From Cenococcum geophilum (Eukaryota), in assembly GCA_050273025.1 (NCBI GenBank), contig CP158635.1, forward strand, positions 2,108,001 to 2,172,000: 64,000 nt of DNA, given 5' to 3'. The notes under the pieces were generated by a model. The model was given only the letters and a program-made list of their open reading frames with translations. It did not search any database and was not told the origin of the DNA. The first letter of the stretch is position 1; each line of letters opens with the position of its first letter. Below are positions 1 through 64,000 of this stretch, in pieces. Made by a program: the position numbers and the translations under genes.

Positions 1-3000
1 TTAACTATTAAAGTTTACCCCCTTACTAACTCGAGAGCCCGTTTATACGTCGCGTCCTTATCGCGTCGCCCTTATTGCTTTATTCTTATTGCCAATTGCC
101 CTTATTTCTGTCTACCGTCAACTTAATGGAGGCCTTTGTTTTAACCGGTCGATCGTTATGTAGTGGAGGTAGTAGTTTTATAGGTAGTAGCCGTTCTGCG
201 GGCAAGGCTCCTGCCGTCCCTAAAAAGCGCGCCTGTTAGTCTTCTTAAAGTTAAAAAAGGAAGCGTTAAAAGATAAAGCCGGATAAAGCTCTGGCGGAGC
301 CTCTTACCTATTATAAAGTTGAGTCTAACTCCGCGCCAGAGCCTGCGGTAAGCTAGGCCTCTTAACAAAAGCGATTTGAAGTCCACGGCTAATAGTATAG
401 GCGTTGCGACGAGGTTGCGAGGAAGCGTGGAGGCTGTATAAAGAAGTCGCATATATGGGAGGAAGAGAAGGGATATGCGATAGTTCACGAAGCCATAGGC
501 GTTCGATATTACTACTACTGCTACTACTTAGATTAGAAGAAGGACCTAAAGTATAAGCCTCTCAGTAAGTCGCCCTGCTCTTATATAGATATCAGCTAAT
601 TTTAGGGTAGCGCTCGATGGTAATTCAACAGTATTAGGCCATTGGAAACGGTCCTATCGCATTAATTACCACGGTAAAGCAATTCCCCCTAAAGGCGCAA
701 TTATAAAATTCGTCAAGCAGCAGGATTATATTTGGAAGGCCTGGTTTAAAGCTTTTAAGCTTTTACTAATTCGATGGCTCGTATACTATTACGTCGCATT
801 TTACCAGATCGAAAACGCCTACTTTGTTAAATTAATTCAGCATCTAAATAAAAGCCTTGCCAAATTGCTTCCTACGCGAAATATAGTACGCAAATGGGTA
901 ATAGGAGAGTTCAAAAAATAGAAGAGATAACTGCAGGAGGACTTACACCAAGCTCGATTAAGTATCTATTTATTCTTTGACTTATAGACGTTACCAAATT
1001 ACTACGCCATTATTGCGATAGTTGCCCATTATATTAATCGCGACGGAGTACGCCAGGCAAAGCTTCTTGGATTGCGACAGCTAGAGGGAGAGCATAGCGG
1101 CGCCAATATAGCCCAGATGGTTCTTAATGTAATTAGTAAATATAGAATTAGCAGTTATCTTAGGTATTTCGTGCTTGATAACACGTTAAGTAATAATATA
1201 GCAGTCGACTTAATTCTTAAGACTCTCTACCCCCAAATGACAGCTAAGCAGCGGAAACGTTGTCGTATTTGGTGTCTTGGCTATATAGTTAACCTAGCTG
1301 CCCAGGCCTTTCTTCTGGGCAAGACTGCGGATACTACTTTAGAGGAGCTCGAGTTAGCGTATAATAGGCGGGATTTTAACGCTATTGCGGCAATTTAGAG
1401 AAAGTAAGGAGCGCTTGGTCGACTACATAATATAATAAGGTATATTAGGATGTTGCCGCAGCGTCGTAAGGAGTTCAAGAGAATTGTAATTGGTGGAGAG
1501 TGGGCAGAGTTTAATTAGCTTGAGGTAAGTCCTATTACTGCCTCTCTATAACGTAATAAGACAGGAGTTTAATTAGGTACGGCGCTAGATTATCTATTCC
1601 CCCGGGCTATCTACGGTCGCAATATTATTAATATTCTAACTTTTTACTCTATAGTTAATTTAAAGTAATTCAACCCGGTAGAACTCGTACTTTAGCTCTA
1701 TTATACGCGCTATTAACTGTAAACAACGTATCTAAAACTTCTGTAATAACCATATGCCAAAACGCGGCGAAGGCATAGAAAATAATACCCTCACAAATTA
1801 CCACTGGTTCCTACTTGAAAAGCTCTTATCCGTACTACAACCCTTCTACAAGGCAACTATATATGGCCAGGGCCATAAACACACGCTTTACCGCTGGTTT
1901 ACTACAATAGATTGGCTTCTTAGATATCTATTTAATGCGAAGGAAGATTTTAAAGAACTACAAGAGAAGCACGGCAACAGTGAGGAATATACCTACTTGG
2001 AAGCTTCGGCTTTTGCTTTATGGGAGAAGTGTGAGCAATACTATAAGTATGCGGATGAGAGCGCTGCCTACTACGCTGCGCAAGTTCTTCTTCCGGATAA
2101 GAAGTGGGCGTGGTTTAAGCAACAATTCAAGGGTAATAAAAAGAAGAAATATTGGCTTTGTGGCGACCCTAAGGATCCTAAAGATCTTGGTATACAAGGC
2201 CTTGTAGAGGAGCTCTGGCAGGAGGAATATAAAGGCAAATATACCACCGCGGCCGCTTAGCAGTCATCTACTACGGAGTATACACCTGGCGAAACTTTTG
2301 GTAGGCTATATTTGCACGAGCAAGTTAAACATACACCCCTTATGAAAGCTGACGCCTACTAAAGCTATATACGAGCAGAGCTGGAACCTAATTCGGATCC
2401 TCTGGCTTATTGGAATTCGCTATATTTCTCACAGCCAGAGCTCGCCCGATTTGCTCTTGATATGCTAGCTATACCACTTATAAGCGCTGAATGCGAGAGA
2501 GTATTTAGCTCTGCAAAACACCTTATTACTAACTCTCGCAATCGTCTTAAAGCTAATATCGTTAAAGCAAACGAGTGCTTGAAGTCCTGGTATGGGCGCC
2601 TAAAGCCCAAGGCCTTTCAGCGAGGCGTCGATCCTGACGTTGACGATTTATATAAGGAAGAAGCTGCTGCCAAAGCTGCCGCCAAAGCTGCCGCCAAGAA
2701 AGATTCTAATACAATAGGTAATGCAGATGAGGAAAAGGATAAGGAAAAGGGTAAGGAAAACGATAAGGAACAGGACGAGCAGGAAGGGGAGCTTAGTGAA
2801 AGCGATTGCGACGATGACGGTGATAAGAGCGATAAGGGAGATGCTATCAAATATGTAGTTATTAACGATTGATTCGACTCAACACTATGCCAAGACTCAC
2901 GATATTTCTAATCTCATTTGGTTTATCTGGTTTAACCGGTTGGGCAACCGGTTGGGGCCTTCAAATGGGCTATTGGTTGGTTACGAGGGCAAAATTTGTA

Positions 3001-3025
3001 ACCAACCAGACCAATTACATCACTG
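1..3025 (+). mobile_element. hAT (Restless/Tfo1-like) DNA transposon, RIP-mutated; left end lies outside the window
   Basis: Transposase fragments RQLEGEHSGANIA, YFVLDN, and the hAT dimerisation motif LAIPLISAECERVFSSAKHLITNSRNRL. Right end reads CCAATTACATCACTG (reverse complement CAGTGATGTAATTGG, a hAT-like CAG start). Many TpA-rich stops. Confidence 0.9.
126..2872 (+). pseudogene. hAT transposase pseudogene with a probable intron at about 1525-1653
   Basis: ORFs 1072-1398, 1754-2260 and 2462-2872 are colinear hAT transposase segments. A GTAAGT...CTAAC...TAG intron precedes the de-RIPed LIQSNSTRWNS motif. Acidic C-terminal tail. The start position is uncertain. Confidence 0.8.
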
Positions 3026-4360
3026 CCTTCATCTCGGCGGGAGCCGCGACCAACAGCTTAGATTTATTTCTAACGCAGCTCATGAATGTTCTCGGTATTA
3101 CAAAATATCGAAAGCTACAACAAGCTACTTTAACAAAGTCCGTAAAGAAGAGGTACCCTTTGTTCGCGTGTGGGAATTAGTAGAATCAACCAGGGCTTCC
3201 ATCAGTATTGAATATTGAAAGAGAATATATAAAAGTATATAAAATAGCCAGTTTTATGGATTCTGCTATAATGAGTATTAGAAATATATACTCTGCTATA
3301 CGCAGTAGAGTATAATAAGGTGTATAAAGGCTATAGGACAATATAAGGTGGCTATTTTGGACGTAAGGTGTCCGTTTTGGGCGTGCGTTTATGCTAAGGC
3401 CTTAATTATGCACGGTTCGCAGCCTATATTTGTATGGAGGCTTGGCAAAAATTCAATATTCAATATCTTTTCAATACTGAATTACTATTCAATATCAATA
3501 TCAATACGACCTTATACTGATATTGAATATTGATGGAAGCCCTGGAATCAACCAGAAGGCGCCACGGCATCGACGAACAACCTTCCACACCATGGCAAAT
3601 GCTCTACTGCTTTGATGCGATCTTGCTATATTGTCAGACTTCATCGCACAAGTTCATGAGAGCCCCAGCCGCATCAAATTAGAGAACTCTCTCGATTTAT
3701 CAATCAACCGACAGGACTGCGGCGTACTTGCTGAAGCCGCCAAGGCCTCCAATAACCCTGTTCGTGAAGCCGAAGCACGTATTTTCTAGGCCCGCTACTG
3801 TGCCATCGAACGATCTACGTCCCGCTTCGATGCTGCTCAAGCGCTAAAGAACGAAGCTGAGATCCACCTCGACACTGCCACCTCTCTTTGCGAAACGCTC
3901 TGAGGGGAGGTACCCAACCTGAAGCATATAATGACTGAGATCAAAAGTTGTCGAAAGCAATCTCCAGGATGGTGCATTCTTCAGTTTCGTTACTACTGAA
4001 GAGCGCAGGGCCGTGCTTGCGGCTATCAAAAAGGAAGATCAAGAATGAGAATTCTGTCCGATTGACGTATATACAGTCAAGATCAGCAGCCAAGACACCC
4101 CTGATCTATGCCGAATATAGGAGAGCTAAATTGACAGGGGTAATCACGATCGTTCGACAACGGCTACCGCGAATGAGTTTTCTGGAACGGAACATTGGTA
4201 TAATTGCGCCAATGGCCATCCGTCCACAGTTGGTGAATGCGGACGTCCGGTTGAGAAGGCGAAGTGTACCATTTGCGGTGCACTCGTTGGGGGAGTAGAC
4301 GACGGGGATGAGGAGGGTGTAACGAGGGCGGATGGCTTGGAGAAGGAGGCTCTGCAGTAG
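3026..4360 (+). pseudogene. C-terminal part of a fungal ZNFX1/NFX1-type zinc-finger helicase-like gene (RZ-type zinc finger), pseudogenised
   Basis: Manual translation gives KVRKEEVPFVRVWELVESTRRR (across the MITE), ALLL*CDLAILSDF, FFSFVTTEERRAVLAAI, and EFSGTEHWYNCANGHPSTVGECGRPVEKAKCTICGALVGG...EGVTRADGLE*. Stops at 3613-3615 and 3787-3789, frameshifts and TE insertions. Confidence 0.85.
3191..3544. mobile_element. 354-bp non-autonomous hAT-type MITE
   Basis: TIR CAGGGCTTCCATCA / TGATGGAAGCCCTG (14 bp perfect, about 25 bp imperfect). Perfect 8-bp TSD GAATCAAC at 3183-3190 and 3545-3552. No coding capacity. Confidence 0.95.
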
Positions 4361-5508
4361 TGAGCTTAGTGATAGTGGGAAGGTGAAGGTATCAGTCTTG
4401 TTTCTGTGGACTTTGCCTAGCGGGGATGGTCTGTTTATGTACAGAAAGCTGTTTAGCTGTTGCCGTAAGCCTTTCTGCGGAGTAGCTGTTTATTTGGGTG
4501 GAATTCTGTTTCCGAATAATGTGGTGGATAGGTCTGCTTATGCTAAGCACTGACTTGTTCTTGTTGCTGCGGGGGGTAAGGATGGCTGGTCTGTTTCTTT
4601 TCAAATGCTTTGTGTGAGGTTCTAATCGTTGCCACAAAATGAGCCTAACTATAAGCTTATGGTTCTTATTATCGGTTCTCTGATGCTTTGTTCACCATCG
4701 CTTTGTACACATAAAGAACCATCATGATTGGAAAACACACAAAGCACATCAACAAAGAATTTTTCTAAAATAGGGTAAAGAAAGATACCGTCTTCAGCTT
4801 ATTATCATGTAATTGGTGTATAAATTTCTCGGAGTAAAGGGATGTTGGAGGAGTTATTTTACAATACTTACCAGGATGAGGGAAGACAAGAATGATCACC
4901 GCAAAACCAAACGCCGGACACACCTCCGCACGGAAGGAATAAAGATTTGTGGAGAGGCGCGATGCACAACCCGGTTTGCCCACGCATTCGAACGATCCCA
5001 AGGGTCCAAGATCGGCCTTGGTCCGACCCTGCGCCAAAACCTGGTGGAAGGGGCAGTGACATCATCGCTCATCTCTCATCAAGGCGCGCGTACAAAATCG
5101 TGACTAGGCACCTTGGGGCATTTATCCCCTTACAAGAGCATCAACCTCTGAATGATCGCTGAAAATATTCTTTAGCAAGTCTTCTATGTTGTAGGAATTT
5201 GGTCGGAATTTAAGCTACGAAAATGTCGAATACATCTCGTGTGATTGCTAAGGGTGCGTTCGGTTGCAGCTCCAGAACCGAGTTGATCTGGAGCCCCAAT
5301 CTGATCTGGAGGCGACTGTTCGGTCAATCTGACGACTTTCTAATCTAGAGCTCCTCTAGATCGGCAACCGCGTTAAATTCGCACGCTTTACCATATATAG
5401 TAGTTAAATCTAAGGTCTTAGCGTTAGATTAATCTAGAGCTTTTTTTTCTAGATTAATCGTTAAGTTAAATCTAAAGCTCTGCTTATACGCCTATCTAAT
5501 TACCCACT

Positions 5509-6754
5509 ATGCCCCTACTACTACTACCCTTACCGATAACGGTATTACTATAGTAGCTGTAGGCCCTATATAATATCCTCTTCTTAATCCTTACTGTCGC
5601 CGCTTAGATCTAACTAGCTAGTGTTTATACTTAACACACTAATATATAGCGGGGGATATTATAGACAATATAGTTGCTTTATAGTCACCTATAGAGGCTC
5701 TATAATTTAACAAGGATGCGGCTAAAGGTATTTAGGAAGTTGCTTAAATAGCTCTAAATTAATAGTGGCTTAAAGGATATAAAACTTCTATTAGTAGTAA
5801 AGAAGCTATTAATATTCCTACTAATATTTAGTAATAATTAGTTATACTAGTTGGTTTATAAGGAAATATAGCACGCCTTATTAATAATTAAGGAGTAGGT
5901 AATATATACTTTAAAGCAGTCCTTTTACTAAAGCTAATTTAGTATATAGAGTAGTATATTTAGTTCTTCCTAGGCTTATTAAATTATATAAGGAGCTTAT
6001 TAATCTACCTAAAAATACTATACTAGATAAGATTATAGATGACCTAAAGTAATATCCATTCTTTGCTAATTATATTAAAGTACTTAATAATACGCATCTA
6101 CTAATTGCGATTAAAGGTAGGTATAAGCAGTAAGCTCCCTAGTATAGTAGGAAAGGTATATTAACGCAGAACGTTTTAGCTACTATTAATTTTAATATAA
6201 ACTTTGTATATGTTCTAGCTAGATAGGAAGGTACTACCTATAACTATAAAGTTATTAATTCGGCAAAGAAGAAAGGCTTTAAAGCTTTATAAGGTTAATA
6301 TTATCTTACTAACGCTAGTTATTTAAATACCTTTATAACGTTAGTACTATACTAAGGCGTTTAATATTATTTTTATAAATAAGCTTAGGTAAATATAAGG
6401 CCGTAGAATATAAAGGAGCTATTTAATCTATATTATATAGGACTTAGGAATATTATTAAGCGTACCTTTAGAGTCTTTAAGAGACGATTTTAATACTTTA
6501 AGGTAGTAAGATAGAACTTCCCTCTAGTAATATAGGTTCTTTTAGTATATATATTAATAGTAGTATATAACTTCTTAAATATATATAATCCTAATAATTT
6601 AGAGGACTATAGTATAGTAGAGAATAAGGAGGTTAATAAGGAGGACGTATAGATAGTAAAGGAAGAGAGTAAGGTTGCTATAAATTAAAAATGGGATAAA
6701 ATTGCAGAGCTTATATAGAGAAGCTATTATTAGGTAATTAGGAGGCCTTTATAA
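5509..6754 (+). pseudogene. Harbinger DDE transposase (DDE_Tnp_4-like), RIP-inactivated
   Basis: The de-RIPed reading YYLADAGY...NAKELFNLRHAGLRNVVERTFGVFKRRF is recognisable at about 6300-6490, with a VLAGWEG-type motif near 6210. Confidence 0.85.
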
Positions 6755-6829
6755 TATCTAGGTATATAATCTATAGGTAAATTACTATACTAAATTATAT
6801 ACTAATATATTTTACTACTATAGAGCGCA

Positions 6830-8460
6830 CCTTAGAAGAGCTTCTTAATATAATAACTTTCTAATAATTATGTATAGAAAAGCGGTTGCTTTAATTTTAT
6901 AGAGTATATTTATAATAGGTTTAAGGACTTATTAATTTATATATAAAAACCTTACTAAAAAATAAATTTACTAATAGTAAAGCAATTATAAATATAAAGT
7001 AAAAGTAGTTACTAATTTTATATAAACTTTAACCCTTAACGTCTTCCTTTTTCTTTATTTTTACTAAAGTTCTATCTATTAACCTCTTCTATAACGCCCT
7101 TAATATAATTAAAAAGGTTCTTACTATTAATTTTATCTTAAAGGCTTCTAGAATAAGTACTTAATTATTAAGGTTTATATTATTAAACTCGTTAAGGAAC
7201 TCTACTAAGGCCTTTTTTAGAGGCGGCTTTTAACTAAGAAGCTCTTATATAGCTCTAATCTCTTTTAATACTAATTCTATAGTCTCTTCTAGTAGGTTCT
7301 TTATTCTTTACCTATCTTTAGATTGCTAATACTTTATATCTAGTTTATTTAACTAGGCAGCTTATTTAGTAGCGCGTTTTCTTATAGCTAGTAAAGATAT
7401 TTAAGTAGGCGTTAACGAAGGCGTATAATAAAGGCTTAGGCTTACTAAGGACAATAATTATTAACTAGAAGGTGTAGTAGAGCGATTATCTAAGGAAATA
7501 TTACTGGCTAATAAAGCTAACTAACGCTATTCTATAGAAGATTAAGGTTTATCTTTATTAGCTACCTTATTATCTTCCTTATTAGAAGACTCTTCCTCCT
7601 TACTCCTGCCGTCCTATATAGTAGTAGTACTTTCCTCCTCTATTAGTATAGGATTAATTAGCGGCCCATTCTCTATTTAATTAAGAGCTTTATTAATAGT
7701 AAGAGTGTAGTTACCCGTTATAACTATACCTTAAAATAGCTTATTAAGCTCCTTTAGGAAAGGCGGTAGAGTATTTTAAAACTTTATAATGTTAGGATTG
7801 GCTTTAAAATATTTATTTATAACGTCTTTAGAGGCAACTAGTATGCCTTTATATAAGCTTTATAGTATAGGAAAATTAAATAAGCGATTTAATTGTAAAT
7901 AGAGGTCTAAAGGGTCTATATATATATATAAGGAAGGTATAAATAATAAGATAAGAAAGGAGTAATTAACCAAGTTATTAACCGAGTTAGTGGTTAAGTT
8001 GGTGGCTTAAGTTAGTAAATAAGTTAAGGTAAGCGAGTTATTAAGTAAGTTAAGGGTAGGCTTAGGAGAGCACTAGTAGTTAGTTATACTTTATTATTGT
8101 TCTACCCCTAGCTAGATTAGCTATAAAGCTCCTTCTATACCTTCTAGTCCTTTTTATAGCTTTTATGCTTACTTTTAAGCTACTGTATAGTAATTAGATA
8201 TTAAGTCTTTACCTATACGGCGTTTAGAGCTATCTACTAGCCTTCCTTTTTATATAAGCTATCTATATGGAGCCCTTTCCAAACAGCCTCTACTAGGCCT
8301 TTAACTATAGCTTCTTCTATTTTATAAGTCTAGTTAATATGCTGCTTCTTTAGAGCTGCTTAGCGAGCTGTGGGCTATATATAAAGGGGTAAAGGGCGTA
8401 AAGAACGTAGTATATGCGTATTAGTAGCAGGAGTAGGGGTGGCAGTTATTAGTAATATAG
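6830..8460 (-). pseudogene. Harbinger second gene (Myb/SANT-like DNA-binding protein), RIP-inactivated; boundaries approximate
   Basis: Convergent decayed reading frame inside the Harbinger TIRs, with a PFLKEL.(E)LF.G..VTG-like motif at about 7700-7770. PIF/Harbinger elements typically carry this second gene. Confidence 0.55.
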
Positions 8461-9474
8461 TAAGAAGATACTAAAATAAGGAGCTAGTAATAAAGGTTTA
8501 GTAGTAGGTACGTTTTAGTAGAGGATTAATTAATGTAGGCAGAAGATGTTACTAATTTTAAGCCTTATCTAAGGCCTTTTTAGAACGGTTAACCGAACAG
8601 TTGGCTTTATTTTAGATTGAGTACGACTACCAGATTAAGCGCCACTAATTATCTACTAATTGACGCCGGTCAAAGCATGGACCAACGTCAGATTGAAAAA
8701 GCTCCAGATTGCAACCGAACACACCCTAAGACTGATCCAACTGCCCAGCAGTTGCAGCCGTCACGGCAGGTGGAGTCGAGAGAGCATTATGCGAGCGCGA
8801 GCGCAAAGGTAGTGATATAACACCTTTCGTCTTTCCTATCTATTAAATATCTCAATTTTGGGTTATTTTTTAGCAGATTCTATCTTTTCTCCTTATATTA
8901 CTCTTTCAATATCTCGTTTTCACTAGAAGTTTTAAGGGAGGAAGAAAAAATCTTGTTATAACAGGTCATTATATATCTAATGCTCCACCGCCATAAAACT
9001 ACCCTATATCCACTAATTTAGTTACCAGGCCGGACTCAACCTCAACATCTTCGGCGTCTTCAGCGGCGCCCTCTCTTCTAAATCGAAGAAAACAACCTAC
9101 AACAACCCGGACGGCTCGTCCCGCTCCGTCGAAGAGCGCAACGAAGTGGCCCAAGGCTGCGGCCAGGCAGCGCTGAGCGGCGCCGCGTACGCGCAGGCGG
9201 AAGCGCAGGAACGGAAGCGGGCGCAGAGGCAGGTGGAGCGCGTTGACCATCTAGGAATTGAGGGATAAAGCAGAGTAAGACTGGGCTGTCAGCGTTTACG
9301 AGGCTGGGCGCTATGCAAATGGCCGAAGGCGCTTTGGTTTGGTAGATTGGCTGAATTGTATGAATTATCTGATGTGGATGCGTTTACGAATTCCATTACT
9401 CACCCCACCGAAATCATCTTTACCCAAAACGCCTTTGCTCCAATGAGTTTCCTAAAAGAATAACGCCGTAAATG

Positions 9475-12400
9475 TCACATGCATCGCCTCATCCCCCTGA
9501 CTGCTCTTAAAGCAGCCGCAACATGCCACGGCACAGCTCCATGTTTGCTCCCCCGCATGCCCTTCAGGCGTGCCAGTAGCCCTAGACCTCGAAACTGGTT
9601 TAGGACTTCTTTAAGTAGGTTTTCAGCCGTGGCGCGCGACTGCGCTGTCGACGTCCAGCTCATACTATTCGAGCTTCTCTCTGTGCTTCCCTGCATGCCC
9701 ATGCCGCCTGGGCTTACCCCGTCGCTGGTTGCAGGTGAATTGAAGGGACTGGACCCGGCACGGGTCCCGCCGATAGCACCAACCCAGAGAATGTTGATGC
9801 CGATGACTATAGGGCCATGACTAAGGTCCGAGGATTGGCTTGGTGATGTGGTTGCGGAGCTGTCACCACGTTTGACCAGGAGGCCGCTGATGAGAGCAGG
9901 GCGGTACTCGACTGCTGAGTGTGAGTTGTGAAGGCGGTGGGAGAGGACGATGCCCCATGTCTCATCGGTGATGTCGATGAGGCGAGCGTCAGGGTCAGCG
10001 CTGGGGTCGGAAATGAGATCGGAAGGAGTGGCGACTGGAGTGAGACTGTGTTGGTCTGGAGATACACCAGGTTGGGGTGTTGAGACCGGTGTGGATGATG
10101 CGGGGTTGGCGGAGGAGTTGCAGGTAGAAACTGAGGTAATGGTAGGAGTGAGGGTCAGTGCAGGCGAAGTGTCGACCGCGATGAGCGTGGTGAAGAGGTT
10201 GAGCTGGGTAGGAGAAGAGGCAAGGGATACCCAAGCTGTAAAGCAGATGTTAGCGTGTGCCCTGTGAAATGGACGAGCTGACTTACCTTCTAGCTCTTCG
10301 CGCTCCATTACGCCGGCTTTAGCGATACAGACCCGCCAGGTGACTCTTCGTGTTTGAATGATTTCAATTGTTGTTTGCCAAATTTCCCGAGCTATCTCGC
10401 CAAAGGCCCTGCTACCTACGCAGTATGACACGACAGTTTGATGTTTCCCACAATTGTCACTCCATGCAGCACTAATCCAAGCACCATCCAAACTGATAGC
10501 ATATCCAAGGTGCATATAAGAATTCTCACGAAGCAAATCGGAAGGTGGCTCAGCAGTGAGCTTGAATTGTATGCTCCTTGGTAGTGCTTCTTCAAGCTGG
10601 ATTGATGGGGCTGAGTATATGCTTAACGGAGTTTTGTCCTCGCTCATCTGGTTGGGCGGACAACGATCATAGACCTCGCGAGCGAGGTTAATCAAAGTCC
10701 ATGGTTCAAGAACCACTGGTGCATCGAATGATGCTATGTACTTCATTGGTACTATCTGGAGAACTAGGTCAGGGTTTGGGGAGTAATCAGCTCGAGCCTT
10801 AGCGCCTTGCCCGTATGCCTGAAACAAGAACCAAAATGCTGAACATAGTTCCCAGAGTGCGACCGGAGTCTCGAATGGGTCGACCATATATACTACGAAT
10901 GCGTCAATCTTTTGGGCCTCGTCCTTGTCTCGGGCTTCAGAATAGGAGCTTGCAAGTGCTTTGCCAAGTTGAACACAGGTATCCCGCACTGTTCGTAACG
11001 CAGCTCGCATTGAGACTGGACTGGACATTCTTGAAGGTACTAGACCGGCTTCGGAGTCAGCAGTACTATCACCTCGAATGTGATTCCCAAGTTTGCATCC
11101 TTCATAGACGATTCCAATATTGTCGAGAAAGTTTTCCACGCGAGCTCCGAGAGTTTCGCTGTGCGGATAAATGCAGTAAGTCACGATGTTCTTGGGGCCG
11201 CTCGTGGGAGCTAATCCTAAAGGCTCCCAAAATGATAGTGCTGGTGGCAAGAGATCCCAAAGCGCATCCGCCCGGCGAACACGTATGTGAGGGGGGCCAA
11301 TCGGATACAAAAGATGTCCTGAAAGGGGAGTGTCAATTGATATTCGCAATTAATCGCGAAGGCAAACAGCCATAGGATTGACTCTGAATGTTGTATCGCG
11401 ACATACCTAGAGAGCCCGCACCATCTCCGCCCTGACCATAGGGGCCATTCGTTCTTCGAGGAATCGCTCTGGGTTGGCCCTTCGAAGCCTGCGAGATGTC
11501 TGGAAAGATGTCTTGAATTGTCGCATATTTCAGTAAATCGCAGTCAACGGTCTTGGAAAATAGTTCTTTTACAACTGTTTGTATAAGATTACCTGGACTG
11601 AGAGGACCTTCATTACTTGTATCGCATTTTTCGCGACTATGATTATCCTCTTGCAGTATGTCTATGGAGCATCAGTATTGCCATTGACGTTCCTGTGGTT
11701 AAGACCTTCATGAGGGTTGACCCTGAAGTAGAATATTTGATAACAGTAGCAAATATGCCAGAAACGGAAAATTAGGGATAGAAGAATTCCTCTATATCAT
11801 AGCAGCCTTTTCTTGTAGGATAGTAATTAAATAGAGATTTGGAACTTACCAAGTGTCGCTAACACAATCTGAGCAGTGAGTATTTGAGCAACTGCTATAG
11901 TATCCTTGCCACTTAAAGTCGGTTTCTCATCGGCAGAATCGATGGCACCGTCTGCTTGCGAAGCTAGAAGCTGTGGCTTCGGCGGCCACCCTGGCGAGGA
12001 AAAAGATAAATCATTCCGGAAAGTTGGGGCTGGTAGTTCAGTAGAAGGCAAATCAGCCAAAGACCAATCCCATGGACTGGGCTCAAACCAAGTGAGGCAT
12101 TGGTCGTCAGTCTGGAGCACGGGTTAGCTATAAGGCTCAAGCCGCAAATATAGTTCACTAAATCTTCAGACACCCCACTACAGACCGGCATCACAACTTA
12201 AGAGAGGCGATCGCTGAGGCTGAGAATGACATGAGATCCTTAAGAAACGATTAGGCATTTACCTGGACCATACTTCGCTTAACTGCAAAGTCTTGGTTCT
12301 CTCCATTTGTCTTTGTCTCGCCGAATGAACTTGCAGATAATGGAGTAGCACTTGGTGTAGCATTCTCCTCTGCAACCCATTTTCTCTTGCTAGGCCAGCT

Positions 12401-15140
12401 CTGTCCAGCAGAAACGGACTCCGCTACAGCAGACGGGAGTTCATCCTCGGAAGAGAAGTCCCCGCTAGATTGATCACTAGTGTCGCTCTCGTCTGCGTTC
12501 TGTCCGTCTGATGAAATTCCGGCCGGATGGGTCTGATGGGCATCGCTTTCCTCTGTAGATCCCCGAAGCATCTTCAATAGTGAGAGTCGTTGTGGAGTGG
12601 ATGTTTTAGGGGTATCGGCTTGTGAGAGTTTGAATCGGTCCTTCGCTGTTATCATCTTCGACTCCTTTTGCGCTAATGGTGATTTGGTAGCTTGTTGTGT
12701 GGGGAAACTGAACCGGCCATCACTATATTTCGAATCGGAGAGACTTATTTTCCTGTTGAAGCTGACAGGATCAAAAATGCTCTCTCTGTGGGTACTACCC
12801 GCTAGAGTTCTGTGAGCCGCGTTTGGACTAATATCTGTTGTTGGCGAAGGTAGAAGTTTCTGTTTAATTAAGTGCGGGCTCAGTGGAGGGCTGAAAACGA
12901 TTTCCTCAATCTCTTGTCTTGTCGCTGCCGGCTCATCAAGATCCATGGGTTTTGAGTCCGAATGATCGGCGATCTCCGGTTCAATAATTGCTTCCATATC
13001 GCTCGATTGGAAAATCTCTGAATCATGGCTGTTTTCGTTCTTTAACTGCGTGTCCAACGGAGCAGCATCAGCTAAGCTTGGCTCTGGATCTAATGAAGGT
13101 TCCTTTTTGACATTATGCTCTTGGGCTGGCGAGTCCTGGAGCTTTGGTTGCGTGGAAACGTCGGCAGGTGGTGCATCAGCTCTAGTCATTTCGATCATAT
13201 CCTCAAACTCCGCACCGTCCGGTTCGTCAAAGAAATTGAAATCCGCTTCTGTGACTCCAGTTCCCCCAAATACGTCTTCGTCCATGTCTTCGAAAAGATC
13301 ATCATTCGCGTCATGTAGTGAGGTGTCGAAGTGCATTTCTTGTTGCGAGTCGAACGTGTGATGCATTTCTGGTGAACTTCCAGGGAGATCATGTACTGTT
13401 GTGGAGTCGATGTCAAGTGGTCCTGGCAAGCCCAACAATGGCTGGTTTCCAGCTTGGGCCAGGATTCCGTCAATGTTCGCAGTTGGACCAGAAACACTCG
13501 GGACATCAATACTAGATGATCCGCCTTGACCTTGTGACACAATTCCGTCCGGAGGGGTTGGATAAACGCCGCTGACCGCCTGGAGGTCACCATACGCACC
13601 AGTCCGTGAGTATAGAGGCGAGGATGGGTATAAATTAGTGGCGTCTACATGGGCCTGAGCTGCTTCTACTTCAGCCTGCTGAGTCTTTCGCCGAGCCTTT
13701 TGTACTTTGGCTCTCTCAGCCTTCCCGGAGAACCATTGTTGGGCAAGATCTAAAGGATCTCGAAATCCAGTTGAGTCGGGGGTTTGAAACCAATCAAGAG
13801 ACCTGTCTGAAGAACTATACGGTTGATGGCGCCCTTCTGCATCCGTCACATGAGCATTGAGGTTATTTGATGCATTACTACAAGACTCATAAAAGAAGCA
13901 CAGTGGTGCCGGCCAAAGAACTTCTCGGGAATGCGTCGGGAATGAAGGGGTTTGATCCATGGAAGTCGGTTGAACATCTTGAGCTATTTGGATCTTTACC
14001 CAAGCCTTGTTCTCTATTTGCCTTGAAAGAGAAATTCCTTTGCTTTTTAACCACCGAATAACGATAATCTTCCACTTTCGGATCTCTTCTTCAAAATTCC
14101 TGATTTTTGGGCGTTTGTGTTGCCCTTGCCGAATCTCATTTTCATCAATGGTAATTAGAGAATCTTCGAATTCCACAAGTCGGGCAAGTATGCCGTTCGG
14201 TGCGATACGGATATATTTACCAACCATGTTTTCTTGTGCCTCTTCTGCTAGTGAGCTGCTAATTTGGTGAATCTCAGGGTGTCGAAACGATGACGTAGAG
14301 ACTACAACAGACCCTCCACTCGTCCAATGGACATTCATGCCTGTAAGCCATGCAGACAGCTCAGGTATTGCTGAGTCTTCAATCTCTGCCTGTGACTCGG
14401 CCGTTGAAAATGATATGAATGTCCGATAGTTCAATGGTATCACGTCGTGATCCCGTGCTAGATAGTATGATAGGAGAGCAATGATAGCTGACATAAATAA
14501 CTCATAAATGGCGTATATATCAGATTGCTGTTGCTGCTCCCCGCCGCTGGTGAATGACATGTGAATTTGGGCGTTGGCTTGGACTGCTCGCAAATTGCTT
14601 GTCTGAGCTGCACGATAGCTCGATTGAGTTGAAGGAGAGTTTGAGGTTGCTGCGGATGCGGAGGTATTCATGCTTATTGGCCTCCCAGGATACCTTGCCA
14701 AATCAGCTGCTTTTACAACTCCTGAGCGCTCCGCTTGATATAAATTAGCAACATGCTGAATGGGCGTGATGCAGTCATCCTACCATGGAATGCAAAGCCA
14801 TCAAGAACAGGAGAAGCTGCAGGTATTTGGCCGGATCTATCAGGAGTTGTAGATCGAAAGAACCACAACCAAGATCTGCCCCCATCTTGAACAACCAAAT
14901 GGTTTCCCTGCCTGAATGACTCCTCGACGGCATGTAGGTCCTCGGGATTTTCCACTCTTTCATCCGAGTTTACCGGGGGGGTGGTAGGATTGCGTTTAAC
15001 AGAGAAGGCCTGATATGCGACAGCTTCGAAGTCTCCCTGTTGAAGAAAAAACGTGTTAGTACTGGACTTCGTAGGACATCGAGAGTGTTTTATCCTACAA
15101 TAGCTTGCGCATTAGTATTACAAGTCCTAAGAAATTCCAT
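9475..15140 (-). CDS. SSN2: Mediator complex subunit 13 (CDK8 module), multi-exon
   Basis: Start MEFLRTCNTNAQAI at 15140, then an intron (15098-15037) and further GT-AG introns joining ORFs 14713-14955, 12251-14701, 11827-12120 and 9475-11349. Motifs VYPTPPDG, VTEADFNFFDEPD, FWEPLGLAPTSGPKN, HLGYAISLDGAWISAAWSD, and C-terminal LGLLARLKG...VPWHVAAA. Confidence 0.93.
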
Positions 15141-15899
15141 TACAAGGGCTGTTCTCCCAAACTATGGAATACTCAGATGATATTGCCGTTGAAGATGCAC
15201 GCCCAATACTGCTATGTGAACCTTCATCAACTCCGCTCCGCAGAGGTCGAGTCGCGGCGCGCAGTCGATATTACTATGACAGGCCTAAGTAACCGGATAT
15301 CTCCATGAGCCTTATGCAAGATACATTATATAATATGGTCGCGTGGTTCGTTGGCTCCAGATCAAGCATTGCTACTCAACCTGGGAAAAGAGGATGGAGA
15401 AGGTCGAGGGGCCCCAAAGTAGTCCGGAAACGGTATCTGGAAGCGCAGCTTGCCAAATCCAAGGACAGAGCGGAAAATATAAGTATTGAAGACAGAGCGG
15501 GCGTTACGGATCGAGGTAGACCGAGAGCCTGATGTCCCCGGCAGGCTGGCCCTTGAGAGAGTTCAGCCTTGTGAGGCGTGATTTTTTCAGATTGATGCCA
15601 AGCAATCGGTACGTACCTAGGTATTTCTTCAGTTTGGACAGGCCGTTGGTGATCTTCAGAAGGGCATATGAAAACTAGCCTGTGCCTCGCTTTAGATTTG
15701 CGAAAGGATTTTTTAACGAGCTTTTCGTACTCATTTTGATCCTCTGATCAAGTGTCTAACAGTGCATAACAGCACTAGATGCACGAGCTGACTGGTGAGC
15801 AACAATAGACGACCTGCGCCTCTCGCGAAAAGCTTCCAGGCGAAATTTTCGAACTGCAAGTCTGCTCCACTAAGGAACCAACTCCATGTACATAGCACC
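15141..15899. promoter_or_regulatory. Divergent (likely bidirectional) promoter region between MED13 and ENP2
   Basis: Two head-to-head start codons about 760 bp apart; no specific sites identified. Confidence 0.4.
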
Positions 15900-18214
15900 A
15901 TGAAGCTGTCTACTCACTCTGCCGTCCCCGTATACACCGTCTCTGGTTCATCGACCGCTCGACCTCTTCCAGATTGGCTTGCGCGCAAACGGAAACGGAG
16001 CTTGAAGCAGGATCCTGAGTTCGCCAACCGGGTAGAGCTGCTCCAAGATTTCGAGTTCGAAGAGGCAAGTTCCTGTGTGCGCGTGAGCGAAGATGGCGAC
16101 TGGGTTATGAGTACAGGCGAGTCTCCCTTTTGTTGCTGAAGTAATTCGTCGTTCACTCTCGAAATTGTACCCCCGCAATATGCTAACCTCAATCTCCAGG
16201 AACCTATAAACCACAGATACATACCCACTACTTACCGCACCTCTCTCTCTCATTCGCACGCCATACAGACACACTAAACGAAACGTTTCTTCTTCTTTCC
16301 TCAGACTATTCCAAGTCTCTCCACCTGCAGACGAACCGCTTTCTCGAATTCCACACTCCCCAAGGATGTCATTATTCAACACGAATACCGCGGTATGGAC
16401 GAGACCTCCTCTACGACAGGCACTCTACCGAAGCGCTCATACCATCAGTTGGCGTCAATGTGGAAGGAAATGGTGAAGTTTTTCGGTTAAACCTCGAAGT
16501 GGGTCGATTCATGAAGGGCTATGAAGTTGATGTAGGAGGAGACGATTTCACATCTGCAGGTGGGGGCGCATTACAGGGAGGAATCAATACTGGAAGCGTA
16601 AACACGGCGGCAATAGCAGAAGAAAGCCACAACTTGCTTGCATTCGGGACTTCGCTTGGGACCGTCGAATTCTGGGACCCGCGGTCTAGAAGTAGAGCTG
16701 GGATACTCTCAACGCCATTAGGCTCATCGCTCTCTAACGGGAGGTCAGAAATTACAGCACTTCAGTTCCACCAGTCAGGCCTTGAGCTCGCCACTGGCTC
16801 CTCTGATGGCCTCATACATCTCTACGATCTCCGCTCTCCAGTACCACTTCTTGGAAAGGACCAAGGCTACGGTTATCCAATCCAAAATCTCATCTACCTT
16901 AACGGTGTCACCTCAACCCGCGCGCAAACTTCTGAACCAAAAATACTATCTTCTGACAAACGCATCATTAAAATTTGGGATCGTTGTGACGGCACACCAT
17001 GGACATCTGTCGAGCCCGCAGTGGACATTAACCATGTCGAATGGTGTCGTGATAGTGGCATGCTTCTTACAGCAAACGAAGGGAAACAACAGCATTCGTT
17101 CTTTATTCCGCAACTTGGGCCTGCTCCGAAATGGTGTGCATTCCTCGATAATCTCGTGGAAGAGATGGCGGAGGACCCTGATGACCCGAATGCGTTCGGA
17201 AAGCACCAGACTGGAGAGGTTTACGATAACTACAAATTCCTCACATTGCCGCAACTACGAAACCTTAACTTAGATCATTTAGTCGGAACGACGAGCCTGT
17301 TGCGCCCATATATGCACGGATATTTTGTCGCCCAGCGGCTCTATGAGGAAGCAAGATTGATATCGAATCCAGAACTGTGGCAGGAACAGCGGGCGAAGAG
17401 TATCCAGGAAAAGATAAACAAAGAGAGGGAGAGTAGGATCCGAGGGAACAAGAAGGTATCAGTTAAAGTCAACCGAAGACTTGCCGAGAAGCTGTTAGAA
17501 AGGGAAGAGAAGAACGAGCGGAGACGAGCAAAGCGAGTGTTGGAGAAGGGCGGTGATGATGATATGACTGGCTTGGGCAAAGTACTAAGCGCGGCTACTA
17601 ATAATGAAGACGCTGAAATGAGCGGAGCGATTGAGAATAAGCCCTCTACCGGTAAAGGCCTTCTCAACGATCCTCGGTTCGCGAGGCTCTTCAAAGATGA
17701 GGATTTTGAAATCGATGAGACATCTCACGAATTTCAATCTATCAATCCTAGTACCCAAACGTCGGCGAGATTACCAAAAGGCCTCACTGCTGTGGAGGAG
17801 GAAGAACTGGAAGACCGGCATGGTTCCAGCTCAGACGAATCATCATCCGAAAGCGAGACTGAACAGAAGCAATCAGCCACCAAAGAGAAGCCTCAAGATA
17901 ATGGGCGCATCTCATCTTCATCATACAAACGGTCAGGTCACAGATCTCAACGCCCTCAGATGATTGTATCTTCCTCAAACAGAAAGCCTCAACAGAGCCG
18001 GGATAGATCTTTCGGGTCTCGAGCTACCTCGCTTAAAGAAAAGAAAGTCTCATTTAGCGGGGGTGCTAGGGGTGTTGTGGGCGAGAAGGAGATCACCTTT
18101 GCGCCCGCAAAGAAAAAGGAAGCGGGTGGTGTGGGTGAGGAGAATACTAAAAAGCAGTGGCACGATCGGAAGGACCGGAGAAGCGCTAGTGGGAATGTCT
18201 TCCGGCGAATGTAA
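15900..18214 (+). CDS. ENP2: Ribosome biogenesis protein ENP2/NOL10 (WD40 + NUC153); exons 15900-16116 and 16200-18214
   Basis: MKLS..VPVYTVSG..LPDWLARKRKRSLK..RVELLQDFEFEEAS; splicing restores the conserved STGTYKPQIH. Also FIPQLGPAPKWCAFLDNLVEEM, VYDNYKFLT and DPRFARLFKDEDFEIDE. Confidence 0.95.
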
Positions 18215-18530
18215 TAGCCTATTGTGTCAACCATTGATGCACAATCAAGTCTATGGCCTGTTAAGATACCCCATTCCTACCCTCCTACAGATTACTATCT
18301 GCTAATTGACACTTCGTAAAGCCTGTCAGATAATCTTAATTTGATTAGTGTAGAGTGCTTTGATACGATTTCACAAAATCTCTTATGAAAACATGCTAAG
18401 AGGCGCTCCGTGATCGAAGGAGCCTTGAGATCCCTCAGATAAGCAAAGATACGTAGTTGTCGAACTTGCTCCTAGTCACTTAAGTCTTGAATAAAGGTTC
18501 AAGTAGAAGATATTTACTCTTTGACAATCC

Positions 18531-19328
18531 TTATATTGAGACCATATATACTGCTGCTCCTACTACGACTAATGGGCCGGTATAAATGGCTAATTCCTTG
18601 AAACCGGCGAGGAATCTCTTCTCTTTCATAACCTGCTCGTCATTCAGCCTTGGAAACTCCTCTTGCTGTTCTTCTTTGCTGAGAAATTGACATAGTGGGC
18701 CCCATCCTGTGCCAAGTTTATACTCAAGCAACCTCTCCGGTAGCACTATGTCACGTATATGTTCGTAGTGCGCCACGAATTCTGAACGAGCTTTACGTAG
18801 GATTTCGTCTCCCGAAGAAGCCCGGAAGTGGCCTAGTAGCAACCGCTTATAGAAGATGCCCATGCGTAAGCCGATGAGCGACTCAGCATAGTTCACTAGG
18901 ATGTCTGCGGTGCGGCTGGGGGGATTCCAACGATATTGGCTGAGAAAGATTTGTGCCAGCTTTCGAGGACCACTTTGGCCTGATCGGGGTTAGTGCGCGC
19001 TTGCTAGGGAGAACGAGAGTTCGAGATTACCTTTGGATACACTTCAACTAACTCATCCGCAAAACAGGCGCATGGCATGTCTGTCACCACTGCACATCGG
19101 CCAAGCAGCACGTCCGGTGAGTGTTTTGCCTAGGCCATAGAATTTCGCGTCTGATGCTCTTTCCCACAGAGGTATATCCTGAGGACGGGATAGCATATCG
19201 AAGCTATGGTAAGTGTCATTACACCCAAGCCTTGATAGTGCGGCTTGCATGAAAGATGTTCCTGTTCTTGGTAAGCCCAGTGCAAGAACCTGCATAGGGA
19301 CTTGTCTAGAAGAGGTTGGTTCGGCCAT
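18531..19328 (-). pseudogene. P-loop sulfotransferase-like (Sulfotransfer_4-type) gene, frameshifted
   Basis: N-terminus VLALGLPRTGTS. After about 19115 the conserved LLGRCAVVTDMPCACFADELVEVYP continues in another frame and then stops. The C-terminal ORF has HYEHIRDIVLPERLLEYKLGTGWGPLCQFL...FPRLND. Confidence 0.75.
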
Positions 19329-20157
19329 GGTGTGAGAATGTTTTAAGATGAAGTTCTGGTGATATTATTGCATTAGTGCTAGAGCTGGGTGGAGGTAGCT
19401 ACCGGGTTGATGATTCATCTCCGGAAACAGGTTACTGTTGTACTTATCCTTCCAGCGGTGAAATGTATCCTACGGTTATCGATAAGAGCCAGCCAATAGA
19501 ATCAATAAGATCAAGGCTCATACGCGTACTTTTGTTCGCGCACGGTCCAACTCTCGTAGGACTTCGCCGTTGGAAGGCAAAGGCTGATAATAAATAGAGG
19601 GGTGTTTTCTAACGGGAGTGGATTGAATCAATTGCACGGCGGAGACAAAGTTTTTACTGGATGCACTACTGGATGTACTACTGCAGAGCTGAATGTGCAG
19701 AGGTTGTCAGGGAATGAACTTAATGAGGCTGTGCTCGTGCCGCGGCAAGGGCAGGCTATTCGAGTGGTGATCTGGCGACGCGCACGCTGAACCACCACCG
19801 CCCAGCAATTTAGCAGTTGCTAACTGTCTTTGTACGAAGATTGGAAAGCCAAGAAGTTTTAGGACAAGACAGGTACGCAACGGTAGGGGACCTCGGACCC
19901 GAAGAATTTCTTTTTCCAAGAATAGAAAGTCCTGTATTAGGTTCAATAAGCGACCAAGCAGGCGTCATCGGGTTCATTCGCCGAGGGTAATTGTGCAGTT
20001 TGAAAGGTTCACAGCCTCCAACCACGCGTTTGATGGCTGTTCGCAAAAATGTTAAGACTAGCTCACCATTGCTTTTCTAGTCCGCTAAAACCTCTCTCCA
20101 GGCCTCAACCTCCTACCCTATTATTATTTCTAGGCTTCGGAAATATAACATGAAGCC

Positions 20158-21765
20158 ATGCTAGACGAGAATCTCCCTAGTAAGTACACTGCTATACAGC
20201 AGCAGCTCATCTTCATCACTAACACTCTACCAGCTTTCTTTCTTAAACCGTCGCCAGACAATATCAAGCATCACCAGTCCTTCTATCTATCGCAGTATGG
20301 CTCTGAGCCAGAAGCTACATATGCTCTCCACCACCTCGACCCCTCCTCGAATTCAGCGAAGAATACCTATGCCGCAGCAATATTTGACTCTCACAACCCA
20401 GAAGTCCTCTTCGCAGAGGTGCTAGCAAGGCCTGGATGGACTCAGCCTACGCTATCTCAAGAAGAAATTCGGCGTAATGGAGGTGTTCCTCCGCCACCTC
20501 AGCCCATACTTCCGACCGAGTTTGCCATTCAACTCTACAATCCTGATCAGGTTGTCAAGGTCACACAGCAGACTGGAAAATGGACCGGTAGCACTTGCTA
20601 CGAGTTTAGCATGCCGCAAACCTCCTTTAGAACACCCAGTGTTTCTGCGCTAGATCGGAGTCAGGGTGATCCTGGAGCGGACACCGCAACGCCTAAGATC
20701 AATTTTGTCTGGAGAAAGGAGAGCAAACTATCAAAGGACATGATATGTTTTATGACAGGGAAATCTACCGATCCCACTGGCAAGAAAAAGAGCAAGGAAC
20801 CTGATATTGCTGTCGCCTTGTTCGCGGGGTTAAAAGAAATAACTATCTACGAGCCAAATCTTTACAGAGTTGAAATGGAAGACTATAAAGGTCTAGAGGT
20901 GGTACTGCTGTTGGGTGCAGCTGTTATACGGGACCTGTACTTCGGCCACACTAAGGAAGCGTTCCACATCACAGACCCTGGAGCGAGGAAAAACAGCGGA
21001 GGCATTTTAGGCAGGAAGACTTCATCTCCAATAGAACCAATCCTCATAACCCCTCCAGTACCCAGCAGGCCAACATCCTCTCAAATCCCTCTGACTAATC
21101 TTCCTATTCGACCTAGTTCGAATGGAGCAGCGATGAATGATCTTTACCAACAGCAGTCCCGAAACGATAGAAACAGACACTCTCTCCCTCCTCTCCAAAC
21201 AGGAGCTACGCCATCACCACATGCGGATCCTCGTGCACAATGGGAAATCGAAGCCGAGACCGCTCGCATCAAAGCCCAGGTCGAGGCTGAAGACCGCGAA
21301 CGGAAACGCCTTGAAGATATACAAAGGCGGAAACGCTTAAAGGCTGAGGAGGCAGAAGCCAAAAAAACCATGAAATTTCTCGAAGCAGAAGAGAAGAATC
21401 GGCGAAGGCGTCAGGCTGGGGTCGATAAAGAGACGGAACGCTTACGAAAGCAATACGGAAACCAAGACACTTTAACACCGCTACCGCCATCTCAGCAACA
21501 TAGATACTCCGCGCCGCTGCTTCAACAACCATCTCACAGACCTGCAGTGCCTCCCCGCCATACGTCTAGTGGGCCTTATCTCCAGTCACCAGGTGGGGGT
21601 CAGCCCAGCGCTTCAGCCAGTTCCTTTTTTGGTGGTGGTGGACTTTTGCGACCTGACGAGGGACGTAAGTTAAAGGGTGGGAAGAAGAGTTTCTGGGGTC
21701 TGAGAAGCCAGAGCGACGATCAAAGTTCGAATACGTTGCGGAAAAAGCAAAGTAGTAGGTTTTAA
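20158..21765 (+). CDS. Conserved fungal hypothetical protein (N-terminal globular region, Pro-rich and coiled-coil C-terminus); intron 20180-20233
   Basis: 535-codon ORF containing a 54-bp in-frame GTAAGT...CTAAC...CAG intron. Conserved-looking blocks MLDENLP(T)FFLK and EITIYEPNLYRVEMEDYKGLEVVLLLGAAVIRDLYF. Confidence 0.85.
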   Translation: MLDENLPSKYTAIQQQLIFITNTLPAFFLKPSPDNIKHHQSFYLSQYGSEPEATYALHHLDPSSNSAKNTYAAAIFDSHNPEVLFAEVLARPGWTQPTLSQEEIRRNGGVPPPPQPILPTEFAIQLYNPDQVVKVTQQTGKWTGSTCYEFSMPQTSFRTPSVSALDRSQGDPGADTATPKINFVWRKESKLSKDMICFMTGKSTDPTGKKKSKEPDIAVALFAGLKEITIYEPNLYRVEMEDYKGLEVVLLLGAAVIRDLYFGHTKEAFHITDPGARKNSGGILGRKTSSPIEPILITPPVPSRPTSSQIPLTNLPIRPSSNGAAMNDLYQQQSRNDRNRHSLPPLQTGATPSPHADPRAQWEIEAETARIKAQVEAEDRERKRLEDIQRRKRLKAEEAEAKKTMKFLEAEEKNRRRRQAGVDKETERLRKQYGNQDTLTPLPPSQQHRYSAPLLQQPSHRPAVPPRHTSSGPYLQSPGGGQPSASASSFFGGGGLLRPDEGRKLKGGKKSFWGLRSQSDDQSSNTLRKKQSSRF

Positions 21766-22309
21766 ATTCAAACTCTTTGGGAATTCTGCGGAGTTGGTAT
21801 GGAAACATTTCTTGGAATACAGTCTCTGCATTATCTTTCATATGATTCAACAAGGTTATGCTTACGCAAAATAAAATCTGTGCTCCTTCCGAACATGACA
21901 AGTTCTCGTTACAGGTTGTTTCTCGCCAGTGTATCTTTAGCTGATGCTTTCCCCTCTTTTCGTGCCGCCTCGCACCATTTCGCACAACACTCCCCGCTCT
22001 CTTAGCGCCAAGTCCTCGATGAGCAAATTTGAGCAACAAAATGGTCCGCGCCACAAATGCCTCAAGCACACATGTCGTGGGCTTGGCAGAGCTTAACATT
22101 CGGCTCTCCCTAATTGCCAAGCTCCTCCGCTGTTCAGCGCAGGTGGAATGTTCCCTAGCTTAGTTTTGCTAACTTCTGAAGAGCTATAAAGAGCAATTGG
22201 TCTCACCTTTTGTTCCGTTTCCATTCGTTGGACCTGCTCTAGATACTAAATAGGATATCTCATCCGTCTAAGGAGTTAGAAGGCCTTTCGCAATTTTCTC
22301 GCAGCAAGA

Positions 22310-23225
22310 ATGGCCTTTTCAACAACCATCACTTTTCTCTTCGCGCTCCTCCACCTCACTTCTGCCCACTTCACAGTTGAGTATCCCTATTGGCGAGGCT
22401 CGTCCTCCGCTGAAGGTACTTCGCAGTGGATTTTTCCATGTAGGTCTTCCGAAGCTGCTCCTTTCCAATTCCCGCCAACCTCTAGCATTTTTAGTTCAAG
22501 GCGCTAATTACCCTATTCTCCTAGGCGCCAACGTGTCGGAAACCACCAACCGCACTGCGTGGACCACAACAGGTGGCTCGCTCCGACTGCACGTTGGCCA
22601 CCACTGGGCACTGACCTACGTAAACCTTGGGCTCGGGAGCAATGTTACCAACTTCAACATCAGCCTTGTGGACCACTTCAACCAGACTGGGAATGGCACA
22701 TTCTGTCTTAAGGAGACCGGAAAGGCGCGGCTGGCTGCTGGACTTAGCGGAGCTGGGTACGACGCGAAATCAGTTGACGGAGTCGATGCGACGTTGCAGG
22801 TTATTCAGATTAGCACGACAGGGGCAGCATTATATAATGTAAGTGTAATTCCATTGGCTGAATTTTCTAGGCATGCTTTCGGTTCTCTCCGCTTTCTCCC
22901 TTCTTCATATATTCCTTTTCAACTTTCCTTCTTATTTGTCTTTCGAAAGTCCCCGCCATTACTCGATATTCTAACAGCCCAAAAGTGCGCAGATATCACT
23001 TTCAACGCCACTGCTGCTTTACTCGCAGACTCCGAATGCGCCAACTCGACTGATGTAGGCGGAATCGGAATCTTGAACGCGGACCAAGCGGGAAATACGA
23101 CGGCGACCAGCACTGCATCTGCAGGAGCCGCACCAACGAGTACGAGTGCTGCGTCTGCTTTGCAGATGCCCGCTTTAGGGGGAGTGGTTGCGGCGGTAAT
23201 TGGATTTGGTATTGCACTTACTTAA
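22310..23225 (+). CDS. GPI-anchored copper-binding BIM1/X325-like (LPMO-like) protein; introns about 22440-22524 and 22839-22985
   Basis: The signal peptide ends just before a mature N-terminal His (HFTVEYPYWRG). Second His region LHVGHHW, then GNGTFCL and ATLQVIQ...ALYN|CADITF, a Ser/Thr/Ala stalk and a hydrophobic GPI-type tail. Confidence 0.85.
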
Positions 23226-23944
23226 GGAAAGGGATGGAAATCGGAGCGCATAACTTCGTTAAAGGGAAGACCGGTACATAAGAGACGATATGCAAATCCG
23301 TAGGCAGCGTAATGAAATAATATATATTTTTAATCTCGTTCTCATGAATGTACGTGTTGATAAGAATGGTATAGTCTCGAGCTTTGCGCACGGGTCACAT
23401 CCAGGGAGGCTTCTATCACCGAAAACTTATCCTGTGCAACACTCCAACGGAGTTGTCCCTTATCATCGCAATGCCTCCATATCTAGCCTATCACTTTCAA
23501 AGCTTTCAAAGACAGCCCTTGTGAAGTGAGAAATGCATCATTCGCAAGACTATTCCTGCCAATCAGATTCGAAACCCCTTGCCTCCGTTGTCCACCTTGT
23601 CAACATTTTCTTGAAACGTAGCACGTTAGTGCTAGATAGGCCCAAAGCGCCTCACAATTCATTAAGATGCAGTTCGTTGGTTGAGTACAAGTAATACCTT
23701 GTTCCTTTCGGCAATGACCTCTATACTCGGTAATACGTATCATGTTCGGCGTTGACGATTTATTTCCTTACGCCTTTCCGGCCATGATATAAGTTAAAGC
23801 ATCCGCTAGGCCCAGTACTTCGCCAAATTTAAATGTAAATTTCGCCGGAGCATACGAAGATCAGCCATAACAGGTTCCTGGGCCACAGAAACAATGCCGG
23901 ACCAGTTAGCCTGCCAAGGGTCCGATTCTGGTTGAGTATGAGCG

Positions 23945-24815
23945 GGCCATGCGGAGAAGCATCTGCCTGGTGATCGCTTCAACGAGTACGGCTTCACGAT
24001 CCGAACCAAGGCAAAACTGGTGAGAGTTTCCACATGTGGAGCTTCATATGCGAGCAAAAGAGACGGGATCATCGACGGGGGCCTCATCCAAAACGCTGCT
24101 GGTATACAGGAAGTTCAGCGATGAAGGGAAAAAAAAGCACACGCATCCTACTGTGCAACAAAGGCCAGGACATTGACGACTACTACCCGCCGGGCTCGCT
24201 GCAGATAAAGGAGAAAGACGACTCCGTGACGTGGGAGCTCGGCGGCCATATCCACATCAGCAAGCTGCTTCACCCCACCGTGACGACTGCCGCGCGTCCA
24301 GGACCACCGAGATATGGCCGTACGCTGAATTTATAATGGGCACACTATCTCCAAACGCATCATCCAGAGCCGGCATATTCCGGACTGGCTGGGGTACATG
24401 GCGGGCCGCGGCCTGAACTGCATGCAGGTCTTTCAGCGACAACCTCACGCAGTACATCATCGCAGACAAGGGCAAGCGTGCGGGCGGGATGGTCAATGTC
24501 GGGACTGAGCAGATCGGGTTGCATGATCCGACGAGTAGAGTGGTTGAGAAACTAGCGCACTGTGTGGATCCGCAGTCGAATATTCAGCCGTATAAATGGA
24601 GTATCATGATGCAGACGGAGAAAGGCACGTTGGAGGCCGTAACGTATGCGTATGCGTTACTATACTTGGATTTGGCGAGGTGGCGTGCTGATTGCCAGTC
24701 AGTATGTTGCTAATGCGGAAGCAAGATTTACGTATACGGATGTTCCAGTCATCAGGGAAGCGCAGATGGCAAGTGTGGAAAGTATGCGTACGCTTTGCAA
24801 GCAGCCGCTAGATCA
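23945..24815 (+). pseudogene. Degraded, multiply frameshifted gene of unknown family
   Basis: Protein-like segments hop between frames: GHAEKHLPGDRFNEYGF / RILLCNKGQDIDDYYPPGSLQIKEKDDSVTWELGG / FSDNLTQYIIADKGKRAGGMVNVG...DPQSNIQPYKWSIMMQTEKGTLEAVTYAY. The central part looks GC3-rich. Confidence 0.45.
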
Positions 24816-25155
24816 GTAGGTATTTACGCCGATTTAAAGGTGGGTGCTATGTAGATCTAAGGTTAGGAAAGGACGAAGTCCCCCAAAGACCCTGGCTTGG
24901 CTGAAACAATGTAGTGTTTACCCAAGAACCCACGCTCACAAGGATCGATATGAGTTAGAACAGCAAGAAGTATTAGGATGAAGGGCTAACGACTGAGTAG
25001 GCTATGCACTCAAAGAAAAGCAAAGGCAAGAATGAATCATCCAAACGCCATCAGAACCTATTCAACTTTTCCGCCACTCCCATCTCAATTTATCCAGCCC
25101 GATATGCCTAAAAATTTTCGACGTCTAAGAAGGAAATGGGCCTGAATGAGGTTGT

Positions 25156-25730
25156 TTACCGGTTGCAGAGGTAGCTCCCGACATCGTCGTTCCAGCTAGG
25201 GCGACTAGCCAGGTTTGGTTCTCCAGGTGAGACTAAATGGAGTCCTTGGCCAATATTGTAACAGTTGGCGTTTCTGCAAATGATCAGCGTTAGCGCAGAA
25301 ACTTTTGGAGGTGGATCTTCGCCGTGAGTGGACGTACGTGACCAAGGTGCAAATGCAACCATCATCGATGCTGAAGGAAGACACGGAATTGATACTGCGG
25401 ATGATTGTAAGTAAGAAGATAGAGATTGCGAGAGCGACAATGTGGTAGTGTTACTGACTAATCTAGGCCAATCTGTGCCATTGAAACACATTGACCAGCT
25501 GGACCTGTAGTGACCACGCCTTCACCTCCAAAATTGACATCGGTGCTCAATGTAACCTGCCACAACTCCACTTAGTACTATTTACGGTTTGTCAAAGTTT
25601 TTAGCGGTAGACTCACCTGGCATGTATCTTGGGCACTCCCAACGACAATTTTCCTGAAAGAGGAGGCGGGCAACGCATGGCAAATGGCTACAAGCCCCAA
25701 GAAAGCGGCGCCGAGGATTGAACGGTACAT
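25156..25730 (-). CDS. 128-aa small secreted Cys-rich protein, beta/gamma-crystallin-like; exons 25730-25617, 25556-25459, 25394-25338, 25273-25156
   Basis: Three canonical GT-AG introns give an open 128-aa frame: signal peptide MYRSILGAAFLGLVAICHA, STDVNFGG, INSVSSFSIDDGCICTL, and WNDDVGSYLC. Six Cys in the mature part. Confidence 0.8.
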
Positions 25731-27515
25731 TTCAATAGGGTCTAATCGGAGGGTTTTGGTGTACGAATCTGAGCCGTGATCTTGTGAATGGATTTGTTTG
25801 CTAACGTGAATGGGGTCTGAAAATGAATTCCAAAACGGTTATGGAAGGAGAATGGTGGGTAGTCGCCCTCTTTTTATGTCGGCAAGGTGTTCGCCACAGC
25901 AGTGGTCCCTTCTTATACGTTGAGGAAATTGGAATGGAGTTCGATGTCCTTTTGCCGCAAATGGCAAGCATGGTTGCGGTTTCCGCAGGAAGCCACGTCC
26001 TGGAATAATACCTCAGGGTCTCTCAGGCCTCGGATTCAACGACAATGCACATGTGTCAGAGCTGTTTTGTTGGCAGCAGTGAAATTTAGCTAGGTCATGA
26101 TGTTCTAGCCCTACGTTACACAAAAAGACGGTATGCTATGATTTGATATGAGATGCTTCGTGGCTCTTGACCAAGGTACATGACAGACCGTCACCATGAG
26201 GGGCATCGGGAAAGGGCTTGCAAACACTTGTCATGCTCCGTCAAGATCGATTAAGTTGATGGTTGGACAAGGTTGTGAAACATTACAGCGGCGTTGCACC
26301 AACCCCGCATGGTACCGGTACGGCTGCTGGATTAGAACCGTGGATGCAGAAGGTAAGAACATATCTAGGAAAAGTATAATGACAACACGAGCTCTAAACT
26401 GGATATGAAAAAGAAGAACAGTCGGGTTATATTCAGAGATAGAATTCTTCAAAGATGACTTGAGAAACCGAATAATAGGAGTCATGGTTTGTTCAAGCTA
26501 GGGAGGTAGCATCATAGCTGTGTGCAGGTGACTTTAGCTTGCCTCGAGGAGATCTGATGACCGAGCAGTGTTCAACGGTTGGTGATACTGGAATGAAGCT
26601 CTTGAAAATGTTGTGGTAAGTAAATATAGTACCTGCTACAGTGTGTAGCATTTGAAAAGAATTGAAATATAGTCAAAAGGTTGGTTCGTTGTCAGGCGGA
26701 ACAAAGCAGGTCACTTGAAGAAACCCCGAGCCCGGCTACCCAACCATCCTCTGGCAGCACATCGCGAATAGCGGCAGTGAATGCAATATCATGGAGATGT
26801 TGTAGATGTTGTGCTCGAGTATAGACCGGATCACACTGGGTGCTTTCTGGCTCTCTCGCTTCTTGTGGTGAGCTAGACCGAGCAGAGATAAATCTGTGGA
26901 CTTGACCGACAGAGGTCAGAGCAGACAGGCAAGCCTACTCATGTCACGCAAATACTGACGCCGTAACGCTGCGTTCGAGGTTGAGAAGAGATATCCGCAA
27001 GTAGAAAGGCGCACGGACCGGAGCACACATTCTGGAAGGGTCACCGAGCCCTGGTGCTTGGTTTTGGTTAACGTCCCTATTTAGGCATTTCCCTAGATGA
27101 CTCGACGGTTGAAGTTTGTGGGTTTAAGATGTGGACTTGGCCATTATTTTGATCTCCAAAGCTCTCCAAAAGGAGTTTAGGGCTGTATTGAAAGTCTCGG
27201 TTCATGGGACTGTACCACTTACCAAATCCTTATCAGTTGTCACCACCTCAACACTACAAGCTCCATCACATCACCAGCTTCGTGATACAAACACCTAGAA
27301 TGGTGATAATAAGTGAGGATCTACGGTATAGGTTTGGTAGACTGGTTTTTATGTCTTTAAACGAGCCATACATTGAGATAACCTCGCGGCGATAAGCAAG
27401 AAAACATTCCTAACGCTTATCTCCCTTGTACCATCTTCCATCCCAAATATCTTAGATCTAATTCATTCTGCTCTCTCAAGGTTTCTTCTCTTCGCTTTCC
27501 TATTCTAGCGCTGCA

Positions 27516-28856
27516 ATGTCGTCAAATTCATCTAAGATACAACCCCGAATAATCATCCATGGCGGCGCTGGCAATATTTCCCGCGCAAACCTTACACCGG
27601 CAGCCCACGCTGCGTATCGTAAATCCCTCCTCACCGTAACCTCCTCAGCCTCCTCGTTCCTTGACAAACCACAAGCTACTGCTCTCGATGTTGCCACCCA
27701 TGCCGTTTCGCTATTGGAAGACGACCCTCTCTTCAATGCCGGCAAAGGCGCGGTCTTCACGCGCGCTGGGACTAATGAGCTCGAATCCAGCATTATGGTA
27801 TCAAACGGGCCGCGCAAGCGCGGCGTTGGATGTATGCTGCTGACTCATGTAAAAAACCCCATTAAACTGGCACGAGAAATGCTTTTACGAGGAGAGCTTG
27901 GAGACGGAGGAGGTGCTCAAGGACACTGTCAACTTTCTGGGGAATATCTGGAGAGTTTAGCGAAGGAGTGGGGTCTTGAAATGGTCGAGCAGACATACTT
28001 CTTTACGCAGAGGAGGTGGGATGAACACCAGAGAGGGCTGAAAGTTGGGCAGGAACTAGTATCATCGATTGCGCAGTTTCATGATCCCTTCTCAGCCTGG
28101 CCAAATAATTCTAGCGTAACTAAACCTGCATATCGAGGATCAGAGAAAGATCCATCTTGGGATGGAAAGGAATATTTGCCACAGGGAACCGTTGGAGCAG
28201 TAGTGCTTGATAGTTTCGGGACGGTTTGTGTAGCAACATCGACGGGCGGCCTCACGAATAAGTTACCTGGCCGCATCGGGGATACCCCGACACTTGGCGC
28301 CGGATTCTGGGCTGAGGAGTGGTTTGAAGAGATATCACCACCTCAGATGCTCTATCAGCCCATCATTCAGCCGCCTCATCCCTCATCATCAATAGACAAG
28401 CTTTCCCGCGGTAATCTCCCAGGCTTCATAGCCGGCTGCTTTCCTTCAGTTTCTATTGCCTCGTCTTCATCCCACCCCCAAACATCCACAAAGCCGTACT
28501 CAGAGCAGCCAGTTTCAACTCGCCGCCATGCAGTGGCCATGTCCGGCACTGGCAATGGTGATTCATTCCTCCGAGTAAGCGCCGTCCGGACTGCAGCGGC
28601 CATTTCTCGATTCTCTACTCCAAATCTTCCATTAGCAGTTGCTATCTCTCGAGTTGCTGGATCTGGTGGGGAACTCCAAAAGTCAGCAGGAGAGCGCTGG
28701 GGTAATACCGGTGAAGGAGAAGGTGGGATCATCGGTATTGAGCTTGTAGGTTCTGAGAGCACTATCGTAGCAGACTTTAATTGTGGTGGCATGTTCAGAG
28801 CTTGGGTTGACGACGAAGGAAAACAGAGGTGCATGGTGTTTAAAGATGAGTATTGA
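27516..28856 (+). CDS. Type-2 L-asparaginase / isoaspartyl peptidase (Ntn-hydrolase)
   Basis: IIIHGGAGNI, LEDDPLFNAGKGAVFT, autocleavage nucleophile in QG|TVGAV, ATSTGGLTNKLPGRIGDTP, SGTGNGDSF, FNCGGMFRA. Confidence 0.93.
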   Translation: MSSNSSKIQPRIIIHGGAGNISRANLTPAAHAAYRKSLLTVTSSASSFLDKPQATALDVATHAVSLLEDDPLFNAGKGAVFTRAGTNELESSIMVSNGPRKRGVGCMLLTHVKNPIKLAREMLLRGELGDGGGAQGHCQLSGEYLESLAKEWGLEMVEQTYFFTQRRWDEHQRGLKVGQELVSSIAQFHDPFSAWPNNSSVTKPAYRGSEKDPSWDGKEYLPQGTVGAVVLDSFGTVCVATSTGGLTNKLPGRIGDTPTLGAGFWAEEWFEEISPPQMLYQPIIQPPHPSSSIDKLSRGNLPGFIAGCFPSVSIASSSSHPQTSTKPYSEQPVSTRRHAVAMSGTGNGDSFLRVSAVRTAAAISRFSTPNLPLAVAISRVAGSGGELQKSAGERWGNTGEGEGGIIGIELVGSESTIVADFNCGGMFRAWVDDEGKQRCMVFKDEY

Positions 28857-30272
28857 GTTAACTATAAAGGGATGCATCTGTGAGTTTTGGGTATCGATAG
28901 GTTCCTGACATAGAGTTTCAATACTTAACTGAAGAGTGATGCCTTGTTACAATACTTCCTTTCCGAAATCCAGTCTATACATGAACAAGGCCACGGAGGA
29001 CTAATGACTCACTATTCATAAGATATCAGCGAGAAAAATTCAATGGATTATTCCCAATGCCAAATGAAACGCAAAACTAAAAAATAAAACACCTAACGCA
29101 GAAGAGATACCAAAACTTAATGCCTCCACCCCTCTTTCTGACCCCAAACCCGCCCACTCAACTCCCGGGTAATAGCAAACAATAGAAATAGAGCCCACTC
29201 ACCTCATGCTCCTCCAAATGCAGCAGCATTAACCTCCTGTCTGCCAGCACCGCCAAGAGGAAACAAAGTTCTCCAAGTCCCCGTCGTTCCCTCTCCTACA
29301 ACCGTTCTAGCCCGAAGTCGAAGCGAATCTGGAAGTGACGCAATAAAACCCACGCCAAGAGGTTCTATCGCAATCACCCGTGTCACAAACTGGCTGCTAA
29401 GCTCGAGGATCTCGTTTAACTTAATTAAAACGTTGCCGGCTTTCTTACTCTGTCCTAAATGGCTTCAGGTTGCTCCTAGGGGATTTTATAAGGGCCTTGA
29501 GGATATCCAGGTTCAGTTGAAATAGCCTAATGCTATTCTAAAAACGCCTAACCCGTTTTACGCTCAACTCCCCTCAATCTAGACCCTAGTCATGGACCAA
29601 AGTGACCCACGTAGCCATGTGCCACATTAGTAGGCCATGAAAAAAAGGCAACCGTACAGCCACCACATGCATCATGCACATACAAGGATCTTGCCTCTCG
29701 CCACCACATCTTCCCACATGTCCTTCGCGCATTTGCCCTCTTTTTGAGAAATTTAGATCATGCGGCGTGTTAGATGAGCTAATAACAGGTGGTCAAAGCT
29801 GCACGGAATATTGCAAGGCTGAGCCTAGGCGCCGTTAGCTGTCTAGAGTTTCGTCTAGAGTAGAGCAAGCGCATGAGTTTTACCTGAATCTATTCGTCTG
29901 CCCGGCACCGTGAGTCTCCAAGGTGCATAATCATGTGGGCACAAGTAAACCTCCCATTTTCCATCCTGGAGTAGAGTATTATCTCAGCGATCGCCTAAAA
30001 ACACTAACAATCATACCGGCAGAACTAGGGAAAGGCTTGAGTTCGTATTTAGCTACCACCGGACTCAAGAAATGCATATGCTATTCACGGAGTAGGATAA
30101 AATGGGACGTATTGCGGGGTGTCAATCGGACGTCCGTGCACCGATTGTAAGAAAAGATTGAGGACTCTGTCTATTGAATGGTGGCTCTAGAGCCTCTATA
30201 TATACATAGGAAAGGTGTAGGAAATGAGAACGAGAAGGGGGTAGGGGGGTGGCAATGGAAACAAGGGGTAGG

Positions 30273-30322
30273 TGACTGAGTCGATGATCGAGTCAATGAT
30301 TGAGTCAATGACTGAGTCAATG
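30273..30322. repeat. 12-bp tandem repeat (TGAYYGAGTCRA) x4
   Basis: Units tgactgagtcga, tgatcgagtcaa, tgattgagtcaa, tgactgagtcaa. Confidence 0.85.
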
Positions 30323-31198
30323 GGAGGCAGCTGAGTCGGTGATAAGATAACCTGATTCAGGTCGACACGGGGGCTAGACTTTGAAAGACGCTCAATATGG
30401 AGTAGAAGATGAAAACTGAAGACATGGTTATTGAGATGTGTAGCCAATTAGTACTAAACGAAATATTTATTCCATAAGAAGAAACTGCCAACGCCAAAGT
30501 TTTCCAAAACACCATGAAAATTCGTATCCACGCCAAGACTTCTGAAATTTAACTCCACAAAACTCTGTGAAAGGTCGTATCCGGCCGTCAGTCATTTAGT
30601 CATGAAGTGTGCGCAAATGCAGCCTAGATTTCCGGACTCGACGGTACGCTGCGAGAGACTGGCTCCAGCGCTCCGTCCACGCTTGGGATCTGGCCTAAAA
30701 CATAGATGTGTTCAATCTTGCCGCGCTTCCGCTGCAACTTCGTATGGAATCCCAATCTACTTAGATTGACAGTTGCAAGAAAAATCTTGGCTTTCTTCGG
30801 ACCGATTTCAAGAAATACGTGAGTGACTTGTCTGTCCGACATTAAGTGCCTGGTGCCAGGGAGAATTGCAGTGACGCAGGAATTGGAAGTCCTGAGTAAG
30901 AAACATGCTACTATGCAATGCAGTTTAGTAGATCACTCTTTAAAGATCTTCGTCGCAAATGTTATCGCCTTTGCTTTTCTGTGGTGTTGTAATGTGTACT
31001 ATCTCGTCTAGAAGTGAACTGAAGTAATTTCACTTCACTAGATCGACCAAAGCGGCGGGGGTCCTTCACCTACTTATTTTTTCTCCTCATTTAAGTCTCA
31101 CCTTCACGCCTTTCCAAGGTCCATCACCTCTACCTCTACCTCTTCTGCTCATACCATATCAGGTCACTATCGACACATCGATCAGAGCAGCTTTAACA

Positions 31199-31915
31199 AT
31201 GAACCCACCTAATCCCCCTCAGCCAGATTATGCTGCCCTAAACACTGCATTTGGAAATATTCGCCAATCACTGTTGGCCATCTCAGCCGAATGCACGACC
31301 TTGGAAGCATGTTTCTCTACAGTCCAGCAAGAAGTAGGACGAATGGCAAATCAACCAACGAATGTTCTACTGTCACAACAGATCCAAGCCTTACGGAGGC
31401 AGACACAAGATGGTGCCACCAGACATGCTGCTCAGGTCACAGCGAGGTAATCAGGTCTTAAAGCCCAGGCTTGCCGGAAAACTATGCTGACATACTCTTC
31501 CTTACAGCCGGGCAAATGCAGAAGCCAGAGTGGAAAACATGCGGGTCATCACCCTGACTGCACCCTTGAGTCCAATAGTACATGAGGACACAAACCAAGA
31601 CTTCGCGACGTGGCTCGGAGCACATGCAAACCAGAATTACGGCGCCCAGGCTGGCACATGGCTATTCCCAGCTGATGTGAATGCGCTCAATGGACTCAGG
31701 TCACGTAAGCGATATGCCTCTCTCCTGATGCTGAAGAAAGAATCTTACTAAAACTAAATCAACTAGGTCGCCACATCCGAGCCCTCTGCGAATTCTTGCA
31801 AATCCCACAAGGGATATGGCCGGCTGTTGCCCCCAACATTGCGAATGCGTCGGTTGCGGAGAGGAATCTGATACTGCCCGTATTTCGTACAAAATTGGGA
31901 CTTTCTCCGGTTTGA
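31199..31915 (+). CDS. 197-aa Mug135/DUF1773-like fungal protein; exons 31199-31446, 31508-31704, 31767-31915
   Basis: Two canonical introns (GTAATC..GCTGAC..CAG and GTAAGC..CTAA..TAG) join ORFs into an open frame. It reads PDYAAL, a coiled coil, NAEARVEN...APLSPI...FPADVNALN...IRALCEFL, and ends FRTKLGL. Family assignment is by resemblance. Confidence 0.7.
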
Positions 31916-32204
31916 TGATATGGCGTGTCTTGACGAGAGCGAGTAGTTACGATCGACTGGGATGGCTTAGCCATAGGGAGTATTTCAGCTTCATGGCACT
32001 CAGAAGGCTATTGGAATACTAAAACAAAAAATGAACAAAAGGTAGCCATAAAGCTACTCTTAATTAATGATATTGTAGTAACTTTCGTGATGTACCACTC
32101 TATGCCTAGTGTGACTTTCCTAAAACGTGGCGCGGGGATCTTTATTCAACACTATCGCTTTAGGCAAATGACTTTAAATTAGGTCTTAGGCTGATATTTA
32201 TATA

Positions 32205-32915
32205 ACGTAATAGCTACCTAGACGAGACGGCTACCTAAGCTAGACACCTTATTAACTACTAAAAATCCGTTAACTTTAACTTACTATAACTATATTAATA
32301 TTAAGAGTTTTTAAATATAATTTTAAATATAAAATTTAATATTGTAAAAAGTTAGTTATATTAAAAGAACTTTAATTATAATAGTGTAGAAGGATATAGG
32401 CTTTTATAGATAGGAAGTTATAGTACTATTAGTTTAAATCAGTTAGTAAATAAGTAGTTAGTAAAGAGAGAAGAAAAGAGTATATTAAAGGAAAACTATA
32501 TATCTATCGCCCTTATCTAAGTTATTAAAAACTCTAGGGCTTTAAACCGATTTATATAACTATAAAAGGCCTAAGCTCTCCCAAAGCTATACCCAATCTA
32601 GATATTAAACCTAGGGGGCTAAATTATACTACTATATACCTTCTTTACCTAAGTTATTATCCCCTAACAACCTTTAAAACTCCTTACTTCTCCCTATCTT
32701 TAAAATAAAGGTACGGCTAGTAACTATATAACTTCCTTACCCTTACTATAAACCTAAGATAGTAAATAAAGAGACTCTATTCTAGTTAAATAAAACCACT
32801 TTTATCTGCTTAACGGGATAGTATAAAAGGTATTAGACTGGCGGCTTTTAGATAATGTAGCTCTTTTATATCCTTTTATTTACTTAGTTCTATCCTATAG
32901 TTCTTTAGGTAACTC
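32205..32915. mobile_element. One end of a RIPed Tc1/mariner (Fot1/pogo-like) element, interrupted by Gypsy A
   Basis: TA followed by ACGTAATAGCTACC..., resembling the ACGTRAT start of the Fot1-like TIR at 34747. Abrupt onset of RIP composition. The other end is not in the window. Confidence 0.4.
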
Positions 32916-33303
32916 TATTACGGACCTTATATTAATAGTAGTATAACTACTAAGAAGAGATATAAATAAGTTGGTTAAGATAGTATAAAAGGCGCTAAAA
33001 CTAATTAAGCTATAGGATAAGGGGTAGCTAAGTTACGTAGCTGGTTACATTATAAGTTTGAAATATAGAAATGTAGGAATATAGGAATATAATATACTAA
33101 TATACTAACGTACTAATATACTTAAAGGACTATAGTCCCTACCTAGATAGTTCTCTTTTTTATAGTAAATCTTAGAATATAATTAGAGTTAATTTATTAG
33201 GCAACTACTCCACTAGTTATATTATTGTTATTAACTATTCTATACCTATATACCTAGCCTATTAATAAGTCTACTATAGTATTTCCTATAAGGCTTTGTT
33301 ATA
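32916..33303 (+). repeat. 5' LTR of Gypsy A
   Basis: TATTACGGACC start (RIPed TGTTAC), ends GTTATA; colinear with 57174-57565. Confidence 0.85.
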
Positions 33304-34746
33304 CATTTACTACTAAGGTTATAGTAAAGGAAGTCAAATAATATGCTACTAAAAGTACTAGTTATAACGCCGTTAATGGTAGCAACTACTTTAGAATTAG
33401 GTAATAATATTAGTATAGTAAATACTAACTCTTAACTAGTTACGGTTGGATAACTATAAGTAATAGTTAATTAATTAATAGATAATAATAGGATACTTAA
33501 AGAAAGGATTAATGGGATTAAAGTAGTAAAGGTTAAGCTATTATCTATTAAGCAATTCTTAGGCAAGAAGTTAAAACTTAAGGGATTCCTTATATAAATA
33601 CACTTTAAGGTTATATAAAAAGGAGCGAAGCTAGTAATACCTATAGATTAAATAGCCTATATAGGATTGTTCCTAATAGGAAGGGCACTTAAGTAGTTTA
33701 AACCTTATCTTATAAAGGTATAAAAAAGCGGCATAGCAACTACTAACTAGGAGGTACGGTATATATTTACTAGTTAGAATAGGTTTACGAAATGCCTAAT
33801 ATAAGTATTTAAAGACTTAAAAGTAACTACTATAGTAGAATAAAAGCTTTAAAACTCAATATAGCGAACCTTAACAATTAATTATATAATATAGTTTTAG
33901 ATATTAGCTATATAAGTTAAATATAATAATAAGGCACTTATAGCATAGTATAAATAGGGACTTAAAGTAAAAGTCTAAAACGTAATTATTTTAATAGAAG
34001 ATGCGGATACCCTAAGGGAACTAATTAATTAAGTAATTAAGATTAATAATAGGATCTACTAAAGGGAACAGACTAAAAAGGGTTAAAATAGAGTTCCATA
34101 GTTATATAAGGCGTAAAGTACGTAATAATAGAGTTAAAGTTAAAAACTATAGTATAATATAGAGCTAATAGACCTAAGCGGTACTAAAGAAACCTATAAA
34201 AGATAAATAAAAAGACTATAAAAACCTAGAGAATAAGGATTAAGTAATTATAGGTTTAGGAAGTAAAGGCTAAACTAGGGATTTTAGTAGTAGAAGATAT
34301 TTAAGCGGACTCTATAGTAAGAAAAATAGTTTAAAGATAGAGCTTATATAAACCATAAAAAATAGGGTTATTTTGCTAAAGACTATAGAGGTAGTTAGTA
34401 TAGCTATATAGTAAAGGAAACTAGACTAGTAGATAGTATATATATATAGAGGGATAATAGTAAACTATAAGGAATAAAAAAATGTTTAATTAATTATTTC
34501 GCGTTTTATTATAATAACGTATACTAAGTTTATAAAAACGCTAAGTATAGCGTAAGCTATTAGCTATAGAAGCCGAAAATACTAGAGTTTAGAGAAACTA
34601 ATAAACTATTATACAGATTGGATATTAAAGACAATAAGTTTAATATAGGTAAAATATTTACTAATAATAAGGCAATAAAAGCAGCTTACTAGGAGTATAT
34701 AAACCTTAAAATAGTTATATTAGAAGTAGAGACTAAAACCGCTATA

Positions 34747-36576
34747 ACGTGATCCACTACCAAGTGGCGCTTACCACTATGTCCCCCACCACTAAAACGC
34801 GACCCGTTCTATAACTACTACTATAATAGCCACACCACAACAATAAGAAGCCTTGCATAGAGAGGGCAGATTAGCTCTTGCTCTTAACGCCTACAAGTAG
34901 GGCCAAATTACAGCCCTTAAAACCGCCGCGAATATATCTGATGTTTTCCTAACAACAGCTATATAACGCGCTGCCGGTATATAACCAAAACGCGGTTCTT
35001 ATGCGTTAAACAGCCTTCTTACATCTATGTAAGAAGAAAGTCTTAAGCAGTGGATTCTATTAATGGATTAACGCGGTATGCCACCCAGAATCGTAACTAT
35101 ACGGTAGATGGCTGGTATTCTAGCTACATAGCGCGTTAAATTAGCTACCCTATTACTAGTTGGCCTAAATTAGGTATTAAGATTTATTAATCGCTATAAT
35201 AATCTAAAATCCAAATATAATTGTAAGTATAATTATTAATAAGCTAAATGCGAAGTCCATACGCTTATTTAGGGCTAGTTTAAATATATTTAAGATATAA
35301 AGATATAATATAGGATTCTTAATAAGGATACTTAGAATTTTAATAAGAGTGGCTTCTAGATAGGTATTATTACAACTATAAAAGTTGTTACTAGAACTAA
35401 CTATACTAGCTAGCCTAGAATAGTATAGCTAGGTAATTAAGAATGGGTTATAATTGTTAAGTGTATTAATGCCCTAGGGGTTATAATTCCACTACTTATT
35501 ATCTTTAAGGTAGTAATGCACTAGGCTGCCTAGTATAAGGATAGTATTATACTATACAACTGGTTAATTAGTGTTAGTAATAATAGTTAGATAATAAATA
35601 AGATTAGCCTAATTTAGCTATTTCTATTTTATAAGCATATAAAGGATCGCACGGTTAGTACGCATTAGCTACTAGTACTAGATGGCCATAATAGCTATAT
35701 ATTACCTAAATTTGATTAGTTCTGCTTAGATTACTAGATAGTTATCCTCTATATAATAGCATATTTATCGCATCTACTACAGCCGCTAGATGTAGGCTGT
35801 TTCTCGGTTCTTAAGCAATTATATAAACGCCTTATTAAACAGCTTATAGGCCGTGGCGTTAACTATATTAATAAGTACGAGTTCCTACTACTATATAGAC
35901 AGGCTAGGCGGGCAGCATTATATTAGAATAATATATAGGCAGGATTTGTAGCTACTAGCCTTGTTCTATACAGCCTCAATCGCGTGCTATTGCAGCTATA
36001 GGCCGAATATTAGATACCATTACCCTAACGCCGTTTACTATCTTAGATAGCCGAAATACTTTATAATATTACTAAGCTATAAAAGTAGACAGTCTTACTA
36101 AAGCGCTATTTTAAGTAGTATATATATAGCCTACCAAGTCTAATAGAATAAGCCCTTAGCCAACTTATTAAGGGGTGCGAAATGGCGGTATTAAGCGCTG
36201 TGCTACTTATAAGCAAAAATGAAAAGCTATATATGGAAAACCAGCGCTAAAAAAGGAAGAGGGCAAAGAAGCGCACGTATATAGCTAGAGGGGGTGTTCT
36301 ATTAGGAGCAGAAGGGGCCTCTTGTACACAAGCTGCCCAAAAGGAGGCAGTAGAGGGGGTAGTAGAGGCAGCAGCCGAGCGACCGTAATGAGCACTACGC
36401 AAGTGCAGCATGTGCCAATCGACAGAACACACAGCACGTACGTGCCCTAGGCAACTAGCTAGTAAATAGCTATACTAAATATAATTATTTGTGGTTAAGT
36501 AACTCGTATTTTTCGCGCCGTAAGTTTTAGTGGGGGGACCACATAGTAGTAAGCGCCACTTAGTAATGGATTACGT
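34747..36576 (+). mobile_element. Complete Fot1/pogo-like Tc1/mariner transposon (1830 bp), RIPed, inserted in Gypsy A gag
   Basis: About 36-bp TIRs ACGTGATCCACTACCAAGTGGCGCTTACCACTATGT. TA TSD at 34745-34746 and 36577-36578. Transposase motifs EEESLKQWIL, LLVLDGH, HLLQPLDVGCF and a C-terminal CSMCQSTEHTARTCP knuckle. Confidence 0.93.
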
Positions 36577-38902
36577 TAAAGCAAGGATTAGTAATAGAAA
36601 TTATAATACTATTAGATATGGCATTTATTGCTTTATAAAATAGAAGGAGAAATATCTAATAAAAAGGATTAAGTAAGTAGATAACTACTAGTGCTAGCTT
36701 ACTACTTAATAAAGGCAAAAGGCTATAAGCGTAAAATTCCTAAGAAGAGATAAGATACGCTTAAGGACCTATAACGGATAAAAACCGATAGATTAGAGTA
36801 GTAGCTTAGTTTAGAAGTATATAAATAAGTATAGGATAGAGTTTCCTAGAGGTATAAAACTCTTAAGATAAGATAAGTAAAATTTAAAACTCTTAAAATA
36901 AAATAAGAATATTATAGAAGCCTAGTTAAACTAAGGCTAGAGTATAACTTAAGAAAGAAGTAAGCTTAGGATTAAGAGTCTTATAGGACTAAAACTTTAT
37001 AATATAAATAAGGACTATTAGGGAGATTAATAATAGGACTAAGAAGTAAAAAGACTTTAAAGATCTACTTATAAGGTAAGAAAAAAAAGAAACTATAAAG
37101 CAGTTTAGGTAGATAATCCTTATATAGTAAGAGTAAAAACTAGACTAAAGATCTAGTATACTAGGTCGTATAAGGGACAGAGCACCTATATAAAGAATTA
37201 CTAATAGGCTAAGGGTAGGTACGCTAAGAGTAAAATAGTTAAATAAACTAGAATAAGGGGAGGGTCTAGGGATTCCTATTAGGTTTAAAGAACGATATAT
37301 AAAGGGCTATTATAATATAGTAATAAGAAGATATTTCCTTACGAGTAAGCTGTATATACTTAAGAAGTTATACTAAAAGTAGTATAGATAGCGACATAAT
37401 AATAAGTAGGAGGATTTTTATATATAGTTAGACGAATGAGTTATTTAAAACTACCTAATTATAAAGAAGGCTATAAACCATAGTAAGGGAGCCTTAATTA
37501 TAATATTAAAGGATTTAGAGATATAGTTAGAGGACTAAAGAAGCGAGAAGCGTATCTTGGTACCCGCGAATAAAGTTATAATATTTAGGTCTATACGGCA
37601 AAGGTTTAAACTTAAGGAGGAAGATAAGCTAAAAGTTAGCCTAAAGTACTTAGTATACTATATATTACTATAGATCGTATATATAGATTATATATACGAT
37701 ATATATAAAATTTAAAAGAGAATAATTAGAAGTACCCTATAAGAATATATTAGGCGCTAGAGGAGCAATAATATAGAAATATTAAGTATATATATAGCTA
37801 GTATCTAATAAAAGTTTAGGAATTAGGAGACTTAATACTTTAACTAAAAAAATTCCTTACCGAACAATACTTAGATAGATAATAGTAGTAGGAATGCCTA
37901 AAGAATATATATTTATGGTATATTAAAGACAAAAAGTAAACTAGGTATTAGCTAAAGAATAAGCTAAGTATAATAGAATTAAGTAGCTAATAGTTAGGAA
38001 AAGTAGAGGCCTATAAAACTAAAGGGAGCTAGTAGTAAAGCCTTAGACCCTTAAAGGAATTTAAGGACAATACCTAAATTTATAAGTTAATTAGTAAGAT
38101 TAGTAGTTTAAAGTATTAATAGATAGTAGAGTAATAAAAAAAACTATATCTTACTAATAGTAGTTAAAAGGATAGGACTACCTTATAGATAGAAGGAGTA
38201 CCTTTATCTATTAGTAATAATTTTACGAGATCCAATAGCCTATAGAGGAGGTATTATTAATCCTAAAATAGGACCTATTTAAATAATCATTAAAGAAAGA
38301 CTAATTAAGATATTATTTAATATCCTACTATTAGAACGGGATAAGGTAGTATTAGGAATACTTTAGTTATAAAAATATAATCCTAAGATCGATTAGATTA
38401 TAGGTTAGGTTAATATTAAAGATATTTAACAACGTAAAAGGTGTATAGTAACTAAGTTAGTATAGTTGTTGGGAATAAAGGCAAGTGGTCACCATATAAG
38501 GCATATTGCTGTTATATATGGCAAGTTGCCGTTACGTACGGCAAGTTACCGTTACGTGTTGCCGCGGCACTAGCGTAGCGAGGAGCCTTAAGCTCCTCAC
38601 CCTCCCTTATAGAAGATATATAGAATTAATTATTATACTATCTACGAACTATAGCTATATAATATTACCTTATATAACTAACACTAATTAGTAGTTAACT
38701 TTACTGTTATATCACAGAGCAGCTAGGTATTCTACTAAAAAGAGATAAGCTACTATACTAGTGCTACTTATACTAAAGGGAGCTGTCTTTTAAGGTTAGA
38801 ACTGGTCCTAAATCTTAAATAAAACTCTTCTACGAATTTAAGGATTTAAAGGCTAGAACTAGTCCTAAGCCTTTCTAAGATTATAGATTCTTGCGTCTAT
38901 TA

Positions 38903-41900
38903 TATTACGGACGCTTTAAGTACAATATTACGACTACTTGGAGAAAAGACGGAAGAAGCTAGTTAGTTAATTTAGGTACGGTCTAGGATAGAGCCAATAG
39001 AACTATATAACGAGGAATAGTAACTAAGGTTATATAATATAATCTATATAATCTATATAATCTGTGTAATCTATAACAGAGTAGACAGAGCACACATATA
39101 TTACGTATAAGAAGGATTTTATAGGAGTACGGTTGTGTATTTAAGGACCCTTAGTCCCTACCTAGATAATTCCTTCCTTATAGTAATTCTTAGAATATAA
39201 TTAGAGTTAATCTATTAGGCAACCACTCCACCAGTTATTATTACATTATTAACTTTTATACTTACATTTCCTATACACCTAGCCTAATAACGAGCCCACC
39301 ATAGTTCCTGCTACAAGATTCCGTTACACAATTACTACCTAGTTACGGTATTAATATAAAAAGTCAAATAATATGCCACCAAAAGCAGCCACCACGACGC
39401 CATTAACGGCAGCAACTACTTTAAGGATAGGAGGTAATACTAGTATAGTAGATACTAACTTATAGCAACCTATAACGGTCGGATAACTATAGGAAATAGT
39501 TAACTAGCTAATAGCTAATTATATAGTGTTAAAAAAAAGACTTAATAGGATAGGAGTAGTAAAGATTAAGCTATTATTAATTAAGAGATTTATAGGAGAG
39601 AGGTTAAAGCTTAAAGGATTCCTTACGCAGATACACTTTAAAGTCTTATAAGAGGGAGTAAAGTTACCTACACCCGTGGATCGGATAGCCTACATAGGAC
39701 TATTCTTATTAGGAAAAGCACTTAAGTAGTTTAAATCTTACCTTATAGAGATATAGGCAAATAGAATAACAACTACTAACTAAGACATGCGATTTATATT
39801 CTTAAGCTAGGAAGGATTTACAGAATAACTTACACAGATATTTAGAGACCTAAAAAAAATAACTATAGCGAAAAAAAAACTCCAGAACCTTATATAACGA
39901 ACTTTAGCAATTAAGTATATAATATAGTTCTAGACACTAGCAATATAAGTAAAGTGGAATAATAGGGCGCTTATGGTATAGTATAAATAAGGACTTAAGG
40001 CTAAAGTCTAGGACGTAATTATTCTAATAGAAGATGCGGACACCCTAAGGGAATTAATAGATTAAGCAATTAAGATTAATAATAGGATCTTCTAAAGGGA
40101 ACAGGCTAAAAGAGGCTAGGATAGAGTTCTATAGTTATATAAGGCGTAAAGTACGCAGCGACTAAAGCTAAGTTAGAAAATATAGTATGGCGTAGAGCTA
40201 ATAGACCTAAATAGTACTAAAGAAACCTATAAGAGAGGGAGCAAACTATAAAAACCTAAAGGATAAGGATTAAGTAATTAAAGGTCTAAAAAGCAGAGGC
40301 TAAATTAGGGATCTTAATAGTAGAAGACATTTAGGCGGACTCTATAATAAGAAAAATGGTTTAAAGAGGGAGCTTATATAAATTACGGAAAATAGGGTTA
40401 TTATATTAGAGACTGTAAAAGTGGGCAGAGTTACTATATAGTAAAAGGTATAAGACTAGTAGACGATATATATATATAAAGGGACGATAATATACTACAA
40501 GGAACAAAAGAATATTTAATTAGAAGTTTTGCGTTTTGTTATAATAATATATACCAAATTTATAAGGACACTAAGTATAGCGTAAGCTATTAGCTATAGA
40601 AGCTAGCACCTATAGGATATAGAGGAACTAACAAACTAGTTTATAGATCGGATATTAAGGACAATAAATTTAACATAGGCGAAATATTCTATAATAATAA
40701 GGTAATAAGGGCCGCTTACTAGGAGCAAGTAGACCTTAGAGATATTATACTAAAGGTAGAGGATAATTCCACTATAAAATAGGAAATATTAGTAGGGATC
40801 GAAACCCTACTAGACACAATGTCTATCACTTCGCGAGATATAAAAGAAGTAGGATAGCGAACTACTTTGGCACTTAATAAAGGCAAAAGGCCAAAGACTT
40901 AAGATTCTTAAGACGAGATAAGAGACGACTAAGATTCTTAAGACAAGATAAGGTATACCTAAGGACCCATAATGGACGAAAACCGATAGAGTAGGGTAGT
41001 AGCTTAGTTTAGAAGTATACAAATAAGCTTAGGATAAGAGTTTCCTATAGTATAAGATTCTTAAGACAAGATAAGTAAGATTTAAGACTCTTAAGACGAG
41101 ATAAGAATACTATAAATACCTAGTTGGACTAAGGCGGGAGCTAAGCTTAAGTTAGAAGTAAGCTTAGGATTAAAGAATTTAAGGGACTAAGATTTTAGAG
41201 TACGAATAAGGACACCTATAGGTAAGAGGTAAGAAGCTTCTTTATAGATTAGAGAATCTGTAATATAAACAGTAGTTAGACTAGGAGACAGATATATAGA
41301 CCTAGAAGACTTACTAGGGGAATATAGTGTTTAGCCTAAAGATCGAAAGTTTGATACTAGGATTAAGAAGTAAAATAACTTTAAAAATTAGAGCGTAAGG
41401 CGCAAACTAAAAGAAACTATAGAAGAGTTTAGGTAAAGAATTATTATATAGTAAGAATAGAAACTAGATAAGAGATCTAGCATATTAGGACGTATAAAGG
41501 ATAGAGTACTAGTATAAAGAATTACTAATAGGCTAAGAGTAGGTATACTAAGAGCTAAGTAGCTTACCAAACTAGAAAATAAAGAGGATTTAGGGATTCT
41601 AACTAGGTTTAAAGAATAATATATAAAGGGCTGTTATAATACAGTAATAAGAAGATACTTCCTTACGGACAGACTATATACACTCTAGTAGCTGTACCAA
41701 AAGTGGTATAGGCAAAGGCACAATAATAAGTAAAAAGATTTCTATATATAGTTAGATAAAAAAGTTATTTAGGACTACCTAATTATAGAAAAGGCCATAA
41801 CGCATATTAAAGGAGCCTTAATTATAACGTTAAAGGATCTAGAGGAACGCTTAGAGGACTAAAGAAGCGAGAGGTATATCTTAATACCTATAAATAAAGT

Positions 41901-44900
41901 TATAACGTTTAGATTAGCATAATATAGGTTTAAACTTAGGGATAAAGATAAGCTAAGAGTTAACCTAAAGCACCTAGCATACTATACGTTATTATAGATT
42001 ATATATATAGACGATATATGCGAAATATATAAGAATCCAAAGGAAAAGAATTGGAAATACCCTATAAGGATATACTGGATAATAGACAAGTAATAGTACA
42101 GAAATGCTAAATATATACATAGATGGCATCCAGCAGAGGCCTAAGAGGAAGAAAGTTTAGTACTTTAACTAGGAAGATTCCTTATAGAAGAATGCTTAGA
42201 CGGACAACAGTAGTAGAAATACCTAAAAAATATGTGTCTATAGCATATTAAAGATAAAAAGCAAACTAGGCATTAGCTAAAGAGTAAGCTAAGTGCACTA
42301 GAATTAAGCAGCTAATAGTTAGGAAAAGTAGAGGCCTATAAAACTAGAGGAAGCTAGTAGTAGAGCCTTAGACCCTTAAAGGAATTTAAGGATAATACCT
42401 AAATTTATAAATTAAGTGGTAAGATTAGCAGTTCAAAGCGCTAATAGATAGTAGAGTAACGCGAAACTATATCTTACTAGTAGCAGTTAAGAGAATAGGA
42501 CTACCTTATAGACAAAAGGAGCAACCTTACCTATTAATTACAATTTTAGGAGATCTAATAACCTATAAAGGAGGGATTATTAATCTTAAAACAGGACCTA
42601 TTTAGATAACTATTAAAGGAAAATAAATTAAGATATCTTTTAATATCCTACTATTAGGACGGGACGAGGCAGTACTAGGTATGCCTTAGTTATAGGAATA
42701 TAATCTAAGGATTAATTGGATTATAGGTTAGGTTAATATAAGAGATACTTAACGCTGTAAGATATAATAATAAGCCAAGTTAGTATAGTACTAAGTAGGA
42801 GCAACCTATAAAGAAATAGAAAAAGGACTAAGTTATATACTAAAGAAATACTATAAGTATAGTAAAAAACTATAGTTACCGGAAAGTAAAAAGCTGTTAA
42901 AATATATAGCATAGGACTATAAGATAGAGTTAGAACTAGGAATAAGTCTAAAGTTTTTTCTAATCTATAAGCTTACTAAGAAAGAAGGTAGAGCGTTAAA
43001 AGAATTTATTTAGGAGAATCTATAAAAGGGATATATTAGACCATTATAGTTATTAGCAGGTTATCTAGTACTATTCGTACTAAAAAAAATGGCAAACTAA
43101 GGCTGTATATTAACTATAGGTAGTTAAATAATATTACTAGAAAGGATAAGTATCCTTTACCCTTAATTAGCAAAATCTAAAATAGAATAGATAATGCGTA
43201 AATCTTTATAAAGATAAATCTAAGATAGGCGTACTATTAGATTAGGATTAAGGAAGGCGATAAATAAAAGGCAGCCTTTAGGTTAAAGGAAGGACTATAT
43301 AAACTATTAATTATGTAATTTAGGCTTATAAACGTACTAGTAATATTCTAGAAGTATATTAATAATATATTAGGAGAATACTTAGATAAATTTATTATAG
43401 TATATCTTAATAATATTATTATCTACTTAATAACTAAGGAAGAATACAGGGAATATATTAAATAGGTTTTAAAGAGACTATAAAAGGAATAGATACTAGT
43501 AGTAATTAAAAAATGCAAGTTCTTCATTAAGAAGACTAATTTTATTAGATTTATTATTAAACTAGGCTAACTTAGTATAGATCTAAAGAAGATTAAGGCT
43601 ATAGTGAATTAGTAGGAACTAAAGAACATTATATAGTTAAGATTATTCTTAGGGTTTTATAATTATTATAGAAGGTTTATAGCACAGTAGTTAAAGGATA
43701 TTAAGCTATTTACGCGGTTAATAAAGAAAGAAGAACTATAGGTATAGGGAGAGAAGTAAAAAGAACTCTTTAAAAAAGTTAAAGAGTTATTTACCTAGGA
43801 GCCAGTTCTTAAGATCTATTAACTAAGACTAGAGACGGTTATAGAAATAAACGCATTAAACTATATACTAGGGGCGTACTTTATATAAAGGTATTAAGAT
43901 AAATAGCACCTAGTGGCATACTATAGTTAGAAGATAACACTACTAGAGTTAAACTATAACATTTATAACAAGGAGTTATTAGGTATAGTTATAGCATTAA
44001 AGAAATAGAGAGCATTCTTATAAGGTATAGAAAAACTATTTATAGTTAAGATAGATTATAAAAACCTAATAGGATTTCTAATAATAAAGGAATTTAACTA
44101 AAGATAGGTTAGATGGGCAGAGATACTTACGGAATACTATTTTAAGATTTAGTATATTAAAGGTATAGATAATATGCGGGTAGATGCTTTAAGCCATAAA
44201 GCTAAACTATAAAATAAGGAAAAGCTATTAGGGGCTTTATTACAAAAAGATATAGACGGATTAATTAGGTATAATTATCCGAAAATTATAGTAACTTAGA
44301 AAAATAATAAACTAGAAAAAGTCTATAAGATACCAAAAAGCTTTTAGGTATAAAGAATTCTAGAAGTATAGCTAGAAAATCTATAGGCGGATATATACGA
44401 AAATTGGGAAGTAAAGTATATCCTAAGAAGCATAGCAGAATAGTTTATAGAAGACTTCTATAAGGGATTAATTTAAGGACATAATAGAGCTATAAGCTTA
44501 GTGTTAAGACTTTAGGAGGAGTATATTATTAATAGAATCTAGAGGATAGCCAGAAAAGTTATAAAAGAATATTTAGATTGCTAAAGAAATAAACTAACGA
44601 GGTATAAGCTATATAGAGGGCTACAACCTATTAAAATACTAGAGAGACTATAGGAGGTTATATTATGGAACTTTATTATTAAGTTACTAAAATTAAAAGA
44701 TCCTATTACCGGATAAGATTATAACGCGATCTTAGTAATAGTAGATAAGCTTATAAAGTGGGGATACTTTATAGCATATATAGAAGAAATCTTAGCGGAA
44801 GATATCGCTAAAATCTATGTAAAAGAAGTATTTATAAGATATGGAGTACTAAGTAAGATTATATCGGATAGAGATCTAAGATTTATAGTAGTATTCTAAA

Positions 44901-46875
44901 AAGTGTTCTTAGCGGAGTAAGGAATTTAAGTAGTAACTTTTACCGCATATTATTTATAGATAGATAGCTAAACGGAAAGATTAAATTAGACGCTAGAGTA
45001 GTATTTAAGGCATTATATTAACTATGTATAGAATAATTAGGTATTACTATTACTAGTTATATAATTTATATATAATATAACACCTTAAAAAGGAATAGGC
45101 ATATTACTATTTAAGGTAAATTACGGATATAAGCTAAAAATATTATTATTACTATAATAAGCAAAGAAAATAAGTAGTAGAGCTAAAGAAAGAATAAAGG
45201 ATTTAATAAATTTTTATATAGACCTTATAGAATTAGTAAAGAAAGTATAAGAAAGAATAAAAAAGTACTATAATGCTAAGAGATCTAAGGAACCAGATCT
45301 TAAGGAGGGAGATAAAGTATAGCTACTATATAAAAATTTTAAGAGTTAATAACTAAGTAAGAAATTGGACTATGTTAGACTAAGACCTTTTAAAATTATA
45401 TAGAGGATTTTACTAGTTACGTTTAAGTTAAACCTACTAGCCAAAATAAAGATCTACCCTATATAGCACATTATAATACTAAAGCTAGTATATAGGAATA
45501 TTAAGCCACTAGTTTATAAAGTAGATATATATAGAGGATAGGAAGAAGATAAATAGTAAGTTTTAAAGATTATTAATTATAAGGACACTAATAATGAAAT
45601 ATAGTACGAGGTTAAGTAGATAGGCTATACTAAAACTACCTAGAAGCCACTAAAGAATCTAAAAAACACTATAGGAAAGGTACAGGAGTATTAGAAGAGA
45701 TTAGGTTAGGCAGTATTAATAAAGAAGGATCGCTAAAGAATAAGTTACCTAAGGGGGACCTAAGAAGAGCAGTTGCTAAGCTACTTAGATCTATTTCTTT
45801 CTCTATTAGAGGAGAATCCGTTTTTTTATTACCTAGTTTCTATAGACCTTATTTTATAAGTTTCTACTCCTTAAAATAAACCTTCTTACGCACCTTCTTA
45901 AGACGGATTAGCTAAGCGGACGCCGCTAAATAAGACTCTAGAGCCTGTTACTAAGCATTAGCAGCCTTTTATTTAGCGTCCTAAGATTAGCGCAATTTAG
46001 TAAGAGTAATAGACAGTTTATTATCTAGCTGTGTAGCAGCAGATTAAACATAAGACCTTAAGATAAATTAATTAGGGAACTAGACAACTATTAAGAGTAA
46101 TAGGTTGCGTATATTTAGTATTAAAAGTAAAGCAAACGTTATAGGACGAATAAATATTTACTTTAGTACACTTTAAATAAAAGGACAGTTATTGCGAAGA
46201 TAGGTTCGCCAATATAATATAAACTAACCCCTTTTTTAAATAGCGAGAACACGGAGACGGTATAATCTCACTAAGAGATAATATTATAGTAATAGTGCGA
46301 GCATAACAAGCAGTCGAGGAAGAAGAAATTACTTTAGGTATAATAAGCAATAATATTAACTAAATTAATTAGACGGATATTACACCTCTAGTAAATAACT
46401 TAGAGATATTTTAAATCTTTAAGGACGAAGATAAAGAGGAGGGAGATGGTGTTACGGACGCTTTAAGTATAATATTATAACTACTTAGAGAAGAAACGGA
46501 AGAAGCTAGTTAGTTAATTTAGGTATAGTCTAGGATGGAGCTAATAGAACTATATAACGAGGAATAGTAACTAAGGTTATATAATATAATCTATATAATC
46601 TATATAATCTGTATAATCTATAATAAAGTAGATAGAGCATATGTATATTACGTATAAGAAGGATTTTATAGGAGTATAGTTGTGTATTTAAGGACCCTTA
46701 GTCCCTACCTAGATAATTCCTTCCTTATAGTAATTCTTAGAATACAATTAGAGTTAATCTATTAGGCAACCACTCCACCAGTTGTTATTACGTTGTTGAC
46801 TTTTGTACTTGCATTTCCTATATACCTAGCCTAATAATAAGCCCACCGTAGTTCCTGCTACAAGGTTCCGTTATA
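38903..46875 (+). mobile_element. Full-length Gypsy chromovirus family B, copy B1 (7973 bp), nested in the Copia 5' region
   Basis: 426-bp LTRs at 38903-39328 and 46450-46875. TSD TATTA at 38898-38902 and 46876-46880. gag ATG at 39373, PR-RT-RH-IN-chromodomain order, polypurine tract AAAGAGGAGGGAGATGG. Confidence 0.95.
45706..46341 (-). pseudogene. Antisense intron-containing accessory gene of Gypsy B1 (Zn2Cys6-like spacing + coiled coil), RIPed
   Basis: Reads PCSR(C)LKKGLV(C)IILAN...(C).KCTK.NI.SS(C), where bracketed Cys are TAT/TAC interpreted as RIPed TGT/TGC. Same 636-bp span as the B3 copy. Confidence 0.7.
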
Positions 46876-49800
46876 TATTACGCAGAATAATACACTTTAT
46901 AAGTCTTTACGATTTAAGGCTAGAACTAGTCCTAAGCCCTATAATTACAAATATATATTACGAACGCGTACTAAATAATAATCTATATACTAATAATACT
47001 TCCCTTCCTCTAAAAGCATGGCTACGCCAAATGACTAGAAAGATTCCTTACTATTAGGGGTAGTTAAGCACGCGAAACTTATTAATAAAGATTAGGACGA
47101 ATTCGCCTTTAATATAATAACTTATACCGTAAAATAAGTTAACGGCTTTCTCCTATACTATATTATATTCTACTAAAATAGATACTACGCCAATTTATAA
47201 CTGTAGGAGTACTTTAGGGAGGATTTTATAGGATGGACTGCTAATACCTAGGTACTTGGCAACGTTAATATTATTTGGGATTTTTAAGACTTCCTCTATA
47301 GGAATGGGGTATACGTTATTAAGAACGGTAACCTAATTGCTAGTAATATTTAGGCCGTTATTATTAGTATAGAAAAACTAGTATAGATAGAAGCTAAGAT
47401 TATACGTTAACTATAGAAACCTAAAACTAACATATATTCTTTAGAAGGCAACTTTAATTTGTATTAAAACCCCTAGAACGCTAATTCCCTACTTAAAGGT
47501 ACTCTCCTATTAGGAGGTGCTCTCCTACCTAGAGGTGCTTTTTCGCTACCCCCTCTATCCTAGCCAACCGGTAAGCCTCTACTATAAGAAGTTACAAATC
47601 TGATAAAGGTATATTTAGATAAAAAAAAAGTTTAAAGGAGAATTGTATAATATGCTTGGAGTAAAACTATAGGTCTTCTATAACTGTTATAATAAGGTTA
47701 AAATTTAATGCTACTAGTACTACTACGCTTTCTCTATTATATTAAAAGGATAGGCAGTAATATTTTATTACAACTATATTACGGGTAAAAACTATAGCTT
47801 TAATATAATGCTTTAGCTTACTAGAGCTTACTTTAAGACTAATAAGAATTACTAACTGTATATATCCGAATGGCGGGAAACTACGTTTTAAAGAGTTATT
47901 ACTTCTAACCTAACAAAGACTCGTTTAGAGTGCCTTTAACTACTCTTTAATAAACTATAGAAAATCTAATATAGCCTTATTAAAACTTACTAAAATAAGA
48001 ATAGCCTAAGGGACTAGGTTATCTTAGCCTGCCGTAGCGTCCCTAAGTGCAATTTGGCGCTATATAAACCTATAGATACGTTTAAAGGAGTATATACTAA
48101 GCTACGCTTCGCTATAGGTACTATAATATAAATATAAGAATCTTAATAGTTTTATACTAAAAGCCTTACCTAACTAAGCGTTCCTAACTAATATAATTAT
48201 AACTAGACTAATTAAATATATAGTGGCCGTAGTAGGGAATACGGTAAAGGGTATAATTAATATTAACTATAAGGTAATTATAGAGGTCCTTATAGAGGTT
48301 TATTTTAAAATAATTACTAGAAAAAGTACTACGTTTATAAGAAGCTAAATTGCTAGTTAACTAGATACTCCCTTAATAAGCGAAAAGAGGTATATAATAA
48401 GTTCCGTTAGAGTATAAAAACGTTAGAAATTATAAGGTTACTACGGCCTACTTTTAAAGCTTCCTGGTTTAATATAAAGGCGTAAAAGATCTTAAGGGTG
48501 AGGTTAATAAGGTTAAACAGCTCCTTATAGATATAAAAATTAAGGACTACTCCCCTAACCAATACTTTACTAAGTATAGTAAGGTAAATAGTATACAAAC
48601 CGTTACTATTCTTAATAATTAATCTACGCTCTATTCTATTATAAAATTAGATATCTTTAATAAGCTAAATAAGAGTTTTATATTTTCCTTTAATAATAGA
48701 TACTCGGCGTACGTCTTTTATAGTATTATGCCGGATATAGAAGCCGTAGGAGTATCTATAGTAGGAGAACCTTAAGTTTAAGCTCTTTAGCAGCTTAATA
48801 GCTCTATTTAGATTAACTAATTAATAGTAGGCCAATATATAATTCGCTTTAGTAAAGGTACTATAATTTCTTTTAGCACAATTAGGGTCTAAATCCCCTT
48901 AGAATATATTACTTTTTATATTATTTCTACAAATACTCCGTTTCTATTTTGCATTAAAGATATAAATAAGTTAGGCGTTAGGCTTAATAACCTTAAGAAT
49001 ATACTTATTTAGGGAGATAATCGGGTACCTATTATGCGTAAGTAGAATTACCCCTAGTTACTTCTTTATTAACTAGAAAAGAGTGTTACTTAAAGCCACT
49101 TAACTAAGTTAGAATTACGCTAACTATACTATCGTTTTGGCCACCTATCCGTTTATTAATTACTTAGGGTTCTTTAGTAAATAGGCTATAAAGTTAAGAT
49201 TAAGGTAATTAAGTATCTTATAAAGTACTACTATTACTACTAAATAAACTAGAAGTCCCCTAGCTGATTTAAGTTTACCCTTAAGGATAACTATAACTTT
49301 AACTTCTATATTATTATTAACGTTATATATCTTAGCGGCAAGCTAGTACTCTAAGTTATTAACTTTTTAACCTCCTTTTAAGCCGCGCGTTTTTTAAAAG
49401 ATATATTAGCCAAAAACGTATAGGATACCCTTTAGTTATACTAGATTAATATCTATTTAGGACCCCCTAATTAAATTATCTATAATATAGGAAAGAACTT
49501 CTTATCTATAGAGTTCTAATAATAGATAAAGGTAATAGCAATTAAGGTTAAGGAAGTCCCCGTTAAGGTATATAATAGTATTAAAAAAGTAGAGCGATAT
49601 TACGCGCCATTACACTACGTATATAAGATTATCTCTTTAGAACTAAAGGATGCTAGTAAAGAACTTACCTTATAAATAGCTATTAAAGCTATTAATAATT
49701 CTGCTAGCCCGGATGGACTCATACCTATATTACTAGTCTTTAGCGCCTACCCTTAAATAACTAACAATTCTCTACTATCTCCCTTTATTATATAATAAGC

Positions 49801-52649
49801 TAAGGCTATTTATAAGGTAATAAAGGAGGTATAATATCTCTACGCTATATGCTAGGTTAATAACGTACTAGGAATAAGAAATAGCCTAAATACCTTAACT
49901 ACGCTTAATCTGCCACTTTAGTCTAAGGTACACGTATAGCGTAAAAAGGGAAGATAGTTAGGCCTATATTAACTTATTATAATTAATAGTTAAACTTATA
50001 CTATTTAAATGCCTTACGGACCCACTTAATTCCGTTTAACTATTATTAAGCCTTACTATAAAGATAATAGTTTTAAGCCTTTGCAGGACGCTATAGAAGA
50101 TACCTTAAAAAAGAGCCATAATTAACGTGCTCTAAAAGGCGACCATAATTCTAATATAATTATAGTAGATATACTATAACTATAACGCGCCTAAAGGGAT
50201 TACGAAATTACTAACACCTTATTAATTTTAAAAAGTAATTCGTTACCGCCATTAAGAATAGAATTAAGTTATTAATAACCTTTATAACAGCTAAAGAGAA
50301 GGCTAACTTTAAGCTCGTAAAACAGCTTTAAAAGGAAGGTTGTATTATAACTCTAAGAGCTCCTTTCTAAGTATCTAATAAGTAGGAGATTAATGGTCTT
50401 ATTATAAGAGGAGTCTTTAAATTCAAGAAGTATGACCCTACTAAATTCGGTAGAGTTTGCATCTTTAAGTTAAAAATAGTTAACGAGATTAAGGGCAAAG
50501 CTACTAACGCCCCATTTAAGAAATTAAGGCTTATTATTTAAGGTTATAACAATAATAGTAAGGAGGTAATTCTTACGCAATCTCTTATAATTTAACGAGC
50601 TAGTTAGCAAGTTATTATTATACTAGCTCCCTCCCTAATAAAGAATAGAATGGCGGTCTATCTATAAGATATTACTTAGGCCTATACCTAATTAGAGATG
50701 CACCTTTAGCGCTTAATATTAGCATACCTTCTAGAGTAAATTCGCTACCAATATCCTAAAGATATAATTATAGTTATACTTAAGCCATTGTATAGAATTA
50801 TAAAGGCAGGAATTTACTAATAGGCTACCTATAGCAAGCACTATAAAGAGAAGCTTTTAATAACTACTTCTACATTTAATCCCTACTTCCTTATTATAAC
50901 TACAGGAATTCTATTTAGAATTATTGGCATATAAACTAATAATATAATTATCTTAAAAGACGACCAATTCTTAGCTCTTAAAGAGGATAAGCTAGTAAAG
51001 GCAAATCTTATAGTAAAGCTAAAGGAAAAGCTTAATTTAATAAATATATCCTCTCTCTAAACGAGGATTCTATTACTTTACGCCAGAAGGGTTAAGATAA
51101 GAAGATTGATATTATTAACGTTAACTCTCTAAAATAAGGATATATGGAGTAACGCGCTTATAGAGCTTATATTACTTCTATCTATTAACCTAAGGCTTTA
51201 TTTAATCTCTCTATTACTACCTAATACTAGAAACTAACTAAGGATAACGTCCTTACCTTAAATAAGCGTCTTTTCTAGTAAATAAACCATCTTAATTGGG
51301 GACTACTCTACGTACCTATTAATCTTCCTACCGCTAAGCTCTTTATATTTATTAATAGATTATTTATAAATAATAAAGATTTTAGCTCCTAGCTAGGATA
51401 TAAGATTATTATCGCAAACGAATCTACTAGAAAAAATAACTTTATAATCTATAGTAATCTTATCTATTAGAGCTTAACTAAAAGTAAGCGTATTACTTGG
51501 AGCGTTCTAACGTTAGAGATATATAAAATGGTTAGCGGAGTTAATATAGTAATTGCAATTAGAACTACCCTAAAGATAATTATAGATTAACTCAAACTTC
51601 CTATTATCCCCATAATTATATACACCAACTTATATTCCCTCTATAAGTGTTTAGTTAAGCTTAGTACTACAAAAGAAAAGCGCCTTATAATTAATATTAT
51701 AGCACTTTAGCAATCCTATAAGCGTTAAGAACTCTTTAAGATTTAATAGATTAATGGCCAAAATAACCTAGTAGATATAATAACGAAGGCGAACCCAAAC
51801 AAGGCACTAGAGACGTTTATTAATATAAATACTCTACGTATACGAGTTAAAGGTTAGGTTAAAAGGGAGTCCCTAGAAATTTCTTAGTTATGTAAGGTCT
51901 TAAGATATTTAGGAACTTTAACCGGCGGTTAAAGTTATCTAATTAGTTAGATTCTCTTACTAAGACTTTTTCTCTAGAGGGGGGAGTATAATATTCTATA
52001 GACCCTGACTTAACCCAGCTAATTAGGATTTTCTATCCCCGGGATGGAAAATCGCTATTAGCTTGCTTACCGCTAGCGCCTTAGCGGCCCTACTAATAAA
52101 ATACCTATTTATAACTTATAAACAAGAAAGCACCATATACTAAGAGGCAAATTTTAAGATAGCGAGACTTATGTTACAATGGCAATAGTAAGTAAGGAGG
52201 ATTAATATTTGTTCCGCTAGTTAAGCGGTATCTATATATAAATGGCAACTATAAAAGAAGAATTGCTAGTGTTGGGAATAAAGGCAAGTGGTTACTATAT
52301 AAGGTATATTGCCGTTATATACGGCAAGTTACCGTTACGTGTCGCCGCGGCACTAGCGTGGCGAGGAGCCTTAAGCTCCTCGCCCTCCCTTATAGAAGAT
52401 ATACAGAATTAATTATCATACTATCTACGAACTATAGCTACGTGATATCACCTTATATAACCAATAATAGTACTAAGTTAGAGCGACTTATAAAGAAATA
52501 GAGAAAGGTTTAAGTTATATATTAAAGAGATACTATAAGTATAGTAAAAAACTATAAAGCCTAGAAAGTAAAAAGCTGTTAAAATATATAGTATAGGACT
52601 ATAAAATAGAGTTAGAACTAGAAATAAGTCTAAAGTTCTGTCTAATCTA

Positions 52650-52790
52650 TCCCTTATAACGTTAGGGTACTTAGAGTAAGTGGTCCGTGCGGGAACACCA
52701 CTTATTTCTGAGTACGGGCACTAAATTCAGCTAATCTTATTAGTTAGTTCTTATCGATAACCTAAGGACCCGAATTGACGTTGCAAGGGA
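52650..52790. mobile_element. 141-bp TA-targeting MITE with an internal hairpin, inserted in Gypsy A pol
   Basis: TIR TCCCTTATAACGTTA / TGACGTTGCAAGGGA (differences are RIP-type). TA TSD at 52648-52649 and 52791-52792. Absent at the homologous site in B1 (about 42965). Confidence 0.88.
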
Positions 52791-54303
52791 TAAGCTAACT
52801 AAAGAAGAGTTAAAAGTACTTAAGGAGTTTATCTAGAAAAACTTATAAAAAGGATATATTAGACTATTATAGTTATTAGTAGGATATCTAGTATTATTTA
52901 TACTAAAAAAGAATAGAAAGCTTAGGCTGTATATTAATTATAGATAGTTAAATAGCATTATAAAAAAGGATACGTATTCTTTACCCTTAATTAGTAAAAT
53001 CTAAATAGGATAGGTAATACGCAAATATTTATAAAGATAGATTTAAATTAGGCGTACTATTAGATTAGAATTAAGAAAGGCAATAAATAGAAGGCAACCT
53101 TTAGGCTAAAGGAAGGACTATATAAGCTATTAGTTATATAATTTAGACTTATAAATACACTAGTAACGTTTTAGAAATAAAATAATAATATATTAGGAGA
53201 ACACTTAGATAAGTTTATTATAATATACCTTAATAATATTATTATCTACTTAATAACTAAGAAAGAATACGGGGAATACGTTAAATAGGTCTTAAGAAAA
53301 CTATAAGAAGAATAAATACTAGTAGTAATTAAGAAATACGAGTTCTTTATACAGAAGACCAATTTTATTAAATTTATTATTAAATTAGGTTATATTAGTA
53401 TAGACCTAAAGAAAATAGAAACTATAGTAAGTTAGTAAGAACTAAAGAATGTAATATAGTTAAGATTATTCCTAGGGTTTTATAACTACTATAGGAAATT
53501 TATAGTATAATAGTTAAAAAGTATTAAACCATTTATAAGACTTATAAAGAAAGAGAAACTATAGGTATAGGAAAATAAGCAAAAGAAGCTATTTAAGGAA
53601 CTTAAAGAATTATTTACCTAGGAGCTAATTTTTAAAATCTATTAACTAGGGTTAGAAATAGTTATAGAAACTAATATATTAGACTTTATACTAGAAGTAT
53701 ATTTACTATAAAAGTACGGGAATATATAGTATCTAGTAGCATATTATAGTTAAAAGATAATACTACCGGAACTAAACTATAACATCTATAATAAGGAGTT
53801 ATTAGGTATAGTTATAGTACTTAAAGAATAGAGAGAATTCTTATAAGGTATAAATAAACCATTTATAGTTAAAATGGATTATAAGAACCTAATAGGGTTT
53901 TTAATAATAAAAGAACTTAATTAGAGATAGGTTAAATAGGTAGAAATACTTACGGAGTACTATTTTAAGATTTAGTATACTAAAGGAACTAAAAATATAG
54001 GGGCTAACGCGCTAAGTAGGAAAGCTAAACTATAAAATAATAAGAAACTATTGGGAGCAATATTACGTAAAGATAAAGATAGATTAATTGGATATAATTA
54101 CCCTAAAATTATAGCAAGCTAAAAACACAAGTTACTGGAAAGCAATTAAACTAAAAAAATCTAAGAAGTATAAACTAAGGATATAGATATAGAGAAGTAA
54201 TATACGTATCTAAATTAATTATAAAAGAATTTATTAAAAATTTTTATAAGGGAATAATATAAGGACATAATAGAGCCACGGGCTTAGTATTAAGACTTTA
54301 AAA

Positions 54304-55085
54304 TTTTTTTTATCCATTGTATTATACTACGTACAATACTACGCATGCAGCCTTGGGCTATGGCGCTATAGTTCTATATATATAAATCCTTTCTAGGCAG
54401 CTTAATATATACTAGTAGCTATGTCCTAGTAGTTTATAAACCCCTAAATTAGGAGTTTATAGTTTCCTAGTAAAATACTAAGATACTACAACTACTAGGG
54501 AATAAGAAAATAGTAGGAAAAACTATAAGAAATCCTAACCCCTATCCCTATCCTTTTGCAATTTATTTCTGTCCTTTTGCTCTCTAATATCTTTTTAAGA
54601 GCCTAGTAGGAGTTGCCTCCTTCTAGAATCCTATCTGTTTTTATTCTTCCATAGAATCTTCTTCGCGTACTAGTTTAGCAGCTTTAAGAGTCTCGCAGTC
54701 TTTACTATTAGCAAAGTGTTTTTCTTTACAATTAATGCAAAGAGGGGTGGCATGCTGGCAAGGCTTGCCTATTATTATACAGGTAGAACAGGAATGGTCT
54801 TTAGATAAATATGCAGCCGCACAGTATCTGCAGGCCCTAGTAGAGCACCTATCTCCTATATGGCCAAATTTTTGGCAGCTCGTACACTGTGTAGTAGGAG
54901 AGACTTTGAGGTATTTTACTACCTTAGTAGCTGTACCTGCAATTGATATCTCTTTTTACTTAAGGATTTCTTGTCTTTTTTCTTCGTTCTCTATAGTAAA
55001 AACTATAGAGCCAAATCTGGTTTGTGGATCGTGTCTTTTTACACTAGATAAGATCTATTTAGGTAGTCCTTATATCCTTATAGGA
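54304..55085 (-). mobile_element. 5'-truncated LINE-like element: ORF1 zinc-knuckle C-terminus, short 3' region and poly(A)
   Basis: Minus strand reads TQCTSCQKFGHIGDRCSTRACRYCAAAYLSKDHSCSTC...CQHATPLCINCKEKHFANSKDC...MEE* (stop at 54643-54641). A T-run at 54304-54311 is the poly(A) on the minus strand. It interrupts the Gypsy A integrase. Confidence 0.8.
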
Positions 55086-56289
55086 AAAAGAATATATTAT
55101 TAATAGAATCTAGAGCTTAGTAAGAGAAACTATAAAGGAATATTTAGATTGCTAAAGGAATAAACTAAGAAGGCATAAGCTATATAAAGGGCTATAACCT
55201 ATTAAGACACTAAAACGTCTATAGGAGATAATATTATAAGACTTTATTATAAAGTTACTAAAGTTAAAAGATTTTATTACTGGATAGGAATATAACGCGA
55301 TTCTAGTAATAGTAGATAAGTTAATTAAGTAGGGCTGCTTTATAGTATATATAAAAGAAATCTTAGTAGAAGATATAGCTAGAATCTATATTAAAGAAGT
55401 ATTTATAAAATACGGAGCATTAAGTAAGATTATATCGGATAGGGATTTAAGATTTATAGTAGTGTTTTAGAAGGTATTCTTAGCGAAATAAGGGGTTTAC
55501 GCAGTAATATTAATAGTATATTATCTATAGATAGACAAATAAATAGAAAGGTTAAATTAGACGCTAGAATAGTATCTAAGATATTATATTAATTACGTAT
55601 AGAATAATTAGGTATTACTATTACTAGTTATATAGTTTACGTATAACGTAACACTATCAGAAGGTATAAGGATATTACTATTTTAGGCAAATTACAGGTA
55701 TAAGCCTAGAATATTATTATTACTATAATAAGTAAAGAAAATAAGTAGTATAGCTAAAGAAAGAATAAAGACGTTAATAAATCTTTATATAGACCTTATG
55801 GAATTAATAAAGGCAGTATAAAAAAGAATAAAAAATTACTATAATATTAAGAGATCTAAGGGACTAGATCTAAAGGAGGGGGATAAAGTATAGCTATTAT
55901 ATAAAAAATTTATAAGTTAATAACTAAGTAAGAAGCTAGATTATATTAGACTAGGACTATTTAAAATTATAGCTAAGATTTTAAAAGTTACGTATAGACT
56001 TAACTTACTAGTAAGAATAAAAATCTACCCTATATAATATATCGCGATACTAGAGCTAGTATATAAAGATATAAAGCTACTAGTTTATAAAGTAGATATA
56101 TATAGAGAATAAGAGGAAGACAAATAGTAAGTTTTAAAGATTATTAATTATAAGGATATTAATAATAAAATATAGGATAAAGTAAAGTAGATAGGCTATA
56201 ATAAGACTACCTAAGAACTACTATAGAACCTAAGAAATGCTATAGAAAAGGTATAGAAGTATTAAAAGAGAATAGGTTAGGTAATATGA

Positions 56290-57065
56290 AGAAGGAGCTA
56301 AAGATAAAAGAATTAGTTAAAGGTAATAGATAAGTTAGGTTATCTAAGGGATCTACTATTAGTATACTAGTTATTTCCACCCTAACTTAATTAGAATTCT
56401 TTTTAGCCTCCTTAGCCTTAAGCTTAGAGAAACCTTACTTAATAAGATATAACTCTTTAGAGCACACCTTCTTATAAACTTTTACTAGATAAAATAACTA
56501 TATATAAGTATCTAGTTAAGCTTTTAGAGCCTAAGACGCTTTATTAAAATAATGCTAAACCTTAATAAGAGCCTTAACTAGTTTACTTTCTAGTTTTTTA
56601 GCTACTACTAATACATAAAACCCTAAGTGTGAGGCAGTATTGCTAGGGTGTATAGTAGGGAGCAGGAAAGCCGAGCATGAGTTATATAGGGAGTTGATAG
56701 AAGAGGACGATATAGTAATAAGGGTAGGTAATAGCCTAAGTACAGAGACAAACCGATAAGGAGGGAAGGGCCAAAATAACCCTTATATTAAGGCAAATTA
56801 AATAAGGAATAAGACAATTATATAAAATTACAAGACGCGTATATTTAGCGTTAGAGATGGATTAAATATTATAGGACGATTATATATTCGCTTATATATA
56901 TTTAGTATAAGAAGAAGGTTAGTGACTAGATAAAGCCACGATTATAATATATACTAACTTCTTCTCTATATACCAAGAATAGGACGGTATAACTTTACTA
57001 AGTAAAAGAATAAATATTACTAGCTAATTATAACGATTAGACATAGAGGATCTAATAAAAGGCAT
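56290..57065 (-). pseudogene. Antisense accessory gene of Gypsy A (homologue of the B1/B3 gene), RIPed, with a solo LTR at its intron acceptor; 3' end approximate
   Basis: Intact ATG at 57065. De-RIPed MPS(C)SR(C)AEKKLV(C)...RQPSS(C)AE(C)T.AN.RSS(C)DVRSISDAE|W, and exon 2 with KV.KKV.S.E..LI.QG..EL. Confidence 0.65.
56628..56787. mobile_element. 160-bp solo LTR of another family
   Basis: Starts TGTGAGG and ends CCTTATA (RIPed CCTCACA). 5-bp TSD CTAAG / TTAAG at 56623-56627 and 56788-56792. Absent in B1 and B3. Confidence 0.8.
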
Positions 57066-57173
57066 TAAGAATAGTAAGAGTTGTTAAATTAAAAACGGGA
57101 ATGCTATACCTTTAATAGACGACTTAGAGATAGGAGATATTTTTAAGGATAAAGATAAAGAAGAAGGGGATAG

Positions 57174-57565
57174 TGTTATAGACCTTATATCGGCAGTAAT
57201 ATAACTACTAAAAAGAGATATAAATAGGTTAGTTAAGATAGTATAGGAGGCGCTAAAACCGATTAAGCTATAAATTAAGGGGTAGCCGAGTTATATAGCT
57301 AGTTATGTTATAAGTTTAGAATATAAGAATATAGAAATATAGGAACGCGATATACCAACGTACTAATATACTAATATACTTAGTATATTTCTTAGGCGCA
57401 GTATTATATACTTAAAGGACTATAGTCCCTACCTAGATAGTTTTCTTCTTTATAGTAAATCTTAGAATATAATTAAAGTTAATCTATTAGGTAACTATTC
57501 CACTAATTATATTATTGTTATTAACTATTCTATACCTATATACCCGGCCTATTAATAAGTCTACT
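57174..57565 (+). repeat. 3' LTR of Gypsy A (interrupted near its end by B2)
   Basis: TGTTATAGACC start after the polypurine tract; colinear with about 32916-33275. Confidence 0.85.
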
Positions 57566-58767
57566 TATTACGGACGCTTTAAGTACAATATTATAGCTAC
57601 TTAAAGAAGAGTTGGAAGAAGCTAGTTAGTTAATATAAGTACGGTCTAGAATAGAGCCGATAGAGCTATATAACGAGGAATAGTAACTAAGATTACGTAA
57701 CGTGATCTATGTAATTTATATAATCTATATAATCCGTAATAGAGTAGATAGAGTACACATATATTATATATAAGAAGGATTTTATAGAAGTATAGTTATG
57801 TATTTAAGGACCCTTAATCCCTACCTAGATAGTTCCTTCCTAGTAGTAATTCTAGAATACAATTAGAGTTAATCTATTAGGTAACTACTCCACTAGTTAT
57901 TATTACGTTATTAACTTTAATTTATATTACCTATATACCTAGCCCATTAATAAGCCTACCGTAGTTCCTACTATAAGGTTTTATTATATAATCACTACCT
58001 GGTTATAGTATTAAATATAAAAAGTTAAACAATATGCCACTAAAAGCAGCCACTATAACGCTATTAACGGCGGCAATTATATCGAGATTAGGTAATGACA
58101 CTAGTATAGCAGACACTAACTTATAGCAACCTATAATGGTCGGACAGCTATAAGAAATAGTTGACTAGCTAATAGAAAATAATGCGATATTAGAAAATAG
58201 GATTAATAGGATAGGAGCAGCAAAGATTAAGTTACTATTAATTGAAAGGTACTTAGGGGAAAGATTAAAACTTAAAGGATTCCTTATATAAATGTACTTT
58301 AAGGTTATATAGGAAGGAGTAAAGCTGCTAATACCTATAGATCGAATAGTATATATAGGACTATTCCTATTAAAAAGAGTATTTAAATAGTTTAAGCTTT
58401 ATCTTACGGAGATATAAGCGAATGGAATAATAACTATTAATTAAGAAGTATAATTTATATTTGTAAGTTAGGAAGGGTTTATAGAGCAACTTATATAGAT
58501 ATTTAGAGACCTAAAGGTAACAACTATAGCGGAAAGAAAACTCTAGGATATTACGTAATAAACCTTAGCAATTAAGTATATAACGTAATTCCAGACATTA
58601 GCAATATAAGTTAAGTGGAATAATAGGGCGCTTATAGTATAGTATAAATAAGGGGACTTAAGGCTAAAGTTTAGGATATAATTATCCTAATGGAAGATAC
58701 GGAAACCCTATAGGAGTTAATAGATTAAGCGATTAAGATTAATAATTAGATCTATTAAAGGGAATAG
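57566..58767 (+). mobile_element. Gypsy family B copy B2: 5' LTR (57566-57988) plus start of gag, interrupted by B3
   Basis: LTR colinear with the B1 LTRs; gag ATGCCACTAAAAGCAGCC near 58034. Confidence 0.88.
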
Positions 58768-61700
58768 TGTAACAGAACCTTGTAGCAAGAACTACAATGG
58801 GCTCGTTATTGGGCTAGGTATGTAGGAAATGCAAGTATAAAAGTCAACAACGTACTAATAACTGGTGGAGTGGTTGCCTAATAGATTAACTTTAATTGTA
58901 TTCTAAGAATCACTATAAGAAAGGAACTATCTAGGTAGGGACTAAGGGTCCTTAAATATATAACCGTACTCCTATAAAATCCTTCTTGTATATAATATAC
59001 GTATACTTTATCTAATCTATTATAGATCCTATAGATCACGTAGATTACATAAATTATATTATATAACCTCGGTTACCATTCCTCGTTATATAGTTCTATT
59101 GGCTCTATCTTAGACTATGCCTATATTAACTAACTAGCTTCTTCTATCTCTTCTCTAAGTAGTTATAATATTGTACTTAAAGCGTCCGTAATACTATCTC
59201 CCTCCTCTTTATCTTTATCCTTAAAGATTTAAAATATCTCTAAGTTATTTACTAGAGGTATAATATCCGTCTAATTAATTTAGTTAATATTATTACTTAT
59301 TATACCTAAAGCAATTTCTTTTTCCTTAACTGCTCGTTATGCTCGCACTATTACTGCGATATTATCTCTTAGTAAGATTATACCGTCTCCATATTCTTGT
59401 TATTTAAAAAAGGGGTTAGTTTATATTGTGTTAGTAAACCCATCTTTATAATAACCGTTCTCTTACTTAAAGTGTACTAAAGCGAATATTTGTTTATCCT
59501 ATAACGTTTACTCCACTTCTAATACTAAATATACGCAACCTATTACTCTTAATAGTTGTCTAGTTCCCTAATTGATTTATCTTAGGGTTTTATATTTAAT
59601 CTACTACTACGCGGCTAGATAATAAACTGTCTATTACTCTTACTAAATTGTAATAATCTTAGGACGCTAAATAGGAGGCTGCCGATACTTAGTAGCGAGC
59701 TCTTAAGTCTCGTTTAGCGGCGTCCGCTTAGCTAATCCGTCTTAAAAAGGTGCGTAAGAAGGTTTATTTTAAGGAGTAAAAACTTATAAAATAAGGTTTG
59801 TAGAAACTAGGTAATAAAAAAACGGATTCTCCTCTAATAGAGAAGGAAATAGATCTAAGTAGTTCGGTAACTACTCTTCTTAGGTCCCCCTTAGGTAATT
59901 TATTCTTTAGTAATCCTTTTTTATTAATACTGCCTAACCTAATCTCTTCTAATACTTCTATACCTTTCTTATAGCATTCTTTAAATTCTTTAGTAGCTTT
60001 TAGGTAGTCTTAGTGTAGCCTATCCACTTAACCTTATATTATATTTTGTTGTTAATGTCCTTATAACTAACGATCTTTAAAACTTATTATTTGTCTTTTT
60101 CTTATTCTCTATACGTGTCTGCTTTATAGACTGGTGGCTTAATATTCCTATATACTAGCTCTAGTATTGCGATATACTATATAGGGTAGATTTTTATTTT
60201 AGCTAGTAGGTTTAACTTAAATATAACTAATAAAATCTTTTGCGTAATTTTAAAAGGTCCTAGTCTAACATAGTTTAATTTCTTACTTAGTTATTAACTC
60301 TTAAAATTTTTGTATAGTAGCTATACTTTATCTCCCTCCTTAAGATCTAGTCCCTTAGATCTCTTTGCATTATAGTACTTTTTTATTCTCTCTTATACTT
60401 TCTTTACTAATTTTATAAGGTTTACATAAAGATTTATTAACGTCTTTATTTTTTCTTTAGCTATACTACTCGTTTTCTTTACTTACTATGGTAATAATAA
60501 TGTCCTTAGCTTATATCCGTAATTTACCTTAAATAGTAATATGCCTATTCCTTCTTAAGGTGTTATATTATATATAAACTATATAACTAGTAATAACGAT
60601 ACCTAATTGTTCTATATATAATTAATATAATACCTTAGATACTATTCTAGTATCTAATTTAGTCTTTCTATTTAACCGTCTGTCTATAGATAATATGCGG
60701 TGGAAGTTACTGCTTAAACTCCTTACTCCGCTAAAAATACTTCCTAAAATGCTACTATAAATCTTAGATCTCTATCTAATATAATCTTACTTAGTACTCT
60801 ATGTCTTATAAACACTTCTTTAACGTAAATTCTAGTAATATCTTCCACTAAGATTTCTTCTATATATGCTATAAAGTATCCCCACTTTATAAGCTTATCC
60901 ACTATTACTAAAATCGCGTTATAATCTTGTCCGGTAATAGAATCTTTTAACTTTAGTAACTTAATAATAAAGTCCTATAATATAACCTCCTATAGTCTTT
61001 CTGGTATTTTAATAGGTTATAGCCCTCTATATAGCTTATACCTTATTAGTTTATTCCTTTAGTAATCTAGATATTCCTTTATAACTTTTCTAGCTATACT
61101 CTAAATTCCGTTAATAATGTACTCCTCTTAGAGTCTTAATACTAAGCTTATAGCTCTATTATGTCCTTAAGTTAATCCCTTATAAAAGTCTTCTATAAAC
61201 TACTCTGCTATGCTTTTTAGGATATACCTTACTTTTTAATTTTTATATATATCCGTTTGTGGATCTTCTAGCTATACTTTTAGAATTCTCTATGCCTAAA
61301 AGCTTTTTAGTATCTTGTAGACTTTCTCTAGTTTATTATTTTCTCGAGTTACTGCAATTTTTAGATAATTATACCTAATTAATTCGTCTATATTTTTTTG
61401 TAATAAAGCCCCTAATAGCTTTTCCTTATTTTATAGTTTAGCTTTACGGCTTAGAGCATCTACCTATATATTATCTGTACCTTTAGTATACTAAATCTTA
61501 AAATAATATTCTGTAAGTATCTCTACCTATCTAACCTATCTTTAGTTAAGTTCCTTTATTATTAGGAATCCTATTAGGTTCTTATAATCTATCTTAACTA
61601 TAAATGGTTTCTCTATACCTTATAAAAATGCTCTTTATTCCTTTAATGCTGTAACTATACCTAATAACTCCTTATTATAGATGTTATAGTTTAACTTTAG

Positions 61701-64000
61701 TAGTATTATCTTCCAACTATAGTATGCTACTAGGTACCATCCGTCTTAATGCCTTTATATAAAGTACGCCCCTAATATATAGTCTAATATATCTATTTTT
61801 ATAACTGTCTTTAGTCCTAGTTAATAGATCTTAAGAACTAGCTCCTAGGTAAATAACCTTTTAACTTTCTTAAAGAGTTCCCTTTACTCCTCTCCCTATG
61901 CCTATAGTTCTTCTTTCTTTATTAACCGCGTAAATGGCTTAATGTTTTTTAACTACTGCGCTATAAACCTTCTATAGTAATTGCAAAACCCTAGAAATAA
62001 TCTTAACTATATAACGTTCTCTAGTTGCTACCAATTTACTATAGCCTCGATCTTCTTTAGATCTATACTAAGTTAGCCTAGTTTAATAATAAATCTAACA
62101 AAATTGGTCTTCCTAGTAAAGAACTCGTATTTCTTAATTGCTACTAGCATCTATTCTTCTTATAGTCTCTTTAAGACCTATTTAACATGTTCTCCGTGTT
62201 TTTCCTCTGTTATTAAGTAGATAATAATATTATTAAGATATACTATAATAAATTTATCTAAGTGTTCTCCTAATATATTATTAATACGCTTCTAGAACGT
62301 TACTAGTGCGTTTATAAGCCCAAATTATATAACTAATGGTTTATATAGTCCTTCCTTTAACCTAAAGGCTGCCTTTTATTTATTGCCTTCCTTAATCCTA
62401 ATCTAATAGTACGCCCATCTTAGATTTATCTTTATAAAGATTTACGCATTGCCTATCCTATCTTAGATTTCGCTAATTAAGGGTAAAGGATACCTATCCT
62501 TCCTAGTAATGCTATTTAACTGTCTATAGTTAATATACAGCCTTAGTTTACCATTTTTCTTTAGTATAAATAGTACTAGATAACCTACTAATAACTGCAA
62601 TAGTCTAATATATCCCTTTTATAGATTTTCCTAGATAAACTCTTTTAACGCTCTACCTTCTTCTTTAATAAGCTTATAGATTAGAAAGAACCTTAGACTT
62701 ATTTCTGGTTTTAACTCTATTTTATAGTCCTATACTATATATTCTAACAGCTTTTTACTTTCCGGTAACTATAGTTTTTTACTATACTTATAGTATCTCT
62801 TTAGTACATAACTTAGTCCCTTTTCTATTTCTTCGTAGGTTGCTCCTACTTAGTACTATACTAACTTAGCTTATTATTACATTTTACGGCGTTAAGTATC
62901 TCTAATATTAACCTAACCTGTAATCTAATCGATCCTTAAATTATATTCCTATAACTAAGGTATGCCTAATACTGCCTTATCCCGTCCTAATAGTAGGATA
63001 TTAAAAGACATCTTAATTTATCTCCCTTTAATAGTTATCTAAATAGGTCCTGTTTTAAGATTAATAATCCCTCCTCTATAGGTTATTAGATCTCCTAAAA
63101 TTGTAACTAATAGGTAAGGTTGCTCCTTTTATTTATAAAGTAGTCCTATTCTCTTAACTGCTGCTAGTAAGATATAGTTTTATATTACTCCACTATCTAT
63201 TAGCGCTTTAAACTGCTAATCTTACCAATTAATTCGTAAATTTAGGTGTCGTCCTTAAATTCCTTTAAGGGTTTAAGGCTCTACTACTGGCTTCCTCTGG
63301 TTTTATAGGCCTCTACTTTTCCTAACTGTTAGCTGCTTAATCCTAGTATACTTAGCTTATTCTTTAGCTAATACCTAATTCGCTTTTTATCTTTAATATA
63401 CTATAAACACGTATTTTCTGGGCATTTTTACTACTATTGTCTATCTAAGCATTCTTCCATAAGGAATCTTCCTGGTTAAAGTACTAAACTTCCTTCTTCT
63501 TAGACCTCTGCTAGATGCCATCTATATATATATTTAGTATTCCTATACTATTACTCGTCCGTTATCCAGTATATCCTTATAGGGTATTTCCGATTTTTTT
63601 CCTTTAGATTCTTATGTATATCGTATATATCGTCCACGCACGCAATCTATAATAATGTATAGTGTGCTAGGTACTTTAGGTTAACTCTTAGCTCGTCTTT
63701 ATTTCCAAGTTTAAACCTTTATTATGCTAATCTAAACGTTATAACTTTATTTATAGGTACTAAGATGCGTCTCTTGCTTCTCTAGTCCTCTAAACGTTCC
63801 TTTAGATCCTTTGCTGTTATAATTAAGGCTCCTTTAATATGCGTTATAGCCTTTTCTATAATCGGGTAGTCCTAAATAACTTTTTTATCTAACTATATAT
63901 AGAAATCTTCCCACTTATTATTGTGCCTCTGCCTATACTACTTTTGGTATAGCTGCTAGAGTATATACGGCTTATCCGTAAGGAAGTATCTTCTTATTAC
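58768..64000 (-). mobile_element. Gypsy family B copy B3, inverted: 3' LTR 58768-59193, pol and the end of gag, continuing beyond the window
   Basis: 426-bp reverse-complement LTR, reverse-complement polypurine tract CTATCTCCCTCCTC, and reverse-complement colinearity with B1 at about 41650-46875. Confidence 0.93.
59302..59937 (+). pseudogene. Antisense accessory gene of Gypsy B3 (exons 59302-59530 and 59586-59937), RIPed
   Basis: 76 codons + T, a 55-bp intron (ATACGC as RIPed GTACGC ... CTAAT ... TAG), then GG (Trp) and a coiled-coil exon including SRLAASA.LIRL.KVRKKV. Confidence 0.7.

Follow-up and report, generated by a model that had tools for sequence, protein, structure and literature searches.

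A spliced gene antisense to gag-pol in three RIP-degraded chromovirus copies of Cenococcum geophilum

The window analyzed here is a 64,000-nt stretch of Cenococcum geophilum DNA (assembly GCA_050273025.1, contig CP158635.1, forward strand, positions 2,108,001 to 2,172,000), and all coordinates refer to it. It contains three RIP-degraded copies of a chromovirus, B3, B1, and the divergent B2, each with a two-exon gene that runs antisense to gag-pol and adjoins the 3' LTR. The accessory gene was found in all three window copies that retain this region, including B2, which an earlier preliminary description of the locus had overlooked. The features are as follows.

58770..59193, minus strand: B3 3' LTR, inner edge 108 nt from the start of the accessory gene
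59302..59530, plus strand: B3 exon 1; start codon mutated to ATA; ends with the first base of a split Trp codon; homologous to exon 1 of the relatives L002 and L003 and to P0039 and P0060
59392..59502, plus strand: B3 six-Cys motif, in which RIP has changed C to Y; present reading Y,Y,Y,Y,C,Y
59531..59585, plus strand: B3 intron, 55 nt, ATACGC...TCTTAG; donor GT mutated to AT, acceptor TAG
59586..59974, plus strand: B3 exon 2, encoding a long helix, a conserved basic stretch, and the C-terminal tail; stop TAG at 59972-59974
59940..64000, minus strand: B3 pol remnant from RT to chromodomain, assigned by homology with B1 and continuing beyond the window end
38905..46873, plus strand: B1 element, ~7.97 kb, with LTR copies at 38905-39326 and 46450-46873
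46113..46341, minus strand: B1 exon 1; start ATA; six-Cys motif at 46141-46251 reading C,Y,Y,Y,C,Y
46058..46112, minus strand: B1 intron, 55 nt, ATACGC...TCTTAA
45669..46057, minus strand: B1 exon 2; stop TAG at 45671-45669
56843..57065, minus strand: B2 exon 1; ATG retained at 57065-57063
56871..56981, minus strand: B2 six-Cys motif, Tyr at all positions, spacing unchanged
56623..56842, minus strand: B2 intron, 220 nt, assuming that splicing uses the homologous CTTAG|GG acceptor
56240..56622, minus strand: B2 exon 2; stop TAG at 56242-56240

The host element is a Ty3/gypsy chromovirus, a class defined by LTRs on either side of a single pol frame that carries protease, RT, RNase H, integrase, and a C-terminal chromodomain. 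Despite RIP, the pol frame of B1 (38900+3k) still gave Pfam matches to RVT_1, RT_RNaseH, and SH3_Tf2-1 (integrase SH3). In L002 and L003, two hardly mutated natural relatives from metagenomes, RVT_1, RT_RNaseH, Integrase_H2C2, rve, SH3_Tf2-1, and Chromo scored above or near the cut-offs, with Chromo, rve, and RVT_1 above them in both. The inner edge of the LTR reads TATTACGG in B3 and TGTTACGG in B1, L002, L003, and L008, and the polypurine tract of B3 lies at ~59197-59222. The 3' end of B3 exon 2 lies over the end of pol that encodes the chromodomain on the opposite strand, and the pol C terminus was found on the opposite strand, no more than 150 nt from the end of the accessory gene, in 72 of 75 related loci. 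In all three window copies, the gene lies between pol and the 3' LTR, on the strand opposite to gag-pol. The preliminary description had placed it between the chromodomain and the polypurine tract; the arrangement is not that simple, as the pol frame of intact relatives continues through the region.

In the window, the accessory gene is dead, with premature stops, lost start codons, AT donors, and Tyr in place of Cys at most positions. The raw frames contain 13 (B3), 11 (B1), and 11 (B2) internal stops, every one TAA or TAG, and the start codon is lost in two of the three copies (B3 and B1). The two positions previously given as the beginning of the frame, 59302 on the plus strand in B3 and 46341 on the minus strand in B1, are indeed the start-codon position, ATA in both, and the homologous ATG lies at 57065 (minus strand) in B2. 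Its end at 59937 had to be revised, since the coding sequence reaches the TAG at 59972-59974 (45671-45669 in B1), 37 nt further. The 55-nt intron with the ATACGC donor was borne out at 59531-59585 in B3 and 46112-46058 in B1; all three window copies share this AT donor, whereas unmutated relatives have GT. The Cys codons were also as reported: Cys1 is TGT in B1 and TAT in B3, Cys5 is TGT in both, and Cys2, 3, 4, and 6 are TAT or TAC. An A-to-G variant at 59402 of B3, which changes TAT to TGT at Cys2, is present in both a DNA run (X1) and an RNA run (X19). In B2, the first 55 nt of the intron are homologous to the B1/B3 intron and are followed by a 165-nt insertion; all eight indels that separate B2 from B1/B3 are multiples of three. 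For the window itself, the finding is an ordinary one: each of the three copies is a dead relic within a block mutated by RIP.

Such material invites over-reading because, in AT-rich DNA, reversing RIP turns any TAA or TAG into Gln or Trp and any Tyr into Cys. The 11 to 13 stops per copy would fit this explanation, as would the Pfam search of the window copies (with X at stops), which matched no family. The indel-free 636-bp frame shared by B1 and B3 is not a signal: the two copies align without indels over 3792 bp (397 transitions, 14 transversions), and an indel-free frame is uninformative because the 3.8 kb around it is equally indel-free. With B1 and B3 merged, the known pol frame retained no fewer stops than the accessory frame, two copies being too few to clear them. 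Because the raw frames are full of stops and the two-copy merge fails even for pol, the gene could not be proven from the window alone, and the proof was supplied by relatives outside it. We also searched the six frames of 32001-64000 with the relaxed pattern [CY]x2[CY]x6[CY]x5-13[CY]x2[CY]x5-9[CY], and found only four occurrences: the homologous sites in B3 (59392), B1 (46251), and B2 (56981), and one junk match containing six stops (45238).

The antisense spliced gene is real, as the same gene is carried by the natural relatives P0039, P0057, L002, and L003, all hardly mutated and from metagenomes, and the protein previously reconstructed by reversing RIP agrees closely with these natural proteins. 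A profile search with exon 2 retrieved 37 proteins at E ≤ 1e-3, eight of them at E ≤ 1e-10 and the best at 1.8e-21. With P0019 as query there were 19 matches and with P0039 there were 16, all from JGI or ENA and either unnamed or called "hypothetical." A profile search among longer proteins (269-2000 aa) gave none at E ≤ 0.01, which is weak evidence only. Unmutated relatives start with ATG and have a 55-nt intron of the GT..AG type and an E|W junction, so the GT donor expected by the preliminary description was present; the frames of L002 and L003 are likewise free of stops and frameshifts. Where Cys had been expected instead of Tyr, unmutated copies have Cys at all six positions (P0039, L001, L002, L003, and L008). 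Among the 75 related loci (80 copies), the Cys pattern together with the family signature was found in 74, while all six Cys are kept in 10 copies; only 2 of the 57 copies that could be delimited by script are stop-free. Position, orientation, intron, and spacing are the same across the divergent sublineages B1/B3, B2, L002/L003, and L001/L008. Together with splicing and selection, the natural relatives refute over-reading as the source of the gene, and we give it practically no weight.

The removal of the intron is documented by six database proteins (P0002, P0016, P0039, P0057, P0061, and P0063), which span the predicted junction uninterrupted and thus represent the spliced form. The 55-nt intron with a terminal AG was found in 73 of 80 copies; across all 80, the donor is GT in 25 and AT in 55. 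In metatranscriptome run X19, which may contain DNA, one contig lacks exactly 59531-59585, while no joint deleting these positions was found among the matches listed for DNA run X1. Stranded RNA-seq run X21 showed about ninefold depth at 59862-60017, dropping by ~60070, with all first mates on the minus strand; these reads are less than 90% alike and mostly partial fits, so they are a hint at most. P0057, a spliced, transcript-derived protein, reaches ~30 nt across the LTR edge, in keeping with antisense transcription that begins inside the 3' LTR. The gene, which begins 108 nt inside the LTR edge and ends over the chromodomain-coding end of pol, would be transcribed antisense from a start within the 3' LTR. 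The intron presumably outlasts retrotransposition because, on the strand of the genomic RNA, it is not an intron.

We then compared L002 and L003 codon by codon. In the accessory frame, exon 1 had 8/3/27 differences at the first, second, and third codon positions and exon 2 had 14/15/39, whereas the pol frame across exon 2 gave 14/39/15. The corresponding dN/dS values were 0.062 for exon 1, 0.227 for exon 2, and 0.082 for pol proper, and exon 1 stayed at 0.06-0.22 in all six pairs of the four unmutated copies on which these estimates are based, copies that possibly share hosts and whose overlapping frames distort the values. The range of 0.06-0.23 is well away from 1, the value that would have spoken against the gene in the preliminary description. 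The accessory gene is conserved, spliced, and under purifying selection in its own frame.

The other strand is also open. In L002 and L003, the pol frame continues for 300 and 281 residues, respectively, beyond the chromodomain. It crosses first the entire antisense gene, then the polypurine tract, and reaches its stop codon 39 codons into the LTR. Of 2000 trials in which the accessory codons were redrawn synonymously, only 0.45% left the pol frame without stops, and the mean was 4.7 stops. This would be expected if the sense strand were the real coding strand, with a long C-terminal pol tail of which the antisense frame is a mere mirror image. However, before and after the intron alike, the excess of third-position differences belongs to the antisense frame, and in exon 2 it coincides with pol position 2; dN/dS of the pol frame across exon 2 is 0.73, and spliced antisense forms exist. 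The pol tail, furthermore, has no Pfam domain and no Atlas look-alike, the latter at a low recognition value. We therefore consider it very unlikely that only the sense strand is coding, and retain the antisense gene as the reading of this region.

The intact relatives encode a protein of ~200-210 residues with a short N-terminal arm, a six-Cys module, a single long helix that holds an almost invariant basic stretch, and a conserved C-terminal tail. The conserved spacing of the module is C-x2-C-x6-C-x13-C-x2-C-x8-C. Zn(II)2Cys6 clusters follow C-x2-C-x6-C-x(5-12)-C-x2-C-x(6-8)-C, so the middle loop of 13 residues is one residue beyond that range. As in the Gal4-type cluster (PF00172), six similarly spaced Cys lie near the N terminus, ahead of a linker and a long helix; in contrast to it, the stretch between Cys2 and Cys3 is non-basic in the sequences seen. 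Membership in the Zn(II)2Cys6 class, suggested by the Gal4-type spacing pointed out in the preliminary description, was not supported, as the Cys domain scores below the Pfam cut-offs of both Zn_clus and DUF3716. The best PF00172 match scored 17 bits (E 6.3e-3), below the cut-off of 21, with only profile positions 18-37 of 39 aligned; weak matches at E ≤ 10 were found in 9 of 19 family members. DUF3716 (PF12511), a fungal Cys-rich domain, was matched in 5 of 19 members; L002 scored 18.6 bits (E 1.7e-3) where the cut-off is 22, and the best member (E 6e-4) was also below the cut-off. For L002, the only member whose alignment was displayed completely, the match spans profile positions 4-59 of 59 and covers the whole module. 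Atlas scores of 0.78-0.84 are leads only, and the DUF3716 lead is a weak one at 0.78. A C2H2-type identity was also considered from solved structures and rejected: the profile search gave four weak rows (best E 0.02), no stretch of which was significant alone, and we regard them as noise. In the parts of the literature available to us, a class II transposon of Zymoseptoria tritici has DUF3716 in its genes REP9-1 and REP9-2 (PMC8232023), and the domain also occurs in a protein described as an ortholog of NCU05718, which binds TTAGGG in Neurospora (PMC10776026, PMC4650311). DUF3716 resembles the accessory module in aligning, in L002, over its whole length and is, as far as described there, a domain already associated with transposons (PMC8232023).

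AlphaFold2 predicted a helix at residues 77-151 with pLDDT above 95, whereas the Cys module was modeled with low confidence (pLDDT ~50-68; mean 55.7 when folded alone). A fold search with the whole P0039 model returned long helices only (Z ≤ 7.5) and was uninformative on the Cys module. Heptad periodicity, compared to shuffled sequences, was clear in only one of four proteins (p = 0.0015, 0.06, 0.15, and 0.25), which makes a coiled-coil dimer no more than plausible. The regulatory, anti-silencing, or targeting role that the preliminary description proposed is hypothetical. The protein may be a zinc-binding, probably dimeric, nuclear factor that binds nucleic acid and serves the regulation of the element itself. 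That it is a DNA-binding regulator is a tentative assignment, to which we give somewhat less than an even chance.

A more far-reaching reading would combine both strands into a ~650-nt dual-coding 3' end under selection on each: on one, an antisense, spliced, 3'-LTR-driven, zinc-binding, dimeric, DNA-binding regulator whose Cys module belongs with DUF3716, and on the other, a pol tail of ~280-300 residues running over the polypurine tract into the LTR. We consider this combination doubtful. If it were true, DUF3716 would be a DNA-binding module repeatedly carried by fungal transposons of both classes, and if both products were made, the sense/antisense overlap would be unusually long.

Two further explanations accept the gene but give its protein no role, or only a secondary one, in the element. 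The gene might be a captured piece of a host DUF3716-type or zinc-cluster gene, which hitchhikes without a function for the element or serves the host. The module does resemble host-type Cys domains, at sub-threshold scores, and capture is discussed as a possible origin of plant-element ORFs in the available part of PMC7264820. However, position, orientation, intron, and spacing are kept in divergent sublineages with low dN/dS, and a useless gene should decay under error-prone reverse transcription, which makes a passenger improbable. Alternatively, the antisense transcript itself might be active, by pairing into dsRNA with the genomic RNA at its 3' end or by feeding small-RNA silencing, with the protein being secondary. 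The transcript overlaps the 3' end of pol; moreover, in the portions of the papers seen, antisense transcription is said to possibly regulate via dsRNA (PMC7264820) and Botrytis Gypsy elements are described as small-RNA sources (PMC8365987). Against this, purifying selection acts on the amino acids (dN/dS 0.06-0.23), all six Cys are retained, and the reading frame is preserved from one exon into the next, so that we consider an active transcript about as improbable as a passenger, if not slightly more so.

The reading that we prefer, with a probability of roughly 0.8, is that three copies of a Ty3/gypsy chromovirus family lie in the window, all killed by RIP, and that this family has a third, antisense, two-exon gene with a 55-nt spliceosomal intron. 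The family offers a concrete handle, namely, a small six-Cys, long-helix protein under selection as strong as that on pol. The conserved intron marks the accessory transcript, and naturally intact copies exist in environmental fungi, which makes an element-encoded DNA-binding regulator directly testable.

HBZ, the product of the antisense gene of HTLV, is translated from a spliced message and has a leucine zipper. The promoter of that gene lies inside the 3' LTR, according to the part of PMC7264820 available to us. The accessory gene resembles it in its probable antisense start in the 3' LTR, its spliced message, and its small long-helix protein, a layout that would suggest an element-encoded regulator. 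HTLV is, however, a human retrovirus, and its gene is without a Cys module or any sequence relation to the one described here; the analogy is one of layout only.

Closer in setting are plant LTR retrotransposons with additional antisense ORFs between pol and the 3' LTR, among them Grande (gene23), RIRE2, Retand, and PvRetro13. As far as they are covered in the available passages of PMC7264820, these ORFs are alike in position, orientation, and presence in most copies of a family; some of the products show nuclear localization, and in Grande the ORF has its own promoter upstream. They differ in belonging to plants and to other Gypsy lineages; no sequence similarity to them was found, and a six-Cys module is not described in those passages.

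The closest counterpart is found in fungi. The preliminary description knew of no standard account of such a gene; however, the antisense gene brtn of Boty-like chromoviruses, named after the Botrytis element Boty, had already been published (Zhao et al. 2011, Virology 417:248, as cited in passages of PMC8365987, PMC7264820, PMC4227169, and PMC5987419). Our literature search on antisense ORFs of fungal chromoviruses, or on antisense Zn2Cys6 genes of LTR retrotransposons, returned nothing relevant by title, and brtn is absent from the supplements of PMC8365987. No match in the searches with the accessory proteins was named BRTN or came from NCBI. The likeness to brtn is one of layout, by description only. 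In the passages that cite it, Boty is likewise a fungal chromodomain Gypsy element with an extra antisense gene between pol and the 3' LTR, and a Monilinia transcript matched a truncated Pol with a chromodomain together with BRTN, which fits the same tail-to-tail layout. Antisense extra genes of this sort are already known, and the accessory gene is of the same kind as brtn of the Boty-like elements.

Our analysis shows that the chromovirus copies in this window belong to elements that carry an antisense, spliced, and conserved gene at their 3' end. The gene-bearing part of the window (41-50% G+C) is followed, from ~32 kb, by an AT-rich block (27-32% G+C) composed of nested Ty3/gypsy copies.

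Genes, elements, and accessory-gene exons in the window
9475-28856: G+C-normal part with ordinary fungal genes
9475-14779, - strand: Med13 (Mediator), two large open stretches; ordinary fungal gene
16187-18214, + strand: NOL10; ordinary fungal gene
20149-21765, + strand: 538-codon open stretch without Pfam match
22272-23225, + strand: BIM1-like copper acquisition factor; ordinary fungal gene
27462-28856, + strand: Asparaginase_2 protein; ordinary fungal gene
38905-46873, + strand: B1 element, LTR copies at both ends
58770-64000, - strand: B3 element, near twin of B1
59302-59530 and 59586-59974, + strand: accessory-gene exons in B3

The gene-bearing part is interrupted by one small second AT-rich stretch at ~6-8 kb (6001-8000, 27% G+C), for which blastn found no match in the Gypsy copies or elsewhere in the window. 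B1, though heavily mutated, retains RVT_1, RT_RNaseH, and integrase SH3 domain matches, all in one frame. Over 3792 bp, B1 and B3 differ by 397 transitions, 14 transversions, and no indels, and the estimated per-copy mutation rates at TpG (0.63) and CpA (0.57) are the signature of repeat-induced point mutation (RIP). In the region 57174-57986, the divergent copy B2 seems to have a divergent 3' LTR of its own: similarity to the B1 LTR over 57423-57559 is just 79%, and another LTR copy (57568-57980, 86%) comes directly after it. Beyond that copy lies a sequence (58014-58435) that is also found after the LTR at 38905 (39353-39774); this common downstream sequence suggests nested or rearranged elements.

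A preliminary description had placed an antisense frame with a 55-bp intron at 59302-59937, and its coordinates, strand, intron, and codon readings were correct when the sequence was re-read. Its argument from an indel-free 636 bp carries no weight, because B1 and B3 are indel-free over 3.8 kb. The raw accessory frames contain 11 to 13 internal stops, and all three copies (B1, B2, and B3) are dead. Merging B1 with B3 left equally many stops in the candidate frame and in the true pol frame; because the merge clears pol no better, the window alone is unable to prove the gene. Two features within the window are nevertheless conspicuous. When the 32-kb block was read in all six frames, a relaxed Cys/Tyr pattern occurred just four times, and three of the occurrences are the homologous sites in B3, B1, and B2. 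B2, which the preliminary description had not used, retains the ATG start that reads ATA in B1 and B3, and its indels relative to them across the accessory-gene region are all multiples of three (8/8). A 165-nt insertion in B2 (56623-56787, - strand) lies precisely at the intron 3' end and terminates in a second copy of the CTTAG/GG acceptor, giving either a 220-nt intron or 55 extra in-frame codons. The insert has a lower A+T content than the sequence around it and is open for 75 codons.

We found 75 related loci by scanning metagenome contigs. In 72 of them, the accessory-gene end has the pol C terminus within 150 nt on the other strand, and the alignments usually overlap by 50 nt. The Cys pattern with the family signature was found in 74 loci (80 copies), and 10 copies retain all six Cys. 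Since the regular expression demanded Cys or Tyr, the occurrence of only these residues is true by construction; the weight of the scan lies in the recurrence of the pattern and in just two unrelated matches. Among the 80 copies, the intron begins with GT in 25 and AT in 55, the 55-nt intron ends with AG in 73, and GG follows in 75. Complete accessory genes, with ATG, a GTACGC or GTGCGC donor, the 55-nt intron, and a TAG stop, are present in L002 (209 codons) and L003 (197 codons), two loci of 47-48% G+C; of the 57 copies delimited by script, these two alone are free of stops, the other 23 lying outside this count.

Public sequencing runs were aligned to 58770-60300. One contig of the metatranscriptome X19 joins 59530 to 59595 via nine letters. 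Apart from three RIP-type differences, these letters are 59586-59594, which means that the contig lacks precisely the 55-nt intron. X19 also has unspliced contigs, and no such joint was found among those listed for the DNA run X1, a list that leaves out six joints. Both runs agree with unmutated relatives at three positions: 59398 (C), 59402 (G, which turns Tyr into Cys at Cys2), and 59410 (G).

L002 and L003 differ mostly at accessory-frame third positions on both sides of the intron (8/3/27 per codon position in exon 1 and 14/15/39 in exon 2), while the pol frame over exon 2 has a second-position excess (14/39/15). The dN/dS values below come from few, possibly related copies and from overlapping reading frames.

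Estimates of dN/dS
Accessory gene, exon 1: 0.062
Accessory gene, exon 2: 0.227
Six exon-1 pairs, four unmutated copies: 0.06-0.22
Pol frame over exon 1: 0.20
Pol frame over exon 2: 0.73
Pol proper: 0.082

The pol frames of L002 and L003 stay open past the chromodomain (Chromo match ending at residue 942 of 1242 and 1140 of 1421, respectively). They cross the antisense gene from end to end as well as the polypurine tract, and their stop lies 39 codons into the 3' LTR. The homologous frames in B1 and B3 stop at the same place.

Pol-tail frames
L002, 3784-4718, and L003, 29-906: pol tail in relatives
45677-46600, + strand, in the window: homologous frame, with a B3 twin

When accessory codons were redrawn synonymously, the pol frame was open in just 0.45% of 2000 trials. 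The tail of intact relatives (281-300 residues) has neither a Pfam domain nor an Atlas look-alike, its dN/dS is near-neutral, and protein-level constraint was not seen, so the antisense gene is the constrained one. Even so, something seems to hold the pol frame free of stops.

A profile built from exon-2 translations, in which stops were replaced by X, was run against 1.84 billion proteins. It matched 37 of them at E<=1e-3, including 8 at E<=1e-10, with a best E of 1.8e-21; word-index searches started from two of the matches found 19 and 16 relatives. Two database proteins, P0039 and P0057, are scarcely mutated, and in P0039 each of the six predicted positions is Cys (C-x2-C-x6-C-x13-C-x2-C-x8-C). 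The predicted exon junction (E/W) is read straight through in six proteins, and many others continue into the intron and stop there. A second Met, 3-4 residues ahead of Cys1, is invariant in 19/19 family proteins (residue 31 of L002 exon 1; ATA at window 59383-59385). Another database protein, P0019, begins at this Met, which could be an alternative start giving a shorter protein.

In the AlphaFold2 model of P0039, residues 77-151 form a single long helix of high confidence (pLDDT above 95), and the Cys module is poorly defined. A heptad pattern in the helix was clear in one of four proteins. Pfam matches on the 19 members were all sub-threshold.

Pfam matches to the Cys module
DUF3716 (PF12511): L002 at 18.6 bits against a cut-off of 22; best E 6e-4 (another member); profile 4-59 of 59; 5/19 members
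Zn_clus (PF00172): best 17 bits against a cut-off of 21; best E 6.3e-3; profile 18-37 of 39; 9/19 members

With Zn_clus below its cut-off and its profile only partly covered, we do not assign the module to the Zn(II)2Cys6 class, to whose spacing the preliminary description had likened it. It is a six-Cys module with Zn(II)2Cys6-like spacing, at least as close to DUF3716. DUF3716 is present in two genes of a Zymoseptoria class II transposon (PMC8232023) and in the reported orthologue of a Neurospora protein that directly binds TTAGGG DNA (PMC10776026, PMC4650311). By this thin chain of inference through DUF3716 carriers, the Cys module might bind DNA.

Antisense transcription probably begins within the 3' LTR, since the spliced P0057 extends ~30 nt beyond the conserved LTR edge; in L002, L003, a third locus (L008), and the window, 108 nt separate this edge from the accessory ATG downstream. 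The intron would survive because the genomic RNA is of the opposite strand, where this sequence is not an intron. The product may be a zinc-binding, probably dimeric nuclear factor and would act on the element's own DNA or chromatin.

Our literature search, which covered papers outside subscription, found no zinc-cluster-type antisense gene described for a fungal LTR element, and the PMC8365987 supplements make no mention of brtn. The layout of the accessory gene matches that of brtn of Boty-like chromoviruses (Zhao et al. 2011), as described in papers citing it and compared by layout alone, and that of antisense open reading frames of plant elements (PMC7264820). The antisense accessory gene of LTR elements is thus a known kind, to which this family adds a member; the description of the Cys module and the open pol frame may be new.
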